Positions 1-64,000 of a DNA stretch of 64,000 nucleotides are shown one piece after another. How positions within the stretch are numbered: position 1 is the stretch's first letter; each line of letters begins with the position of its first letter. The DNA is from a virus. Made by a program: the position numbers and the translations under genes. The notes beneath the pieces were generated by a model. It saw only the letters and a list, made by a program, of their open reading frames with translations, was not told the origin of the DNA and made no database searches. The DNA lies in IMG/VR virus record IMGVR_UViG_3300046780_000088, positions 1 through 64,000 of that record; one strand, 5' to 3'.

Positions 1-11
1 GATAGTAGATA

Positions 12-764
12 ATGCCAACGAGTCGTCATCATGTGATGATGGAAGTTGGTCCTCGTCCTGTTCTCGCATTATATATTGCTGCTAACACAGCAGACTACGA
101 TTTATATACAGCAGCGGGATCGCCCGGTGCGGCAGTAAATGTTGTATTGACTTTGAATAGTGGAGTTAATACTTATCCATCAGCAACAGCTTTTGCTATA
201 AGACAATCGATAGCTTTTGCTGCTGGTAGCACGGTATTGTTTATCAATCTTGGTGGCGTATTCGGATTAGGTGGCGGCGGGGGCAGCGGTGCGTCTGGAG
301 CTTACCCGGCATCTGGTGGAGCGGGATCAATAGGTGGCACTGCTATCAACATCCTCAATGATTGGACCATCGACAACACTTATGGATTCATTTTTGGTGG
401 TGGCGATGGCGGAAATGGCGGTGATTCTGGAATCAATCCTCTTTTTCAAGTCCTCGGTGGCGGCGGAGGCGGTGGCGGGCAAGGGGCGCTTAATTTGGTA
501 ACAGGCGGTATTGGTGGAAGCGGTGGTTCTGGAACTGGTTCGGGTGGTTCTTCAAGTACAAGTGGAAATGCTGGTACAAATTTGCAAAATGGGATTGGTG
601 GAAATGGCGCTACTACTGGCTCACCCTATGATGGTTATCAAGGTGGGAATGGATATGATGGTGGTACTTGGGGAAATAACGGTAAAGCAATCGCTCTTAA
701 TGGACATACTGTGACGTGGACAGGCGGAAATAATCCTACGCAAGTTAAAGGTGCAGTATCGTGA
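12..764 (+). CDS. Glycine-rich tail/receptor-binding-associated protein
   Basis: 250 aa with long GGxG repeats, directly upstream of the lysis genes; typical of phage Gly-rich tail fibre C-terminal domains. Confidence 0.6.
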   Translation: MPTSRHHVMMEVGPRPVLALYIAANTADYDLYTAAGSPGAAVNVVLTLNSGVNTYPSATAFAIRQSIAFAAGSTVLFINLGGVFGLGGGGGSGASGAYPASGGAGSIGGTAINILNDWTIDNTYGFIFGGGDGGNGGDSGINPLFQVLGGGGGGGGQGALNLVTGGIGGSGGSGTGSGGSSSTSGNAGTNLQNGIGGNGATTGSPYDGYQGGNGYDGGTWGNNGKAIALNGHTVTWTGGNNPTQVKGAVS

Positions 765-1303
765 CAAATTTTGAATTCGCTCTTTCTATTCTCTGGCCCG
801 AAGAGGGAAAATTCTCTAACACGCCCGGTGATCGAGGCGGTCGCACAATGTATGGTGTAACGCAAAAAGTGTTCGATGAATGGCGAACATTCATTGGCAA
901 CCAACACGCTGATGTAAGCACGATCACGCAAGAAGAAGCACAGGATTTGTATCAGAGAATGTTTTGGCGCAAAGCACATTGCGATGACATGCCTAAGCGC
1001 CTTGGAACAATGGTGTTCGACATCGCAGTTAATAGTGGCCCTCATACCGCAATCGTTTTGTTGCAACGTGCGGTTGGTGCAAATGACGATGGACAATGGG
1101 GTGATCAAACGAAGCAACGTGTCGATAGCGCAACATCAGATAGCGCAGTAGAAGACAACACATTGCGAACTCTTACTGTTTTTCGTTCTGTATTTGAAGA
1201 GAAGGTGATAGAAGCACACCCCGAAGACGAACAGTTCCGGCATGGATGGGACAATCGCTTCAGAAATTTGCTCAATAATTTGTTAGCGGCAAATGCCGCA
1301 TGA
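761..1303 (+). CDS. Endolysin, glycoside hydrolase family 108 with C-terminal peptidoglycan-binding domain
   Basis: EGKFSNTPGDRGGRTMYGVT (EGG..N...D.GG.T..GIT motif), FDIAVNSG, LLQRAVGANDDGQWG. Confidence 0.9.
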   Translation: MTNFEFALSILWPEEGKFSNTPGDRGGRTMYGVTQKVFDEWRTFIGNQHADVSTITQEEAQDLYQRMFWRKAHCDDMPKRLGTMVFDIAVNSGPHTAIVLLQRAVGANDDGQWGDQTKQRVDSATSDSAVEDNTLRTLTVFRSVFEEKVIEAHPEDEQFRHGWDNRFRNLLNNLLAANAA

Positions 1304-1317
1304 CTTGGAGATACCAA

Positions 1318-1716
1318 ATGAAAACTTTTTTGTTTGCAGTTCTTGCCGCATTAGTGGTTGTGGCGTGCAGTGAAAAGACCGCTCCTGAAACTCCCGTTGC
1401 GCCGGTCGCACCCGCTGTCGTGGTTGCGCCTCAAGCTGCGCCTGTTACCGCTGTCGCACAAACAGATGTTGTTTCTCCGACGCCGGTTGCAAACAGGGAT
1501 ACGAAGGTCGTTGAGACAAAGACAACAGCGCCCGCAAAAACTAACGCAAAGCGCGTTTCAACGTCTGCTGAAAAGGCCGCATATGCAAAGGCCAAAAAGA
1601 ATGCAACCAGAGCAGCATGTCTTCGCAAACTTGTTGATCAAAAGATTGACGGTGATGTGAAGGCAGGACAATGGCGTGACTTCGGAAACGTTTTGAAGTC
1701 GAAAGTTTGTGCGTGA
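1318..1716 (+). CDS. Putative lipoprotein
   Basis: Signal peptide MKTFLFAVLAALVVVAC with lipobox-like cysteine; Pro/Ala-rich linker. Confidence 0.6.
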   Translation: MKTFLFAVLAALVVVACSEKTAPETPVAPVAPAVVVAPQAAPVTAVAQTDVVSPTPVANRDTKVVETKTTAPAKTNAKRVSTSAEKAAYAKAKKNATRAACLRKLVDQKIDGDVKAGQWRDFGNVLKSKVCA

Positions 1717-2090
1717 TGTTGGGAACAACCCCAACTCGACGCGACATCTATCTGTCGGCGATCAAAGCTGATGGAACTGTAAACGTCGGTTATCTTGTGA
1801 TGTTCAAAGCACTGCGCGTTATGATTGGCGGTGTTGTTGTGGCAAGTTTAATTGCCATCTATGCTGTGTGGACTAGCGCTGCTGCTGCGTCTGAAATTCT
1901 ACGCTCATATGGATACGGCACCGGAGCGATTGCTGGTGGATTCGCTACAACGCTTGGTGCTATTGGTTTGTTCATGTGGGGTGACAGTCATACACCGCCA
2001 GTGCAACCGGGCACAGTGACCGAAATAAAAACGACGACTGTTGATCATGACGACCCCAAAGACAAAACAACCGCTATCGTTACGAGCTAG
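1716..2090 (+). CDS. Membrane protein, possible holin
   Basis: Two hydrophobic segments and a charged C-terminus, inside the lysis cassette. Confidence 0.45.
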   Translation: MLGTTPTRRDIYLSAIKADGTVNVGYLVMFKALRVMIGGVVVASLIAIYAVWTSAAAASEILRSYGYGTGAIAGGFATTLGAIGLFMWGDSHTPPVQPGTVTEIKTTTVDHDDPKDKTTAIVTS

Positions 2091-2409
2091 GTTTCATCGC
2101 TATCCATACATCGCATGGGGAACGGTCAGTTCCATCTTTGTGATACTTGGAATTTTAGGTGGCGGAACTTTATGGCTTGTGAAACAGATCGTGTGGCAAT
2201 ACGATCTTCAAGCGCATGTCCAAGAAGAAACAGTTGTCAATCGTTGGCAGACTTATGGAATGCTGCGACTCGAAGCTGTTATCTTGAAACATGAACTGGA
2301 TGATTGCAGTGCCAAGCGAGGATCGAATTGTTCGGACATTAGTGAGCAGTTGGCAGATGTTAAGCAGCGTGCAGCAACGGCACACAACGAAGCAATGAAA
2401 AGGCAATGA
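2041..2409 (+). CDS. Single-TM membrane protein (holin/antiholin-like)
   Basis: One TM helix followed by a periplasmic-like domain with two Cys. Confidence 0.4.
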   Translation: MIMTTPKTKQPLSLRARFHRYPYIAWGTVSSIFVILGILGGGTLWLVKQIVWQYDLQAHVQEETVVNRWQTYGMLRLEAVILKHELDDCSAKRGSNCSDISEQLADVKQRAATAHNEAMKRQ

Positions 2410-2882
2410 TGAAAAACCAAAAAGGATTAGGACTCGTTGAACTTATCATTTGGGTCGTGATTGCGGCAGCGGTTTGTGCTTTCGTCTATCATGCTATCGA
2501 TGTTTATTTCATTGAGCCTGCCGTCAAGGTTGCAACAACTAAGCAGATGGCAGCAGATGAAATCGTACTCGAACAAGTCAAAGCTGATCGTGACAAGTGG
2601 CAAGCAGCAGAACAATCGCGTGAGCTTGAAAATCGAGGGATGCAGAGTGAGCTTGAAGGGTTGAAGGGTACGCTTAGATCACTTGACAAACTTACTGCTG
2701 CGCGTGTTGCTCGATCTGCTGCGCTCGCTGCTGAAGCCTTGAAAGGTGAGGCTGACGCGAAAGCTGAGTCGGAGCGCTTGCGAGTTCTTGCGCAAGGTCC
2801 GGCCAAGTCGGGCACCGCAGACGAAAAGCTGAAGCGTATAGAAGCAGAACAGATTCGATTCTTTGGGATTGTATCGCCATGA
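2406..2882 (+). CDS. Putative inner-membrane spanin (Rz-like)
   Basis: N-terminal TM followed by a long coiled coil; followed by an overlapping lipoprotein gene. Confidence 0.6.
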   Translation: MMKNQKGLGLVELIIWVVIAAAVCAFVYHAIDVYFIEPAVKVATTKQMAADEIVLEQVKADRDKWQAAEQSRELENRGMQSELEGLKGTLRSLDKLTAARVARSAALAAEALKGEADAKAESERLRVLAQGPAKSGTADEKLKRIEAEQIRFFGIVSP

Positions 2883-3238
2883 AAATACTGTTTCGAATTG
2901 GCTTCATGATGTACTTGTTTGGCTTGCTCTATGGTTGCGCTCTTGGACCGCCGAAACCTGATACCACGCCAGTTGCGACAAGCGTGCAGACGATTGAAGT
3001 ACCAACGCCTTACCCTGTTCCATGTATTGCTGCAAAGGACGTTCCGCCTGTTCCCGTTCTTTTGCAGATCGATGTTAAAGCATCGGACCCTGAACAAAGG
3101 AATGCGGCAATCATCGAGTATGCCGAAGCGCTGCACCGATACAAGAAGCTTGTGAGCGGACTTGTTGATCAATGCGTCATAGGAGATTCAAATGTTAAAA
3201 CTCCTGACAATGTTGTGGCTGTTCCTGTCGTCAAGTGA
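2879..3238 (+). CDS. Putative outer-membrane spanin (Rz1-like lipoprotein)
   Basis: Lipobox LYGC, Pro-rich VPTPYPVPC segment. Confidence 0.65.
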   Translation: MKILFRIGFMMYLFGLLYGCALGPPKPDTTPVATSVQTIEVPTPYPVPCIAAKDVPPVPVLLQIDVKASDPEQRNAAIIEYAEALHRYKKLVSGLVDQCVIGDSNVKTPDNVVAVPVVK

Positions 3239-3632
3239 CGCGGCAATTGCCCAATCATTGCAAGCTGTAACCGATACTGTAAAAAGTAACGGCGGTAACA
3301 ATTTGTGGGTTGCTGGTTTAGTAGTACTCGTACTTGGTGGCTTGTATTATTTCTTCGTTTATCGAAAGAGGCATCCGAGCGCACCGAATCCTTTGCCTGC
3401 TGTTGAAAGCGGAGCGAAGGGTGTGTTCGCAAAAGTAGAGAGTATGTTTGGTAAGTCTTCGGCACCAGCGGTCGATGCACATCAGCAGGCAATAGCTGCT
3501 GTCAATGCAATGCCGATTAGTGACGAACATAAAGCAGCATTAGCAGAGCAAATCAAGAATACACCAATCGTTGTGCCACAAACTGTTCCAGTTGTGGTGA
3601 TCGATGGTGTCAGATATGTACCGGAGAAATGA
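3192..3632 (+). CDS. Hypothetical membrane protein
   Basis: Signal peptide plus one TM segment. Confidence 0.5.
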   Translation: MLKLLTMLWLFLSSSDAAIAQSLQAVTDTVKSNGGNNLWVAGLVVLVLGGLYYFFVYRKRHPSAPNPLPAVESGAKGVFAKVESMFGKSSAPAVDAHQQAIAAVNAMPISDEHKAALAEQIKNTPIVVPQTVPVVVIDGVRYVPEK

Positions 3633-4010
3633 ATGTGGGATTCGGATAGCAGAAAACTTGACGTGCTATTGAGGCGCGTAGAAGAATTGCACGAACGTTT
3701 CGACGGATTTTTTAGATACACAATTCACCAAGGAAAACACATGACACAAGAACTCGATGCACTGACACAGGCTGTTGCAACAACTGAAGACGACGAAGCA
3801 CGCGCAATTGTTCTGTTGCAAGGTTTGGCAGCACAAATTGCTAGTAACGCAAATGATCCGGCGAAGTTGCAGGCATTGGCTGACGGTTTGAATTTGAAGG
3901 CGCAAGCGCTGAAGGATGCGATGGACGGTATTTCGCCGTCGCCCGCTCCTGTTGTGACACCGCCGACAGATACTACACCGCCTTCGACTGACACTACACC
4001 GAGCGCGTAA
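3633..4010 (+). CDS. Hypothetical helical phage protein
   Basis: ORF with an Ala-rich coiled coil and a Pro/Thr tail; the true start may be the internal ATG near 3741. Confidence 0.5.
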   Translation: MWDSDSRKLDVLLRRVEELHERFDGFFRYTIHQGKHMTQELDALTQAVATTEDDEARAIVLLQGLAAQIASNANDPAKLQALADGLNLKAQALKDAMDGISPSPAPVVTPPTDTTPPSTDTTPSA

Positions 4011-4172
4011 GAACGCTTCGATACGGGGCAACAAGAATTGCCAGCAATGGCAATGCGTCAAGCCGATAGTGACGCTTAATAACATCGGCAGTCAATGATG
4101 AGCGCCCCGTTTGTATCTCCCGCTCGGGCATTGATCGGCGGCGGCAGTGATGTCGCCGTTCGTCATTGCTCT

Positions 4173-4216
4173 ACGGAACTTTTTTGATATTCGGTTGTCT
4201 ACCCTTGGGGAAACCC
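4173..4216 (+). promoter_or_regulatory. ECF sigma (RpoE/AlgU-type) promoter with conserved downstream box, copy 1, upstream of the tRNA cluster
   Basis: GGAACTT-N16-TCTAC followed by CCTTGGGGAAACCC; the same motif occurs five times in the window. Confidence 0.7.
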
Positions 4217-4367
4217 AAGCGACACATGGCGTGCCCATGTGGACCTTTGCAGGGTTCTTGGAATCAAGCCAAGCAGATGAGAGTGCAACACACTACGGGC
4301 CGCGCACTGACGTAAAAACTGCAAAGCGGCGGGTAGGAGTGAAGATGTTTTCACGCAAACAGAATTC

Positions 4368-4443
4368 GGGGATATAGCTCAGTTGGTAGAGCAACTGCTT
4401 TGCACGCAGTAGGTCGTGGGTTCAACTCCCTCTGTCTCCACCA
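4368..4443 (+). tRNA. tRNA-Ala(TGC)
   Basis: GGGGATA/TGTCTCC acceptor stem, anticodon arm ACTGC-TTTGCAC-GCAGT, encoded CCA. Confidence 0.92.
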
Positions 4444-4550
4444 AGTTTTGTGGCCGGAACGGAACGTGGTAAGAGTGATCACACAAATCGAACCTTTCCG
4501 AAGGGTGTGACTTAAATAGCCTGTAGCTTGCCGCCACAATTTTTTATTTT

Positions 4551-4625
4551 GCGGGTGTGCCTAGACTGGAATGGTACTGATTTCCAATCAGTTATACGAG
4601 AGTTCGATTCTCTTCGCCCGCTCCA
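4551..4625 (+). tRNA. tRNA-Gly(TCC)
   Basis: GCGGGTG/CGCCCGC acceptor, anticodon arm ACTGA-TTTCCAA-TCAGT, GTTCGA T-loop, TCCA end. Confidence 0.88.
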
Positions 4626-4631
4626 TTCAAT

Positions 4632-4724
4632 GCGGAATGACTACATCGTGTCAATGACGACAACAACGGTTGGTGCACGCTGTGTTGCTCGACTCAAATC
4701 ATCGCGTGTGATGATTCCGCTCCA
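4632..4724 (+). ncRNA. tRNA-like RNA with Gly-type acceptor stem but non-canonical body
   Basis: GCGGAAT/ATTCCGC 7-bp stem plus T-CCA end, located inside the tRNA cluster; no TTCRA T-loop and no canonical 7-nt anticodon loop. Confidence 0.55.
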
Positions 4725-4734
4725 ATTTATTTTT

Positions 4735-4811
4735 GCCCTTGTAGCTCAGTCGGCAGAGCAAGTGCTTTGTAAGCACTAGGTCGAAGGTTCGAATCCATTC
4801 CTCGGGCACCA
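4735..4811 (+). tRNA. tRNA-Thr(TGT)
   Basis: Anticodon arm AGTGC-TTTGTAA-GCACT, GGTTCGAATCC T-arm, ACCA end. Confidence 0.88.
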
Positions 4812-4840
4812 TTTCTTTTTTACAGCATCGATTCGTGTTT

Positions 4841-4923
4841 GCCCTGATGGTGGAATTGATAGACACACCGGGCCAAGAACCCGGCGCGCAAGCGTGAAGG
4901 TTTGAATCCTTCTTGGGGCACCA
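4841..4923 (+). tRNA. tRNA-Leu(AAG), long variable arm, C33
   Basis: GGTGGAATTGATAGACAC D-arm, anticodon arm CCGGG-CCAAGAA-CCCGG, variable arm CGC-GCAA-GCG, ACCA end. Confidence 0.8.
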
Positions 4924-4934
4924 GTTATTTATAC

Positions 4935-5008
4935 GGTATTGTAGCTCAGGGGCAGAGCAGCGGGTCGATAACCCGCCGACGAAGGTTCGATTCCTTACAG
5001 TACCACCA
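4935..5008 (+). tRNA. tRNA-Ile(GAT), C33
   Basis: Anticodon arm GCGGG-TCGATAA-CCCGC, GGTTCGATTCC T-arm, ACCA end. Confidence 0.85.
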
Positions 5009-5062
5009 GTGGCAGGACCGCCCGGAGCAAACCGTAGAACGAAGCACGGCGCGGACAAACTT

Positions 5063-5103
5063 AGGCCCGGACCCTTTTGATGGGGATTCCGGGCCTTTTT
5101 CTT
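5063..5103 (+). terminator. Rho-independent terminator closing the tRNA operon
   Basis: AGGCCCGGA...TCCGGGCCT hairpin followed by a T-run, at the convergence of + and - transcription. Confidence 0.65.
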
Positions 5104-5146
5104 GGGCCGTTTATAGGCCCGCCACGCTGTTCTAGGACGGTTCAGG

Positions 5147-5602
5147 CTATGGTGACGGCCCGGAAGACGGTACACCGCCTAGAACGGCCCAAAAAGCGTC
5201 CCAAAACGCCTGTCCGACCGGCACCTTTGCCCACATCATCGATCCACGGCGAAAGTCGGACAAAGTCCACAGGTTTATTACCCCTGCTTCCGACCCGGCT
5301 ATTAGGTACAGTTCATCAGCGATCCTGATCAACAGGTAACTCGCACCGCCTGCTTGTCTCTGGTTGATGTGCCAATTGATCTGTTCGACCGTGACCCCAT
5401 ACTTCTTGTCGAAGATCGGTTGCTCGGGATTGCGACGAACCGAACCGATCTTGATTTCAACCCAACACTCCAAACCGTTGCAGCAGATGTTTACATCTGG
5501 CACTCCATCGCCAACTGAATTTTCGATGCGATTGAGGCGCGCGAATTTCGGTGCATGATCGCGCAGCATTGTCCACACTGCTTTGCTTGTGATTCGCTTC
5601 AT
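5147..5602 (-). CDS. PD-(D/E)xK nuclease (VRR-NUC/Holliday junction resolvase-like)
   Basis: RIENSVGDGVPDVNICCNGLECWVEIK and EQINWH motifs. Confidence 0.75.
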   Translation of the reverse strand: MKRITSKAVWTMLRDHAPKFARLNRIENSVGDGVPDVNICCNGLECWVEIKIGSVRRNPEQPIFDKKYGVTVEQINWHINQRQAGGASYLLIRIADELYLIAGSEAGVINLWTLSDFRRGSMMWAKVPVGQAFWDAFWAVLGGVPSSGPSP

Positions 5603-5768
5603 CGATACATCCTGTTGAAAAACTCCATCGCGTACTTCTTCTTGTCATCGTATGCTTGTGAGTAACATGCACGAACTTCTTTCATGAATTGTTCAGGATC
5701 AACACCGTGTGCTACCGCTGTTTCGACAGCACGCCATACATCATCTGAGACTCGATTAGGAACGTCCA

Positions 5769-7670
5769 TCATTCAATCTCGCAAACGCCAGCGCTGCACG
5801 CAAGGTCGCGCACGTTGTCAGTCGTGTCGATTCCGGCTTCGTATACACCGATCTGATCCCAAGGAACCACAACCTGTTTCGTCATCCATTCCTCATAGGT
5901 CTTTTGATCTATCTCCTGATACGGTGCTTGCTTGTAAACGTGTTCGCTGTGCGGCAGGAATGAAACACCGCTCAGTTCATCGAAGTGTTCATACACCCAT
6001 GCGCCGACAGCAAGCCATTCATGCTCCCTGACATAGATCGTGATCGACGCTTTGTGTTCGCACCAGTGACGATTGTAGAGCAACATCAGTTCGAGCATTT
6101 CAATCGCGCTTCGGTCGTTGCGCGTCACACAATGATCAGGTGACTTCACCGGGAAGTAAAACACATCGGTCTTCTCCGGTTTTGTGACATCGTCTTCGAC
6201 GTAGCAACCGGCTTCGCGCATCAGCTTCGAAAGTGGATCGGCCTTGTCCGCGCGCACCGTGCGCAAGTAGTACGCCGAATGCCTAGCATGAATGCCGCTG
6301 GCTGAATCGACAAGCTGCGATACCGTACCAGAAGGCTTGACGCATGTTGTCGCCACTGAAGGATTCACGCCAAGCATCTTGGCGAGCTTCGCATTCGTTG
6401 CCACGACTTCGTTGCGCAAGCGTTCGAGCAGACGACCAAGTGACCCTTCGTAGTCTTCGTACGTCAACGGATTGTCCATGATGCCTGTGAGCGATACGCC
6501 AAGCAGCGCTTCTTCTTCGGTGTTGCGCTGCCATGCTTTGCCAAGATAACGGAACTTTGTGAGGGTTGACTGAAGCGTTCCAAGGATCGCCGCTCCACGC
6601 ACCTTGCGCATCAGATCAGCTTCGGTATCGGTTGCACGCACGACAACTTCAGAAAGGTTGCAAAACTGTTTGCTGCGAAGAATGATTTCTGAGCAAGGGT
6701 TAGTGCCGGGATCGCGGATCGTTCTGCGACCGCTCTTCTCTGCTTGCTTGATGCTGGCGACTCGACTGAACAGTCCACGCTCGCCGCTCTTCGATTCGTA
6801 CAGCGACAACCATTCTTTCATGAACGCGCCGATGTCAGGCTTCTCTGTGTACGCTACGCTGTTGTTGGCGAGCTTGCGATGTCCGTCAGTGTCATACCAT
6901 GCGCCTTGCTTCGCTCCACGCATCCGATCATCGGACAGGTTGCTTAGTGAGATAAGCGCCGAACGACGAACACCGCCGACAACGATCACGTCGGCGATCT
7001 TGCACACAAGGTCGTGACATTCGAGGCTTGTGAGCTTGCGCCCTGCCGCGTTTTGAAAGACATGGATGCAATACTCGAACAGATCAACCAGCGGTTCCGG
7101 GCCTGACGCTCTTCCACCCATCGTCTTCAATCTCGCTCCTGCCGGTCGTACTTTGGATATATCGTACTTGGGAATCTCACCGTGCCACAGATAATTCAGC
7201 ATGGCGTGCAACGCGCTCGACCATCCGATCTTCGAGTCGGCAACCACGACAACAGAATCGACGTGTTCGAATTCATCCGCCACTGCCGGAAGCTTGTTGA
7301 CGAACTGACGCTCGACACTGAACCCAACTCCTGTTCCACACATCAGCGTGTACATGATTTCATCGAACGCTGTTATCTCATCAATCTCGCGGTACGAACA
7401 ATTGAACCCGGCAACGTTGTCGCGTTCGAGTGCTGCACCGGCAGTCATCAGGCAACGCATCGACGGCATTATTTCAAGCTTCAGGATCGCTTCGCGCAAC
7501 TCTTCATAGTCAACGACATCAGGGTATCGAGCTTTGAAGAAATCGATGTAGCGTGCGACAGTTTCAACCCAAGTCTCACGGCGCTTCTGTTCAGGGTTCC
7601 ACCTTGCGTAGCGTGACAGGTGGATGAACGATTGGTAATCGGTTGGGAGTTTTATAGACTCGTTTTTCAT
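5769..7670 (-). CDS. nrdJ: Class II (B12-dependent) ribonucleotide reductase
   Basis: MPSMR, FNC, GTGVG, VGGVRRSA, TNPCSEI, FCNLSE and TCVKPSGTVSQL motifs; C-terminal ACSAGVCE; no NrdB gene nearby. Confidence 0.92.
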   Translation of the reverse strand: MKNESIKLPTDYQSFIHLSRYARWNPEQKRRETWVETVARYIDFFKARYPDVVDYEELREAILKLEIMPSMRCLMTAGAALERDNVAGFNCSYREIDEITAFDEIMYTLMCGTGVGFSVERQFVNKLPAVADEFEHVDSVVVVADSKIGWSSALHAMLNYLWHGEIPKYDISKVRPAGARLKTMGGRASGPEPLVDLFEYCIHVFQNAAGRKLTSLECHDLVCKIADVIVVGGVRRSALISLSNLSDDRMRGAKQGAWYDTDGHRKLANNSVAYTEKPDIGAFMKEWLSLYESKSGERGLFSRVASIKQAEKSGRRTIRDPGTNPCSEIILRSKQFCNLSEVVVRATDTEADLMRKVRGAAILGTLQSTLTKFRYLGKAWQRNTEEEALLGVSLTGIMDNPLTYEDYEGSLGRLLERLRNEVVATNAKLAKMLGVNPSVATTCVKPSGTVSQLVDSASGIHARHSAYYLRTVRADKADPLSKLMREAGCYVEDDVTKPEKTDVFYFPVKSPDHCVTRNDRSAIEMLELMLLYNRHWCEHKASITIYVREHEWLAVGAWVYEHFDELSGVSFLPHSEHVYKQAPYQEIDQKTYEEWMTKQVVVPWDQIGVYEAGIDTTDNVRDLACSAGVCEIE

Positions 7671-8026
7671 TGTCCCTCTTTCAGAATTTTGATGGCGGCA
7701 TTTATGTCTTGCATCACGGCACTGCCAATGATACCGCGCCACTGTTTTAGATTTCTTATCACCGCTTGCTTCTTCTCAATCTTCTCTTCTGCTGCAACAA
7801 GCATGAAGGCTAAGAACATCAATCGAGCTTCATAGCCTTCTTTGTTATTGGGCCAAAAATAGACGAACCCATCTGAGCAAAGATACTTGCATTTGCCACC
7901 AAGCTTTACCAAGAATTTGTGAAACTGATCCCTGTTCGGCGCACCAAACTTTACCCAATAGCACATCCCCAATCGTGGATATGCATAAGCACGGTCGATT
8001 GCATCTAGGATTTGATTGCGATTCAT
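7667..8026 (-). CDS. Hypothetical protein
   Basis: ORF coupled to the nrdJ start. Confidence 0.5.
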   Translation of the reverse strand: MNRNQILDAIDRAYAYPRLGMCYWVKFGAPNRDQFHKFLVKLGGKCKYLCSDGFVYFWPNNKEGYEARLMFLAFMLVAAEEKIEKKQAVIRNLKQWRGIIGSAVMQDINAAIKILKEGQ

Positions 8027-8128
8027 GTGAACAACATTTGGATTAGGACTCCGATGAGATTAATGAAACAGTACCAACCATAGCAGAACGTTGTGAAAAC
8101 AAAGACAGCAATTATCCAATCAATCACA

Positions 8129-8623
8129 TCATGGATTCCTGATTGGATGTCCGAACAGATCGTTCGGCGGGAAGATCGGATTTTGTAACGTACCATTGAT
8201 CCAATTCAACAGAATCTTTCCAGTGCGTCCGTTGCCATCGCCGAACGGATGAATCAATTCGAATTGATAATAGAATTGCATTGGCGACAATTGATGTATT
8301 TTTGTGAACAGTGTATCGAGCGATGCGCGAAGACCGAATGGCGGTGGGCACAGACGATGTCCGACTTGCACATTGTGTTTACGAATGCCCATTTGGTTTG
8401 TGACAGGTTCGATGATCTGACCAAGCGTGATTGCATCCTCGACCGTTGGATCACGGCCACTTGCGATCAAACCTTCGCCATGCAAACCGTTTATTGATTC
8501 ATCGATTGCTACTGCCCATGCTTTCAACATCCAAGACGTGCGTGACAAACCATCAACCGTCTGCGGGTTGTGACCTTGCCTCGCAACTTCTTCTGCGACG
8601 TACTCTACGATTGCATAGTTCAT
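8129..8623 (-). CDS. Fic/Doc domain protein
   Basis: FELIHPFGDGNGRTGK Fic catalytic motif. Confidence 0.88.
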   Translation of the reverse strand: MNYAIVEYVAEEVARQGHNPQTVDGLSRTSWMLKAWAVAIDESINGLHGEGLIASGRDPTVEDAITLGQIIEPVTNQMGIRKHNVQVGHRLCPPPFGLRASLDTLFTKIHQLSPMQFYYQFELIHPFGDGNGRTGKILLNWINGTLQNPIFPPNDLFGHPIRNP

Positions 8624-8792
8624 TCTTCATCCCCTATATCAATCCAAAGCGTTTTCTTGTCATCACTCAAATATACAGAAAGCAAATCCAACCCTGTATC
8701 TGCCGGTCCTGTTGCGAATTTCACTTCGACATCTAAGTCGAAGAACTTATCGTAGTCATCTTTTTGAAGTGACTCAACCAATTCGCGCAGTG

Positions 8793-11585
8793 TCATTGCA
8801 TCACCTTTATCTTGCTCGCTGTGAGCATGTTGAAACCGCTCTTCACCGTTCCCCGCACCATGAGCCACGCGCCGGGTTCGACCCCAATGTTAATCTGCAC
8901 TCCCAACCGCTGATAATCGAATCGACCTATCATCACCTTGAAGATGCCAGCATCGTCTTCTAACGTCAGCATCATATACTCCACGTCTTTCTTGAACGTC
9001 TTGCCGCCACGCTTCAATACTGCTTCGTACGAATTCATGTCGCGCAGTTCCTTCGTGATCAATTTTCCGATCACAACATACTCGCCCGGTTCCTTGCATT
9101 CGTTCGAGTGCGAAATCTTTCCATCGATCCCATGTGCGTCCGGGTGTTCGTACCAATCAGCGAACTTGGTCTTGGTCTGGAACACATCAGCGTAGAAGAT
9201 GTCAGGCTTCGCCAGCATTTCTTCTTGCTGCGGTGTCAGCTTGCCATCCTTGCGTGCGTCAATCAGCGCTTGTGCCTTTGATTGTCCAACGCCACGAATG
9301 CCCATCATGCCGCCATACAGCTTGCCGTCCTGCACGCTCCAATTCAACTGACTGCGCTCGCGGTCGAACGGAATGTATGTGTGACCTTCGCTCACCAGTT
9401 CGCGCAACAACGCGATGGTCTGTTCATCATCCTTTGCATTGCGCAAGCATCCGCAAGCGAACGCTACCGGGTGATAGACCTTGAGCCACGCGCACCAATA
9501 GCTGATGAGTGAGTAAGCAACAGCGTGCGACAGGTTGAATCCGTAGGAACCGAACGTGCGAATTTCATTCCATATCCTACGCGCGATTGCTTCTTCAACT
9601 CCGTTCTCTTTTGCACCGTCCCTGAATTGAATCCAGAATTGCTCCATGTATTCGTCGCCCATCGACTTACCCATCGCCTTACGAAGACGACTGACTTCGG
9701 GCCACGACATCTTACCGACTTCACGCGCTATCTGCATCACCTGTTCCTGATACACGATCACGCCATACGTTGACTTTGTGATCTTCTCAACCAGCGGATG
9801 TGCATAAATCGGTTTCTCCTGTCCGGTTCTGCGCAGCACGAACAGGCGAGTGCCACCACCATTCATAGGTCCGGGCCTACACAGCGAAGTCAACGCAACG
9901 ATGTCATCGAACTTGTCGCAACCCATTTCGTTTGTGACGTTCTGCAACGCGCTGCCCTCGAACTGAAACACACCAGCATACTTGCGCTGCTTGAACACGT
10001 CATACACTTTCGGATCATCAAGCGGAATTGAATTCAAATCTAGTGTTGCTTCAGGAACAGTAGGATCGAACGCTACAATATCTAACGTGTCGCTGATCAC
10101 AGAGAGCGTGCGCAGTCCAAGTGCATCGATCTTCAACAGGTTGATCTTCTCTGCATCCTTCTTGTCGATCTGTGCAACACCTTCGCTTGTGACCGTACAG
10201 TAATTGCTGATCGCCTTATTGCAGATGATGATGCCTGCCGCGTGCACACCAGCATGTCGCGCGTGCCCTTCGAGTTCAGTCGCCAGTGCAATACCCGGAT
10301 GCTTCGCCAGCACTGCCTTACCAGCATCGGTAGTTGTGAGCGTATCGGCAAGGCAACGCTCTGCGCCTTCGTCGTCGCTGTTGCGCTCGATCAGCACAGC
10401 TTTGACATCCTTGAAATCCCAAGGTGGGATGCCAAGCGCTTTGCCTACGTCGTTCAGAACCGACTTGGGTTGATACCGGCTGACAGTGGCGATATGTGCG
10501 ACACGATCATCGCCATATTTTTCTCGGAGATATTGTAAGACTGACTCGCGTGTAGTGTCGGGGAAGTCAAGATCGATGTCAGGCAAGTCAGTACGAGTAA
10601 CATCAACAAAACGTTCAAACAACAAACCAAAGCGCAAAGGATCAACATCAGTGATACCCAATAGATAGCAAACGAGTGAGCCTGCCGACGAACCGCGACC
10701 CGGACCAACGAGCATTGAGCGTTTCGCATGTTGAACCATGTCCGCAATGACGACGAAATAGTCTTCAAATTTCTTCTCCCTGATCACAGCAAGTTCGCGC
10801 ACCAATCGATCTTCATAATCCGGCGACCAACGATCCTTCAATCCGTTTTGGAATCTTGATCTGATACCAGCACGACACATTGCCTCAATGTCACCTTCAA
10901 CCTTGATGTTCGCCGCATGTGGCAACTCGACCGTGCAAAGCTTTGCGATGATGTCGGAATTTGTGTAAGCCTCATCAGGCAACATCGGCATGACGCGGCG
11001 CATATCGCGTTCGCTCATGATGTGTTCTGGTGTGAGTGCCGGTCGCGTGCCCATGAGTTCGTAGACTTCGCGGTGATCCCTCGTCGGGTATCGGTTGTCG
11101 GACGTTGCAACCAGTGGCAGATGCAAGCGCTCTGCCAACGCCATCTTCGCATTGATGGCGACAGCGCTGTGCGGGTTCACATCAAGGTAAACCTTCTTCA
11201 GCTTGCGCAAGAATCCTTCATCCAACACCATGCCGTTGAACATTACCAGATTGTCCGATATGGCAGCATCAAGAACGTTATCGTGTGTGAGCGATCCCTG
11301 CTTGTTGGCGAGCGACGAAAGACGATAGAGTTCGGCAAGACCATCGTTGTTCTTGGCGATGAAACTCATTTCCGGTTTGTGATCCTTGTTGCCGCCAACG
11401 ATCAGACGTACACCAAGCAGCGGTTTCTTTTTCTGCTTGACGCATTCGTTGAAGAATGCGACGTGACCGAACGTGTTGTTGTCGGCAATGCCGCACGCAT
11501 CGCCTTCGGCAGCGGCAACAACCTTTTCGATTGGGCCAAAGACCTTTTGGAATGTGTACTCAGTGCGGAGCAAAAGATTGATCAT
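8793..11585 (-). CDS. dnaE: DNA polymerase III alpha subunit (family C)
   Basis: PHP-like N-terminus, GPGRGSSAGSLVCYLLGITDVDP, PDIDLDF, HAAGII, LLKIDALGL, GVFQFE, VYQEQVM, YGFNLSHAVAYS. Confidence 0.95.
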   Translation of the reverse strand: MINLLLRTEYTFQKVFGPIEKVVAAAEGDACGIADNNTFGHVAFFNECVKQKKKPLLGVRLIVGGNKDHKPEMSFIAKNNDGLAELYRLSSLANKQGSLTHDNVLDAAISDNLVMFNGMVLDEGFLRKLKKVYLDVNPHSAVAINAKMALAERLHLPLVATSDNRYPTRDHREVYELMGTRPALTPEHIMSERDMRRVMPMLPDEAYTNSDIIAKLCTVELPHAANIKVEGDIEAMCRAGIRSRFQNGLKDRWSPDYEDRLVRELAVIREKKFEDYFVVIADMVQHAKRSMLVGPGRGSSAGSLVCYLLGITDVDPLRFGLLFERFVDVTRTDLPDIDLDFPDTTRESVLQYLREKYGDDRVAHIATVSRYQPKSVLNDVGKALGIPPWDFKDVKAVLIERNSDDEGAERCLADTLTTTDAGKAVLAKHPGIALATELEGHARHAGVHAAGIIICNKAISNYCTVTSEGVAQIDKKDAEKINLLKIDALGLRTLSVISDTLDIVAFDPTVPEATLDLNSIPLDDPKVYDVFKQRKYAGVFQFEGSALQNVTNEMGCDKFDDIVALTSLCRPGPMNGGGTRLFVLRRTGQEKPIYAHPLVEKITKSTYGVIVYQEQVMQIAREVGKMSWPEVSRLRKAMGKSMGDEYMEQFWIQFRDGAKENGVEEAIARRIWNEIRTFGSYGFNLSHAVAYSLISYWCAWLKVYHPVAFACGCLRNAKDDEQTIALLRELVSEGHTYIPFDRERSQLNWSVQDGKLYGGMMGIRGVGQSKAQALIDARKDGKLTPQQEEMLAKPDIFYADVFQTKTKFADWYEHPDAHGIDGKISHSNECKEPGEYVVIGKLITKELRDMNSYEAVLKRGGKTFKKDVEYMMLTLEDDAGIFKVMIGRFDYQRLGVQINIGVEPGAWLMVRGTVKSGFNMLTASKIKVMQ

Positions 11586-12043
11586 TGCTTTGCCAGAATG
11601 ATCTTCACGATGTGCAGCGCTTCTTCAAGTGTCTCGACTTTGAAACCAATAACTTCGTTGATCATTCCATGATCGTGAATGTTACCTTCTTCCATAACGC
11701 ACACGATTGGGATGCGATTAGCATCGGCCCAACCAAGTTCCATCACTGTACCAATCGATACTTTGTTAGCTCCAAGCAGATTGACTAGCATGACATCGCA
11801 ATGTGTCGCATCGTAACGGTCGCGTGTTGTAATACCGCGAGCGCTCGACATGCAACTGAAGTTGCCATAATTGCCAGCGGAATCGAAGTTGCGCACATCG
11901 CGTAGATATTCTTTTCCACGCATCGGTGATACGCCTTGTATTCCGCAGTCATACAATTGCTGACGCGCAATGTCACGCCATTCTGTAGCGCCTTCGTAAT
12001 TCAATCCGGCGATAGGACCAGCAAGATAAACTTTACTCATCAA
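11582..12043 (-). CDS. Nucleoside 2-deoxyribosyltransferase-like protein
   Basis: VYLAGPI ... D ... SIGTVMELGWA motif. Confidence 0.8.
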   Translation of the reverse strand: MMSKVYLAGPIAGLNYEGATEWRDIARQQLYDCGIQGVSPMRGKEYLRDVRNFDSAGNYGNFSCMSSARGITTRDRYDATHCDVMLVNLLGANKVSIGTVMELGWADANRIPIVCVMEEGNIHDHGMINEVIGFKVETLEEALHIVKIILAKQ

Positions 12044-12048
12044 TTCTC

Positions 12049-12504
12049 CTATTTGTCGTACCTGTATGAACGCGAGGCATTCACTGCCTTCTCAAGATCG
12101 AGCATGTGTTGTGAGTTCCAGAAATCCGGTTGATTTCCATTGAACAAATAATCGTCGCGCGACAAACGTTGATCACCTATCTGCCAATACTTCTTCAACT
12201 CAGGCATACCATCGAGCAAGATCAGCTTTTCCGACACAGCAAATTCCTGCATCTTCGACCAATCACGATCTGTAATCAACTGTTCAATGCCGAGTCTCGG
12301 TTTTACTTCAAACCACACATCGCTATATTCGGTATGATGCACGCGGAAGTCAGGCAAGTAGCGTGCACCGCTATCGAGTTCGAAACCTTCCGGTTCGTAT
12401 TGCCACTCAGTGATACAGACAAGATTGTCGAAGAACACCGCCCAACGCGCTTCGGTCCTGCTGCGGAACCGATAGCCTTTGTACCTTGTCTCGATTGCTT
12501 TCAT
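12049..12504 (-). CDS. PD-(D/E)xK-type endonuclease-like protein
   Basis: KAIETRYKGYRFRSRTEARWAVFFD, YEPEGF, YLPDF, FEVKP. Confidence 0.75.
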   Translation of the reverse strand: MKAIETRYKGYRFRSRTEARWAVFFDNLVCITEWQYEPEGFELDSGARYLPDFRVHHTEYSDVWFEVKPRLGIEQLITDRDWSKMQEFAVSEKLILLDGMPELKKYWQIGDQRLSRDDYLFNGNQPDFWNSQHMLDLEKAVNASRSYRYDK

Positions 12505-12815
12505 TCGATCTTCCATCCGGTTGCAGCATTCGGATAGACATCGCCATTCTTTTCGATTGCCTCGTCTTCGTATGGGTCTTGATAACGTCGTGTGAATTCT
12601 GTGATCAAGTCGCTGAAGATACCCTTGATGATTGCCGTCACCCAATAGCGCCGTTCTGGAATGACACGAAGCGCCAACGTGGTAACGCAGTAGTTGAACA
12701 GACCAGCGAACGCACCGGGATATCCGTACGATGCTGCTTGTGCGTTGATGGCATCCGCCAATTGCTTGACGATGGGGTCGAATACTTCACGGTCTTTCGT
12801 TGCGATGTAAGGCAT
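12501..12815 (-). CDS. Conserved phage hypothetical protein
   Basis: MPYI...G.FNY...EFTRR...PYEDEAIEKNGDVY pattern common in phage nucleotide-metabolism modules. Confidence 0.65.
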   Translation of the reverse strand: MPYIATKDREVFDPIVKQLADAINAQAASYGYPGAFAGLFNYCVTTLALRVIPERRYWVTAIIKGIFSDLITEFTRRYQDPYEDEAIEKNGDVYPNAATGWKIE

Positions 12816-12829
12816 GTGATTTCTCCTAT

Positions 12830-13357
12830 TTACCACTTCTCATGTCGCACGATTGCGGCAAGAGCGCGTACATCATCCTCTGCTCTGTGAGTCTGTTCGA
12901 GTTTCGTTCCGATGAAATGTTCGTGCATGTCAGCAAGGTTCATGCGGAATCCTTTGATGTGTTCTGTAAGCGCGACCGTGCAGACTTGCACCGGGGGCCA
13001 CGGAAAGCGCGTGACTGCATCAAGGCGACGTAGCTCGACTTCGAGTACACCCTTGTCGAACGGCAAATTGTGAGCGACCAGTTTGCGCTGTCCAAGAAAG
13101 CTCTCGGTGATCTTCGGAAGCAGTTCTTCGAACGTCGGAGCATCCTTCACCATGTCAGCGCTGATACCGTTGACCTTCTCCGATTCCTTCGACATCGGCA
13201 CCATTGGATTGATCAACCATGTGTGAGGCGGGCCGCACTCTTCATATGTCTTGTCATCAAGTTCGATGACGCATAGCTCAACGATACGCGGTTGCAGGAA
13301 CAGCGTTGCAGTCGGCGGCAGTAGTAAGCCGGTTGTCTCTGTATCGAAGATGATCAT
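12830..13357 (-). CDS. DEDDh 3'-5' exonuclease (DnaQ/epsilon-like)
   Basis: FDTETTG, AHNLPFD, HRAEDD motifs. Confidence 0.9.
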   Translation of the reverse strand: MIIFDTETTGLLLPPTATLFLQPRIVELCVIELDDKTYEECGPPHTWLINPMVPMSKESEKVNGISADMVKDAPTFEELLPKITESFLGQRKLVAHNLPFDKGVLEVELRRLDAVTRFPWPPVQVCTVALTEHIKGFRMNLADMHEHFIGTKLEQTHRAEDDVRALAAIVRHEKW

Positions 13358-13537
13358 CGGAATGCAATCGCAAGAATGAGAAAGATAATTGCCAGCGTGT
13401 ACATCCCTAGCAATGCAAAGATGATAGCGAGTATCAACCAGATGTTCATGACTTCATCACCTGTAAAAGAGTGATCAGTGAGCCAACGAAGAAGGCAACG
13501 CTGCCAATCATATAGAGAATCAGCGGAAGATATTTCA

Positions 13538-13933
13538 TCATGAAAATGTCGGCGGTCGATCACTGTCATGGTATTTGTAACTACCACGCAATGTCGAACC
13601 ATCACAAGGTTTGAACACAGCGACAACTGGTGAATCATATTTCTCTACTCGCATATCAAAACCTGTTAGCAGCGCTCGGTCGCGGTAATACCACATTAGC
13701 GTGAGCCACACAGCGTTCGCCGCCACGACGACCAGACCACCATAGAAACTGAACGTCTGTCCGAGATTCGGATAATAAAACAGGTTCCAGAAACCCCATG
13801 CGGTGAAGAACAGCGTTGCGACGATTGACGCGCCACGGACCTTCTTGTCGATCCACACTCGACGGCAATGCAGGCCGATCATCGCACCAGCGAATGCCTC
13901 GAATGCACCATTGATCATGTCGGGAGTTATCAT
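13538..13933 (-). CDS. Small multi-TM membrane protein (PQ-loop/SemiSWEET-like)
   Basis: Three TM segments with K.V.G.S and WG.WN..YY..L.Q..S pattern. Confidence 0.5.
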   Translation of the reverse strand: MITPDMINGAFEAFAGAMIGLHCRRVWIDKKVRGASIVATLFFTAWGFWNLFYYPNLGQTFSFYGGLVVVAANAVWLTLMWYYRDRALLTGFDMRVEKYDSPVVAVFKPCDGSTLRGSYKYHDSDRPPTFS

Positions 13934-14409
13934 TTGTCGCCTTCCAATTCTGCGCGCCGATCAACGGTGCGCTGTTCGCATTCTGCATACCCGGCAAGGT
14001 CTGTCATGTTGTCGCGCTTCGGTGCGTTGATCTGCCGTGAAAGCTTGACGCAACACATGATGAGAATCATTTCTTCCGCTGTCAGCGGTTCGCGTAGCTT
14101 GTGAGCAAGCATCGATGACACCATGCCAGCAGTGCGCGTGTAATCGTCAAACGGATGTCCGTACTGTACTCCACGCTCGCCATACACCAGACGTTGCGCT
14201 TCTTGCAAGCATGACTCTTTTGGTTTGTCCATAATTTTGATTGATAATGTTCCAGCAAATGTTTGTCTGTCAGCTTCGCTTGTCGAATCCTGTCCGAGTT
14301 TTATTTGCTCTGGTGTTAGCTGACGAAGATTTCCACGTTCATCAAAGCGAGGATCACTTGAACAATTACGGTAATGACAAACAGGACAATCAGGATCGAA
14401 GTCACTCAT
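13930..14409 (-). CDS. DUF6378-like all-alpha NTP pyrophosphatase-related protein
   Basis: EAQRLVYGERGVQYGHP...KLSR...DNMTDLAGYA. Confidence 0.7.
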   Translation of the reverse strand: MSDFDPDCPVCHYRNCSSDPRFDERGNLRQLTPEQIKLGQDSTSEADRQTFAGTLSIKIMDKPKESCLQEAQRLVYGERGVQYGHPFDDYTRTAGMVSSMLAHKLREPLTAEEMILIMCCVKLSRQINAPKRDNMTDLAGYAECEQRTVDRRAELEGDK

Positions 14410-14500
14410 TGTCCAACTCCACCATGTTGAATGAATGCAAACGTTACAGCAAGAATTACAGCTACCATGTATGCAAGAAAAATCCACGCGATGTATTTTT

Positions 14501-14848
14501 TCATTTGTTTGCCTCATCATCTTCAAGATATTCTACCGGGATGCCTAGTTCATGCGCGTGTTCAATCTCGCGTGTGATGCCTCGACTAATATCCCATCCT
14601 TCGAGTTTCAACACTTTCACTTTTTGTGATCGCGCTAGGATCGGCAAATCTTGGTGCATCCAGAACTCGAAGTCTCCGACATGACCTGACGCTACTTCAA
14701 TTGGGTGACTGTGAGCGATTGGACAGAAGATAGCTTCTCCCGCTTCCATTAGCTTTGCAGCTTCACGACATGCCCGGTCGAAACGCGCTACACGTTGCGC
14801 CGGGTCCGGGTGACTGTAAGGCGAGGCTAGATAGGTGTATCCACTCAT
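14501..14848 (-). CDS. DUF1937 (deoxyribosyltransferase-like) protein
   Basis: YLASPYSH, FCPIAHSH, GWDISRGITREI. Confidence 0.78.
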   Translation of the reverse strand: MSGYTYLASPYSHPDPAQRVARFDRACREAAKLMEAGEAIFCPIAHSHPIEVASGHVGDFEFWMHQDLPILARSQKVKVLKLEGWDISRGITREIEHAHELGIPVEYLEDDEANK

Positions 14849-14867
14849 CCTGATTCTCCTGAAGTTT

Positions 14868-14912
14868 GAAAAACAAAAAAGGGCGTAACCCAATGTTCCG
14901 GGTTACGCCCTT
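14868..14912 (-). terminator. Rho-independent terminator
   Basis: 13-bp stem AAGGGCGTAACCC/GGGTTACGCCCTT followed by a U-run on the - strand. Confidence 0.8.
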
Positions 14913-14915
14913 CGT

Positions 14916-15311
14916 TTATTGCTGTGCTTCTTTCTCGATGGTGACATTGTAAACACGCCCATCACCGGGCAACGCGAACACAGGCACCAGCGCATATTCA
15001 CCGCTGGCACCAAGCCAGATGTAAGCGAAGCCACGAATCTTGCCAGCGTTCAGTGTGATGTCATGCAGGCCGATTGTAGCGCCATGCTGAAAGACCAGCG
15101 ATCCATCCGCTTCAATACTGGCGCGCATAGTTCCATCCGCCGCTATTACTTTCAACACCGGGCCGAACAGCGGGGGTCCACCTTCGACCTTGATGTTGCT
15201 TACCGTAATGCCCTGTGCCGGTACGATATTGAACACCGGGGGCACAGGCAAGTCTTGACCAAATACAGTTGTAGTTGCCAAAGCAAATACCAATGCGATT
15301 GCGTGCTTCAT
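14916..15311 (-). CDS. Secreted hypothetical protein
   Basis: Signal peptide MKHAIALVFALATTTVFG; RBS AGGAG. Confidence 0.6.
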   Translation of the reverse strand: MKHAIALVFALATTTVFGQDLPVPPVFNIVPAQGITVSNIKVEGGPPLFGPVLKVIAADGTMRASIEADGSLVFQHGATIGLHDITLNAGKIRGFAYIWLGASGEYALVPVFALPGDGRVYNVTIEKEAQQ

Positions 15312-15395
15312 TTTGATTCTCCTGTTGATAAAAAGGTTGAGCTACTCGCTGCACTGCCCACTGTTCAAAGCAGCATCCGCTTTCGCTCAATTCGA

Positions 15396-16217
15396 TTACG
15401 CAGTCACCGCAGTCTTCAGCGATTCCGCCAGTACCCACAGCGCACGGTTCAGGCGCACATCTTCGCTGACTGACTTCACAGCGCGAGTAGTGAGTCTGCG
15501 ACCAGTGGATGCAGTGCCACGTTGACCGCCTTGCAGAATGTTCTCCTGCACGCGGTTGAACGTTCTCCACAGATCGTTACCTTGGTCTTCTACACGACGT
15601 GCTTTCAGAAGAGCGTGCGGTTGAACCGGAGCCTCACCTTCTTTCCAACGCAACGCAACCGCTGCATTGGCGAAAGCTTGTTGTTGTTCCGGCAGCAGCG
15701 GCAATGCCTTCATCGCTTCGACGCGCTCCATCACGGCAGGCATTTCATCGATGATCTTATAGCTGCCTTCGATGACACGATCAACGATGTTGCCACTGTG
15801 ACGAACCCGGATCGATTCGAACGCGCTGTCGCAAACCATCAAACCATTCGCGCACAGGATACGGAAGATACCAGCATCCAGTTGATAACCGCTCGAACGA
15901 TCATGCGAATTGACCAGCGCGATCTGCGCGATTTCCGGTTGCTTGTTTTTCGCGTAGAACGAATGGCCCGGTGCGAAGAACTTCATGTCTTCTGCACGAC
16001 AGAACTTCAGCATGTGCTTTGTGAACTCGCCCTTACCTTCAATGCGAGCGCGCGACTGCACAGCGGACACCGGGAGAAAACCCTCTTCCCGCAAGCGCTC
16101 AACGACATTGATCGTCGGAATGAATTCGTAGCGCTCGCTGACTCCATCCCACGGTTCCGTTGCAAACACTGACGGCGCACGCTGACGGAGTTCGTCATTA
16201 CTCATAACTTGTAGCAT
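15396..16217 (-). CDS. DUF932/DUF945 family protein
   Basis: APSVFA, SERYEFIPT, FTKHML, NSHDRSSGYQLDAGIFRILCANGL, DLWRTFNRVQEN, LNRALW. Confidence 0.88.
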   Translation of the reverse strand: MLQVMSNDELRQRAPSVFATEPWDGVSERYEFIPTINVVERLREEGFLPVSAVQSRARIEGKGEFTKHMLKFCRAEDMKFFAPGHSFYAKNKQPEIAQIALVNSHDRSSGYQLDAGIFRILCANGLMVCDSAFESIRVRHSGNIVDRVIEGSYKIIDEMPAVMERVEAMKALPLLPEQQQAFANAAVALRWKEGEAPVQPHALLKARRVEDQGNDLWRTFNRVQENILQGGQRGTASTGRRLTTRAVKSVSEDVRLNRALWVLAESLKTAVTA

Positions 16218-16220
16218 GAT

Positions 16221-16475
16221 TCATATTCCTTTCTGTTGAGCCATTGTTTCGGCCAGATTGAACAGCGGACTACAATACGACGGAAGCTTTTCTTCGGAAC
16301 CATACTTGCGCTTCTCTTTGAGCAGATTCAGACACACTTCGAATTGCTGATGCTTGAATTGCGCTTTTGTTATCGGCGCAACTGGATGCGATGCTGGTAA
16401 CGCTGACACGATTGCTATGCCAAGCACGACGATGAATCCGCCGATGCCTGTGAGCAATTTGGTTTCTGGTTTCAT
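16221..16475 (-). CDS. Hypothetical membrane protein
   Basis: N-terminal TM; RBS AGAAAGG. Confidence 0.55.
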   Translation of the reverse strand: MKPETKLLTGIGGFIVVLGIAIVSALPASHPVAPITKAQFKHQQFEVCLNLLKEKRKYGSEEKLPSYCSPLFNLAETMAQQKGI

Positions 16476-16489
16476 AGCCGTACCTTTCT

Positions 16490-17220
16490 ATTCAATGGAA
16501 CTTCGGTTGTACTTCCAAGAAAGTGCTGATGACGAAGTATCTATCTATCATCGTCATGTCGTGCCACGCGATGAATGTTCCAACGCGCTCGAACAGGTAT
16601 CCAACATGCTCCTGTCGCATGTTGTGTGGAGTCGGACATTCACCATCGATGTTAGGTTGCATTGTGAGCCTTTTTCAATGGCGGGTTACTATTGTCCCGC
16701 AGCTATTGTCTAAGCGCCAGATCAAACGACTAAACACAACTGGAAGCCATAGCAGGTTCGTTGAATTCATTTAACCCGATACGAAGGATTGCTTACAGCA
16801 CGCTTTCGCGTTCTTTCCATCGTCAGATCGTCGGGCAAGTCCGCGACCATGTTCTCGAAGGTTCCTTATCATATCACCCATCAGTCACCTTCAACCCGTT
16901 GGTAAAATTCCAACTGACGATCTGTACTAGCTCGCCCATCCAAATTTCACATTTGCTCTGTAGTGCCAAAGCACATCAGAAGAGCGCGGCAGCGTGTCCG
17001 TTGTTGACACTGCTTGCTCTTCCGCTGAGTTTTGGTCAGCGCTTCATGATAATTTCTCCATCGGTTGACTTCTCACCGGGCAAATGGAATCAAATGCCGG
17101 GTCTTCCCATTTGAGTGTTGAAAAGTTGATTAGCCTTTGCCGATTTGTCTCCTGTAATATTTCATCTAGTTGTCGGACACCGGGCGATGTCCGACGCGCC
17201 GTTTTACCCGCTGGCGCTAC
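16490..17220 (-). ncRNA. Candidate large structured non-coding RNA
   Basis: About 730 nt with no convincing sense ORF in an otherwise gene-dense phage; many inverted repeats, e.g. CAGATCGTCGG/CTGACGATCTG, CAACATGC/GCATGTTG, GTCGGACAC/GTGTCCGAC-like. Confidence 0.4.
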
Positions 17221-17226
17221 GGTTGT

Positions 17227-17457
17227 TTATTCCAAGGCGGATGTGATCTTCGACGCTGTCTCTTCGAGTTCACTGGCAGCTTCTTCGAGTTCACTTGCGA
17301 CTTCATCTGCGCGACTGCCTTTGTCACCGGACTGCAAAGCTTCCGGCATGTTGTCGTAGTATTCGCGTTCGGCATCAGCTTCATCTTGCACGATGCTTTG
17401 CGCTTCTTCGACCAGTGCAGCGGCGCGGGTCAACGCTTCACGACGTTGCTTGTTCAT
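17227..17457 (-). CDS. Conserved small phage protein (MNKQRR...DNMPEALQSGDKG family)
   Basis: Recognisable recurrent phage family pattern. Confidence 0.7.
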   Translation of the reverse strand: MNKQRREALTRAAALVEEAQSIVQDEADAEREYYDNMPEALQSGDKGSRADEVASELEEAASELEETASKITSALE

Positions 17458-17731
17458 CTTCTTTCTCTCTGTTGGCAGCTACGATCTTAGCAAGCTTGGC
17501 AGCACTGACTTTGCGCGCCGGGATGGATACCGAACCACGCTCGCCATCCCTGAACAGAACTTCGTAAGGGACGACGTAGAAATCATGCATACCCTTGAGC
17601 CACACCTTGACCCCGCCACGCAACAGCGCGACTCTGATGGGCCTGCCCTTGTACTGGCTTGCTGTCTCTCGTTCGATCACCGTGTAACTGTTGGGGTCCG
17701 CACCTTTGGGTACTTCCCCGATCTTTATCAT
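17438..17731 (-). CDS. Hypothetical protein
   Basis: Start corrected to the ATG after RBS AGAAAGGA, downstream of a repeat element. Confidence 0.6.
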   Translation of the reverse strand: MIKIGEVPKGADPNSYTVIERETASQYKGRPIRVALLRGGVKVWLKGMHDFYVVPYEVLFRDGERGSVSIPARKVSAAKLAKIVAANREKEDEQATS

Positions 17732-17833
17732 TGGCGGTTTCCTTTCTATTCCCGGCAAAAGCACCGGAGCAAGCGCTTGGGGTTCTATTCCCGCTGCCCA
17801 AGCAAAAGACAAGCGCTTGCCTCGATACTCTGA

Positions 17834-17876
17834 GGGTTCCCCAAGGGTAGACAACACAATCAGGGAAAAGTTCCGT
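17834..17876 (-). promoter_or_regulatory. ECF-type promoter copy 2
   Basis: GGAACTT-N16-TCTAC-CCTTGGGGAACCC on the - strand. Confidence 0.7.
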
Positions 17877-18160
17877 TAAACTCCACCGCGTGATTCATCG
17901 CCGTCAAGTTCTTCCAATGCTAACGGGCGGCGCGTTTTGAATCCACCACCATTAGTACCGGCAAGAGTTCTGTGACCAGCGAAAAAACCAGCACCGTAGA
18001 AAAACGGATCACGTTCTTGTTGACGCGGTTCGTCGGCGATCAGATCGAGAAACTTTCTCGCCTGTGCCAGCGTCTTGACGGTTGTTTTCGCCAAGACCTT
18101 CGCCTTCGCACCGGAACCCGGATGAACATAACTGTACTTTGTGACTTCGATCTGGTTCAT
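17876..18160 (-). CDS. Hypothetical protein
   Basis: ORF in the early gene run. Confidence 0.55.
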   Translation of the reverse strand: MNQIEVTKYSYVHPGSGAKAKVLAKTTVKTLAQARKFLDLIADEPRQQERDPFFYGAGFFAGHRTLAGTNGGGFKTRRPLALEELDGDESRGGV

Positions 18161-18613
18161 TACTTGTTCCTTTCTTCTGCTTCGAACTGTCGGATGATTT
18201 CGTCGGCATCAAGATCGATGACCGCTTCAATCGGTTCTGCTTCGCGCGCTGCTTGTTCGGCAGCGTGTCTTGCCTTGATCACCTTGAACCGCGCCAACTG
18301 ATCAGGTGTGAGATACGTTTCCGGCGCGCGGTACTTCAGGTACTTTGCCCAACCTTGACTCATCATGATTTCCTTTCGAACTTCTCTTATCGATTGTACC
18401 AAAGAATATGCGTTGCCCATTTCGGCAATACAACATACGACTGTGACGGACGGATTCTACAATTCGAAACGCCAGTTTTTGTAGCAAGATCACCGAACCC
18501 ATCATAGTCAATAAAAGAACCACTACGAACAGCATCCTTCCATTCTTTTATCGTGAACAAATCTCCGTTACGCTTTTTGATTGGTTCGAGTTCTGGAACT
18601 TCTGTCGGGTATA

Positions 18614-18886
18614 TCATGGCAACACCCTTGTTAGTGCAGCACCGGCGATGGCAGCACATTTAGCGCGACGTGTCGCATCAGTTATGTTTTTGTCGTTCGT
18701 CGGACCTGTTGCTGCTGCCAACACATCTTGAAGTGCCTCGACCAGATCGTCGTATGCATTGTAGCGCTTGACGATCAGAGCAGCACGCTTTTGTATATCG
18801 CAAATATCGGTGAAGAGTTTTGCAATTGGAACTCCCTCTGTATCTTCAATCACTCGCTGTACCTGTTGACTAACTCGCAGTTTCAT
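18614..18886 (-). CDS. Hypothetical protein
   Basis: Start corrected to MKLRVSQ after RBS AGAAAGGA. Confidence 0.55.
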   Translation of the reverse strand: MKLRVSQQVQRVIEDTEGVPIAKLFTDICDIQKRAALIVKRYNAYDDLVEALQDVLAAATGPTNDKNITDATRRAKCAAIAGAALTRVLP

Positions 18887-18902
18887 GTGATTCCTTTCTA
18901 TG

Positions 18903-19057
18903 GTTGTGAGTACACCGTGCAGCGCGATTGAGTGAGGGGGCGTTGCCTTGTGCCTACGCTTGTAGGAAGCGGCCACAGGTCTGCATGTCTCTAATCCGTC
19001 GCGGCACCCTTTGGAAGTGACGTAACGTTTATCGCGCTGCACGCTGCACTCGCAGCG
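18903..19057. ncRNA. Stem-closed non-coding domain
   Basis: Intergenic; long closing helix GTTGTGAGT..CGTGCAGCGCGAT / ATCGCGCTGCACG..ACTCGCAGC enclosing ~100 nt. Confidence 0.55.
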
Positions 19058-19066
19058 TTGAAGCAA

Positions 19067-19369
19067 TTACAGACTGCCAAGCGCACGCGGTTCGAAGTGC
19101 ATGTCACGCTCGATCTTCAAACCGAACGGCCCGCGAATCGATTCGAGTTCACGCAAACTGAAATAACCGAGTTCAGTTTCGTGACCTTCGACGCGACCGA
19201 AGAACATTATCTCACCGTCTTCTTGTACATGCCCCTCGACACCGTACCATGTCCAGTTCGACCACGGTGTGAAGAACTTCACGACCGCAACCTTGTCGCC
19301 TTCCGGGATGTGTTCAGTTGCATTCAGTGCCGGAAGCTTACGCAGAATTTCTTTGGTGATCAGTTTCAT
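19067..19369 (-). CDS. DUF2958 family protein
   Basis: VKFFTPWSNWTWY, ELGYFSLRELE, GLKIERDMHF. Confidence 0.85.
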   Translation of the reverse strand: MKLITKEILRKLPALNATEHIPEGDKVAVVKFFTPWSNWTWYGVEGHVQEDGEIMFFGRVEGHETELGYFSLRELESIRGPFGLKIERDMHFEPRALGSL

Positions 19370-19578
19370 TTGTGATTCCTTTCTGCTGTTAATTCTTCGA
19401 TTCGTTTTTGCTGCCACGTTATTGCTTCAACCGCATTCTCTTGCGTTATCGGATTGTAACGTGCTGCAACTTCCGCTCTAACCTGTTTCAATATCTGGTT
19501 GTGAGCAATGCGTTCGGCAATTTGTTCCTTCGTGTCTGCTGGCGGTGACACCAACATATAATGCCGTTTGCTGTACAT
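19366..19578 (-). CDS. Hypothetical early protein
   Basis: Follows a repeat element and RBS. Confidence 0.55.
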   Translation of the reverse strand: MYSKRHYMLVSPPADTKEQIAERIAHNQILKQVRAEVAARYNPITQENAVEAITWQQKRIEELTAERNHK

Positions 19579-19638
19579 TATATTTCCTTTCTCACCCGGC
19601 AAAGCACCGGAGCATCCGTTGTCGGATGCCTCGTAGCT

Positions 19639-19944
19639 CTACTGAAGACGTTCCTCAATCCTCATAACACTTGCAGTATACCAAAGACCACCTTGGCTTA
19701 CTGGACGATCATGTTCCATGATAATACCGCTGATATTTACGCGACACCATACGCGACCTTTCTTGCTCAGATGCGGAGCTATCGGCTTCGAACAGCAATG
19801 CCAACCGGGTCGAACTTTGAATCCGTTTGTTGGATGCGATTGAGCAAAATAGCACGAACCTACTTCGAGTCGTTGACCGCGATTGATGAATAGTGAACCG
19901 AGTGAACCATCAGGGCGCACGCGAAAAAGCTTGTAAGCTTGCAT
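19639..19944 (-). CDS. Conserved phage hypothetical protein
   Basis: AYKLFR..DGSLGSLFIN...HPT.GF..RPGWHC...P.APHL...R.W pattern. Confidence 0.65.
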   Translation of the reverse strand: MQAYKLFRVRPDGSLGSLFINRGQRLEVGSCYFAQSHPTNGFKVRPGWHCCSKPIAPHLSKKGRVWCRVNISGIIMEHDRPVSQGGLWYTASVMRIEERLQ

Positions 19945-20002
19945 GAATTTCTCCTAGCCGACTAAAGTGTCGGAGCAAGGCCCGAAGCCTTGCCTCGAAA
20001 CT

Positions 20003-20500
20003 CTACTTGCGAACCGTGCCCAACTTCGTAAGCGTTTCTTGGTACGCCAGCGCTTCAGCACGTTGCGCATTCTTTACTTCTTTGCTGAACCCTGCACGCG
20101 CCAGTGTGTCAGGACCACCAACAAACGATTGACCGTTGATGGTGCTATTAACTCCATCAGGATCATGTTCATTGTGTGACTTAACACCTTTCCCGGCGAC
20201 ACCAACAAGCTCAATCTCGCCAGTATCACGCACCTTGATTTCTGTGATGGTGCAAAAGAAAGTCGGCATCGAAAAACTGCCAGCAGTAAATCCTTCGCTA
20301 AGGATCAAGTCGCCAACCTTGAAATCAGCGTAGCGACGTTTGCGGAGCGAATCCAGATACGTCTGTGCTGCCCTTCCACGCTTTGTAAGAACAGCGCCCT
20401 TCCCTTCACACTTGAAACAGACACCGTTGTAAACAGCATACGGCATACGTCCTGAACCACCACAACGCGAGCAACGGACGTTTTCAAAGAGCAGACCCAT
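20003..20500 (-). CDS. Zn-finger (CxRCGGxG...CFxCxG) hypothetical protein
   Basis: CSRCGGSG...GVCFKCEG motif. Confidence 0.65.
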   Translation of the reverse strand: MGLLFENVRCSRCGGSGRMPYAVYNGVCFKCEGKGAVLTKRGRAAQTYLDSLRKRRYADFKVGDLILSEGFTAGSFSMPTFFCTITEIKVRDTGEIELVGVAGKGVKSHNEHDPDGVNSTINGQSFVGGPDTLARAGFSKEVKNAQRAEALAYQETLTKLGTVRK

Positions 20501-20555
20501 GATGTTCCCTTTCTAGCCGACGAAAGTGTCGGAGAATAGGCGCGGTGATCTGCGC

Positions 20556-20753
20556 TCATTCCTCGATGCTCTCAACTTTTGCTTGTAATTTCGCTGCGCG
20601 ACGAACTGCTGCTTGCTGCTCATAGCGAGCATGAAATTCACAGCGCGAACCCCAAAAATTTGCACATACTGCTGGCTTACCGCATGACGAAACATACGAT
20701 GCCATACCCGCTCCGTTACGACGACGACGTGGAAACGTACAAAACGGACCCAT
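20556..20753 (-). CDS. Small Cys/His hypothetical protein
   Basis: Between two repeat elements, with RBS. Confidence 0.5.
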   Translation of the reverse strand: MGPFCTFPRRRRNGAGMASYVSSCGKPAVCANFWGSRCEFHARYEQQAAVRRAAKLQAKVESIEE

Positions 20754-20813
20754 GATGTTCCCTTTCTAGCCGACGAAAGTGTCGGAGCAAGGTCGAAACC
20801 TTGCCTCGAAACT

Positions 20814-21017
20814 CTAATCATCAAACTCATCGTAAGGTATTTCATCGCTCTTCTGAGCGCTGAAAATGATGCGACCAAGATGTCCGTTGTCAGCATGTTG
20901 TCTACGCGCTCTCTTGATTGCTTCTGACTTTGACTTCGCACGGACAACATACTGGTATCCTTCACGTTCATCCCATGCCGGAAAAACTGGCATTGCAAGA
21001 ACTGTGTAAGTTTCCAT
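20814..21017 (-). CDS. Hypothetical early protein
   Basis: Between two repeat elements, with RBS. Confidence 0.55.
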   Translation of the reverse strand: METYTVLAMPVFPAWDEREGYQYVVRAKSKSEAIKRARRQHADNGHLGRIIFSAQKSDEIPYDEFDD

Positions 21018-21122
21018 TGCTTACCTTTCTGTGCCGACAAAAACGTCGGAGCAAGCAGCGCTGCTTGCCTCGAAGTTCTCAGTCTTCGACAAACCGGGTA
21101 GCGGTGTTCACCGTTCGGTCTG

Positions 21123-21818
21123 TTACGCTTGGATGGATGCTTGACGAATCAACCGCACCGGGTATCCATATTCCTTACCGTTCCTTTCGAACACGATATG
21201 CGGAACATACTTACCATTCAGGTGCGGTCCAAAACTACGAACAACGCGCTCTTCAACGCGCAATACTGTTACGTCGTATCCGTCTTTGCCGTACAGATGC
21301 ACGACAGTACCCGGAACGATTACACGCTTGCTTTCTTCGCTACGCTCTTGCAACTGCTGCTTACCGTGCACGCGATCAGCGTTTGTGGTGATGGCCTTCG
21401 ACGTATTACGCGCCAAAATCGCACGGTTAAGAAGATTAAGACGTAAATCTCTTACCGCTTCCCGCTGATGTTCTGCTGGAGCCTCAGCGTATGCAACCAT
21501 CACTCGTTCAGTCCTAGCAAATCTCTTACCTTCCGGGATGAACTTTCTGTATTCGCCGTTCCACGCACGCGACGGAAGAATAAAACCATCCAATACCGCC
21601 TCCGCATCTTTGTCATGATTGCGAGCGTTGACCAGCAATTCGGCAGCGATTTGATCCGCGAATGTGCGGTCAAGTTCCAACGGTTGATGACGTTCGCCGC
21701 AGCACACGCCGTTGAAGTAACCGTGATCGACGGTGTAACCGTGCTTCGACAGAACTTTGGATGGCAGCGCTTGAAGCGAGCCACATATCTGACACGTTCC
21801 ACTGTGAGTCGATTTCAT
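21123..21818 (-). CDS. Hypothetical protein with N-terminal Zn-binding motif
   Basis: GTCQICG...HGY....F.G.C motif; start corrected to the ATG after the RBS. Confidence 0.65.
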   Translation of the reverse strand: MKSTHSGTCQICGSLQALPSKVLSKHGYTVDHGYFNGVCCGERHQPLELDRTFADQIAAELLVNARNHDKDAEAVLDGFILPSRAWNGEYRKFIPEGKRFARTERVMVAYAEAPAEHQREAVRDLRLNLLNRAILARNTSKAITTNADRVHGKQQLQERSEESKRVIVPGTVVHLYGKDGYDVTVLRVEERVVRSFGPHLNGKYVPHIVFERNGKEYGYPVRLIRQASIQA

Positions 21819-21877
21819 TTGATTCCTTTCTGTCCGACTAAAGTGTCGGAGCAAGGCCGAAGCCTTGCCTCGAAACT

Positions 21878-22150
21878 CTACACTGTCTTACTCGCCAACT
21901 CGCGCACCAACATACGCGCTGTTACTTTCGCCATATGCGCGCGGGGTCCGTCACTCTTACGAGGATCAAGCACGCCAGTTTCGTACAGTCTGTTCAGTAC
22001 CTTGGTAACGAAGAATAACGCATCGCTATCGTTGGTGTTGAACGGGTCTTTCGGAGCAGTTGCGTTGACGATCTTAAACGGTACGCGCGGATCGTTGACG
22101 ATCTGACCAGCGGGGTGTTCGACATTCTTGTGTGCGGGAACATGGAACAT
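21878..22150 (-). CDS. Hypothetical early protein
   Basis: Between two repeat elements; start corrected. Confidence 0.55.
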   Translation of the reverse strand: MFHVPAHKNVEHPAGQIVNDPRVPFKIVNATAPKDPFNTNDSDALFFVTKVLNRLYETGVLDPRKSDGPRAHMAKVTARMLVRELASKTV

Positions 22151-22209
22151 GGTAATCCTTTCTGTCCGACGAAAGTGTCGGAGCAACCGTTGTCGGTTGC
22201 CTCGAAACT

Positions 22210-22395
22210 CTATCGCGCGTTTAGCGCGTTACACACATCTTCAACATCCTTCTTATTAACCTTTTGTTGTTCTTCATAACCCTTCATACCAAGGACGCTA
22301 GTACGTTGCTCGCGCCCACACAATTTCATTTCAACAACTCTTCCATCATCCAATGTGAATTGAATGATGGTTCCAAATTTGGTTTCAATCTTCAT
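22210..22395 (-). CDS. Hypothetical early protein
   Basis: First ORF after the non-coding leader; RBS AGAAAGG. Confidence 0.55.
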   Translation of the reverse strand: MKIETKFGTIIQFTLDDGRVVEMKLCGREQRTSVLGMKGYEEQQKVNKKDVEDVCNALNAR

Positions 22396-22414
22396 GATAA
22401 CCTTTCTGTTGTTA

Positions 22415-23375
22415 AAAGACGATGGGGATGCAAGCTCGATTCGTCATCGTCTTGCTGCGCCCATCGGTAGAACGTACTGATGAATCCATCCACCCGGTGT
22501 ACACTATCCCGCCTAACCTTAATTTCACAGGTGGTATCTGTCGGATCGAATGGATGAACTCATCAGTACGCACTACGATAGCGTCACGCTGTTTGGAGCA
22601 GCACAGTTTTGCGCTTCATGCATGATCTGATCGACGCTATCGTAGTACGCACTGAGCAACACTGTATTGCGACATCACGACCGATATGCCATCCACGAAA
22701 CCGACTCGCTATCCAGATGCATCATGTCAATGCATAACAACGATTAGGTTTGTGTCATGTAGCTATCCAGCTATCGTGATGAAAATATACAGTGTTGCTC
22801 GGTACGCACTGCGCAACATTCAAGTGTGATCTTATCTCAGCCTGCCCTGACGGAATGGTCAGAAGCGCTTTTCGCGCACCCTGAAAATGTTTGACCGTGT
22901 ACCGTAACTCGCCCGACCAATTCAGATGCAAGAACTTGAATGCTGCGCACTGCGCACTGTGCAACACACTGGAATCGGAATCAAAGCGTTGGCCGGTTTC
23001 CAGTTTTTCAATCCCAACGCTACAGAGGGAAATAATTCACTTTTCACCGTTAGACTTTGATCATGTCTTGTGTGTTGCACACTGCGCAGTTACCGCAGTG
23101 TTGAAAAGAGCAATGCTTCGCCCTTTCCCTTTCCGTCCGGGTGCCGGTTGTCTTCGGGTTTCGTTGCGAGTCGTCTGACTTCGTGCTATCGGTTTTTAGC
23201 TTGTTGGCGGTTGCCTGTTGCCTGAACCCGCCACTCTGATTCTGCTTGGCAGACACCGATGGTGCCTACCTACCGAAGCGACTCTGCTACCCTAGTGAGC
23301 CTGCTTCCCTTGCTACTCGGTTCTCAGTGCCCGGTGGACCCGACTGGTTGGCATCCACTGAACTTCAAGTACCGT
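22415..23375 (-). ncRNA. ~1 kb structured non-coding leader: tandem array of stem-closed domains
   Basis: Six consecutive inverted-repeat-closed units, four junctions joined by (G/C)T(A/G)CGCAC linkers, plus a nested-helix region at 23110-23370; downstream of a strong sigma70 promoter. Confidence 0.7.
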
Positions 23376-23381
23376 GATTGA

Positions 23382-23409
23382 AGTATAGTCCAACCACAGA
23401 CCATGTCAA
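23382..23409 (-). promoter_or_regulatory. Strong sigma70 promoter (probable early promoter)
   Basis: TTGACA-N16-TATACT on the - strand with an upstream A-tract. Confidence 0.75.
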
Positions 23410-23454
23410 GCACTTTCTGAACTATTTTTATGCTCTGTAAGCCCTTGATTCCAT

Positions 23455-25380
23455 TTAAAAATTCTCCGCATGGTAGCGACCATCAGGGCTAAGTGTGACC
23501 CTGCCTGCTTCGATCAGCGCGTATACCGAGCGGTCGAATCGCTTGCGCCGTGCATCAAGCAGCTTCGTGCGCTCTTCACCATCAGGCACTAGGTTGATCG
23601 CATAGTAGCGTTCGCGCCATGCATCGAGTGTTACTCCTTTGCCTTCGTCGCCTAACGTCTGCAATGCCATGTCATCGAATGCTGATAGCGGTTTGATTTT
23701 CTTTCGCTCGACAGGAACATAGTCAGGCGGTTTCGGTTTGACGATGCACGATCCAATCGTTTCATCAGGATCAGCATCCGGGTCCGGTGATTTGCCGAGT
23801 CCGATGTATTCAAGATCGTACGAAAATGATTGTCCTGTTTCTCCATCGCGCACCTTGGACACTTCAGCAGTCCGCGCACCATCTTCTTCTGTTCGCACTT
23901 GCAACTCGAAGTCCGCAGCAGCGCGCAACGAACTGTGACCGCGCGATCCTTTGCTTTCATCCTTGCCGCTATGGTGCACATAGACGACTGTGCAACCGCA
24001 CGCATCGCGTATCGCCTTGCCTGCCATCACCATCATGCCCATGTCAATCGAACTATTCTCATCGCCACCCGGCATCATCGCGTTCAGCGTATCAAGCACG
24101 ACCAGCACGACACCGTGCAACTCTTCCGACTTTTGCTTCACGTCTTCGACCAGTGCTGCAACGTCTGTTCCTTTCTGATCGCACAGGTTCAAGTTCGTTT
24201 GCAGGATACGGAAGTTCGGATAGTCATCGGCGGATGTATTGTTGTGACCGACCATGTACGCACGCAAGCGATACGTCAGGTTGCCTTCGCTTGTGACGTA
24301 GATAACACCGCCCGGTTTGATTCGACGCTCGAACCAACGCAGCTTGCCTTCCTTCTGCGCAAGCAGCATCGCAAGGTCCGTTGCAAGAAACGTCTTCGAG
24401 CTACCCGGCTGACCATAGATGACTCCGATGTCGCCAAGCTGCGCAACACCGCGCACCAACCAACGAGGCGGTTGTCGATCAAGAAACTCCGACAACGTTT
24501 GTGACTTGACTACGCGCGGTACACCTTTCCATTCGAACCCTGCTTCGTATGCCCACTTGAAGATCGTGCCAACTGTGACCGGCTTGCGACCTGTCTTCTT
24601 GCGCGCATGGTAGAAGTCTAGCGTCTGTTTCTCGTTGAAGTTCCCCGCTCGACGCGCGAAGTCCAACGCAAGTTGCTCGCCGACTTCGTCATGTCCGAAC
24701 GCATTCCCAATCGCATACGTTATCCGCATCCATGAATCGCGGTCTTCCGCTTTTGCAGGATCAAGAAATTCCAGTGCAGCTTTCAGCTTTTCGAATGAAC
24801 CCGGCTTGTTACGATTCCATTGTTCTTCTTCGTCATCGTCGGATTCAACCGTAGCACCTTTCTTTCTCAGCTTGACTTCGACTTCTTCATTGATCGGTGC
24901 GAACGGTGCATCATCCGCGACATCTGTGATCGCGCGCCCGGTGAAGGTGACGTACTTCTTATCGGTGAAGACATCGATACCGATACCATCGCCGATGTCC
25001 CTGTTGTCGGGCAGCGAAGATTTTCCACTCACAAACGCATGGACACCGTGACCTGACGGACTCCATTCAACGTACGTCGCCCCAAGACCTTTGATGATGT
25101 CGGCAGCGCGATCCTTCAGCGTCCCTTCAGCATCGGTTGCCTTGTCGAAGTCGTAGACTGTTACGCCGAGTTCAGGCAACAAAGCTAACCCGATTCCTGT
25201 AAAGGATTTCGGGTTTTTATCGAGTCTTTCTTTTGCTACGTCGAACGATACTAACTCAGCACGATCACTCGCATCACCATTCTCACCGCGTCTTGGTTCA
25301 CCATTCGTTGCGTAGAACGGTTGCTTTGTAGCGTTATGCAGTAACCATACTGGCAGCTTTTTGAGTTCTGTGAGATTCAT
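23455..25380 (-). CDS. Primase-helicase fusion (primase/polymerase + PriCT-2 + AAA_25/RepA-like helicase)
   Basis: DFD and EWSPSGHGVH primase motifs; RDSWMRI...VTVGTIF (PriCT-2); GQPGSSKT Walker A variant, VLDTL, HHSGKD..KGSRGHSSL. Confidence 0.88.
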   Translation of the reverse strand: MNLTELKKLPVWLLHNATKQPFYATNGEPRRGENGDASDRAELVSFDVAKERLDKNPKSFTGIGLALLPELGVTVYDFDKATDAEGTLKDRAADIIKGLGATYVEWSPSGHGVHAFVSGKSSLPDNRDIGDGIGIDVFTDKKYVTFTGRAITDVADDAPFAPINEEVEVKLRKKGATVESDDDEEEQWNRNKPGSFEKLKAALEFLDPAKAEDRDSWMRITYAIGNAFGHDEVGEQLALDFARRAGNFNEKQTLDFYHARKKTGRKPVTVGTIFKWAYEAGFEWKGVPRVVKSQTLSEFLDRQPPRWLVRGVAQLGDIGVIYGQPGSSKTFLATDLAMLLAQKEGKLRWFERRIKPGGVIYVTSEGNLTYRLRAYMVGHNNTSADDYPNFRILQTNLNLCDQKGTDVAALVEDVKQKSEELHGVVLVVLDTLNAMMPGGDENSSIDMGMMVMAGKAIRDACGCTVVYVHHSGKDESKGSRGHSSLRAAADFELQVRTEEDGARTAEVSKVRDGETGQSFSYDLEYIGLGKSPDPDADPDETIGSCIVKPKPPDYVPVERKKIKPLSAFDDMALQTLGDEGKGVTLDAWRERYYAINLVPDGEERTKLLDARRKRFDRSVYALIEAGRVTLSPDGRYHAENF

Positions 25381-25399
25381 TCTTTCGCCCAAAGAGAAA

Positions 25400-25423
25400 C
25401 AGAGGGATCAATTGATCCCTCTG
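25400..25423 (-). terminator. Perfect 24-bp palindrome / possible terminator between the SSB and primase genes
   Basis: CAGAGGGATCAATTGATCCCTCTG followed by TTTCTCTTT on the - strand. Confidence 0.5.
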
Positions 25424-25446
25424 GCCTTGCATTATGGACGATGATT

Positions 25447-26259
25447 TTAGAACCGCTCGCTGGCTTTTCCGCTCTTCACGTCGTCGCCATCGGTTGCTGC
25501 CTTGAAGTCTGCCTTTGCCTTGCCGCCCTCGACCGCCGCCTTGAATGCCTTTGCAGCGTGATACAGGACCACAGGTGACGGTCCCTTGAGACTGATGACC
25601 CAACCCTGCCAGCTTCCCTTATCGTTGCTCTCTGGCGTGCTGGTGATCGTATAGATCGTGCTGTACGTCGGTTTTGTGAAGAAGACCCCATCCGAACCGG
25701 CAACCTTCTGCGCATCCATCTTCGAACACCAGTTGCGCGACTTCTTGACCTGAGTGCTTGACAGGTTGATCAGTGCCGGTGCGAAGCTGCCGTCATCTTC
25801 CAAGACCAAGACGTAATGCAGGCGCGTATCCTTCAGTTGATCGCTCGAACCATCAACGATCAGCTTACCTTCATCATCCGGCTTCGTGTTCTGCACGACC
25901 GGATCATCAGGTTGATATTCGCCCCTGAATCCGCCACCTTCTTTACGATCTGCCCAACGCAAGAAGCGCCGTTCGTAGTGAGCCGGGATCACGTCAACGG
26001 ATTCGTAGAACTTTCCAGTGACGGTGTTGAACAGCATCCCTTGCTTCGCGCCTTCTACATACGCGCCGTCATCCTCATCGACTTGCGGCGAACCCTTTTG
26101 CAGCATGATCAGGAACGGCATCGCATACGAATCTTTGTCAGCGTGTTCCAGACCAGCACCCTTGTCTTGCGCATACAGCGCGAGCAGTTCAGCATCAACT
26201 GCGCCAACCGCCGTGCTTTCCTTCACTACTACTTCTGTACCACTGGATTTCTTTGCCAT
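25447..26259 (-). CDS. Putative single-stranded DNA-binding protein
   Basis: MPFLIMLQKGSPQV, STQVKKSRNW and NDKGSWQGW pattern typical of phage replication modules; C-terminal Phe. Confidence 0.65.
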   Translation of the reverse strand: MAKKSSGTEVVVKESTAVGAVDAELLALYAQDKGAGLEHADKDSYAMPFLIMLQKGSPQVDEDDGAYVEGAKQGMLFNTVTGKFYESVDVIPAHYERRFLRWADRKEGGGFRGEYQPDDPVVQNTKPDDEGKLIVDGSSDQLKDTRLHYVLVLEDDGSFAPALINLSSTQVKKSRNWCSKMDAQKVAGSDGVFFTKPTYSTIYTITSTPESNDKGSWQGWVISLKGPSPVVLYHAAKAFKAAVEGGKAKADFKAATDGDDVKSGKASERF

Positions 26260-26273
26260 GATAAGTGTTCCCT

Positions 26274-26777
26274 TTATTTGATTACAGCAAGTGTTACGGC
26301 TTGAATTGCGAAAACGTCGTACGGAACGTCAACGCCTTTTTCCAATTGCTCTTTGACTAATGCTTTGAGCGTTTGCGGATGCACTGTTTCCTTGTCTGCT
26401 ATCGGGATGTTATTCTCTTCGCAGAACTTCAACAGTTTGTCAGCGGCATCACCTTCGTTCTTGCCGAAGTCAGCCTTGACTTGATGCTTGATCACTCCCC
26501 CCATTTCATGTTCGCGCAACCATGCGAACGCACGGTCTTGCATTTCCGCCGTGATACTGGCGAACACGTCAGGCTTGACTGTGATCTTCGTTCCATCTTC
26601 GAGTGCGATGCTTTGCACCTGTCCCTCACGCATCGCTTCCGGGATGTCAATCTCGATAAGCTTGCGCAAATCGTTGTTAGCTCGCTTCAGCGCTTCTTCT
26701 TTCTCTGCAATTTCATCCTTCTTGTCGCGCGCCAACTGCGCAAGACGAGAAAGAGTTTTCAGTAGGTCTTCGTTCAT
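26274..26777 (-). CDS. Conserved phage replication-module protein
   Basis: IPEAM, AFAWLRE and VHPQTLKALVKEQ pattern; usually adjacent to the SSB gene. Confidence 0.65.
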   Translation of the reverse strand: MNEDLLKTLSRLAQLARDKKDEIAEKEEALKRANNDLRKLIEIDIPEAMREGQVQSIALEDGTKITVKPDVFASITAEMQDRAFAWLREHEMGGVIKHQVKADFGKNEGDAADKLLKFCEENNIPIADKETVHPQTLKALVKEQLEKGVDVPYDVFAIQAVTLAVIK

Positions 26778-27151
26778 AGTTCCCTTCCCGATGAATCAAT
26801 CTGCACAGCAACGTAATGTCCTGCCGTTCGTTGCAACGTTTGTGGATCAAGATCGCGTTCCCACTTCAGAATCCGCACTCGACCACCATTACGCTCACCA
26901 GCAATGATTGCCGCAGCTACCATGATTGATGGATCGCCTAGCGGAACAAGATAATCATCGTCATTGAAGTGAATCAATTTCTCTCGCAACGTGCGAACGA
27001 TTGGAACAGGAGCGAACAGGTTCAACACCGGGGGCAGCAACACGACAGGTTCGCCAAAATCCTTCAGCGAAGACAGATCGAATTGTGAGACACGTTCTCC
27101 GGTGACTTTGTTCTTCTTAAAAATCTCTTGTGTAATGTAAACCTTGCCCAT
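26774..27151 (-). CDS. Conserved phage hypothetical protein
   Basis: KVYITQE...DFG...FNDDDYLVPLGDP...LKWER pattern. Confidence 0.6.
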   Translation of the reverse strand: MGKVYITQEIFKKNKVTGERVSQFDLSSLKDFGEPVVLLPPVLNLFAPVPIVRTLREKLIHFNDDDYLVPLGDPSIMVAAAIIAGERNGGRVRILKWERDLDPQTLQRTAGHYVAVQIDSSGREL

Positions 27152-27154
27152 TGC

Positions 27155-27397
27155 TCAGTATCCTTTGCGCACCTTGTTGCGTTGAACTTTATGATAGATG
27201 CTAATAACACCAGCAATGATTGCTGCAACAATAAGGATAGCAACTCCAATAGCAGCACCCAACCAAAATGGCATCGTAACGTACCACCAAGACCAATCAA
27301 TAAATCCTGTGAGCTTCAGCGTTACGAATACGATCCCAAGCAAACCCATTATAAGACCACTGAAATTCGTCGTTGTTTCTCCGCTCTGCTTATGCAT
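27155..27397 (-). CDS. Small membrane protein
   Basis: LKLTGFIDWSWWYV..PFW recurrent phage membrane family. Confidence 0.7.
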   Translation of the reverse strand: MHKQSGETTTNFSGLIMGLLGIVFVTLKLTGFIDWSWWYVTMPFWLGAAIGVAILIVAAIIAGVISIYHKVQRNKVRKGY

Positions 27398-28746
27398 GTT
27401 CTTCTCTCCTATGTTGACGTGCTGACTTGAACTTCAAACCGCTGTACGGACCACTGGCATACCGATTCTTGTACGACCGTTGCGTCTTCGTCAAACCATC
27501 TGTGAGCTTATCGTTGCGACGATCCTTGCCAACGCCAGTATTGCGCAAGCTTTGACGATGATAGCCGTTTCCTGTTGCTGTCATCACGCGCCACATAGCG
27601 ATCAGAGCATCGTCAATGAATTTCCGCACGCCAGCACGATCAAGATTTCCATTTACAGTTGTCATCGCAGTAATGCTCCTAAAAGTGTTTCATCGTCATA
27701 AACAAACACACAAGAAGGCCAAACCTTCACTTTGATTTTGTCAGGCATGAAGCATGTTGCTGACGGTTCAACGTTTGGTTCAACAGGACGAGGGGGAACA
27801 TGAATCGGCTCCCAAGGGAAATGGAAATTTGTATTGGCATAAACATTTTTAACAACTTCTTTCTCGCCGGTTTCAAGTTCATGCACGCGCCGATCAAGCT
27901 TGCGGATTGCTCCATCAATCGTGTCGGTTTCCAGAACGCGGTTTGTCGGAGTATTTATCTCGATCAACCTTCTAGCTTCGTGATAACCACATTGACATTC
28001 GTTTTCGTTAACGGCATGACACCAAGTTTTGTGACCAATAGAGCGGATATAATCAATCGCTGCATTCATTCTACTTTTTCCTCGCAAATTTGACGGACCT
28101 GTTCCAGAATTTCCAACTTGAAACGCTGAAGTCCGCGTGCTTTAACTACAACAGGATCGCCGAGCAACGAACGAATCACATTGACACTGCGCAAACAATC
28201 ATTTGTTATCGCTCCATCGCAATGTGATATTTTCCCATCACTAGTTTTGAAATCAAGATTGAACGGCCAACAATGATTGAGGAATCGTTCTCCATACTCT
28301 CCCCATTTGTGACCGTGATCCTTTGCTGTGCCAGTGCGCGACGAAATCGTAACTCCAATAACACCTTCGCGGAACCACGCCTGAATAAAATCATCGAGCG
28401 CCAGCGATAGACGAAACAGGAACGGTTCCCACCAATCTAGGATTCGTTTCTTTCTATCTGTGAGCCAAAAAGAAATTCGCTCACAAACTATGCGCGCATT
28501 AGTCGTAACCTTTGTTTTGTAAACGCTCTGTTGCGATAGAACGTAACCAATTATTCTCTGTACGCTCTTCTTCAAGTTCTTTCTCCAATCGTTGAATTTT
28601 CTGTTCCTGTGCTTCGACAAATCGAGCAGCAATGAATCCGCCTGTAGCTTGCATTGCTGAGTCTGGTCTTCCGGGCAAATCCTGCCGTGCCCATTCACGC
28701 AAATTCATAGCAACTCTATACGCGGTCGATAGACCCCATTTTTCGC

Positions 28747-28983
28747 TCACAACTTTAGCTCCCTAATCTTGTAATACAGTTGCCGTTCACTGATACCAAG
28801 CGACTTTGCAGTTGCCGCTCTGTGACCTTCGAACTCGCGCAGTCTACGCTTGATCACCATGTTGTTTATCTGTTCGAGTGTCGGATACCACGGACCACGC
28901 TGCTGTTGCGTGCGCAATTGCTTCATCACATCCAATCTTTTCGAAATCGATTTGTAAGCTTCATTAACCAGCGTATTTGCCAT
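28747..28983 (-). CDS. Fis-family HTH DNA-binding protein
   Basis: LREFEGHRAATAKSLGISERQLYYKIREL matches the HTH_8 pattern. Confidence 0.75.
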   Translation of the reverse strand: MANTLVNEAYKSISKRLDVMKQLRTQQQRGPWYPTLEQINNMVIKRRLREFEGHRAATAKSLGISERQLYYKIRELKL

Positions 28984-29875
28984 TATCGCATCATCCCGTA
29001 GAATCGGTCGATTGTCGGCACATCCATCCTTCGAGTTATTTCTGCCTCGTACCAAAATCTTTTATCATGAACCATTTCCATCGTGCGCGGTGGACAGGTT
29101 GCCGCAGTGCTAATTATTCCAACATACCTGTTGTATTCACTTTCTTGTGACTTCATATCTTCCGGCAATGACATCCAAATTTTCATGGCTTCCCTGACAG
29201 TCCGCAATAACCCAACGCTTTACCATCACGACTCTCGCCTGTCTCCCGCCACGACATACACATCGAACCGATGCAATCTGTTCCTTGCGCCAACGATGCA
29301 CCTTGCGCCGTGATAACTCGATTCACCGCCAAGAATGCAACAGCACCATTCCGAAGATCGACAGCTTGTGACGTGATACGAGTGTGTGGGCACCATTTCT
29401 TTTTTGCTTCTTCTTCAGTCATTGCCACGCTGCCCGGATTAACTTTCAGTGCGTGCATTCCACCTAACAACGTTTCACTCATAGCGTAAACTCCGATGGG
29501 TCAACTTCCAAAAGTTCTTTGCGTATGCCAGCAGCGAGTGCTAGATACGCGCCGTTCGGTACTTGATCAAGACATTCGCAAGCTGCTTCTACACCTTCGC
29601 GGTATGCCTCTTCAGCGAGCGCCAAAGCAAATTCTGTGAGTACCGAATCAAGCGCAGCTTCCGCTGTATCGAGTCGTGACGGAATTGATTCTAAATTTGC
29701 TTCGTTCATTTTCCGAACTCATCTGTGAGTTTTGCAAGTTGAACAAATACGCGACCATCAATATCAATTCGATCACGCGCTAATTTTAATACCTTTGCAG
29801 GAAATTTATAGTCGTTATTTGTGTTCAATAGCACAATCAAATCATCCATCATTACGAGTAATTTTGCGCGCGATC

Positions 29876-30373
29876 CTAATTCTTCATCGCTGCCCATCGA
29901 CTGCGATCCAACTTGGGAAACTGGCATAGTATCACCTTATCTGTTTGTGAGTCATATGTATCGATCAATGCGTTTGTGTTCTGATCCAACTCACTTGCAA
30001 ACAGAACAGCTTCTTTGGCAGTTGCGCCAAGATGCATTGCTGCCATCGCAAATTTCGATCCTGTTCCAATCGCTGCAAATTCATGCTCTACCGGAACAGG
30101 AGTCGGGCCATCATCGTACCAATACACGTCTTTCCACTGATTGACGTGAAGTGCTTCGAATTTCTTCGTGCGCTTCCATTCGAAATCGGCAAGCTTCTCT
30201 CCCGCCATGAACCACTGTCTGAACAACCATTCTCCATCAGTGTCACCAGCACATGCCATGCAACCGTGCCCTTTGATCTGATAGAGCTTGCGGCAGTATG
30301 TCTTGATGTCATCGCCGAGAGTCAACTGTGTATCAGCGGCAAGGATGCGACCGCGCCATGCAATCGTCGTCAT
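29876..30373 (-). CDS. HslV/proteasome-like Ntn-hydrolase peptidase
   Basis: MTTIAW...LAADTQ, AG, AIGTGSKFAMAAM..G..A.EAV..A...D. Confidence 0.8.
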   Translation of the reverse strand: MTTIAWRGRILAADTQLTLGDDIKTYCRKLYQIKGHGCMACAGDTDGEWLFRQWFMAGEKLADFEWKRTKKFEALHVNQWKDVYWYDDGPTPVPVEHEFAAIGTGSKFAMAAMHLGATAKEAVLFASELDQNTNALIDTYDSQTDKVILCQFPKLDRSRWAAMKN

Positions 30374-31623
30374 TTGTTACGCCACGAAATCCAATCGCCC
30401 TTTGGATCAACAAGTTTACCCGCTGCTGGTTCGAGAAACACCGGCATCTGGATCGTAATGCCATGCTCCGGGTGTGTGAGCCACAGCGCTTGGATCGGCG
30501 GTTCATACGCGAAGTTCGACACGTTCGCATATTCATCGTATCCCTTCAGCGATCCATTACCGATGATCGACATCGTCGGGAAGTAAGTGTGAAAGTGACC
30601 GTGTATCAGCGTATCGAATTCCAAACCGATGTTCGAATTGCGCGCAGCTTTCTTCTTCTCTCCGCGCAGCACCGGACCAAAGTGACCAATCATCCCATCA
30701 CCGCCGCGAAACTGATCACCGTGTGTGAGCAATATCCGATGCCCAACGACCGAATACAGCGCGTCCGGGCCATCTGGAATGTAGAACGTAATGCGATCAT
30801 CGTTCTCGAACGACTGCGCGAGGAATTGATAAAGCAACCAATCGAAGTTTGTGAAGTTGCGATGCTTCGCGCGAGGCTTGCGAGTAGTGCGCCCATGATT
30901 GCCAGCAACACACGCTACGAACACACGACCAAACTCATCCGCCAATTCCTTCAACGCCCAACGCAAGACGCCAAACAGATCGAGCAACACCGGCATCAGC
31001 GGTTGTTCATTCGTTTCTGTGAGTTCTTCGTGGATGTCTCCTGACATCATATCGCCACCAAGATTCACGACGATGCCCGGAAAGTCCGGTGTCACGACGT
31101 GATGGCGCAGCAGATAGATTGTGCGCTCCACCAACTTCTTCGCTCGCTTGTGAGCTATTTCCAAATTGAATTCGTTTACTCCGTTGATCTGCGCCGGGAA
31201 GACAATTTCTCCCCAATGCCAATCAGACCAGAACGCGACAGGAACGCCGGGACGCTTCGTATCCTTTTTGATTGCATCGCCAGCAATCACCCAATTCGGT
31301 GTTGGTGTATCTTCGCATGTCTTCTTCAGATCGAGCAATTTACGCTTGACCCAATCATCGGTGATTGAATTCGCTCGAATGCTTTTCAGTTGGGTTGTGA
31401 GTTCGAAGACCTGATCACGCAACGCATCTTCAGGTGAAATGATTGCTTCTTTTTCGGATGGCCTGATCAGCGTAATCGCTTTTGCATATCTACCTTTGAA
31501 CGTCGATGGTTGCACACCTTCTTCGCGTGCTGCCGCTGTTTTGTTACCATCGTGTTTGTTGACTAGAGCAATAACGTGTTTCGCTTCAGCAACAGTCATC
31601 TTTCCAAATTGATTTGCCCCCAT
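30370..31623 (-). CDS. Calcineurin-like metallophosphoesterase with N-terminal HTH
   Basis: SDWHWGE, GDMMSGDIH, GNHGR, THGD, GHFH motifs. Confidence 0.85.
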   Translation of the reverse strand: MGANQFGKMTVAEAKHVIALVNKHDGNKTAAAREEGVQPSTFKGRYAKAITLIRPSEKEAIISPEDALRDQVFELTTQLKSIRANSITDDWVKRKLLDLKKTCEDTPTPNWVIAGDAIKKDTKRPGVPVAFWSDWHWGEIVFPAQINGVNEFNLEIAHKRAKKLVERTIYLLRHHVVTPDFPGIVVNLGGDMMSGDIHEELTETNEQPLMPVLLDLFGVLRWALKELADEFGRVFVACVAGNHGRTTRKPRAKHRNFTNFDWLLYQFLAQSFENDDRITFYIPDGPDALYSVVGHRILLTHGDQFRGGDGMIGHFGPVLRGEKKKAARNSNIGLEFDTLIHGHFHTYFPTMSIIGNGSLKGYDEYANVSNFAYEPPIQALWLTHPEHGITIQMPVFLEPAAGKLVDPKGDWISWRNK

Positions 31624-32646
31624 ATTATTGTTCCCTCACGATACCGTTATCAATGACGTAATGCTTGCACAACAACGATACCGGAATGCGTGCTGCTTTC
31701 AGCTTCAATCCTTCTATACGTCCCTTAGTAGTGCAAGCTTCAAGATCAGGGAACGTTACCGGAGTCTTCCGATCAACTGTGAGCAGCGCACGATCTGCCG
31801 GGTTTGCATCTTCGACAAGAACAAGAACGTATCCGGGTTGAAGAGCAATTTCTGCAAATGCCGGTAAAGCAACCAACGCGCACAATACAACTCCAATCAA
31901 AAATCCTTTAAGCAGATTCATAAGTGTTCCCTTGTTGTGAGAAAAATAACGCGAACCACTGATCCGGTTCGCGTCAAACCGCACCGCCTGTTTACTTAGA
32001 TGCTGCTTTCTGAGCCTCATTCTTTTCTTTGATCGCTCGCCGTGCTGCTGCAAACGTTTTGCGAATATCCGTTGCGACCGCTGGCGTATATCGAAACTTA
32101 GGATCGAGAATCGATTTAGGTTTCATCATTACTAAAATCATCCTTTCTGGCATCAAAGAATTGAACCAAGTCAACGATAAGATCACGACCTTCATCCCGC
32201 GTTTCTGCTATCAATTCACGAAGGTCTTCAATTTCCCAAACAGATTCTTTTAATTCGTGTTCCAACTCCTGAACGCGCTCTTTCAATTCGCGCACCTTTG
32301 CATTCGCCTTATCGAGCGGTGATTGATATTTACTCATGTTGCGTTACCATGCCACCAAGATTTTTAATCACGGCAGCTTCAATCGAAGCTTCAAGTTGAT
32401 CGAAGTTGCCAAGATTTTCACGATGCAACATCACCTGTGTAAAATTCTCGTACGTCATATCATCCATGTAGCGATCAACTGCAAGCAAGAATTCGAGTTC
32501 CTTGTCGGGAAGAGCAGTACGCGCGGTTTTTAAGTTTTGAAATTCTTCGTCTGCCTGTTCGTCGGTTTGTGAGGCGGCAAGCTTCAACAAATACGCATCG
32601 AATGCTGAGACAAATGTTTTGATGCTTTCCATTAATTTCTCCTGTT

Positions 32647-32937
32647 TTATCGTTCGTGATGTTCGTATCTGTTCCGCAATTCTTCGATTTTCAAAGCTAC
32701 ACACTCTTCGAGTGAATGACCGAGTGAATCAGCCATGAACAAAGCATAGACATACACGTCTGCCAGTTCCTTCATAACATCGACCGTCAAAACTTTGTCG
32801 CCGCGCCATTCTTTCTTGACGAAGTTCGCCAACTCTCCTGCCTCTCCGCACAATGCAAGCGAGCAATACCGCGACCACATTATCGGTGTGAAGTTAGCGT
32901 TCTTCTGCATAGACAGCAATTCTTTATCGTACTTCAT
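32647..32937 (-). CDS. MazG-like nucleotide pyrophosphohydrolase
   Basis: LCGEAGELANFVKK...ELADV. Confidence 0.8.
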   Translation of the reverse strand: MKYDKELLSMQKNANFTPIMWSRYCSLALCGEAGELANFVKKEWRGDKVLTVDVMKELADVYVYALFMADSLGHSLEECVALKIEELRNRYEHHER

Positions 32938-34257
32938 GCTGTCACCTTCGCGTGCAGTTTGTTACGCGCAGCACGTTTCTTACGCTTCGCTGCTGCTGCA
33001 TCTTTTACTGCAACAGCGGTAAGGTTGCGCTTTGTGAGTGCTGAAGTGATCTTCTGATCAAGCAACGCTTTTTCGAGTTCTGTCTGTGCTGTCATTGTGG
33101 TGTTCCCGATCCCGGAGCAGTCATCTTGCCGAGTGTATTTTGCGCGAGTTCGTTTGCTGCTTGTTCAGCTTTCGCTTTCGCTGCTTGAATATCTGCTTCC
33201 ATTGCAGCGCCAATATATCTACCGACCACTTGCCCCGCCTCATTAGCATACTCCAACGGCATCTTGCCATCCGCTGCAATACGCGACAACAGGAGAATAC
33301 CAGCACGTCCGGTTGTTACGACAAGTTGCAAATTGACCAGCATCTTGTCGTATTCAGGAGTCGGTAACTTTTGTTGTTCAGCCATTCTTTTTCCTTTCAG
33401 CTTTTCGCTTCTCAAGTGATTCGCCAATTTCGGCAAGCAATTTGTTACGGGCCTTGTCCCACGCTGGCGAAGCAACCTTAACCAGTAACGCGAACATGAC
33501 CAACTTGTCGTATGCTTCGAGCTTTCTTTGGGTTTCATAGATTGCCGCATTCTTTGCGTTGCGCACTGCGCATTCTTGCCGCCATCTTTCTTCGCGCTCT
33601 GCTTGACGGCGAGCTACAGCAGCATCGTTGTGAACACCGCATTTGTCAGACGGAGCAAGAGCATCGTTCTGACATTGCCGAGTGCGACCCCAATCGCCAT
33701 ACGGAAGTCGTACAACACATTTAGATGACACGTTCTCTCTCCAAGAGAATATTGCGCCAGATTGCAAGATCGGCAGCAGCGAGGCGATGCTTTTCTTCGC
33801 TCTCATCACGCCAACGATTTTCTTCAACTTCGTAGTGAGCCACCAACACCTTCAAATCGGCGATGCTCAAGAATGGATTTGTGTTCATGCTTGCACTTCT
33901 GCACGAAGCTTTGCTATCACCTTTGCAAGCGCACCTTCACCATAGTCACGGTCGAACAAACCCGAATTGACTTCATCGTTTGTGATGTCAACTTTCATAC
34001 AGCGACCGTTGAGATAATCAAAATACAAATTATTCCGTTTTCTTGCAACACCGCCAGCAAAAACATAATCACGGTCGAATTCCTCACCAAGAATTTTCTT
34101 GGCTTCATCTTCAGTCATGTCACCGCGAGTCGCGCGCAAAAATCCCATGCCCATCGGTTGCGCATGGTTGTAAATTGCCGCAAGCACTTTGTGCTTCGGG
34201 AGTCCACTGATGTCAACTTTCATTTCTCTTTCCACCTTTCTTATCAAAAATCATTTC

Positions 34258-34331
34258 TGGCGGGACGTAAGGGATTCGAACCCATATCTGACGGATAGAC
34301 AATCCGTTGCATCCCGATCTGCCAACGCCCC
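34258..34331 (-). tRNA. tRNA-Asp(GTC)
   Basis: Anticodon arm ACGGA-TTGTCTA-TCCGT, GGTTCGAATCC T-arm, G73-CCA. Confidence 0.85.
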
Positions 34332-34409
34332 AAAATAAAATCGCTCGGTACAGGCATCACTGTATCTGGCCCCGAGCTTGCATCGTCTTTGTGACGATGG
34401 ATGCAGCGA

Positions 34410-34484
34410 TGGTAGCGGGTGTGCGATTCGAACGCACGATCTTCAGGTTATGGGCCTGACGAGTTACCACTTCTCCAACCCGCA
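34410..34484 (-). tRNA. tRNA-Met(CAT), initiator-like, C33
   Basis: 1:72 mismatch (U/U), anticodon arm TCAGG-CCCATAA-CCTGA, GTTCGAATC T-loop, ACCA. Confidence 0.82.
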
Positions 34485-34624
34485 TTCGATTCCTTCGGCG
34501 GTTAAATCCCCGGATCGGGGGTCCGCCGTCGCCGACCCAAGACGCTTTAGCGACTCGCGCCGGGGAGTCCATGTGTTGCAACACATTCGCTCCTAAGCTT
34601 TCTTCCGGTTCCGCACAGCACAGG

Positions 34625-34955
34625 TTATGTGCTTTCGGTTCTGTTGCCACGCTCACCGGATCGCGCCGCGTATTGTTGGACCGATTAGGCCGCGATACGC
34701 TGGTCGTACATTTCGTCATTCGCAGTTATGCGCTGGCTCAGTTATTACGCGACTGTGCGCGTGTTGTCATCGTCTGCTATCTCGCCACGTCGAAACCTGT
34801 GCGACCCCGCCGCGCGACACTTTGTTACCCGCATATTATTGCGCCCAACATTCACGGATGAACTATGGGAAAATGCCGCTCGGTGGAGTCGTCGGGAATT
34901 GAACCCGAGTCCGCAACGCCTTCACTTCCGAGTCTGCGGTCTTAATCACCGCCAC
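34625..34955 (-). ncRNA. ssrA: Circularly permuted two-piece tmRNA; tag (A)ANDEMYDQRIAA
   Basis: Acceptor piece with T-arm GGGTTCAATTCCC and 3' CGACTCC-A ending ~34884, then a ~73-nt intervening segment, then the coding piece starting GGGGTCG..GGTTTCGACG at 34808; G3-U70 pair; ATAACT before the resume codon; tag ORF 34723-34685; outer ends approximate. Confidence 0.88.
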
Positions 34956-34975
34956 AACAATTCTTCGAACGACAA

Positions 34976-35019
34976 GGGTTTCCCCAAGGGTAGACACCAA
35001 AACCTGCAAAAAGTTCCGT
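34976..35019 (-). promoter_or_regulatory. ECF-type promoter copy 3, upstream of the tmRNA/tRNA cluster
   Basis: GGAACTT-N16-TCTAC-CCTTGGGGAAACCC. Confidence 0.72.
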
Positions 35020-35883
35020 TAATCGATTAACCCGTTGATCTGGTTAAGATAATGCGCGACCACTTCGCCAGCTTCTTCCCATGTCGGTTTGTGATTAAAG
35101 TACGCCACTGGTTGCTCCTGAAAATATCTCCGACGCGCAACTGTCCGACCACGCTTGCGAATGAACTCATCTTTGATCGAGCAGACTGCAACCGTTGCTC
35201 CCCAATTTTGTGCCGTTGTTTGAAACGGATTTGGTGGAGTAGCATTGCGCGCAAAGAACGTCGCGCCACGATACTTGTTGAACGGATCGTTGATCGGAAA
35301 ATGGTGATAGATTTCTTCGTGCGTTGTACTTCTGTGATTCATGATTGTTGCTCCTGATCCTGTTGTTGAATGTGATGTCTCGCGTTCTGCCGTGCAGTAC
35401 CACGCGGCACCTTCATCACCTTCTTTGTTTCCTGTCGTTTCTTTTCGCGTGCAATGTTGCGTGCTTTGTTAGCGATGCTGCGATTCATCTGATTGCCATC
35501 GCTAGGACTCGTTCCCTTTGCTCCGGTCTTCTTAACCTTCGTTGCCTTCTTCTCTTCCTTCTTTGTGTCTTTGTCAATCTTGTTCGAACGATCTTCGCTC
35601 ATATTCAATTGTCCACGTTGTGAATAATAACTTCAGGTACTACTTCGTCACGCTCCGGGTGACAACGGCATTCCAATCCAATCAATCTGTGAGGCATACC
35701 AAATAACGGATACACATGCACATCATCTTGGTTCAACTCCAAATTCTCGCATGATGACTTTTGTGATTTCTTCGAATTCAATTTTCCATCCTTCCGGTTT
35801 ATCACCGATATATTGCAAATTTCCAACGATTAGCTCTGCTGCATTTTTAGAGCGCTCTCGAATTTCATCTTCACTCATTATCT

Positions 35884-36270
35884 TCATGACGCTACCACCA
35901 ATCCAAATTCCCTCATTGACGCTCGAACATTCACCCAACCATCGAAGCGTTCGAGCAATCGAGCGTACAGCGCACAGAAATTGCCATGATGACCCACCTG
36001 TCCCAATGCATGTGTGAGTTCATGTAACGTATACCAAGGCGACCGAAAACATTCTGGCAGATAGATTAAATGATACTTGTCATTATAGAATCCGGCACCG
36101 CCAACTGTTCGAGTAGTTCTGACTTTCGGTGCTGATCCTTTCGCACGCATATTGCTCCACACGTTTCTCGCCAAATCATTACACTCTGTGAGCGAAAGAT
36201 ATGGACATTGCATTCCTACCAATACACACCCTTCCCATGCGTAGAGCTTTGCCCGTTGGAAATCTCTCAT
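35884..36270 (-). CDS. Small zincin-like metallopeptidase domain protein
   Basis: RDFQRAKLYAWE N-terminus, LHELTH...H.G.F motif. Confidence 0.7.
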   Translation of the reverse strand: MRDFQRAKLYAWEGCVLVGMQCPYLSLTECNDLARNVWSNMRAKGSAPKVRTTRTVGGAGFYNDKYHLIYLPECFRSPWYTLHELTHALGQVGHHGNFCALYARLLERFDGWVNVRASMREFGLVVAS

Positions 36271-36869
36271 TCTACTTTCCCTTTCGGAACTTCATCGTTC
36301 TTTATCGTCTTCTTGAATCCGATGTTTGCCGCGTGATGCCATATCACGATGCCTTCAGGGTTCATGAATCCGGGCGCTGCTTTACTGCCATGTTGTTCGA
36401 GTTCAGCTAACGACATTCGAACCCAATCAGTTGTGAATGGACCTTGATACACGACCGGCACAACGTCGCAACATGCAGGACGTACATCCTGCCATCTGTG
36501 AGTATTGAACAGCGCGAAGCGCCTGTGATCGAGTCCGTATCCGCGTTGAATACCGCGCCCATACCACTCGCCAAAGTGTGAGCCATGTCCAAGGTCTGCC
36601 AATTCTGCCGCGTGATTAGCAACCCAAAGAGCAAACCCAAAGTTGTCGTCTTGCGTACCAATCCATCGCGTGCGCGATCCTGCACGAATGAAATGTGTGA
36701 CGCCATCAATCAACACTTGATTGTCGTACTTGATGTCGTATGCCTCGTCACCTGACACTAGCAACCGTGAATCTCGAATGCTTACTTGCGCATTCGTGCC
36801 ATCGATCTTTTCTGTGATCGTACAGTCACGCGACAGTCGCGGCATCTTGGGAAACTCAACGAATTCCAT
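36267..36869 (-). CDS. ATP-dependent RNA ligase (Rnl2-like nucleotidyltransferase)
   Basis: TEKIDGTNA motif I, GSRTR, FGEWYG.GIQ, EGIV. Confidence 0.85.
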   Translation of the reverse strand: MEFVEFPKMPRLSRDCTITEKIDGTNAQVSIRDSRLLVSGDEAYDIKYDNQVLIDGVTHFIRAGSRTRWIGTQDDNFGFALWVANHAAELADLGHGSHFGEWYGRGIQRGYGLDHRRFALFNTHRWQDVRPACCDVVPVVYQGPFTTDWVRMSLAELEQHGSKAAPGFMNPEGIVIWHHAANIGFKKTIKNDEVPKGKVE

Positions 36870-37339
36870 TCTTTCTCCTATCACGTTTTGTGAGTACAGC
36901 AAACATTTCGTTGCATACGTCAGTACCGTGTTCCTTTTCGAACTTCGCTATATCGCACCGAGCTTCAATACGATCCATTTGCCTCAATGACGACAGTTTG
37001 TTTGTGAGTCTGTCAAACCTATCAAGCATTGATCTGGTATAGCTCATTGTAATGTCTCTCCCCCACGTTGAATGTCTCCTGCTTGGCACTTCAACAACTC
37101 GTACGTTGAATCTTTGCCGACGAAACCCCACTTGATACCAGCGCACCCTTGCTCGGTAGCACGCGCAAATCCAAGCAGGATTAGTGAGCCACCATTCGTC
37201 GCCAGCGTCAATTGATAACCTGACGGCAGTGCAACGAGTGAGCAAAACTTAGCGCGAGGGTCAATCGGTTGCGGCAGCAAATCCAGTATGCCTTCTGTTG
37301 CATTCTCAATCTCAATCAACCATCCTTCAATCATTTCCT

Positions 37340-38803
37340 TCATTGCATCCGCTCCAAGTGTCGCAACGTTTCAATCGATACATCGCTCTTTGATTCCAGC
37401 GTGTCCAATATATGCCTGTCAATCGGTGCATCACGGCAGATGATGTCATAGTACGTTACCGACTTCGTCTGACCGCCACGGTGCGACCTGTCTTCTGATT
37501 GAATGCGATCCTCAAGACTGAAATTGTTTGTGAAGTAAATCACATGCGATGCTCGATTCAATGTGATCGACAATCCACCAGCATGTTGATTGCCTACGAA
37601 GATTCGTTTCTCGCCAGCTTCGAATGCAGCAACGTTTGCTCCCCGTTCATCCTTCTTGGTATCTCCAATGTACGTTACGATGTTTCCTTCATACATCTTG
37701 GCAATTCGCTCTGTGTCTTCTGTGAACCGCGACCAGATGATGATGCTTTCGTCTTCCGGTATATCTTCAATCAGTTCCTTCAGCGTATCGAATCTGTTAG
37801 TCGGTATCGGCGGCAGATCAGGCAGATGCCCGGACAACAATTGCTGCAATCGCATGAAGCTTGTGAGCTTCGATACAGTAGCAATGCGATTATCCTTCAA
37901 TACGATCTGCAAATCCTCATCGAGTCGGTGATAGATATTCTTTTGCTCTGGTGTCATCACGCAAAACACACGCTCGAACACCTTCGGCGGAAGATCGAGG
38001 CAATCAACCTTCTTTACATGGTACGAGTATGGAGCGATCAATGCAGCGAGCTTATCAAGGTTCTTGAACTTTGGTCTGCCTGTCTCTTTGTCACGCGCAA
38101 GAATCTGCGGTTGAAACCTGTCGCGCCCTGTTATGTTCTTGACCTGTTTGTGAGACAACAGATCGCAATATTCTGCGGTGAAAGCATATTTGCTGCATCC
38201 AAGAATCGACTCATCCAAGAATGTAAACTGTGAGTACACGTCAACCGGGTTTTGCGTGATCGGAGTGCCGGTCGCTATCCGACGAACCTTCGCCAACTTC
38301 CCAAGCTTGATCATCCGCTTCGTACGAATTGCTCCTGTTGACTTGATGCGACTTGATTCATCGATAGCAAGATATGAATCGACGCACATCAAAACCTTCT
38401 TCAACATCGCTTCGCCTTTGGCAGTCTGCACCGCGTCGATGTTCATCAGGAATACGCGCATCCCATCTTTGTGAGCCATGAATTCGTCGTACTTCTTCTT
38501 CCACTTCTTCGTTTCTGTTTTTCCTGAATGCCACGCCAGAATTTTACCGTTGACATATTCAGGAAACCACTTCGGCAATTCCACTTCTTCCCAATTGATG
38601 TGAGCAGACATCGGCCCAACAACAACGAGGCATTGAATTTTCCCGTTTCCATATAGCTCGACAGATTCATCAATGACGATCTTGGTCTTGCCTGTTCCCG
38701 GCTCACACAGGAATGCGAAAGCAACTGCACCGCGCGCTTTGTCACGCGCTATCTTCTGATGCCCCCAATCGACGCTCTTTACCATAACGGAATTCCATCC
38801 CAC
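37340..38803 (-). CDS. SNF2-family helicase
   Basis: PGTGKT, IDESS, TGTP, QSEDRSHRGGQ. Confidence 0.9.
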   Translation of the reverse strand: MGWNSVMVKSVDWGHQKIARDKARGAVAFAFLCEPGTGKTKIVIDESVELYGNGKIQCLVVVGPMSAHINWEEVELPKWFPEYVNGKILAWHSGKTETKKWKKKYDEFMAHKDGMRVFLMNIDAVQTAKGEAMLKKVLMCVDSYLAIDESSRIKSTGAIRTKRMIKLGKLAKVRRIATGTPITQNPVDVYSQFTFLDESILGCSKYAFTAEYCDLLSHKQVKNITGRDRFQPQILARDKETGRPKFKNLDKLAALIAPYSYHVKKVDCLDLPPKVFERVFCVMTPEQKNIYHRLDEDLQIVLKDNRIATVSKLTSFMRLQQLLSGHLPDLPPIPTNRFDTLKELIEDIPEDESIIIWSRFTEDTERIAKMYEGNIVTYIGDTKKDERGANVAAFEAGEKRIFVGNQHAGGLSITLNRASHVIYFTNNFSLEDRIQSEDRSHRGGQTKSVTYYDIICRDAPIDRHILDTLESKSDVSIETLRHLERMQ

Positions 38804-40071
38804 AACATGCAGAACACAAAGAATCCACCTATACCAATAAAAGCAAGTCCTAGCAGCTTGATCAGATCATTCATCATCTTCCTCGAACATCGATTTGTGA
38901 CCCGGTCCCTTGCGATGCATAGCGAGTTCAGATGGATGCACCCAACCCGCTCCATCACCATTGTAGAAATCGACAGCGACCATCGGTGGATCAATCTTTG
39001 TGACCGTGCCATGTTCCCAATCGTCTGCACCCATGCGACAGACCTGATCACCGACGCGCAACTCTTCGATCAACATTACTGTTCCAATACTCGCGCCAAC
39101 TCTGTGAAGAGTGCAGCGAGTTCTGCCAGATCAGCAGCTTCAACGTACTGTGAGTTCGAAGAATCCCAATTTGAATCGCGGATGAATGCTTTGCTTCCGA
39201 AACGCAAACGAATATGTGGGCGACGATTTGGGCGTTCTTTCTGATCATCAGGTACTTGAACACTCAACACTGCATAGTGATTTCCAGTAGTGTGTTCACC
39301 GGGCACAATTTCAAATTGTTTTATTGTTGGCGGAATTTCTTTGACCAAAGCAGTTTTCATTTGTGATCCTCAATCGTAATAGAACGTAAGATTGTCCGGG
39401 TGTATTGCTGAATCGAAATCGTCGCCACGCAATCGCACCATGACGAACGGCCAATCAATTTTTGTAATCCTTCCTATCTGAACGAATCCTTCCTTGACAG
39501 GCGGAATGTAAAGCACCTTGTCTCCAACGCGAGCGTTCTTGATGTTCATTTGAGTGCCGAATCTATTTCCGCTAATGTTTCCTCAACATCCAATGTTTCC
39601 TCAACATCGCGGACAGGTTTGTGAGAGAGTAGAAGACTGATACATCCTCTTGCACGTTCTAATGCTAATCGACGTGTTTCAAGCAACGCGATGGCGTGCT
39701 TTACCATGTCTGCTTGATAAGCGTGCCACGAATTTTTGTCTTTGCCAGCGCGCGATCGCTCTCCGCTTTCCATCGTTGTGAGCCTTTGCACGAACTCTTC
39801 GCTGCCGATCTTCATCTGTTTCCTCGTATGTATCTTCAAAATAAAACATGAACATCGCAACAATGGTCAATCCAAGCAGTAAAAATATTCCATCAACCAT
39901 CAAAGCATTCCATCAATGAATCGTTGATTCAGTTTATCACGCACCCACGTTTCGAATGAAGGTGGATGACCAGCAAAATAACGAAATGCTTTGTTGTACT
40001 GCGCTCGCAAACTATCGAATTCCGCGCGAGTCAAAGAAATATCTGGTTCATCAATTATCTTGATTGCCATG

Positions 40072-41256
40072 TCAGTTTCCCTTTATGCAAAGCACTTGCT
40101 TCAATGTGTGAACGACTTCGACAAGGTCTTCCTGATTCTTCATTACGACATCGATGTCTTTGTAAGCACCGGGTATCTCATCGATCACGCCTTTATCTTT
40201 GCGACATTCGACGCCTTGTGTTTGTGCGATAAGATCGTCAACCGTGAATTGCTTGTTCGCTTCTGTGCGCGACATCCGACGACCAGCACCATGCGAACAC
40301 GAATGGTACGAGTCTGCATTTCCCTTCCCACGCACAATGTATGATCGTTGCCCCATGCTGCCGGGTATGATGCCCATATCGCCCTCTCGCGCACGAATCG
40401 CCCCTTTTCTAGTTACCAAAACGTTCTGTCCAAAATGACTTTCACGCTCGATGTAATTGTGATGGCAGTTGACCGCTTCGGTTGTGAGTTCAAACGGTTT
40501 CACCGAGTGATGCAACGCGCGCAGCACCGTATCGAGCATCGCCTTGCGGTTTGTGAGTGCATAGTCCTGTGCCCACGTTACCGCCTCGACATAGTCGCGG
40601 AAGTCTTGCGTGTTCTCCGGGAAGTATGCAAGGTCTTTGTCGGGCAACGTTATGAAGTATTCTTCCATGCGCTCGCGCGCTTTTGTGATGAAGTGACGCC
40701 CGATCTGATTGCCGATGCCACGCGATCCTGAGTGCAACATCACCCAAACGTTTTGTGACTCGTCAAGACAGACTTCAATGAAGTGATTCCCGCCACCCAA
40801 CGTGCCGATTTGCTTACCAGCGTTCTTCAACGAAACCTTTGAATCGCGCAACGGCAAATCATCGAGTCTGTCGAACAGATTTCTATCCGGCCATTGATCT
40901 TCGCCGTGCGCCGCCCCCGGCCCGAGCGGAACACCGCGCTCGATGTCGTGTCGCAATTGTGTGAGTGAGTCGGGCAGATCAGATGCAGTCAATGATGTGC
41001 GTACAGCGTTCATACCGCAACCGATGTCAACGCCAACAGCAGCAGGAATCACCGCGCGTGCAGTCACTATCACGCTACCGACTGTTGCACCAATGCCGTA
41101 ATGAACGTCAGGCATCGCCACAACTCCATGCGGATGAATGAACGGCAGTTGCGAAGCGTTGATCAGTTGCTTCATTGCTTCAGGTTCGACATCGTCTGTC
41201 CAAATGCGAACAGGACGTGCGCCGGGTGATTGTGTGACGTGCGGAAAATCAGACAT
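40072..41256 (-). CDS. rtcB: RtcB RNA ligase (tRNA repair)
   Basis: MPDVHYG, VGVDIGCG, GTLGGGNHFIE, HSGSRG, CHHNY, PGSMG, SCSHGAGR, DEIPGAYK. Confidence 0.95.
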   Translation of the reverse strand: MSDFPHVTQSPGARPVRIWTDDVEPEAMKQLINASQLPFIHPHGVVAMPDVHYGIGATVGSVIVTARAVIPAAVGVDIGCGMNAVRTSLTASDLPDSLTQLRHDIERGVPLGPGAAHGEDQWPDRNLFDRLDDLPLRDSKVSLKNAGKQIGTLGGGNHFIEVCLDESQNVWVMLHSGSRGIGNQIGRHFITKARERMEEYFITLPDKDLAYFPENTQDFRDYVEAVTWAQDYALTNRKAMLDTVLRALHHSVKPFELTTEAVNCHHNYIERESHFGQNVLVTRKGAIRAREGDMGIIPGSMGQRSYIVRGKGNADSYHSCSHGAGRRMSRTEANKQFTVDDLIAQTQGVECRKDKGVIDEIPGAYKDIDVVMKNQEDLVEVVHTLKQVLCIKGN

Positions 41257-43158
41257 GCTATTCCTTTATGATTGCGTATACGACCATTGTGAGCAAGTAA
41301 CAATCAATGATTGCTGAAATTGCCGGATGTGCATGACGAATGTTTCCGCCCGATCCTACCGCCAAATCGACAAGGTCTGCCACTTGCCAGAAACCAAAGA
41401 TGACGAGCAACAGCTTCGAAAAGATCGGATACTTGCGCGCTCCGCTTTCGTATGCTTTGTGATATTCGTTGTCGTGAGTCATTTCAATTCCTTCTCAATG
41501 GTACGAGAGACATCGCTGCCATTTGCTTTAACCACTCCACAACTTCTTCGTCGCCAAGCAATACTTCGAGTGCGATTCGATCTGCCGGATGACTGTAAGC
41601 AGAAAAGAATTCCTGTGCGTGAACCACGATGCTGCCAAGCTTCATCAACACCGGAAGCGACGGCACCGTTGGATTCACCGGCTTCGCTGCCATAGTCATA
41701 GCACTGCCCCTTTGCTTATACACATCCAATCGCCATACTGCTGCATTCCTTTGACGCCACTAATTTTCCCACGCATAGCAACACCGCCTCGCTGTTCGCA
41801 TCCTTGAATGAATGCGTCAGACTTGACAGACCCATCGTAGACAACCCACAACAAAAAGAAAAACGCTGCGAACAAACCAACGATGAGTGTTTTCACCGCT
41901 CTTCTCCGCTCGACTTCCGATACTCGCTGTTCAACGTTTCGAACCCCAAGTCGCCATGCACCTTCAACACCGTGCTTGTGAGTACAGATTGTGTGTTTGA
42001 AACTTTACTCGACGTGTGATCGATTGGAACAACGATTGCTGATTGTCCAACGATAGGACCACGCAACGTTTCAACATAGTGAACTACTCGTTTACTATTC
42101 ATCATAGCTCCTGTTCAACATCTGCAATCCCATCCGAGTATCCTGATTGATACCCGGCGCGTGTGGCGTTTGCAATTGCTCTTACATGATCTTGGAAACT
42201 GACCCAAGGCCCGTTCGGTGCGGGTTCGAGTCCGCTGCCAACAGTCTCATCAACGATACGCCAGCGCTCGATACTCATCGCATCCTCGCGGTGCGCGTGA
42301 TCTTCGTGCGTACATCACGCATCGTTTGACGAATCCGGCTTGTGAGCGTGACGCGCTCTGCTGCCGTGTCGTCATTGGTTGCAAGACGAGCAAGCGCCGA
42401 CTTCCGACGCGCGTTAACCTTCTCCGGGAAATTCCATGTCTTCATTTCTGACCCCTCGCTTTCACTGCCTTGTCTGCAATCTTGTAAGCACGTTCGAGCA
42501 ACACGTCTTCGTTGAATTCCTTTTTGTCAGCACGACCTATCAATGCATGTGCGACGACCATCGCCCACTGATCGCGCAATGCTTCCGCTGACGGTGCTAT
42601 AAGTGTGAGCATTAAAGATGTTTCTCGATGTAGTTAGCGATCTGATCGAACGATTTTGCACCAGTACCATTCCAATCGCCATCATTCATTGCCGACAATT
42701 TTTGCTGTTGTTCTATTGTTAAGCCTATAAGCTTGAGTGATTGAACAGAAAGAAGTTCATCGCCTATGGGGTCTTTTTTCAGTTTTTTATCGCATACGGT
42801 TTTCAAAACACCTAAACAACAATAACCAATTTCACCATCTTCATTGACACCTTCAAGCACGCCTCGCGCCTGCCTAAACAATCCTGACCGCAATGCTTTA
42901 ACCCAATACTTCTTGATCGTCTTGTTCATTTTTTTGCTCCTGTTATCTCACTTCAATGCTGCCAATATGCTTCGGTTCATCTTCATCGAGAATCTTCAAG
43001 TCGAATGCGCAGATTGTGTAATCGGTATAATCAGATTCATCCATTGCTTTGTATGTTTTGTATACATCATAACCGTTACCGTTTCGGTTGTAAGCAACAT
43101 AGAATTTCACTTTCAAAGTACGAGGCTTAATTTTTGCTGCCATTTAAATTTCTCCTGA

Positions 43159-43578
43159 TTAAAATGGAACTACACCTTTGTCATCCGGCCACCGAATCGG
43201 TTTCGCTTCCCGGATGTTCTCGATGTTTGTGATGATTCGTACGTTGTCAATTGCGTACGGTCCAACATCACCATTACGCGCCATGCAATATTGATGTCCG
43301 AGTCTGCCCCGTTCTCGCCAGTACCCGGACGTAACCCACACTTGCCACCACTCCGCAAGCGTTAGCTTCCACTCGACTCCACGCTTTTGTGCATTCTCTC
43401 TTTGACGCCTGTAAGCGTGCAACGGATGTTTGCTGTTCTTCGCACGCCTGCCATACTGCGCATCCAACGATGGCAGATCGACGCCCAATAATTCGCTTTC
43501 TGGTATACACATACGAAAGTCAAGACGTAACTGTTTCGGTCTTCTTGTCATGTGAGCGCTTCGGGCCGTTGCGTTCAA
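43159..43578 (-). CDS. HNH-like endonuclease-related protein (start uncertain)
   Basis: W.LT..EWW..W..SG...RG...YCMARNGDVGPYAIDNVRI.T..EN pattern. Confidence 0.55.
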   Translation of the reverse strand: MNATARSAHMTRRPKQLRLDFRMCIPESELLGVDLPSLDAQYGRRAKNSKHPLHAYRRQRENAQKRGVEWKLTLAEWWQVWVTSGYWRERGRLGHQYCMARNGDVGPYAIDNVRIITNIENIREAKPIRWPDDKGVVPF

Positions 43579-44362
43579 CGATCTGCCGCAGTTTCTTGAA
43601 CACGACCTTCGCCGTTTCCAATTGACCGTTGCTCAGTTTGAATTTCTGCACATCAACAACAACAATCACGTCGTGTATCTGGCCGATCAAATCGACCAGC
43701 GTTTCGTATGGATCGCCAGCAGCGATCAGTTGATCCTTCGTCGGTTCGAGTTCGGCCTTCTTTGCTGCCTTGTCTGCCGCTGCATCGAGCTTCGCCTTCG
43801 CCGCTTCCATCTTCGACGCGCTAGGATCGTCGCCAGTCGTCAGAGACTTCAGGGCAGCATTCAGGGTAGTCTTGCCGTCCCTGACCGCTTCTACGACCGC
43901 TTTAGGTGCTTCTGCGACGAGTTTCTTGGCCCGCTTCACGGTGACAGGCGAAACACCCATCGCTTTCGCCGCTTCCGGTTGTGTGAGCGGTGCAGCAGGA
44001 TTAATTGATCCATCTGCCTTGGTCTTGCGCACGCCCTTCTTGCCTGTCGCCATCGCGTTCGCCAGCAATGCGCGCTGGCTGGTTGTGAGTGACCGTCTGT
44101 GCAGATTGAGCGACAGCACCAGCAACCGCGCAGCATGTTCGTCGCCCTCGAAGTTGTGAGTCTTGATAGCGATGCTTCGCTCGATACATGCATCGTACCG
44201 ATGACGACCATCGAGTATCTTGCCTTCGAACAATTCGATTGGCACGCGCAGGCCGTTCGTTTCGATGTCATCGGCAAACGAACTGTATTCGTCTTCGCCC
44301 ATGCGCGGCACCATGTCTGCCAGTGGATGATTCTCCAAATGTTTCACGCTTACGAGTTCCAT
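43520..44362 (-). CDS. ParB/Srx N-terminal domain protein with HTH
   Basis: DDIETNGLRVPI, ILDGRHRYDAC, SLNLHRRSLT.SQRA. Confidence 0.85.
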   Translation of the reverse strand: MELVSVKHLENHPLADMVPRMGEDEYSSFADDIETNGLRVPIELFEGKILDGRHRYDACIERSIAIKTHNFEGDEHAARLLVLSLNLHRRSLTTSQRALLANAMATGKKGVRKTKADGSINPAAPLTQPEAAKAMGVSPVTVKRAKKLVAEAPKAVVEAVRDGKTTLNAALKSLTTGDDPSASKMEAAKAKLDAAADKAAKKAELEPTKDQLIAAGDPYETLVDLIGQIHDVIVVVDVQKFKLSNGQLETAKVVFKKLRQIVERNGPKRSHDKKTETVTS

Positions 44363-45619
44363 TTGTTAGCCTTTATATGAAATACAAAATCGAAAACAGC
44401 AATGCGATACTCGACACCGCTGCTGCTTCAGCTTTCTCGCCATCCATGTATGCTTCTATCGCGCAACAGGCAACGACAAAAATAGACAAACAGAAAATGA
44501 AATCACGCATCATCGAATGCCGGTGCTATCCATTGATACCACAATTGTCCGCAAGCGTAAACACAGACATGCCTATCAGTATTGAAGTCCGTTAGTGGAC
44601 TGAACTTCGAACCGGGATCGATGCCCCGCGCGCACCATACAACGCCCGATTCGTAAGGCGGTCGCTGTCCGCTCGGTGCGCGGTTTGTGATCTTGTCGCT
44701 GAGTCGAACAGGTAACATCAAACGCTGCCCCGCGCCAGTGCGAACAGTTCGGTTGCCTCATCGCGCATCTGATCTGCTTTTGTGTGAGCTTCGAAAGCTT
44801 CTGTGTATGCTGCTTTCGCATTTCCTACCGTCACCGCGAGCATAGCCTTCGCCGATGCAGTGTCGTACACGAATCCGTATTGCTTGCGCAACAGGATCGA
44901 TTCCTCTGCCAGCTTGTGAGCCTTGGTGATCATTTGTTCCGGTGTCAATGCTGCTGGTTGCGCTTGCTGTTCCATTCGTCGCCCTTTCCAAATGTTGAAT
45001 ATGTCCTGATGCGTTTTTGCAATTCTTCCTTTGCTTGTTTCTCGCGCAACCAATCATCGTACTGTTCGTCATGCGCGCGTTCCAAATCATCCTCTCGATC
45101 ACTGGTGCACAACGGACAACGAGGCGTGTGTAGTACGCTCATCAAAAATTCCTTCCGTTTGGATCATACCATTCACGATGTTTCTTCATCACGTCGCGCA
45201 ACGATTCGTTGTACAGATTGCGCTCGCCACACAGCTTGCATTTGCGATCAACGAATTGATGCTCGACTCCGGGCATCCGATGCCCCGGTTTGTAAGAACA
45301 TAACCAACGAAAGCAGAGAATCATTTGTCACTCGCCGCTTGCGATGCGAGGGCGCGCGACGAGTCAATAGCTTCGTCCATGTGTTCGCCCCACAGTGACG
45401 CGGCATAGCCTGATACGTCAGCGTTTTGCGGGTCACGCAGCCACCGATACCGTTCCGCATCCCGCTCCAACTCCCCGCACCGCGCGGCCAGTGCGTCGTT
45501 GGCGGCGATGCGGCGATAGCAGTCTACGAGAATGGCGTCGATAGCATGACTGCCCGCGCCAATCCGCAGCGCCTCCCGTATCTCCGCCAGCAGTTCGTCA
45601 GGCCCGCTCACTTGGTGGT

Positions 45620-45844
45620 TCATGCGTTGCTCGTATCGCAGGCGTCAAACAACATACCGTCCTCGGCGGCAACAACCTTTCCCGGCGTCATGGTTCCCTG
45701 CCGTTGCTCGTCACTACTGCGGCGCGTGCGGTAGGTAACCGTGATAATTCGCTTCGGGTCGAAGCCAGCGTGGGCAAGGATTTGTTCGTAAGTTACCTCT
45801 TGTCTTGCAACATAAGTCTGCTTGCCGTTTATGTAGATATTCAT
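45620..45844 (-). CDS. Stand-alone multi-ubiquitin (Ubl beta-grasp) domain protein
   Basis: IYINGK...VTYEQILAHA...TVTY...GTM.PG..V...DGM.F...T.N pattern of the Multi_ubiq family. Confidence 0.65.
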   Translation of the reverse strand: MNIYINGKQTYVARQEVTYEQILAHAGFDPKRIITVTYRTRRSSDEQRQGTMTPGKVVAAEDGMLFDACDTSNA

Positions 45845-46453
45845 TTGACCTCAATCATGTAGCGGCGGGGGCACCACGGGCCGGGGCATTGATGCGTCCA
45901 GTCCGCGCACTCCCGCTCGCACCGCTTGTTATGTTCCGCGATCACGCCCTCTAGCGCCCGGTTGCGGGTGAGCAGGGATTCGAGTACAGGTAAGGCGTCG
46001 TCCGTCCACTCGATAAGCTCGAAGCGGTCACACACACCTTGGTATCGCTCGATCAAGTCGGCGGCGTCATCCTCCGGCGCGGCATCGATCCTCGCCAGCA
46101 GTTCAGGCCCGCTCACTTGGGCACCTCGATCATGTAGTTGAGCGGATCAGTACATCGCATACCGCCAAATGTGACCGACTCCCGCTCGCACCGCTTATTG
46201 TGTTCCGCGATCACGGTCTCTAGCGCCAATTTCACGCCTAGTAATTTGATGTTGGCGGCTTGCGCGCTATCCCTGTGCTGGCAGGCCAGCCGTTCGCGCA
46301 CCAGCAGCTCCATGTTCTTGCCCTCTAGCGCCGTGCAGCGGGTGGAGAGGGATTCGATCATGTCGGCTGCGGCGTTTCGAGATACGCCACCATGCGGCAC
46401 GCGAAGTTCTTTGACTGTTTCCGCTACATCCTCCGGCGCGGCAGGGGCGGTAG

Positions 46454-46723
46454 TCATGATGCGACATACCCGGTGATGCGATTGACTTCTTCAACCGCTT
46501 CTTTGAGGCTTGATCCCTTGATCGACTCACGATAAAACCGAACCGCAGCAACACGACCTTCGGTGCGCGACAGTTCCTTGATACGCGCCTCGAATGCCGG
46601 TCCACGCACGTTGATCACATCCAAGATCACTTGCGGATATTGATCGGCGAGCTTCACCAGCAATTCCAGCGCGTCAATCGATCCACTGCCAACTTCGATC
46701 ATGATCTGATTCAGCGATTTCAT
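46454..46723 (-). CDS. Ribosomal protein L7/L12 C-terminal-like domain protein
   Basis: VAAVRFYRESIKGSSLKEAVEEV resembles the KI.AIK.YRE.TG..LKEAK..V motif. Confidence 0.6.
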   Translation of the reverse strand: MKSLNQIMIEVGSGSIDALELLVKLADQYPQVILDVINVRGPAFEARIKELSRTEGRVAAVRFYRESIKGSSLKEAVEEVNRITGYVAS

Positions 46724-48386
46724 TTTTAACCTTTCTTCTTCAATGATTGGACAAGTTCAATCACATCATAGATTGAATTGTACGTTGCACCGCCACTCGA
46801 ATATGAATTCAACCTTTCTGTGAGTGCAAGTCTAACTTCTTCGAGTGCTGCATCGCGTATCCCATCCATGTACTCGAAGACATCGCGCGGGATTTCATAC
46901 GAACGCTGTCCGACCACGACGATCTTTGTGAGTTCGGTTTCATCTGTGATAACAGGATTGTGTGATGCCCAACTCACCTGATCAAGTGTATCTTTACTCA
47001 CGCCCACAGCACGCTCCGGTCGCGGCCAAATGCATCTTCCAACGCGCACAGCGCTTTGAATTTTGTGATCGCGCGCAAGACCATCGCCATTACATACGCG
47101 CTGCCTTTCAATGCATTGTTATATGCACTGATCAAATGCTGCAACACTTTCGAGCGGTTCATCATTCACCTTTCTTCAAGCGAGCTACGAAACAGTTCAA
47201 TGCGCTGATGACATGCGCCTCAAGATAGATTTCGTTTGTTACGTTGATGCCATCTTCGGTTGTGAGCAGAATGCTATCGCTGCCCTCTTCGTATGCAGCA
47301 TACACACCATCGCCAAGATATTCTTTCTTCATCGTGACTCGATCACCGCGCGAGCTAAGGCGTCCACCGCGCGTTCAACTGTGTCGTCGCCTTTCAAGCA
47401 AACGTCTTTGAAATGCGTATTGCGCAAATCGTATGCCGAATCAAACACCGAATCAACAAACAACTTCTCACGCTCTGTGAGCTTGTCGTAATTCTCGTGT
47501 ATCGCGTGTCTCATCATCAACCTTTCTGTGTTGTGCGCGGTGTGTTCCATATAGCCATGTGCGCCTCGTTCAACTTCTCGATCAGCGTCTTGTGCCACGG
47601 TGCTGTGATTTGTGGCAAGTTTAACGCCATTGCATCGGCAACATAGTACAGACCGAGCAGTGCATTGTACTCTGCCGGTTTGACCCGATCATTCGCGCGT
47701 GCAACAACATCGACCTTGAGCTTCGCGTGCGAACCATCGGTATTAACTAACTTGTCTCGCTTCATCTGTGACCTTTCTTATGAATGGCGGCGACCAGCGA
47801 CATGCGCTGCACGCGAACCATAGACGACCACAACGAAAGCCGTGCGGCGATCCATACCCGCGACATTTCCAATCATTCTGCTGTTTCTTTGCCATCGTCT
47901 TTCTTTCTCTTTGTGAGCGGGATGAAGTTCGGGCCGTCGCGTTCGTCATCGAACTTCGACTGCTGCCACTGGAACCAACCATCAATCCGCTCGATTCGAT
48001 TCACGTCTTCATAGTTGCGAATCTGCTGAAGTGCCGCGCGACGTTCCACGCCCCTTAGCGACGATCCATTGTAGATAGCGCTGACCAAGCGATGATAATC
48101 GCCCCGGACGCGCGCTGATTCAACAATCGCTTCAATCCTCATTGTCAATTTGCACCTTTCTGTTTGACGCGCGCCGTTCAATGCGCGAAAGCTACATCCT
48201 CTTCAAGTTCATGCAAGAACATCGGTTCCGATTCTTGGTGTCCCTCGAATCGGACAAAGATACTGTCACCCTGAACATCTGTGATCACCCCGGACTGCGG
48301 GTATGCAGGATGACTCCATACCACATGAAGTCCGACCCGCGCCGTTCTGAGCTTTGTCATCGCATCATGCCTCTCTTTTGTGAGCA

Positions 48387-48430
48387 GGGTTTCCCCAAGG
48401 GTAGACACCGAGCGGCGCGGAAAGTTCCGT
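48387..48430 (-). promoter_or_regulatory. ECF-type promoter copy 4 (leftward, head of the - strand arm)
   Basis: GGAACTT-N16-TCTAC-CCTTGGGGAAACCC. Confidence 0.72.
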
Positions 48431-48743
48431 GGCAACCGAAAATAAGGTTTCAGGGATTTTCGGTTGACTCGTTAGAACGGCCTTGGTTGATCGGCGAGTC
48501 GCGGACATGGGAAGATGAGCGCCGACCACCGGGCGATCAATGGCGAGGCTTGTGAGCGGTTTGTTGCGCGTTATATGGCGAGCGCTACCCAACGAGCGAT
48601 TGATTGCTCAAAATCGTATAGAACTAATAGTTATAATGACCGCCGAAAAACGAGCGATTGGAATATAGGGTTTTGGCCCGAATCGCGGCCAAAAACTAAG
48701 TCATTGAATTATATAAGTGTGATAATAGAATCAAAGACGTTTT

Positions 48744-48870
48744 GGTCCTGACGCTCGGACGGACACGGACAAGCCTATAGGCTTTTGTCCTGTCCTGTCC
48801 AGAGTGAGCGGTCACTATGGACTGGTGGACAGAACGGACAAAGTCCGATTTGTCCCGTTTTGTCCGGTTT
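48744..48870. repeat. GGAC/GTCC iteron-like repeats and palindromes in the strand-switch region
   Basis: GGACGGACACGGACAAGCCTATAGGCTTTTGTCCTGTCCTGTCC and GGACAGAACGGACAAAGTCCGATTTGTCCCGTTTTGTCC. Confidence 0.55.
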
Positions 48871-48905
48871 GGTTGCTTAGGCAATCATTGTCTCGGCAAG
48901 CAATC

Positions 48906-48948
48906 ACGGAACTTTTTGAGTTATTTGTTGTCTACCCTTGGGGAAACC
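48906..48948 (+). promoter_or_regulatory. ECF-type promoter copy 5 (rightward, head of the + strand arm)
   Basis: GGAACTT-N16-TCTAC-CCTTGGGGAAACC. Confidence 0.72.
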
Positions 48949-49795
48949 TTTGTGTGCTACAAAACGGATCATCATTGCTTAGGCAATAATTGCTCTGCCA
49001 AGCGTCGATCTGTACCGTACAAAAACGCGGTTTTTATTCCCCTTTAAAATCAACGACTTACACAGGAGCAGCAATGTTAACCATAAGAATCAATGGGTTA
49101 GATGGGAATCAGGAAATCTTCGAGGCGTCGGTCGTCGTGCGCCGTCCTGCATCCCTGCCCGGTAGCGCTGGTGCGCTTGAATTCACGTCTGGTGGCGTCG
49201 AATGCCATGCTGCTGCTCACTTCGGACACGTCTACGTTATGAACGACCACGGCAAAACGGTCGCGGCATACGATCTTGGGAAGTGGGATGAGGATAAGCC
49301 AGCGGCGCGTAAAGCATAGGCAAAGTGGTAGATTTTATTTGTCCTACATTCTTTACATATTAGGCATTATACGCAGTGCAGATTTATCCGCGTTGATTAT
49401 TAAGGACAATTCACCACTCCCATAATCTTGTCCAACCTGAATTAGAGGGTGTCTAGGACAAGATTCGACATTGTCCATGCCGAACAGCAGCATGGTCGAG
49501 CGGTGCGGTTTGCCAAGTGGGGAATCAGCGATTCCACTGCCTAGGCAACGATCTTCGGTCCACATGGATCAATTGATCCACGATGCAAGCGATCGATGGC
49601 ACGATCCTTGACGCCGACACGATCCATGCCAAAGGATCGTTGAACGGCGCACGGTGCGCGCAGATCGACGGACCACGACCGTTGGACTCCCCCCGGTTTC
49701 GCGTCGGGCCGTTCGACCACCCCCGGCTTCGGTTTTGTTCTGAACAGCGGCGCATGTCGTGCATCTGTGCCGGAAAATCAAAAAAAGGAAAAAAG

Positions 49796-49933
49796 ATGCA
49801 GATCGTCTTGATCGTGCTTTTGGTTTTGCTTCTTGCTGGCGCGTTCCCGATATATGGATGGGCAGGACCGTACGGATTGGTTGGTACGCTTCTTATCATC
49901 GTTCTGATTCTCGCGTTGCTCGGCGCTCTCTGA
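49796..49933 (+). CDS. DUF3309-like small membrane protein
   Basis: MQIVLIVLLVLLLAGAFP..GW.GPYGLVG.LLIIVLIL.LLG.L; RBS AAGGA. Confidence 0.65.
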   Translation: MQIVLIVLLVLLLAGAFPIYGWAGPYGLVGTLLIIVLILALLGAL

Positions 49934-50253
49934 ACATCGCATTATGTCCATCGCCTCTGTTGCACCGAAAGATGTGCATCAAGCGTTGGATTTCCCTTTC
50001 ACCGCGCGTCGAGCTTCGCTCGTTGAAAACAAAACATTGATCAAAGTGTCCGTTGCATCCGCCGTCAGGCGAGGAAGACCGTCAGCGGGCACGATGTTAA
50101 CTCAGCCGACCGAGGGGTCGCGGTGTTCACGCACCGAACTGTGATACCACAACTGTGGTGCTGATGTAATAAATCACAGGTGAACAGAAGTTAAAGCAGA
50201 GCAAGCGACATGGGATGAAATTTCCAGAAAATCCAAAAAAGGAGAATATCCAA

Positions 50254-50586
50254 ATGTTGAACATACTGTTTGCAGTATTGATGGCAATTCCGTTAACGTT
50301 CGTAAGTTGCCAAGCGAGGGCAGAGGATCACCGTGTTGGACCAGTGAACGGCCCGAACGTGACGATACAAACTGATCGTGAGCATGTATTCCCGCGCCAC
50401 ATCGAAGTACATCGTCATCACTTTCATAGCTATCGACATGGGCGCACTGAGTTTGGTGTTGTGATCGCAGCACCGTGGGTTCCGGGTCCGGGATATGCAG
50501 CGCGATCCGCATGGTGTCCTGATCCTGCCGGATATTATCCAGACGTGCAAGTTTGTTTTCAACCGTGGGTTCGAGTGATCAACTAA
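50254..50586 (+). CDS. Secreted Pro/His-rich protein
   Basis: Signal peptide; C-terminal WCPDPAGYYPDVQVC..PW motif. Confidence 0.55.
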   Translation: MLNILFAVLMAIPLTFVSCQARAEDHRVGPVNGPNVTIQTDREHVFPRHIEVHRHHFHSYRHGRTEFGVVIAAPWVPGPGYAARSAWCPDPAGYYPDVQVCFQPWVRVIN

Positions 50587-51658
50587 TGAGGAAAAATAGA
50601 ATGGTACATAAACACGAAGGTCAGACCAAGGTTCAACCGCCGAACGATTCGGCCTATCCGGGTCCGTATTTGCAAGTCGCCGACTTGAAAGTCGATGATG
50701 CGAAGTATATTCAAAAGCGTGCTGGTTCAGTTTTCAATTCCATCGTCAAGGGCGATCAAGCGGCGAAGAATGATCTGATCAATGCAGCGATGCAAGGCGC
50801 ATACCGCGATGCTTCGCCGGGTGATACGCAACCGCAAGTGATTGCTCCGAACTTCGATGATTCGCAATACGCCAATCAAAGTGTGATCGATGTTGTTGCG
50901 GCATTCAACAAATTCAGACATCCGAATCGGTGATTTCACCAGCGACAAGTATTGTCATCGTCGGAGTGAGTGCGCAGACAGCGTTGCTCGCTCTTTGGGC
51001 GTTGGGCATCGAGCGATGGCCTTGGTTCATCAATCTGCTCCCGCTTGAAGCACTGATCGTATTCGTGCTTGGGCTGAGTGTGTATCTGGTATCAACGAAA
51101 TCGAATCCATTTCAGTGAAGGAAAACATCATGGCAAAATACGGAAGAGTACCGCAAGAAAAAGATGCAGTCGCACCGAAGGGCGCGTTCGGACAACCGAA
51201 TGGCGATGGATCGCACAACGACAAGCCTGATTTCGTTGGACAGGTTGTATCGAGTGACGCGAGGGCCACACACCGCGTTGTGAAGTCGGTTGGCAATCAG
51301 CGCGAAGCGGTTGCGCATTTCGCGCCGGTTCCGCAAGATGCGTCGGCATTCGAAGCGGCGGTAGAAGCTGCGAAGGTTTTGTCGAAGGAACAACCGGGTG
51401 CGACGTTCGATGTCGAAGGTCCGAAACCTGACGATAAGGCAGAAACGTCGTTCGTCGTGGAGACACCAAAACCGAAGGTTGAAGCGGCAAAGACTGAGAC
51501 AACTTCTGCGAAGACGTGAGCGAAGCGCAATATTCATTCACTGACCTTGTGATCGCGTTCTGGATGGGCGCGATCTTTTTGTATATGCTGCTGATCATAA
51601 TGGCCGGTATCCAAGTGATGAAAAACAAACCGCCGAACGAACCGCCGACAGGCACGAC

Positions 51659-52162
51659 ATGAAGATTAAGAAGACGCGAAGCGACAAAGGCGTGCATAAA
51701 CCTGCATCCGAAAAGAGTTTGCAAGCGCTGGTGAAGTACCGAGCGGAACATCCGGGCGAGAAAATTGGTGGTATACCGTTGGTAGTGTTCGATGCAAAGC
51801 AGTTGCAGACGATCACGAAGTTGCGCGCAGTAAGCACCCCGATTAGGGCTATTGCTCGCGCGATGGGCGTGTCGAACATGACGTTCAATGCGATGCGCGA
51901 ACGGCAACCGGAAGTTCAGGACGCACTCGATGCTGGCGACGACATGCTGTACAACAGGATCATTTCAGGTCGCACAGGATTGCTCAACGAGAAGAGTTTC
52001 GTTGCGAAGATTTTCTTAGCGAAGGCGTTGTTAGGACTACGCGATGGCGAATCAGTGCCGGGTAATACCGGGCCGCGCATAGTCATCAACATGCCCGGAG
52101 CGCAACCGCTGTCGAAGGTGATCGAGGGACAGGTGATCAGGGAAGATGACGACGAAAAATAA
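51659..52162 (+). CDS. Probable terminase small subunit / HTH protein
   Basis: IARAMGVS..TF HTH, IFLAKA.LG.RD pattern; upstream of TerL. Confidence 0.6.
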   Translation: MKIKKTRSDKGVHKPASEKSLQALVKYRAEHPGEKIGGIPLVVFDAKQLQTITKLRAVSTPIRAIARAMGVSNMTFNAMRERQPEVQDALDAGDDMLYNRIISGRTGLLNEKSFVAKIFLAKALLGLRDGESVPGNTGPRIVINMPGAQPLSKVIEGQVIREDDDEK

Positions 52163-52506
52163 ATTCAGTCCGCGCGTCGGCGATCCGAATTTCAACCCGC
52201 GTGCGTACTATGAGCGTGTGTATCTCAAAGACATCGAGCGTGACATCGACATGAAGGACAAGCTCAAGAAGGATGCAGCATGGCGGAAGATGATCAGGGA
52301 CAAACACAATGAAACTGCTTGACTATCCCGGACTGACGATTGAAAAGTTCGATGACGGTACAGTTACCGTCAGTTTGTTCGATCAGTATGTGGAATTTAC
52401 GAACGAGGAATTTTTGTTCATGATGAAAGATTTGAATGGGAACATTGCACATGATGCGCGCATGGAGCGCGAGCGACCATCGCCGGTTGCCGTAGCTTGA
52501 CGCCAT

Positions 52507-52584
52507 CTGTGCGTAGCTCAGTCAGGTCAGAGTACCCGGCCCGGAACCGGGAAGTCGAAGGTTCGAATCCTTCCGTACAGACCA
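52507..52584 (+). tRNA. tRNA-Pro(CGG), C33
   Basis: CTGTGCG/CGTACAG acceptor, anticodon arm CCCGG-CCCGGAA-CCGGG, GGTTCGAATCC T-arm, ACCA. Confidence 0.85.
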
Positions 52585-53872
52585 TTTCCAAGAGGAAATT
52601 ATCATGAATACAACCGTTGTAACACTGAATTATTTCTTCGTACTTGCTGCTACCGTTGTGATGTGGGTTGCGGCATTCAATCCTACCGTCGATGCAAACC
52701 ATAAATTTTCGCTCGCAATAAATTGGATGTGTCTTAGCTTTGCACTTCTTCTGACTGCGTGGTTCTTCAAGTAAGTGAAGAACTGCACTTACGGTTGTAC
52801 GGGAAAGTGTTTCGATAATCATTCGTTCGATTGTTCGGTTTGTGGTAGCAAATCTTCGGCATGTTACGGTATTGATAACGTATGGTATTGCGTGAAGTGC
52901 TGGCTTGAGAGAGTTCTATGATCGAGTACGTTCTGGTTATGGTGGTTGGCAGTCAACTGGCGTTTGCTACCGACGTTCGTACAGATGAAATGCTCATCTT
53001 TACGAAGCTTGCTGTATGTGAGCAAGCGAAAGTGAGGATGGAGAAAGTTGCTGCGAAAGTGATGAAGGAAAATCCGCAGTTCGACAAAAGCTTGACGCCT
53101 GTGATTGAATGCATTGATCGGCAGAAGACACCTTGGGCCGATGAACCAACAGAAAAGAAAACGCCGATGCTGAACGAAGAACAATTCTTTCAGTACGGCA
53201 ACAAGCAAGGTGATGCATAATGGTTCGCGCATTTCAAGATACTGGTAACGGTACAGCAGCACCGGCAACTTTCACTGGACAAGTGAAAGCAAATGGTGAA
53301 TCTCCAACCGACAACAAGACGTATTCTGCAACGTATCGCGTGACTCGATATTGGGGTGTGGCATTCATTCAAGCAGAAGCGGTAGCGTACTTTCATACCA
53401 AAGCAGACGCCGATGCTGCTGCTGCAACATTGAATGCAACGGCACATGGTGAAGTATATCGTTCTGAAGTTTCTCAATGAGGAAATTGATATGTCAATGA
53501 ATGGTCCGAAGTCCGCGAACAAGAAACAAACATTCGATATTCAACCAAAACTGATTCCTGATGGATATGCACAATTACCAGCAGCATTGGCGGTTACACC
53601 GCCCGGTGTTCCAGTAAGTGTTCCGTTGGTTCCAAATGCAATGCCTGTGTATCCTTGTAAGAATTGATGTAAGTGAGAGGAATGCGTAACATCGCTCTTT
53701 GGGCGTCGAACGAATCACCAAATTCGCAATCCGCGCCAATGGTTTCGATAAACCAAAAAGACGATTGTGTTGTGTTCACAGTGCGTGATGCCTTCGACAC
53801 AACAGCGATTGCCTTCATGCCGATAAAAGACTTCGTGAAGTTTGCTGCGACATTTATTCAAGAGGCTAGATC

Positions 53873-54316
53873 ATGACAGGCTGGACTGATGCAGCAAGAG
53901 CCGCGAGTCTTGCAGTTCGTGAGGCTGAAGCGAAGAATCACAATGCAAATGGAAAAAGAGCAGGGCAGGAAACACATCATCAAGCAATTCGTGAAGTATC
54001 AAAATGGTATCACGGCGACATTAATGCGATAAGAGGACAATCAATAAATGCAAAGAGTTTGATGACTCCAAGTTGGGCAGTAACGAATTTAAAGTCAGCT
54101 TATAATTATGCAACTCAAGCATCATACAAAAAATCTTTAATTCCTGAACGCAAAGCGATATTCTCAGTTAGACCGATAACAAAAAATTCAACTCGTATGT
54201 CGGAAGGTCGCGGTCGCGGTAGTATGTCAAAAGAAGTTATTGCTTCTCCATATCGGATGAGTATTGTGTCAAGATTACCGCAAGCTCGCGGCCATGCATC
54301 AAGAGGAAAATATTGA
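53873..54316 (+). CDS. WTD-leader protein 1: leader + putative Arr-like ADP-ribosyltransferase
   Basis: Shared leader; cargo WYHG...SWAVTNLKSAYNYA...IFSVRP...ASPYRMSIV. Confidence 0.6.
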   Translation: MTGWTDAARAASLAVREAEAKNHNANGKRAGQETHHQAIREVSKWYHGDINAIRGQSINAKSLMTPSWAVTNLKSAYNYATQASYKKSLIPERKAIFSVRPITKNSTRMSEGRGRGSMSKEVIASPYRMSIVSRLPQARGHASRGKY

Positions 54317-54489
54317 TGACAGGCTGGACTGATGACGCGCGGAAGTCGTCGCTCGATGCACGTCGGAACAAGAAGACAGGAAAAAAGAAGACGTACGTTC
54401 GCAATCGCGTAGCGAAAACTCCGCGCGAAAAGGCAATCGATAAATTTGGTGAAGCCTATGTCGAAACTTTCATGGATGAACTGAAATGA
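54316..54489 (+). CDS. WTD-leader protein 2 (57 aa, basic; absent from the ORF track)
   Basis: MTGWTDDARKSSLDARRNKKTGKKKTYVRNRVAKTPREKAIDKFGEAYVETFMDELK; TGATG/ATGA-coupled to both neighbours. Confidence 0.8.
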   Translation: MTGWTDDARKSSLDARRNKKTGKKKTYVRNRVAKTPREKAIDKFGEAYVETFMDELK

Positions 54490-54878
54490 CAGGATGGACT
54501 GACCAAGCACGCGAGGCGTCGATTGCTGCACGCCACAATGCCAATGGCAAAGCACCCGGTCAGGAAGCGCACCATGCCGCGTTGAAAGCGGCGCAGACGC
54601 GCAGAGCGAATGTCGCGCACAACGATCACCGTCATGCTGTGAAAGCTGCTGAAGATGCGTTGCTTCGTGCACGTTCGCTTCATGAAGTTCCGAAGTGGGC
54701 GAACCTGAAAGCTGTGAGCAACTTCTATCTTGCCGCTGCACAATCGCATGGTCGATACCAAGTCGATCACATCGTACCGTTGAACGGTCGCAAAGTGATG
54801 GGTTTGCATGTGGAGAATAATATGCAACTGTTGACTCCGTGGCAGAATAAATCAAAAAGCAACAGGTTCAAATCATGA
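54486..54878 (+). CDS. WTD-leader protein 3: leader + HNH endonuclease
   Basis: Shared leader; PKWA...VDHIVPL.G..V.GLHV.NNMQLL...N..K.N. Confidence 0.85.
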   Translation: MTGWTDQAREASIAARHNANGKAPGQEAHHAALKAAQTRRANVAHNDHRHAVKAAEDALLRARSLHEVPKWANLKAVSNFYLAAAQSHGRYQVDHIVPLNGRKVMGLHVENNMQLLTPWQNKSKSNRFKS

Positions 54879-55195
54879 CAGGCTGGACTGACGCTGCGCG
54901 TGAAGCGAGCTTGGCAGTTCGTGAAGCCGAAGCGAAAGATCATAACGCCAACGGGAAAGCTCCCGGACAGGAAACGCACCATGCCGCATTGAAGGGCGCA
55001 GTGACGCCGACATGGGCAACACATACTGAAGCTGCACGAAAGATGGCAGCGTTGCAATCGACAAGACCGCATTCAATTGAAAAACGTTTCGGTAGTAACG
55101 GGCCAAATCCTGATCAATTGACAGCATATAAAGCAGAAGTGAAGTCTTGGAATTCTGCATATCGAAATGCGAAGAAGGGATTGATGCCTAGATGA
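54875..55195 (+). CDS. WTD-leader protein 4: leader + unknown helical cargo
   Basis: Shared leader; overlaps the terL start (ATGA-type coupling). Confidence 0.75.
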   Translation: MTGWTDAAREASLAVREAEAKDHNANGKAPGQETHHAALKGAVTPTWATHTEAARKMAALQSTRPHSIEKRFGSNGPNPDQLTAYKAEVKSWNSAYRNAKKGLMPR

Positions 55196-56631
55196 GCCAA
55201 GAAGTAATAGCACGCACACCAGAAAAAGTAGTAGGAAGACCAAGACTCGATACACCGCCGCCCGGAACCGATCTGTTGACGATGTCGAAATTTCAGAAGC
55301 GCGTGCTTCGCGTTCCTGAAGAAGTCGATTTGTTTCTTGGTGGTGGTCGTGGTGGCGCGAAGTCATACACGATGGTCTTGCTCGCTCTTCGGCACGTCGA
55401 ACAGTATGGTCCAAAGGCACGAATTCTTTACATCCGGCAAACACATGCGGGGTGCGCAGACTTCGAATCTTTGTGTCTCGAAGTTTTTTCGTTGTTGTAT
55501 GGTCGCACCGTAAAATACAATTCTACGAAGGGACTATTCAAGTTCCCGAACGGCGCGACTCTCGAAATCAATCAGCTTGAAACAGTATCAGACTATACGA
55601 AATTTCAGGGGCGCTCATTTACGCTGCTGATGATTGACGAAGCAGGGCATTATGCGATGCCTGATATGTTGGACAAGCTTCGTTCGAACTTGCGTGGACC
55701 GGCAGACATGCCTACACGCATTGTGATCGCAGCAAATCCGGGTGATGCAGGACACCATTGGTTAGCTTCACGGTACGTTTTTCGTGCGGCACCGTGGACT
55801 ATCTTCAAGGAACCGAACTCGCAACGTTTCTTTTTGTATGCGCCTTCAACGTTCCTAGACAATCCATTCATCAACCAAGCTGAATACAAGGCTCAACTTG
55901 TATCGTCTTGTCCAAGCGATCCTGAACTGTTGCGCGCGTGGCTTGATGGTGATTGGGCGATTGCTCGCGGTGCGTACTTCGGTGGATGTCTTGAAGAATC
56001 GCGTAACGCGGTAGACTTCTGGAATTACAAGATACCTGCTGGTTGGGATTGGTGGCTTGCGCACGATTATGGTTCGACCGCTCCGTCAGTAACGTACATC
56101 GTTGCGAAGTCACCGGGTGGCGAAGGACCGGATGGAAAATGGTATCCGCGCGATTCACTTGTACTGGTCGATGAATTTGCAACGAACGAAGCTGGACATC
56201 TGAACAAGGGACTTGGTTGGATGGTTCCGCGACTCGCAGAAGAAATCATCAAGCATTTGTGTATGCCGTGGAATGTTGCCGCAACTGGTGTCGCTGATGA
56301 TGCTTGCTTTGCCAAAGGTGGACATTCTCGCGGTTCGATTGCTGATGAGTTTGCACGATGTGGATTGATCTTTGTTCCTGCCAAGAAGGGTGATCGTCTT
56401 TCAGGCTTGACAACGTTGAAGCGTTTGTTAGGCGATGCAGGACAGATGGATGTACCCGGTTTGTATATCTCGCGTTCGTGTTCGTATTTTTGGGCTACCG
56501 TTCCATACTTGGCGCGCGATCCTCGTAAGATGGAAGATTTGGATTCAAAGGGACCGGATCACGCTGCTGATGCAGCACGGTACGGTGTATTGCGCGAAGA
56601 GAGAAGCGCAACAATGAAGGCGATGTTCTGA
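55192..56631 (+). CDS. terL: Terminase large subunit
   Basis: GGGRGGAKS Walker A, FQG, IDEA, ANPG, LRAWLDGDW, HDYG, DHAADAARY. Confidence 0.93.
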   Translation: MSQEVIARTPEKVVGRPRLDTPPPGTDLLTMSKFQKRVLRVPEEVDLFLGGGRGGAKSYTMVLLALRHVEQYGPKARILYIRQTHAGCADFESLCLEVFSLLYGRTVKYNSTKGLFKFPNGATLEINQLETVSDYTKFQGRSFTLLMIDEAGHYAMPDMLDKLRSNLRGPADMPTRIVIAANPGDAGHHWLASRYVFRAAPWTIFKEPNSQRFFLYAPSTFLDNPFINQAEYKAQLVSSCPSDPELLRAWLDGDWAIARGAYFGGCLEESRNAVDFWNYKIPAGWDWWLAHDYGSTAPSVTYIVAKSPGGEGPDGKWYPRDSLVLVDEFATNEAGHLNKGLGWMVPRLAEEIIKHLCMPWNVAATGVADDACFAKGGHSRGSIADEFARCGLIFVPAKKGDRLSGLTTLKRLLGDAGQMDVPGLYISRSCSYFWATVPYLARDPRKMEDLDSKGPDHAADAARYGVLREERSATMKAMF

Positions 56632-57077
56632 AAGGAAAACCAATGACAAATTTGACGGTTGTAAATCCGAATGAACTGAATCCTGATACATCACCGCCGC
56701 CAGTTGTGATAGGTGAAGCAAGCGAATCGCCGGATGATTCTGATGCTGATGATGTTGTTGATGTGCCGCAAGGCTCTAAGGTGTAAATGAATGTCTATGA
56801 CCTTAGATCGGTTCAAAACTGAACCACACAAAATCTATTCGTCAGGTTGGTTTGTATTCTGCTTAGTGATTATAGCAGCTTTGGTTTTGGAATTGCTGCA
56901 TCAACAAACAATAATTCTCGATCAAACAAAGATCGATCAAGAACTCCAAACGATAATCAACAATGAAGAAAATATAATTGCTCACCAAGGTCAGTATGAT
57001 CAGATAATCAAGATGCTTCTTTCAAACCAAGAAAACATCATTAAGAAGCTCGATGACCACAACACCGGAAAATCGAA

Positions 57078-57602
57078 ATGATGACAGCTACTACTACACA
57101 ACAGAGACAACGTAAAAAAGACGCACGAAAAGTAATCACCACTGCACAGACTACAGCGAAGATGTTGAAGAGCAATGCAGATGCAGTTGCTTCGGCGACA
57201 GCAAATGTATTGAAGAGTAACGCCAAGCTTGTTTCTGATGCTTTGGAAGACACGGCAAAAAATACAGCAGATATTGTTTCAAAAGCAATTGAAACTGCTA
57301 ACCATAAAAATGAAGAAATATTGCGACAACGATCTGATGAAATTGTTCTTAAAACAGAAGCGCATTTTGACAAGGCTTCAGACCGAATCGATTCATTGGA
57401 AGATAGAATTGATGGAGTAGAAAAGAAGGTTCAGGACAGAATTGATAAGGTTGAAAAGAAGGTTGATGAAGGAAATGAAGATACGAAGAAGGTTTTGGCA
57501 ATAGTTAGTGCAGGAAAAATTGGTGGCAAATTCATGGGTTGGCTTGCCGCGCTGATTGCTTCTATTGCTGTTGCATGGTCGTATCTTATTCATGGAAAAT
57601 AA
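57078..57602 (+). CDS. Coiled-coil protein with C-terminal TM
   Basis: Heptad repeats followed by a hydrophobic C-terminal anchor. Confidence 0.55.
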   Translation: MMTATTTQQRQRKKDARKVITTAQTTAKMLKSNADAVASATANVLKSNAKLVSDALEDTAKNTADIVSKAIETANHKNEEILRQRSDEIVLKTEAHFDKASDRIDSLEDRIDGVEKKVQDRIDKVEKKVDEGNEDTKKVLAIVSAGKIGGKFMGWLAALIASIAVAWSYLIHGK

Positions 57603-57816
57603 ATTTGGAGTGTGAGCAAAATGTCATCGACTCGCCCACCGAAAACTCTCGATTACGATGCACAAGAAGTTAGCATGTTGAGAGATTTGTATACCAAGAT
57701 GGCAAAGAATAATGAAATGGATCAGGATAGCGAAGGCTTCGTCACCGTCGAACAAGTTTTCGACGAATTTGCGCGAGTGCGCGATTTCTACAAAATGAAG
57801 CGAAGGAAACATTAAA

Positions 57817-58224
57817 ATGACAGGATGGACAGACGAAGCGAGGGCCGCATCGCTCGCAGTGCGTGAGGCTGAAGCAAAAGACCACAACGCAAACGGCAAA
57901 GCACCGGGACAAGAAACACATCATCAAGCAATTAAGGCGGCGAGTAATTTAACTCGTCAGCATTTCGTTGCTGCCGCGAATCAGTTGCGCGAATCTGGTG
58001 CAAGCGCTGAAGCTGTTTCGCGCGCTGCTAATGCATTCGCTATGACGAATCCTAATTTTGATCGTGGTCGTTTTGTTGCTGCCGCTACAAAGGGACTGAC
58101 GAAGGGACTTGATATTCGCTCGCAATCAAACAAAGGATTCGCAAAAGCTTCGCGTGTTGCAGCTAACGTGATGAAAAATTATTCGAGCGGCAGTCCCTAT
58201 TTGACCCCTTCTAGGAGTCGATAA
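57817..58224 (+). CDS. WTD-leader protein 5: leader + 'TRxHF...NPNFDRxRF' phage domain
   Basis: Shared leader; LTRQHFVAAA...FAMTNPNFDRGRFVAAA. Confidence 0.75.
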   Translation: MTGWTDEARAASLAVREAEAKDHNANGKAPGQETHHQAIKAASNLTRQHFVAAANQLRESGASAEAVSRAANAFAMTNPNFDRGRFVAAATKGLTKGLDIRSQSNKGFAKASRVAANVMKNYSSGSPYLTPSRSR

Positions 58225-58225
58225 C

Positions 58226-58786
58226 ATGACCGGCTGGACTGACGAAGCACGACAAGCATCACTCGATGCACGGCGCGGCAATCCAAAGGATCATAATGCC
58301 AATGGTGCTGTGAGGGGGCAAGAAACTCATCAAGCAGCGGCGCGAGTATTTTCGCGCAACAATTTACCGAAGCTTATGCGCCAATCAAATTGGTCGATTC
58401 TTTCTGCCAATCGTGGTGATGCAGTATCATCGACCAAGAACACGATGCATCAAACACAACTTGCAAACGATCTTCGTAGACAAGGGGCATCATTCATCAA
58501 GGTAGAAGGACATTATGGTGGCAAGCCTGAAATTTCGTATGCCGTAACTGGAATTTCTGCGAGAGCAGCATACGCACTTGGTGCTAAATACAAACAAGAT
58601 TCTATTTTGACCAATCGTGGTCTGATTTATACGACAGGCGCGAAAGCTCGCGCTGGCGTTCGTACACCATCTACAGGAAGAATGGCAGTCGGAAAGTCCG
58701 CAACCGGAGATTTCTATTCGCGTATTCCGTCAACAGGCGCGCGTTTCTCTGCCGGTTTGAATTTCGACAAATACAAGACAAGGTAA
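58226..58786 (+). CDS. WTD-leader protein 6: leader + putative S-adenosylmethionine lyase (T3 SAMase-like)
   Basis: Shared leader; ILSANRG....KN......L...L........GHY....E.S......LG.KY.QDSIL compared with T3 VSAFRS...N...GCY...E...EQDCVL. Confidence 0.7.
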   Translation: MTGWTDEARQASLDARRGNPKDHNANGAVRGQETHQAAARVFSRNNLPKLMRQSNWSILSANRGDAVSSTKNTMHQTQLANDLRRQGASFIKVEGHYGGKPEISYAVTGISARAAYALGAKYKQDSILTNRGLIYTTGAKARAGVRTPSTGRMAVGKSATGDFYSRIPSTGARFSAGLNFDKYKTR

Positions 58787-58792
58787 TAGCCT

Positions 58793-60358
58793 ATGTACGG
58801 TGATACGAATCCCTCTCCCGCGCCAGCTATTGCGCGTGCGGCAGTTGCAGCATTGCTTGGTGGCGGCGGAAAAAATCCTGTAGGGATTCCGACTGCGCGT
58901 TACACCGAACTTGCCGCAGAGCGTTTGTTGCCCCGTACATTGATGGGCGGCACCGAATCGATGCGTGCTGCCGGAACATTGTTCCTACCGAAACATCCTG
59001 CCGAAACACAAGCTTCGTACGACTCTCGTATCAATGCAACGTTCTTGTATGGCGGTTATGCTGAAACTGTTTTCCGCATGGCAGCTAAGTTCTTCGAAGA
59101 ACCGATTGCAATGAAAGATGATGTACCGATCAAGATGCAGCAACTTGCATTGAACATCGATGGTCAGGGTCGTGCATTGACTCCATTCACAATGGACTTG
59201 GTGAAAGAAGCAATGGTCGATGGGATAGCATTCATTCTTGTTGATCACCCTAAAGTAGCACCAGATTCTACGCAAGCAGATGTGATAAAAGCTGGATTGC
59301 GTCCGTATTGGATTCTTGTTAAAGCAGATGATGTCATTGGTTGGCAGACAACTGCTGACTCTGGTGCGCAACTTCTTACGCAAGTCCGCATCAAGGAAAC
59401 TGTTGTTGTCCCTGATGGATTGTTTGGCGAGAAAATTGAGAAGCGCGTTCGTGTTTTGTTTCCCGGACACTTCCAAGTTTACACACAGATTGTAAACTCG
59501 CGTGGAGAATCAGATTGGATATTATCTGATTCTGGTGATACATCGTTCGATGAAATTCCTTTGATCCCTTTCTACACCAATCGTTGTGGATTCATGGAAG
59601 GTATGCCGCCGCTGAAGGTTCTGGCGGAAATGAATCAAGAACATTGGGTATCGTCTAGTGAACAACGTCGTGCGTTGACGTTCTTGCGTTTCGCAATGCT
59701 TTGTGCAATTGGTGTTGATGGTAAGACATCGACACTTGAAGTTGGCCCTGATCGAGTGTTGTACGTTCCTCTCGGTGGCGATGCAAAGTACGTTGAACAT
59801 AGTGGTAAGGGAATTGAATCTGGTCAAGCTGATTTGGATTCGATAGAGAAGCGCATGACTAGCGCTGGAATGAAGTTGAGAATTGAGAATGCAGGACAAG
59901 TTTCTGCTACAGCGAGTGCAGTTGATAGCGATGATGTGAATGCAGTATTGAAAGCAATTGCCAAAGAACTTGAAGACGTGCTTGCGCAAGCAGCACAATT
60001 CACTGTTGAATTGCTTGGGTTGCCGGATGGCGGTTCATACGATGTGTTTGATGATTTCGCTGATAGCGGCGCACCGGGCACAATAACTGAATTCAATGCA
60101 ATGGCGGTCGCAGGAAATATCAGCAAGCAGACGTTGTGGGAAGAATTGCGCCGTCGCCATATGCTCAGTGAGGATTTCGATCCCGAAACAGAACAAGCAA
60201 ATCTTGATTCAGAATTGCAGTCGTACATGAAATCAGTAGCACAACAGTCGGCATTGGTTGCTAATGCAGTGCCGCCATCACCCACTTCTGGCGCTGCGCC
60301 AACACCTGTTGCACCAACACCGCCTAAGAAGTCGAAATTGAATATCAAACAAAATTGA
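58793..60358 (+). CDS. Portal protein (DUF4055-like)
   Basis: LMGGT..MRAAG..FLPK...E....Y..R, NIDGQG, ILVDHP, RPYW, PPL..LA..N..H; position after TerL. Confidence 0.88.
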   Translation: MYGDTNPSPAPAIARAAVAALLGGGGKNPVGIPTARYTELAAERLLPRTLMGGTESMRAAGTLFLPKHPAETQASYDSRINATFLYGGYAETVFRMAAKFFEEPIAMKDDVPIKMQQLALNIDGQGRALTPFTMDLVKEAMVDGIAFILVDHPKVAPDSTQADVIKAGLRPYWILVKADDVIGWQTTADSGAQLLTQVRIKETVVVPDGLFGEKIEKRVRVLFPGHFQVYTQIVNSRGESDWILSDSGDTSFDEIPLIPFYTNRCGFMEGMPPLKVLAEMNQEHWVSSSEQRRALTFLRFAMLCAIGVDGKTSTLEVGPDRVLYVPLGGDAKYVEHSGKGIESGQADLDSIEKRMTSAGMKLRIENAGQVSATASAVDSDDVNAVLKAIAKELEDVLAQAAQFTVELLGLPDGGSYDVFDDFADSGAPGTITEFNAMAVAGNISKQTLWEELRRRHMLSEDFDPETEQANLDSELQSYMKSVAQQSALVANAVPPSPTSGAAPTPVAPTPPKKSKLNIKQN

Positions 60359-60372
60359 AGGAGTCTTGAAAA

Positions 60373-61065
60373 ATGATGGACAAATTAAATGCAACAGACG
60401 GTGTTGGTGCAGCAGTACATCGCGGGGCCGCATTGTCTGAATCGATGAATGCAATTGGTCGCTATGATGTGACTTGTGTTCGACCGCTGAAAGAATATGA
60501 AGGTGAATATCTTCGCTTGCTCGGTATTGCGATGGCATGGGACAAGATCGGTAAGGAACGACTTGTTGAACGCTTCCTTGAACAAGCTAGAGAATTGCCG
60601 CATCAGATTGTGTGGGAAGATACAATTCACAACACGGTCTGTACTGCCGGGAAGAATCTTGCTCTCGATACTTTTCTTGCTGGCTCTTCGTACACAGTTG
60701 TTGGTCCGTATATTGGTTTGATCAGTTCAACTTCGTATTCGGCAATTGCCGCTGGCGATACGCAAGCATCGCACTCTGGTTGGCTTGAAGCTGGAAATGC
60801 AAACGCTCCGACATATACATCGCCTCGTAAGACTGCCGCATGGAGTGCTGCTTCTGCTGGTTCGAAAGCGTTGTCTTCGAATGCCTCGTTCGCTATTACT
60901 GGATCGGGAACCGTCAAAGGTGCGTTTATGATTTATGGTTCAGGTGCATTGACTACCATTGACAACACTGCCGGAACGCTTCTGTCTGCTGGTCTGTTCA
61001 CTGGTGGCGATAAAGTTGTTGCCAACCTTGACACGCTTAACGTCAGCTATTCGCTGGCAATCTAA
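60373..61065 (+). CDS. Virion structural protein
   Basis: N.V.T.GKN..LD, YIGLI, F.I...GTV.GAF...GTL.SA..F pattern. Confidence 0.6.
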   Translation: MMDKLNATDGVGAAVHRGAALSESMNAIGRYDVTCVRPLKEYEGEYLRLLGIAMAWDKIGKERLVERFLEQARELPHQIVWEDTIHNTVCTAGKNLALDTFLAGSSYTVVGPYIGLISSTSYSAIAAGDTQASHSGWLEAGNANAPTYTSPRKTAAWSAASAGSKALSSNASFAITGSGTVKGAFMIYGSGALTTIDNTAGTLLSAGLFTGGDKVVANLDTLNVSYSLAI

Positions 61066-61079
61066 TAGGAGATTTGGTT

Positions 61080-61265
61080 ATGTTGAAAAAGGGATCGAAG
61101 GTAAAACAGATTGTCCAAGCTGCGATTGAAGGTGAAGTTGTGCGCGTCGAACGTGATGGCGATGGCGAACCAACAGGGAATTATCTTGTTGAATGGGAAG
61201 CTGATGGTGTGACTCATTCCAAATATTTCTCTGAAAAAGAAGTTGAGGAAGTTGCAAATGGATAA
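61080..61265 (+). CDS. Small SH3-like hypothetical protein
   Basis: ORF with RBS AGGAG. Confidence 0.5.
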   Translation: MLKKGSKVKQIVQAAIEGEVVRVERDGDGEPTGNYLVEWEADGVTHSKYFSEKEVEEVANG

Positions 61266-61500
61266 CGCCACGTTGATTGCCGACATTACTACGTCTTTGC
61301 AAGATGCTTGCACTTTAGCAAACGTTCAATCGCCGATGCAGCAACTTGTGACAGCAAACGCTTCACTGCAAACTGCATTAACTCATGCTACACAATTACA
61401 GACTGCTCTTGATGCTGAGACAGCAGATGATGTTGCAAAAGCAGCGCAGTTAGCGACAGCGAAACAGAAGGCACAGGATTTGGTTGCTTCACTTAGTTGA
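61258..61500 (+). CDS. Coiled-coil hypothetical protein
   Basis: Ala/Gln/Leu heptads. Confidence 0.5.
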   Translation: MDNATLIADITTSLQDACTLANVQSPMQQLVTANASLQTALTHATQLQTALDAETADDVAKAAQLATAKQKAQDLVASLS

Positions 61501-61512
61501 AAGGATTTGTTC

Positions 61513-63540
61513 ATGCCAACTGTTACATACGACACAATCGTAACTGGTCTTCAACGCGCTATAGTAGACGCGCAAACTTTGGCTGGACAAGTAATTACTC
61601 CCCCGCCGCCCCCGCCGCCTGTTAATGGAACCCCGATTGGGACGTACTATCCGCCAAACTTTACTGAGTCTGGTTTTGGTGATGCTGCTGGACCGCCATC
61701 ATGCGGTGTAACAGCTAGAATTGGTCAACAGTTGAAACCGCCTTATCCGGCATTTCTTCCGGGATTTTATTTAGGTGATGGTGATGCTCCGGTGCGTTGG
61801 ACGACAATCAATAAACCTGATTGGTATGATACCGCTGGAACATTGTATGGTTCTGTTCCATACGCTAAGACTACGGTTACTGCTGCGCCAGTTCATTTAA
61901 CTGAATTTTCGGTTGATCTTGATGCAACTTCATTAGTTAAGGAATTTGCAAGCAAACCGAATTATGGATTTGTAGTTGCTGCTGACAGTGCAAACTCTAA
62001 CACAATCAAATGGCGTTCTTCACATGCATCAGTAAATTTGCCGGTGCTTATTGTTGATGGTGTGACGATTCAATGTGAACGTTCTACATGGTTTTCGACT
62101 AGCAGTGAGACATCGTTTGCTGGCAATCCTGAAATGAGAACGGCACATAATACCGATTTTGCTTTGCTGCGATTCGATCTTAGAACTATCGACGTATCGA
62201 AAGTCCAAAAAGCAACACTTCGTATGTGGACGTTTGATCAATATGGTAACGTGACAATCGGATTATATCGTTTGTGGAATCCGGCTGATCCTGCGAGCGT
62301 TGCACCTGTGCAACTTGGCATTGCTGCACAATATCCGCTTGATGTCGGAATTGAAACTAATTCTGCTGTTGCGTTTGTTCAAGCCGTCAAGGATAAAAAT
62401 TATTCTTCCCTTTGGGGTTCTAGCTCCACTGGCGACAATTCAACATTCTTTACACCGGCAGACTTGGCAGCGCTTGGTTTACCGCCTATGCCGGGGGCTA
62501 CTGGAAACGCTATTGCTGGTGTCTTCAAAAAAGGTGGCCCGCAAAGTACCTTAGAAGCTCACTGGTCGCCGTGGCGTAGGGGTCAGGGTACAACCGGACC
62601 TTGGGAAACCGGGCAGCAGCTACGACCGCCTGCACCGATGGAAGAGGCATATTTCCGATATTACCTTATGATCCACGGCAACCCGGAACCTGATGGTGGT
62701 AAGTTGTTTGGATTCGATGGTCGATACCGCGATTGGGGAACACCGCCTACACCTGAAAGTCTTGTTGGTGCTGGTCGTGGAAATTCAGCTTCATTTTGTG
62801 ATTTGCTTACTGGATATTCTGCGCGTGGAAATCACAATGCTGAACCTGTAGCTGGATCGCCTTGTAAGGGTCGTATTGGTGTTGGTATGAGCGATTGTTA
62901 CATACCGGACCAAACAGGACCATATGGACCGGCATTAACAGTTGATCTAAATTATCTTGGTCAATTGAAAAAGGATGTGCCGCACTGTATTGAAATGCAT
63001 TTGAAGTTGAATACAGTGACACATCCTGAAGAAAAACAGCAACTCATTACTTCTATTACTGCTGTAAATGGTGTTGCTACAGCTACTCTTGCACAACCAT
63101 GTACGTCGCCATTGTACGTTACCGGAGCAACTATGGCTGTTGGTGGTGCTGGTGGATATTCTTCACTTGCATACAATGGTGAATTCAAAATCACTGTTAT
63201 CAGTCCGACTCAATTTACATATCCAGTTCCAACAACTGTTGCTCCTGTTGCTGCACTAGGTTCTAGTCCAAGCTATCCGTTGCGATTCACTTGCTGTTTG
63301 AGTACTGGAAACTTCGACGGTATTTTGGAATGGTTCATCAATGGTCGTTTGGCAATGCGTTATTCCGGTATGCGTTTTCGTGGTTCAGCATGGCTTCCTG
63401 ATGGCAAATCGAAATATGGAATTGACAATTTCTGGTTTGCATTCTTCCAAGGTGGCCCAAACAATCCGACAGAAGACTACTGGATGTTTGCCAGTGGCAT
63501 TGTGATCGCCGATAAATACATTGGACCTATGGTTCATTGA
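61513..63540 (+). CDS. Carbohydrate-active virion protein (DNRLRE-like module + polysaccharide-lyase-like beta domain)
   Basis: LLRFDL...V.KATLR (DNRLRE/CBM96-like); EAYFRYY, GGKLFG, IEMHLKLNT, DG.LEWFING, FFQGG (PL14-like). Confidence 0.55.
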   Translation: MPTVTYDTIVTGLQRAIVDAQTLAGQVITPPPPPPPVNGTPIGTYYPPNFTESGFGDAAGPPSCGVTARIGQQLKPPYPAFLPGFYLGDGDAPVRWTTINKPDWYDTAGTLYGSVPYAKTTVTAAPVHLTEFSVDLDATSLVKEFASKPNYGFVVAADSANSNTIKWRSSHASVNLPVLIVDGVTIQCERSTWFSTSSETSFAGNPEMRTAHNTDFALLRFDLRTIDVSKVQKATLRMWTFDQYGNVTIGLYRLWNPADPASVAPVQLGIAAQYPLDVGIETNSAVAFVQAVKDKNYSSLWGSSSTGDNSTFFTPADLAALGLPPMPGATGNAIAGVFKKGGPQSTLEAHWSPWRRGQGTTGPWETGQQLRPPAPMEEAYFRYYLMIHGNPEPDGGKLFGFDGRYRDWGTPPTPESLVGAGRGNSASFCDLLTGYSARGNHNAEPVAGSPCKGRIGVGMSDCYIPDQTGPYGPALTVDLNYLGQLKKDVPHCIEMHLKLNTVTHPEEKQQLITSITAVNGVATATLAQPCTSPLYVTGATMAVGGAGGYSSLAYNGEFKITVISPTQFTYPVPTTVAPVAALGSSPSYPLRFTCCLSTGNFDGILEWFINGRLAMRYSGMRFRGSAWLPDGKSKYGIDNFWFAFFQGGPNNPTEDYWMFASGIVIADKYIGPMVH

Positions 63541-63555
63541 AAGTGAATACATAAA

Positions 63556-63912
63556 ATGGCAGCTACTAAAAACAAGCGGACTCTTCTTGCTTCAACGAGT
63601 ATTGCCGCAGCAACACCGACTGATGGTACTGAAATTGATCTTTCAACGAAGTATGGTGGCGTTCTTACTGTAAAATTGACGAATGGTGGAACTGGTCCTA
63701 CGGTTCCGATCAACGCTTATGTATACATTGGTGGCGCTACAACTGAAAAGAAATTGTTCGCCAAGCTTCTTGGTGATTCAGTAAACAGTAGCGTTAATGA
63801 ATATGCAGTTGATATTCCTGCTGGCACAATGTTTTTGAACATCACATTTAAGGACAATACTGCACAAGCGGTGACTTGTGAGGCATTCTTGCAAGAACTG
63901 ACTACGATTTAA
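63556..63912 (+). CDS. Hypothetical structural protein
   Basis: KLTNGGTGPT pattern in the structural module. Confidence 0.5.
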   Translation: MAATKNKRTLLASTSIAAATPTDGTEIDLSTKYGGVLTVKLTNGGTGPTVPINAYVYIGGATTEKKLFAKLLGDSVNSSVNEYAVDIPAGTMFLNITFKDNTAQAVTCEAFLQELTTI

Positions 63913-64000
63913 GCTATGACTGTTTTCAATCGAGTTCGGTCGGCTCAGATTCCGCGTTACCCGCTGAAGATTGATCGCTCGACTGAAATCGGAAAATCTC

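Follow-up and report, generated by a model that had tools for sequence, protein, structure and literature searches.

In phage T7, the RNase III processing hairpins R0.3-R1.3 are located between the genes of the early polycistronic RNA, one per junction. The attC sites of integrons are imperfect hairpins of 57-141 nt with unrelated sequences and strand-specific folding, and they carry the R''/R' boxes RYYYAAC...GTTRRRY at their ends, as well as L boxes with extrahelical bases. REP/BIME clusters and MITEs such as Correia elements form multi-copy families with a conserved hairpin sequence, sometimes in tandem with linker motifs. Iteron origins occur beside primase-helicase genes, as in P4 (ori/crr) and the staphylococcal islands (SaPI ori).

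The locus described here is an array of five units (U2-U6) in a soil phage genome, each closed by a long inverted repeat. It shares with the T7 sites long non-coding hairpins, helices of about two turns and an early host-polymerase transcript, which is here predicted; however, its five hairpins lie in tandem in the leader, enclose 47-119 nt each and have a repeated linker. Like attC sites and integrase-less attC clusters, it forms hairpins, folds strand-specifically and shows a cassette-like gain and loss of units. In contrast to attC sites, its stems are continuous without bulged bases, no genes lie between the sites, and the breakpoints in a related contig from run X3 fall at the linker and not at G/TT. 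U2 and U3 lack the R-box consensus, and U4-U6 have only its AAC/GTT triplets, located 5-7 nt inside the units; these three units carry GCAAC/GTTGC, yet GTTGC(T/G/A)C mismatches GTTRRRY. An integron attC identity was rejected, as the boxes fail and PF00589 (tyrosine recombinase IntI) had no match in the genome, which is 84% complete. Like REP, BIME and Correia elements, the array consists of palindromic units, 75-155 nt long, that lie in non-coding DNA (with transcription predicted here), whereas each of its units is unique and single-copy. The search for traits of a MITE or IS-derived element was negative, in that no multiple copies and no integrase, resolvase or Y1 transposase were found. With iteron origins it has in common a short motif repeated in a non-coding stretch beside a replication gene, but it differs from them in the lack of an AT-rich region, the uneven spacing, the module-specific long inverted repeats and one dispensable unit.

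TIGR stem-loop arrays (Tas/Nop-domain systems; PMC12045711) likewise comprise tandem phage units in which a variable palindromic stem closes a variable sequence, and one precursor is cut into single stem-loop units. Compared with these, the units here are much larger and have a conserved oriented 9-mer linker, and no box C/D motifs were found in them. For T4-type phages, PMC2839356 and PMC4122927 describe PeSL cassettes, which are promoter plus stem-loop units flanking genes. In both cases short conserved non-coding motifs are the sites at which modules are inserted, deleted or replaced among close relatives; the difference is that the present modules are the non-coding hairpins themselves and that their common motif is only 9-16 nt.

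A gene-free array of inverted repeats

The window (the whole 64,000-nucleotide stretch that was analysed) belongs to an 86,782-base (86.8-kb) soil phage genome record. Units U2-U6 occupy 22473-23081, ~600 bases without genes, with every flanking gene encoded by the minus strand. The array directly follows a primase-helicase gene (PriCT_2 + AAA_25) within a replication/recombination module, and the annotated neighbours are replication and RNA-repair genes. Downstream on the minus strand is a series of small genes; a 243-aa protein encoded downstream of the array is a member of an uncharacterised viral family. The phage also encodes RtcB, a second RNA ligase, a tmRNA and eight tRNAs.

A sequence-only reading of this DNA had proposed six inverted repeats with unrelated stems and variable loops of 45-120 nt, joined in tandem by a linker. 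All six are present (Table 1), and the interiors of U2-U6 measured 47-119 nt; they are mutually unrelated, largely unstructured and random-like by folding (z from -2.5 to +0.6). The stems are unrelated beyond the linker region, except that U4-U6 share ~6 further bases, TGTTGC/GCAACA, next to the linker. Because this motif is common to U4-U6, part of their stems is a conserved junction-centred palindrome. The linkage by junctions applies to U2-U6 and not to U1, which lacks the junction motif and whose 9-bp stem did not form in the minus-strand ensemble (pair probability 0.0). Counted with the linkers, the helices span 21-40 positions with 78-95% complementarity. Across the genome, 11 inverted repeats were perfect over 11 bp or more with loops of 20-200 nt, compared with an average of 4.8 over 20 dinucleotide shuffles. 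Four of these genomic repeats were within 22473-23081, where ~0.04 were expected. A chance origin of this cluster is excluded.

Table 1. Coordinates of the array units, linkers and flanking signals, with the arms of each unit and their pairing.
Feature	Position	Strand	Arms and pairing	Observation
Ribosome site AGAAAGG + ATG of first gene	22393..22407	-		First gene of 61 aa, 22210-22395
U1	22416..22453		22416-22424/22445-22453, 9/9	Small 9-bp hairpin beside ribosome site, without junction linker; z = -3.62 plus, -1.79 minus; kept in X3
Degenerate linker GAACGTACT, left of U2	22470..22478	+		With 22568-22574 forms direct repeat ACG(T/C)ACT, 6/7, bounding U2 deletion
U2	22473..22570	-	22473-22483/22560-22570, 11/11	11-bp perfect stem; ~24-25 bp helix on minus via G.U pairs; z = -6.41 minus
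Linker GTACGCACT copy 1	22566..22574	+
U3	22572..22646	-	22572-22585/22633-22646, 14/14	14-bp perfect stem; interior 47 nt; identical in run X3; z = -5.98 minus
Linker GTACGCACT copy 2	22645..22653	+		X3 contig departs exactly past this copy
U4	22651..22803	-	22651-22667/22787-22803, 16/17, one G.T	14-bp perfect stem + inner 8-bp stem; interior 119 nt; z = -8.03 minus
Linker GTACGCACT copy 3	22802..22810	+
U5	22810..22949	-	22810-22825/22934-22949, 15/16, one A.C	16-position stem, one A.C on plus (G.U on minus); interior 108 nt; z = -5.46 minus
Double linker CTGCGCACT-GCGCACT, U5/U6 junction	22943..22958	+
U6	22949..23091	-	22958-22969/23070-23081, 12/12	12-bp perfect stem, 21 positions with one mismatch via linker copies; interior ~100 nt; z = -6.02 minus; pair probability 0.999
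Presumed leader, 5' part	23092..23375	-		Purine-rich, weakly structured; z = -1.86 minus, +0.88 plus
Sigma70-like promoter TTGACA-N16-TATACT	23382..23409	-		11/12 consensus match

The array stretch is non-coding. All eight ORFs of 36-94 codons inside it were negative in a codon-usage test, in which the 11 small neighbour genes were all positive; the earlier judgement that it contains no credible ORF holds, and codon usage rules out small proteins encoded in the array. ARAGORN found no tRNA-like units within the array, and none of the nine Rfam 15 matches in the window (eight tRNAs and one permuted tmRNA) was within 22150-23550. At E <= 10, the only Rfam 15 match was mir-2329, whose 20.7 bits are far from its gathering score of 90 and represent chance. 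No Rfam family matches the array, which the sequence-only reading had not recognised either. The other ORF-free tract, 16200-17500, was without the array architecture. Searching the PDB with the last 94 residues of the primase-helicase was uninformative.

Several known classes were considered and rejected. A CRISPR array had been discounted from the sequence, and rightly so, since there are no near-identical repeats with uniform spacers: the best direct-repeat family consisted of three copies of 26 nt with 69-77% identity, spaced 157 and 148 nt, and the would-be spacers were 70-150 nt with self-complementary ends. The CUGAUGA string in U2 was considered as part of a hammerhead or of a box C/D RNA, and this was abandoned because the string is Watson-Crick paired and the partner motifs are absent. 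An antisense role against the phage's own genes was also rejected, as complementarity was no higher than chance, with 11 complementary matches of 12-13 nt between the interiors and the rest of the phage against ~11 expected. In the 86.8-kb genome, no integrase, resolvase, Y1 transposase, TROVE/Ro60, RNase III, reverse transcriptase or Nop domain was found.

The array had no match in GenBank phages and plasmids by blastn, or in JGI metagenome contigs and GTDB genomes, and a 22-mer of U2 was absent from 185,579 GTDB species genomes. Exact and degenerate DNA patterns recovered no array from IMG/VR, and the 8 + 8 matches were in coding-looking sequence without hairpins. No unit had another copy in the genome, where the longest outside match was 13 nt. 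Among homologues of the primase-helicase, the best non-self protein had 46% identity over 53% of the query, and tblastn reached 28.4% at best. Searching IMG/VR for primase-helicase and gp34-like proteins yielded a single locus, which was without the array, and Caulobacter phage GB2A, which has a similar primase-helicase, showed no comparable gap or region. Homologues of the 243-aa protein were found on a 1,235-nt contig (83% identity) and a 65-kb contig (60%). Among 73 IMG/VR loci with relatives of this protein (at most 47% identity), none contained the array or had at least three long-range repeats per kb. No description of such an array was found in the literature searched. The array fits no catalogued element.

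Linkers and modular variation

The junction sequence had been noted three times, followed by two variants, and the three copies were confirmed. GTACGCACT has exactly three copies in the 86,782-base genome and none on the opposite strand, CTGCGCACT has two (22943, 22950) and CTGCGCAGT has one (23082). All copies are asymmetric and share one orientation, and their spacings are irregular (79, 157, 148, 7, and 132 nt). As RNA, on the minus strand, the linker is AGUGCGUAC, which is quasi-palindromic.

Run X3, a second soil metagenome, contained a 491-nt contig that corresponded to 22401-22475 plus 22572-22653 with 0 differences. U1 and U3 were kept letter for letter, and exactly 96 nt (22476-22571), comprising U2 and one linker, were missing. 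Beyond the linker, 180 nt were unlike the window, and this replacement sequence started with the family motif NNN-CAACAT; beyond the ribosome site, 154 nt were unlike the window and belonged to a different gene. The ends of the empty site for U2 share only ACT (3 nt) or ACG(T/C)ACT (6/7), which would fit slippage as well as a target-site duplication. Since the contig drops exactly U2 and exchanges another unit, the units behave as modules on the evidence of this relative. The proposed comparison, to see whether loops vary in relatives while junctions persist, gave a result of this kind in the X3 contig at the level of whole modules, with the linker kept. Run X2 contained only two identical 151-nt contigs, at 22079-22229 and 23309-23459, and was uninformative between them, where it gave no cover. 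Run X1 contained the whole stretch and may not be independent of this DNA.

Folding, strand preference and the presumed leader

The array had been placed behind a near-consensus sigma70 promoter. The promoter was found; its orientation was not as read, as it lies on the minus strand. Because the promoter and the flanking genes are on this strand, the array is read right to left. It is the single site with at least 11/12 sigma70 matches in the 86.8 kb and is located ~290 nt upstream of the array. Shuffled sequences had a mean of 0.8 such sites, so the genome count is not significant by itself and support for the promoter comes from its position and orientation. It was scored against the sigma70 consensus, which may not be the promoter type of the host. 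The 5' part of the leader had no Rfam match, and no terminator or obvious stable 3' end for trans-acting RNAs was found at the array.

The minimum free energy of the whole region was -416.2 kcal/mol on the minus strand and -361.7 on the plus strand. The folding z of U2-U6 ranged from -5.5 to -8.0 on the minus strand versus -3.6 to -6.2 on the plus strand; minus-strand shuffles fold better too, because this strand is G-richer. Ensemble folding of the predicted transcript gave the closing stems mean pair probabilities of 0.93-0.999 in U2, U4, U5, and U6 and 0.60 in U3. The U5 stem, at 0.93 on the minus strand, had a probability of 0.005 on the plus strand and did not form there. Folding favours the minus strand, and in these predictions the complete set of five closing stems forms there only. 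The folding check proposed with the sequence-only reading came out in its favour, with tandem closed domains that fold far better than shuffles and best on the gene strand. Predicted helix lengths on the minus strand were ~24-25 bp for U2, 23 for U4, 16-22 for U5, 20-21 for U6, and 14-18 for U3.

Non-Watson-Crick positions in the helices comprised 11 A.C on the plus strand, which are G.U on the minus strand, versus four G.T on the plus strand, a modest asymmetry (one-sided binomial ~0.06). Five of the 11 A.C positions are in U2 and six in the repeated linker copies. In U4-U6, pairing was kept through two-sided changes: a linker-adjacent position is A-T, C-G and T-A, and another is C-G, T-A and C-G. 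Past these positions the stems have unrelated sequences and are still paired. This covariation is limited to three paralogs (U4-U6) and one partial contig because no orthologous arrays were found. The strand bias of the G.U pairs and the compensatory changes hint at selection to keep the arms paired. The stems are near-perfectly Watson-Crick paired, and young DNA palindromes would look alike. With loops of 47-119 nt, cruciform extrusion in duplex DNA is unlikely, and the hairpins therefore require a single strand.

Possible function and alternative explanations

We tentatively read the locus as an early leader that carries a modular array of hairpins, transcribed and probably cleaved within the ~20-bp stems, and we rate this slightly short of an even chance. 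The sequence-only interpretation, a precursor processed at its junctions into several small antisense, guide or decoy RNAs, is supported in part: the anatomy, the lack of coding, the promoter context, the strand preference of folding and the variation of modules are shown, whereas transcription, cleavage and any activity of the released RNAs are inferred. The array would be the middle of a ~980-nt untranslated leader on the minus strand, starting from the sigma70-like promoter (23409-23382) and running on into the block of small early genes. Once transcribed, the five modules (U6 to U2) would each close on themselves via a module-specific helix, which the quasi-palindromic linker would extend to ~18-25 bp. 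RNase III-type enzymes, which are specific for double strands, cleave helices about two turns long, and the predicted helices reach the ~20 bp or more expected of such a site in the transcript. Because the helices match this substrate size, cleavage in or beside the closing stems would be their likeliest fate. It would free stem-capped RNAs and detach the leader from the mRNA, and it would depend on the host since the phage encodes no RNase III. Among related phages, modules might be gained, lost and replaced via slippage or short-homology recombination at the repeated linker.

Alternatively, the array may act as DNA, as a phage origin or primase-loading zone with iteron-like linkers, in which the repeats fold when the duplex is opened, possibly aided by transcription from the promoter. 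Its position next to the primase-helicase in a replication/recombination module and the 5-7 copies of a short, oriented, quasi-palindromic motif would suit an origin, and G.T pairs in single-stranded DNA would yield the same strand bias. However, we consider an origin unlikely, as the array offers no AT-rich stretch for unwinding (its GC in 80-nt windows is never below 0.375), the linker spacing is irregular and the GC skew has no turn here. DnaA-box-like sites numbered 11 in the window against 11.8 expected, with none in the array, and CCATCCAC, from the origin-signal search, had two occurrences, which is not significant. In addition, the near-identical relative in X3 lacks one unit and has another replaced, and phage GB2A has the similar primase-helicase without such a region. 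If it were an origin, it would be an unusual one, made of dispensable hairpin modules. The units could also be selfish or neutral palindromic insertions, MITE-like pieces at a palindromic hot-spot target that was duplicated to give the linker, and tolerated in the leader. The presence of the whole of U2 in one relative and its absence from another, the common 9-mer flanking the terminal inverted repeats of each unit, the random-like interiors and the lack of conservation elsewhere are all compatible with insertions. Against this, the termini differ from unit to unit, so that several unrelated mobilising enzymes would be needed for one target, and the 86.8 kb contain no integrase, resolvase or Y1 transposase. 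The units are single-copy in the genome (outside matches of at most 13 nt) without a plasmid match, and the U2 22-mer is missing from the 185,579 species genomes. Slippage between the 6/7 direct repeats flanking the hairpin accounts equally well for the U2 indel, and the signs of selection on pairing also speak against insertions, which we regard as quite unlikely.

Two further explanations concern the junctions and the unit format. The junction palindrome TGTTGC-N14/16-GCAACA could bind a dimeric phage regulator that controls the early promoter or blocks transcription from it, in which case the stems would partly be a by-product of the repeated palindrome. Two junctions match one 26-nt palindromic pattern, the linker with TGTTGC/GCAACA resembles sites used by dimeric DNA-binding proteins, and the candidate sites are downstream of the promoter. 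Such an operator array is nevertheless very unlikely: module-specific complementarity reaches 5-13 bp past the shared motif in U2-U5, U2 and U3 lack TGTTGC/GCAACA, and the linker copies are asymmetric and co-oriented. A guide-RNA array, of the TIGR stem-loop type or of another RNA-guided system, is extremely improbable in spite of the resembling architecture, which in PMC12045711 consists of tandem units closed by variable palindromes around a variable intervening sequence. Boxes C...D'...C'...D were found in this order in 0/5 units on either strand, and the UGAUGA strings of U2 and U4 are Watson-Crick paired within stems. No match to the Nop domain (PF01798) was obtained at E <= 1 in the 86.8 kb, a search to be read with the divergence of Tas proteins and the 84% completeness of the record in mind, and the family of the 243-aa neighbour has no Nop-like neighbour. 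Moreover, the array units are 75-153 nt, versus TIGR units with 8-12 nt spacers.

Beyond the transcribed hairpin array itself, the locus might represent an undescribed class of phage RNA locus, in which self-closing RNA cassettes with unique content are set on an oriented linker that serves both as an RNA processing or recognition signal and as a DNA exchange site. It would be an RNA counterpart of the fast-turnover early anti-defence gene islands, and the released RNAs would act as decoys or guides against host systems. We hold this extension to be on the unlikely side, with an appreciable chance nonetheless. The RtcB, the additional RNA ligase, the tmRNA and the eight tRNAs of this phage would be in keeping with such a locus. 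Should the array be transcribed and cut as proposed, phages would possess collections of small RNAs, unrelated to one another but sharing the format of a closed stem plus linker, and would reshuffle them like gene cassettes, and the modular evolution of early accessory regions would extend from proteins to RNA. Tandem unrelated long-range stems together with an oriented 9-mer would then be a signature for metagenome searches.

Setting and composition of the array

The record is a soil virus of 86,782 bases (estimated completeness 84%), of which the window covers bases 1–64,000, and its genes from ~5 to 48 kb were on the minus strand. The array was located in a gap of 1,059 nt between a primase-helicase gene and a run of small genes (Table). 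Exonuclease and Pam3 gp33/gp34-like genes were found upstream of the gap on the same strand, and the 243-aa protein encoded next to the array was a member of an uncharacterised viral family. Farther off, the genome encoded a DNA polymerase III alpha-type replicase, a class II (B12-dependent) ribonucleotide reductase, and an RNA-repair and translation kit comprising RtcB (E = 1.5e-128), a second RNA ligase (PF09414), a permuted tmRNA with the tag ANDEMYDQRIAA, and eight tRNAs. The genome was also searched for Ro60, reverse transcriptase and RNase III, and none of them was found.

Table. Coordinates of the array and of other features of the genome
Feature	Position	Strand
Gap holding the array	22396-23454	
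Primase-helicase gene (PriCT_2 + AAA_25), one border of the gap	23455-25392	minus
61-codon gene, first of a run of small genes, other border of the gap	22210-22395	minus
Sigma70-like promoter, TTGACA-N16-TATACT	23409-23382	minus
5′-most ~290 nt of the putative leader	23092-23375	minus
U6	22949-23091	minus
U5	22810-22949	minus
U4	22651-22803	minus
U3	22572-22646	minus
U2	22473-22570	minus
U1	22416-22453	
Ribosome site	22393-22407	
Intergenic element, seven copies (ends)	17832, 19641, 20005, 20816, 21080, 21880, 22212	minus
DNA polymerase III alpha-type replicase; class II ribonucleotide reductase	8793-11585 (-); 5769-7742 (-)	minus
RNA-repair and translation kit	40072-41256 (-), 36267-36902 (-), 34594-34973 (-), 4368-5008 (+), 34258-34484 (-), 52507-52584 (+)	both

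The helices listed in the sequence-only reading were all present where it had placed them, with perfect cores of 9, 11, 14, 14, 15/16, and 12 bp and with arms that reached 21–40 positions at 78–95% complementarity once linker copies were counted. The linker GTACGCACT had three exact copies genome-wide, each of them inside the array and in a single orientation, and all copies of its variants (CTGCGCACT, two copies; CTGCGCAGT, one copy) were likewise in the array. The genome contained 11 perfect inverted repeats (arms of at least 11 bp, 20–200 nt between them) vs. an average of 4.8 over 20 dinucleotide-shuffled versions, and four of the 11 fell inside the array itself (22473–23081), where ~0.04 were expected. 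The earlier claim that there is no credible ORF also held: codon-usage scores were negative for all eight ORFs of 36–94 codons in the stretch (−0.03 to −0.23) and positive for all 11 neighbouring small genes (+0.07 to +0.39). The array stretch is thus non-coding. The element, known from one genome and one short contig, is real and statistically strong.

Anatomy, strand and folding of the units

The unit interiors (47–119 nt) could not be aligned to one another and had no significant structure on either strand (z −2.5 to +0.6). U4, U5, and U6 were paralogs; their 3′ ends on the minus strand read TGTTGC-N-CAGTGCG(T/C)A and their starts were the complementary GCA(A/G)CA. Among them, changes occurred on both sides of the stem with pairing kept: the linker-adjacent pair was A-T, C-G, and T-A, and a second compensated pair was C-G, T-A, and C-G. 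Past the six common bases the stems were unrelated yet complementary (5, 6, and 2 bp), and those of U2 and U3 were wholly unlike those of U4–U6. The linker is a near-palindrome, perfect on the minus-strand RNA when G.U is counted, so the stems can be extended into both flanking copies; the predicted helices had ~24–25 (U2), 14–18 (U3), 23 (U4), 16–22 (U5), and 20–21 (U6) pairs. U4–U6 can also be viewed in another way, as repeats of a 26-nt junction-centred palindrome, with two junctions fitting one degenerate pattern. On that view, part of their closing stems is a by-product of the repetition, which cannot explain the module-specific complementarity.

Of the six-unit series proposed earlier, U2–U6 stood and U1 did not: it had no linker, and its 9-bp stem was absent from the predicted ensemble of the minus-strand transcript. 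U1 folded better on the plus strand (z = −3.62 vs. −1.79 on minus). In minus-strand RNA of this region (22416–22465), an alternative hairpin, GAUGGG...CCCAUC with GCAAG/CUUGC, was preferred.

The near-consensus promoter of the sequence-only reading was present, but on the minus strand, and the array is read right to left. No other site in the genome had 11 or more of the 12 matches; because shuffles already give 0.8 such sites, its support comes from place and direction alone. The order on the minus strand was promoter, ~290 nt of purine-rich RNA, U6, U5, U4, U3, U2, the U1 region with its small hairpin, the ribosome site AGAAAGG, and ATG. The purine-rich part was distinct from the array, had no Rfam match, and folded only weakly better than shuffles (z = −1.86).

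Predicted folding favours the minus strand for the array. The minimum free energy of the whole gap was −416.2 kcal/mol on minus vs. −361.7 on plus, and the z-scores of U2–U6 against dinucleotide shuffles were −5.5 to −8.0 vs. −3.6 to −6.2. In the predicted transcript ensemble, the mean pair probability of the closing stems was 0.999 (U2), 0.60 (U3), 0.99 (U4), 0.93 (U5), and 0.999 (U6); the U5 stem was not formed at all on plus (0.005). The non-Watson-Crick positions in the helices (11 A.C on plus, which are G.U on minus, vs. 4 G.T on plus) are suggestive only, with a binomial value of ~0.06, six of the 11 in repeated linker copies, and a G-richer minus strand.

Relatives and known elements

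DNA and pattern searches found no relatives of the array among GenBank phages, plasmids, IMG/VR, JGI metagenome contigs or GTDB genomes, and the matches obtained were chance matches in coding sequence. The protein-anchored loci (1 + 1 + 73) had neither a gap of this kind nor clustered long-range repeats. Besides these loci, the two closest contigs encoding homologues of the 243-aa protein shared 83 and 60% identity. A distant relative, L020 (243-aa homologue 47% identical), had inverted repeats at 2090–2203 and 9861–9988, as noted also for L023: a 20-bp perfect repeat around a 74-nt AT-rich loop, and an 11-bp repeat that spans the two ribosome sites of a pair of divergent genes.

Words of the array stretch were found in three public runs, one of which was possibly the source of the record and thus not independent. 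A soil metagenome run of another study, X3, yielded a contig of 491 nt (depth 3.8) that matched 22401–22475 and 22572–22653 with no differences and joined the two pieces directly. The missing 96 nt corresponded precisely to U2 together with one linker copy; the joint was ambiguous by three letters, and its ends bore ACG(T/C)ACT. The contig diverged from the window over two flanks, one of 180 nt beyond the linker's last letter (22653) and one of 154 nt preceding 22401, which on the coding strand is directly past the ribosome site, and neither diverging flank was present in the window. The first 30 letters beyond its linker opened with NNN-CAACAT, the start motif of U4–U6, which indicated another family member in the place of U4. 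The contig thus represents a near-identical relative with one unit lost or gained, one replaced, and another first gene, and the units vary as modules. One breakpoint was at the linker; the ribosome site was kept while the spacer and first gene differed, and therefore the other mosaic breakpoint was exactly at that site. Slippage across the hairpin between short direct repeats, which requires no enzyme, accounts for the U2 indel, and short-homology recombination at common motifs, of the kind reported for PeSL cassettes (PMC2839356, PMC4122927), accounts for the replacements.

The array belonged to no Rfam family and matched nothing catalogued, nor anything found in the literature searched, in agreement with the earlier statement that it was not recognised. 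It was not CRISPR-like, as had been noted: the direct repeats were too poor and the "spacers" too long. The closest published architecture, as described in PMC12045711, was that of TIGR stem-loop arrays, and this analogue fails on a defining feature, since none of the five units had ordered box C/D motifs; no Nop domain was matched in the genome, in a search that divergent Tas proteins may escape. For attC sites, R boxes were missing in U2 and U3 and ill-fitting in U4–U6, no bulged bases were seen, the genome had no integrase, and the X3 breakpoints were not at G/TT. For MITE or REP elements, every unit was single-copy and no transposase-type gene was found in the genome.

Possible roles of the array

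Cruciforms in duplex DNA are improbable with loops of 47–119 nt, and the hairpins therefore need a single strand. The strand of the genes, the promoter, the folding preference, and the shared orientation of all linkers point to a transcript. The reading that we favour, tentatively, is that the array belongs to the long untranslated leader of an early or middle operon; as RNA, this leader would form five stem-closed modules in series, each folding independently. Host enzymes of the RNase III type naturally act on helices of about two turns, and cleavage in them would release RNAs capped by stems and trim the mRNA. Within the leader proposal, roughly half of the weight falls on trans-acting products, the several small RNAs of the sequence-only reading, and half on an effect in cis on the stability of the leader or the control of expression. 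The interiors had no long complementarity to the rest of the phage.

The main rival, a DNA-level role in replication, is consistent with the position beside the primase-helicase gene, but it is unlikely: the array lacks an AT-rich element, the linker spacing is irregular, there is no skew turn, and one unit was dispensable in the X3 contig. Selfish palindromes, which are quite unlikely, and an operator array, which is very unlikely, would each account for parts of the picture and leave the module-specific, strand-biased, and compensated pairing unexplained. The RNA-repair and translation kit suggests conflict with host RNA-cleaving defences; the boldest reading, in which the array consists of RNA cassettes that are swapped at the linker and act in counter-defence, is conceivable and on the unlikely side.

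A conserved intergenic element preceded seven small genes on the minus strand (17817–22212). It overlapped the preceding stop codon and continued with hairpin 1, hairpin 2 (CCGAC...GTCGG), AGAAAGG/AGGAG, and ATG. The stem of hairpin 1 varied with compensation, and four copies shared an identical 16-mer (7 matches vs. 0.49 expected).

Follow-up and report, generated by a model that had tools for sequence, protein, structure and literature searches.

Six genes of an uncultured phage from a soil metagenome begin with a common N-terminal leader, and the first half of that leader (GWTDxARxASLxxR) is recognizable in head-assembly proteins of unrelated prophages, a recurrence that is new here. The leader is probably a label, so far without description, that marks proteins for a role in the phage head or for loading into it. 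It may be a portable tag of head modules, whose most likely role is to bring the six proteins to the packaging vertex or to the head under assembly; this reading is given slightly less than an even chance.

Organization of the leader genes

In the window (the whole 64,000-nucleotide stretch that was analysed), the ORF listing showed six ORFs starting with MTGWTD, at 53873, 54316, 54486, 54875, 57817 and 58226, all on the + strand; when the entire 86.8-kb virus record was searched at the protein level, exactly these six copies were returned. The full leader (residues 1 to ~38) was followed by a C-terminal part without a family in g53873 (53873–54316, +; 147 aa), and the full leader with such a part was also seen in g54875 (54875–55195, +; 106 aa). 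Between these genes, g54316 (54316–54489, +) encoded 57 aa from its ATG, in which only the first half of the leader (MTGWTDDARKSSLDARR) precedes a short basic tail; g54486 (54486–54878, +; 130 aa) combined a leader having a 6-residue deletion with a probable HNH-type nuclease part. Further downstream, g57817 (57817–58224, +; 135 aa) and g58226 (58226–58786, +; 186 aa) joined the full leader to a small helical part and to a DUF3293 domain, respectively.

The genes flanked terL and directly preceded the portal gene, and both landmarks were confirmed by Pfam and PHROG. The large terminase subunit (terL; 55192–56631, +) matched Terminase_3 (3.8e-10) and Terminase_6N (4.8e-5), as well as phrog_979 and phrog_2 at 1e-23; the portal protein gene (58793–60358, +) matched DUF4055 (6.8e-28) and phrog_145, portal (6.4e-106). 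The first four genes were translationally coupled: g53873 and g54316 met at TGATG (54314–54318, a 1-nt overlap), and ATGA overlaps occurred at 54486, 54875 and 55192. Since the last of these is the start of terL, the coupling spans the four leader genes into terL. g57817 and g58226 were 1 nt apart, and the portal gene started 7 nt past g58226. All of this agreed with a sequence-only reading of the window, which had claimed six genes with a common MTGWTD leader, flanking terL, directly preceding the portal and with the first four coupled; the extension of coupling into terL was added here. Position in a late operon, with translational coupling to terL, is an observation in favour of a tag.

Selection on the leader peptide

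The DNA pattern ATGACAGGNTGGAC produced six matches (0–1 mismatch) at the leader starts and one 2-mismatch match elsewhere; 1.33 were expected by chance, and seven or more matches occurred in 0 of 100 shuffles. The back-translated TGWTD pattern found the same six sites plus one 1-mismatch match (0.30 expected). HNANG..GQE.H was present in five of the six proteins, and these five shared the ~38-aa leader; g54316 was common to the others only over its first ~18 residues (E = 0.008 against the leader query, residues 1–18). Leaders of the paralogues were 55–88% identical, while the remainders beyond about residue 42 were 12–24% identical in global alignment and are, on that comparison, unrelated. 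Pairwise pS between the leaders was 0.65–0.89 (saturated), dN was 0.09–0.37 and omega did not exceed 0.16; by these values, the leaders are old copies maintained by selection on the peptide. The G..G.ETH core of the second half was invariant, including His35. Thus, the earlier claims that five proteins continue with HNANG..GQE.H, that the sequences diverge past the leader, and that a modular peptide is fused to unrelated C-terminal parts were upheld, with purifying selection and a late packaging/head operon as its setting.

The earlier reading had also suggested that the shared DNA start could drive cassette exchange. In its strong form, the shared 5' DNA would be a recombination substrate and the peptide a by-product. 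ATGACAGG(C/A)TGGAC was identical at five starts and one base different at the sixth, and gene content varies between relatives. For example, g54875 was missing exactly from the X2 run contig, a relative in another soil metagenome, which links 54872 to 55201 via 16 other letters, so that the HNH gene is directly followed by terL; gene turnover would in this respect be cassette-like. However, only ~14 nt were common, the remaining leader DNA was saturated with synonymous changes, and the end-points of the X2 deletion lay at the gene borders, not inside two leader repeats. The suggestion was therefore weakened, and DNA as the selected element is very improbable.

Identity of the C-terminal parts

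The earlier reading had named three cargos, of which the HNH nuclease was supported as probable and the other two were not supported. The support for HNH came entirely from PHROGs: g54486 matched phrog_26577 (function unknown; 5.4e-15), phrog_1035 (endonuclease VII; 6e-7) and phrog_589 (HNH; 0.0025), with no Pfam family at E ≤ 0.1; a DH..P..N...N motif was seen by eye in its C-terminal part. The proposed SAM lyase, g58226, was below threshold for S-AdoMet_lyase (PF23780; 1e-4, 22.7 bits against a gathering cut-off of 28), a family for which its 87% identical relative P0172 has a precomputed match on record. Instead, g58226 passed DUF3293 (PF11697; 5.5e-9, 37 bits against a cut-off of 25, residues 64–127); its AF2 model (pLDDT 38) was too poor for fold comparison, and its relatives were P0006, P0172 and P0036. 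For the proposed ART, g53873, no family match was found in Pfam, PHROG, NCBIfam or PDB sequences, and language-model (Atlas) leads to ART families scored 0.86–0.87, below the lead level of 0.9. Atlas structure rows for g57817, which has relatives P0005 and P0017, gave TM values of 0.76–0.86 (by the hit) to viral hypothetical proteins of 59–64 aa, and its predicted small helical part resembles these stand-alone mini-proteins. DUF3293 and HNH each stand as a separate family, which speaks for a tag.

Distribution of the leader

The leader had no match in Pfam, PHROG, NCBIfam or PDB, and a motif-string search of the literature turned up no description of it, as the earlier reading had supposed. 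In a word-based search of 5.8 billion proteins, only five of 10 matches were leader proteins from outside the window, and one of these, P0009, had a cargo absent from the window. The leader HMM found 43 matches among 1.84 billion representatives: 10 were small proteins with the leader at the N-terminus, and in 33 the first half was internal or near the N-terminus, in 1–4 matched stretches. The leader family itself is limited to a narrow phage lineage. Within the window, the paralogous leaders were 69% identical on average, whereas leaders of a second type, on orthologous cargos, were only 55–61% identical (cargos, 39–60%), P0017, P0020, P0027 and P0036 being treated as one lineage by a grouping based on leader type itself. 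Concerted evolution of the leaders in the window would fit one common partner. Relatives of terL at 55–63% identity lay in compact terS-terL-portal modules without leader genes, and the leader genes are therefore dispensable for head assembly, an observation that weighs against a tag.

Alternatively, the six genes could be a paralogous family in which the conserved N-terminal domain is itself functional (e.g., binding one host or defence target), the C-termini having diverged or been swapped, with no head loading. Strong purifying selection on the N-terminal 38 aa and restriction to a narrow lineage are both expected on that account, and the invariant core with His35 could be a small functional site. 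However, the C-terminal parts come from unrelated families (HNH, DUF3293), which makes the history one of fusion rather than divergence, and distant prophages carry the leader's first half within proteins of their head modules. A late packaging operon would also suit an intracellular, early-acting factor poorly. This explanation is accordingly given a small probability.

The motif in prophage head modules

A Pfam scan of 30 of the 33 long HMM matches identified Mu-like_Pro in nine, ART domains in two and Phage_Mu_F in one, with nothing above cut-off in 18; the Mu-like_Pro carriers are Mu-type prohead-protease/MuF-knuckle proteins. The prophages were those of Lentisphaerae, Victivallales and Verrucomicrobia, and the motif was sited between the portal and major-capsid genes, often N-terminally, with 1–6 copies per protein separated by low-complexity linkers. 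The motif often began a protein or a module there: 18 instances, in 15 of 38 proteins, lay within the first 40 residues. In the fetched loci, several motif-bearing genes were arranged in tandem; in L015, a 281-aa ORF between portal and protease opened with the motif, and in P0042 and P0039 it lay directly before an ART domain. Of 14 fetched loci, 12 contained homologues of a syntenic head module made up of terL, Portal_Mu, the Mu protease with the motif, a protein of 165 aa and the major capsid protein (MCP, phrog_1005). Ten of the 12 had at least one of terL, portal, protease and MCP; in L016 and L019, the only homologue was that of the 165-aa protein.

Among 66 internal instances, Asn was found at -3 relative to the Trp in 43 and Gly at -1 in 55, in a logo that is partly circular, its regex fixing several positions; the window leaders begin exactly at -3, with Met replacing Asn. 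The motif might be a processing signal: the fused Mu-like protease would cut prophage polyproteins immediately ahead of it, at the Asn that is often conserved at -3, and the window genes would be stand-alone, 'pre-cut' equivalents with a vestigial header. A protease domain does lie on the same polypeptide in nine of 30 proteins. However, a vestige would decay, and in the window's record (84% complete) none of the Mu-like, S78 and ClpP protease families is present, yet the peptide is under strong selection; such putative cleavage is quite improbable.

The head of the window phage

The head module of the window phage comprised a scaffold (phrog_206) and a P22-like coat; its MuF (275 aa) was a separate gene without an extension. 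The motif was found in neither scaffold nor MuF, which is an observation against a tag. No match to Mu-like_Pro, Peptidase_S78 or CLP_protease occurred at E ≤ 1 in the 86.8-kb record (84% complete), a search confined to these three prohead-protease families, to which T4 gp21 does not belong. T4-style clipping is therefore unlikely, and the 'load and clip' analogy of the earlier reading was weakened, both by this result and by the P22-like head with its separate scaffold.

Except for the motif, no similarity was detectable between the head modules of the window phage and the prophages, and this too counts against a tag: any common head-protein receptor would have to be recognized through fold-level features, or else the partner differs. 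DNA, self-association or a host factor are alternatives. The motif could be a self-associating or nucleic-acid-binding 'sticker', with multi-copy prophage proteins building a scaffold-like network, and the six window proteins forming a hetero-complex or binding DNA. The lack of head-protein similarity would favour a universal partner or the motif itself, and the 1–6 copies with low-complexity linkers and the basic, Ala-rich tail of the prophage motif (RRAKAAAR) would suit such a role. However, that tail is not retained in the window, where most leaders have acidic or neutral residues in its place (a further observation against a tag), and a scaffold without the motif offers no multivalent hub for single-copy stickers. 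The probability of a sticker is slim.

Proposed function

Under the preferred reading of a head-module tag, the leader's opening ~20 residues (TGWTDxARxAS[LI]xxR) would be a copy of a short helical 'module header', which in other phages precedes modules of head-internal proteins, i.e., prohead protease/scaffold-like extensions, MuF and ART toxin fusions. In the window phage, this header would have gained a loop and a second helix specific to the lineage (HNANG..GQETHH.A), and would open six small proteins that are translated separately and co-produced with terminase and portal. As a docking peptide, it would bring these proteins to the procapsid while this is being assembled, or to its portal vertex, where they would work, or else become enclosed and exit with the DNA. 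Since the phage has a separate scaffold and a P22-like head, and no prohead protease was detected, the leader is probably retained on the protein; removal of Met1 alone would expose TGWTD. The sequence-only reading as a whole was supported in part: the modular leader stood, is under purifying selection and, by new evidence, is linked through its first half to head morphogenesis; load-and-clip, cassette exchange and two cargo identities were weakened.

HNH endonucleases beside terminase genes, of the HK97 gp74 type, act as packaging cofactors; g54486 is likewise probably HNH-type and just upstream of terL, but differs in bearing the shared leader. An HNH gene in this position has an ordinary, non-cargo explanation, which is an observation against a tag; packaging cofactors are normally encoded there, so one 'cargo' or more may work at the packaging motor rather than as an injected effector. 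More generally, the leader might dock accessory factors on the motor (terminase/portal vertex) during DNA maturation, without enclosure or injection, the HNH protein being a cos-cleavage cofactor and the others modulating packaging. Translational coupling ties four leader genes to terL, the other two lie next to the portal gene, the HNH part has PHROG support, and HNH directly precedes terL in the X2 relative. Against this, the DUF3293 domain and small helical cargos have no known packaging role, the prophage proteins with the motif (ART fusions and those in the protease/scaffold position) have their site of action in the head interior and not at the motor, and terL relatives manage without leader genes. 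Motor docking as the general role is improbable.

Comparison with known systems

The T4 proteins IPI-III and Alt, as described in PMC3012670, carry a short conserved N-terminal capsid targeting sequence (CTS) that directs diverse proteins, some of them anti-restriction, into the scaffolding core, from which they are injected with the DNA. The window genes follow the same logic and gene-family pattern, in that one phage has several proteins alike in an N-terminal peptide and unrelated elsewhere; loading here is predicted from the genes. There is no sequence similarity; the CTS is ~10 aa and the leader ~38 aa. Peptide removal by a prohead protease had no counterpart in the window's record among the three families, the phage has a P22-like head and a separate scaffold, the leader genes flank terL and portal, and the motif is also internal to polyproteins of other phages.

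Short helical peptides dock cargo or scaffold to the inner face of HK97-fold shells in P22 gp8, the 80alpha scaffold, SaPI1 CpmB and encapsulin cargo; such coat-docking peptides can ride on different proteins and are usually C-terminal. The leader may be comparable as a short helical peptide on different proteins, but is N-terminal, and its binding to capsid protein is putative.

In MuF-fused toxins and polyvalent proteins, effector domains such as ART occur on head-morphogenesis proteins that are thought to be packaged and injected, and MuF is hypothesized to be the capsid-targeting part (passages in Iyer et al. 2017, PMC5512222; Bxa, PMC11699363); those passages do not mention the motif. The prophage proteins with the motif are of this kind, including multi-effector polypeptides (P0039, P0042, P0045; proteins of 1829 aa in L011 and 1415 aa in L016), and the head-morphogenesis neighbourhood is common to both (terL/portal in the window; 12 of 14 motif loci). 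In contrast, window cargos are separate small genes (57–186 aa, one cargo each), not fused to MuF or portal.

It is possible, if rather unlikely, that GWTDxARxASLxxR is a protease-independent 'module header' marking head-interior proteins in phages of distant host phyla, whether on protease/MuF polyproteins or on separate tagged genes. Phage proteins carried in the head and co-injected with DNA are first-strike weapons against host defences, and we know of no sequence rule for recognizing them outside T4 and a few giant phages. If the module header is real, the injected protein set of such phages would be readable from sequence, and a tag of 20–40 residues could be used to bring foreign proteins into capsids of the P22-like and Mu-like kinds. 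A protease-independent tag found on both polyproteins and stand-alone genes would predict injected proteomes in metagenomes, give a handle on cargo selection by scaffold-type heads, and be a possible means of packing proteins into capsids. If it docks factors at the packaging motor instead, it would still define a new interaction module of the terminase-portal machinery.

Six leader genes in the window

Six plus-strand open reading frames opened with MTGWTD in the ORF listing, at 53873, 54316, 54486, 54875, 57817 and 58226 (hereafter named by their starts, e.g., g53873), and a protein search of the 86,782-base IMG/VR virus record returned these six leader copies and none further. Searches with the DNA common to the starts, and with its back-translated equivalent, matched at the six gene starts and nowhere else; 1.3 and 0.3 matches respectively were expected, and the observed count was reached in 0 of 100 shuffles. 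In five of the proteins a leader of approximately 38 residues was held in common (MTGWTDxARxAS[LI]xxR, a variable stretch, and then HNANG..GQE.H), with six middle residues missing from g54486; in g54316, which encodes 57 aa, the leader was reduced to the first ~18 residues. Leaders were 55–88% identical between paralogues, while the parts following the leader (the cargos) were 12–24% identical under forced global alignment, and by this measure the six post-leader parts are unrelated. The sequence-only reading, that six genes carry a common leader on unrelated cargos, was therefore confirmed at all six starts.

The first four leader genes overlapped at TGATG (54314), ATGA (54486) and ATGA (54875), and a further ATGA (55192) joined them to terL (55192–56631); thus, the translational coupling previously proposed for these four genes held, and ran on into terL. 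The second pair, g57817 and g58226, was separated by 1 nt, with the portal gene (58793–60358) starting 7 nt further on. The identities of terL and portal were confirmed with Pfam and PHROGs. Between 51000 and 61000, promoter-like sites were fewer than in shuffled sequence and terminator-like sites were at chance level.

Two small open reading frames with membrane-like hydrophobic segments, as judged by eye, occupied the interval from terL to the second leader-gene pair (56791–57602), which is odd content for the gap between terL and portal. One, of 96 aa, had a hydrophobic segment near its N-terminus; the other, of 174 aa, was coiled-coil-like with a hydrophobic C-terminal segment, and matched two PHROGs of unknown function (phrog_18362, 3.3e-7; phrog_6701, 4.7e-5). 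ARAGORN identified a permuted tmRNA (34594–34973, tag ANDEMYDQRIAA) and eight tRNA genes (4368–5008, 34258–34484, 52507–52584), including a tRNA-Pro(CGG) between a putative small terminase gene (51659–52162) and the leader genes.

Distribution of the leader

The leader family was absent from Pfam, PHROGs and NCBIfam, and no description of its first half (the motif, GWTDxARxASLxxR) was found in literature text; a motif of this kind may be listed in the supplements to Iyer et al. 2017. The view that the leader had no earlier description was upheld to that extent, i.e., for literature text and three family libraries. When 5.8 billion proteins were searched by words, 10 leader matches emerged, five of them the window's own and five on small metagenome contigs from JGI; the latter were orthologues of four window proteins, plus P0009, which bore a new cargo. 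Two JGI proteins, P0005 (a relative of g57817) and P0172 (a relative of g58226), both came from a contig of 2520 nt, and are probably neighbours, as their relatives are in the window.

The search of protein collections with a leader HMM, which had been advocated from the sequence, was applied to 1.84 billion cluster representatives and gave 43 matches at E <= 0.001. In ten of these, which were small proteins, the leader was N-terminal; some of the ten had a second leader type that has diverged further (MTGWTDEARQASI[ED]SRAGG.KPG[DE]ETHH), found on relatives of the HNH (P0020), DUF3293 (P0036) and g57817 (P0017) cargos, and also on P0027. The remaining 33 contained the first half of the leader alone, in 1–4 stretches per protein that were mostly internal.

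A PDB sequence search with the leader profile had no match, and one with the motif profile returned only ClpC at chance level (E 0.4–2.4). Cultured phage records had no match to the DNA of 53000–60400, nor, in protein mode with the low-complexity filter on, to the leader and motif string. Scanning IMG/VR and metagenome contigs with the leader gave pattern matches alone, none of them confirmed; a scan with the single protein P0013 found nothing, and one with P0045 found a single distant MuF locus without the motif.

Selection on the leader peptide

Fourteen leader proteins shared an invariant core of M1, T2, G3, W4, T5, D6, R9, A11, S12, R16, G27, G31, E33 and H35. When leader DNA was aligned, identical bases were limited to about 14 at the start. 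By the method of Nei and Gojobori, all 10 of 10 pairs of leader codon sequences had saturated synonymous sites (pS 0.65–0.89), with dN of 0.09–0.37 and omega of no more than 0.16; therefore, the leader peptide has been maintained by selection. Judged from its codons, the leader is a selected peptide and not a recent duplication. Given ~14 identical nucleotides and saturated synonymous sites, there was little basis for the earlier suggestion that the shared start DNA could drive cassette exchange, and on the same grounds it is extremely improbable that this DNA is a recombination substrate.

The leaders of the window paralogues were on average 69% identical, against 55–61% to second-type leaders on orthologous cargos, a comparison that assumes the four second-type proteins to come from one phage. 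The orthologous cargos themselves were 39–60% identical between the window and the second leader type. Because synonymous sites are saturated, co-adaptation to one shared partner would fit this concerted pattern better than recent gene conversion.

Identities of the cargos

Matches to PHROGs (phrog_26577, 5.4e-15; an endonuclease VII PHROG, 6e-7; an HNH PHROG, 0.0025) make the g54486 cargo a candidate for the HNH enzyme proposed earlier; no Pfam family was found for it. In g58226, S-AdoMet_lyase fell under the Pfam cut-off and DUF3293 passed instead, which weakens the earlier mention of a SAM lyase among the cargos; both families are on record for its relative P0172. Only four close matches to the g58226 cargo emerged from the protein search, and an AF2 model built on a 3-row alignment was too poor for fold comparison (mean pLDDT 38). 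A PDB sequence search with g58226 had no match, and a literature search on DUF3293 found no paper. Both profile and PDB sequence matches were absent for g53873; its leads to ART families, an identity put forward earlier among the cargos, came from a language model and were all sub-threshold. No identity is assigned to g54875 or g54316. According to Atlas's own models, the g57817 cargo resembles small stand-alone viral proteins, which weakly suggests a short helical part.

The motif in prophage head modules

Of the 33 first-half proteins, 30 were scanned with Pfam (leaving out P0043, P0046 and P0047). Nine had an N-terminal Mu-like prophage protein I (prohead protease) domain, one (P0045) had Phage_Mu_F, two (P0039 and P0042) had ADP-ribosyltransferase domains, and 18 had no family above cut-off. 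By eye, the protease domain was followed by a MuF-type Cys knuckle and then by long linkers holding the motif. A regular expression, which itself fixes W, R and R, located 66 internal instances in 32 proteins, with the consensus L-A-N-x-G-W-[TS]-D-[EA]-A-R-A-A-[SA]-L-A-V-R-[RQ]-A-K-A-A-A-R; 43 of these 66 had Asn at -3, and 55 had Gly at -1. The window leader starts as the internal motif does, with Met replacing the frequent Asn. In P0039 an ART insert was flanked by the motif, while in P0042 the motif came first, then a region in which a ParB-like DGHHR signature was noted by eye, and last the ART domain. There was no match in NCBIfam for the motif proteins.

A motif-alignment scan of IMG/VR and of one genome per species yielded 14 loci, and those with names were MAGs of Lentisphaeraceae, Victivallales, Verrucomicrobia and Terrimicrobiaceae. 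Gene order was terL (T4-type), Portal_Mu, a Mu-protease-plus-motif protein, further motif proteins, a 165-aa protein and a major capsid protein (MCP, phrog_1005). At least one homologue of the head proteins of loci L009 and L011 was detected by tblastn in 12 of 14 loci; terL, portal, protease or MCP was present in 10, L016 and L019 had the 165-aa homologue alone, and L010 and L012, which are contigs of 2–4 kb, had no head-protein homologue. Motif proteins occurred in tandem in L011 (1829 aa with 5 motifs, 539 aa and 244+ aa), L016 (1415 aa with 6 motifs, and 543 aa) and L007 (1213, 1210 and 325 aa). The first 40 residues held 18 motif instances, across 15 of 38 proteins, and in L015 the motif opened a 281-aa ORF sited between portal and protease.

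In the prophage proteins, a linker rich in proline and a repeated beta-rich segment frequently came after the motif (L011, 8413–10029; L019, 1071–2481; P0012); the segment, with the pattern ...NG..VR[LI]GS[ST]K.L..LPDG..., has no Pfam or PHROG family. Separately, a PD-(D/E)XK nuclease (PDDEXK_13, 4.8e-56; REase-ARP, 1.3e-24) lay just after the motif-bearing polyproteins on the Lentisphaeraceae contig L016 (6394–7269).

When ORFs of at least 40 aa from the window genome were compared with the 14 loci by tblastn, no meaningful similarity was seen except the motif, the remaining rows being three short, weak matches (E 4e-5 to 5e-4); therefore, the two phage groups draw on different families for terminase, portal and capsid. 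Window leaders have not kept the basic tail seen in the prophage motif, and it is quite unlikely that leader and motif are a self-associating or DNA-binding sticker. The first half of the leader is otherwise found in proteins at the protease, scaffold or MuF position of prophage head modules, and we read the leader as a portable header for modules associated with the head. That it is an N-domain functional by itself and unrelated to the head seems, beside those positions, not likely.

The phage and its relatives

The virus record derives from soil and has an estimated completeness of 84%. One sequencing run, probably its source, contained the entire stretch, and small parts occurred in two other soil or rhizosphere runs; no RNA run was listed. 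The MCP was P22-like (phrog_283, Pfam P22_CoatProtein), from a very large family whose named members, among those listed, come from Proteobacteria. Other head genes encoded a DUF4055-type portal, a scaffold separate from the other proteins (phrog_206) and a short MuF protein (275 aa); no prohead protease of Mu-like, S78 or ClpP type was detected in the 84% complete record. Between portal and MuF (genome 68905–69732) were approximately 8.5 kb of large ORFs (window 60373–64000 and genome 63916–68640), one with a disaggregatase-related/CBM96-like repeat and the rest without a family above threshold; a 413-aa ORF had only a marginal match to phrog_14032, of unknown function.

In loci L001–L003, where terL was 55–63% identical, compact terS-terL(-79 aa)-portal modules contained no leader gene or motif; therefore, the leader genes lie within insertions in a conserved packaging module. 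Docking of the leader at the packaging motor only would suit genes placed around terL and portal, but is unlikely.

Gene content varied also. A 231-nt contig from another soil run (X2) joined 114 nt from the end of the HNH gene (6 differences) to 101 nt from the start of terL (2 differences), with 16 other letters replacing the 328 nt that contain g54875 (54872–55201). Therefore, the X2 relative has HNH directly before terL, without g54875. A second X2 joint (53661 to 57817), one side of which was 37 letters only, is a weak hint that a relative has its genes arranged differently. These comparisons concern the parts of the stretch covered by X2 and a further run, X3. Close relatives therefore do not all have the same set of leader genes, g54875 being missing from one and the P0009 cargo present in another.

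A proposed header for head-associated proteins

The T4 capsid targeting sequence (PMC3012670) and MuF-fused or polyvalent head effectors (PMC5512222, PMC11699363), so far as these sources describe them, follow the same logic as the leader, but its sequence and length differ from theirs. The window phage also differs in having no detected protease, a P22-like head and tagged genes around terL and portal, and the motif in its dual use, as internal module header and stand-alone leader.

Since no protease was detectable, the leader would probably stay on its protein. Methionine aminopeptidase removes Met1 before Thr. Its action here would leave TGWTD at the N-terminus, and cleavage behind the conserved Asn would give chains from the polyproteins an identical start; even with this putative parallel, it is very unlikely that the motif is a processing signal. 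Co-folding of leader residues 1–42 (14-row alignment) with MCP (61-row alignment) scored 0.00 in a run without controls, and is evidence neither way.

The peptide common to these genes is genuine, modular and under selection. As the most likely, though still tentative, mechanism, the leader would dock the protein that carries it to some component of the assembling head or of its portal vertex, and the docked protein would act there, or would be enclosed and later ejected.
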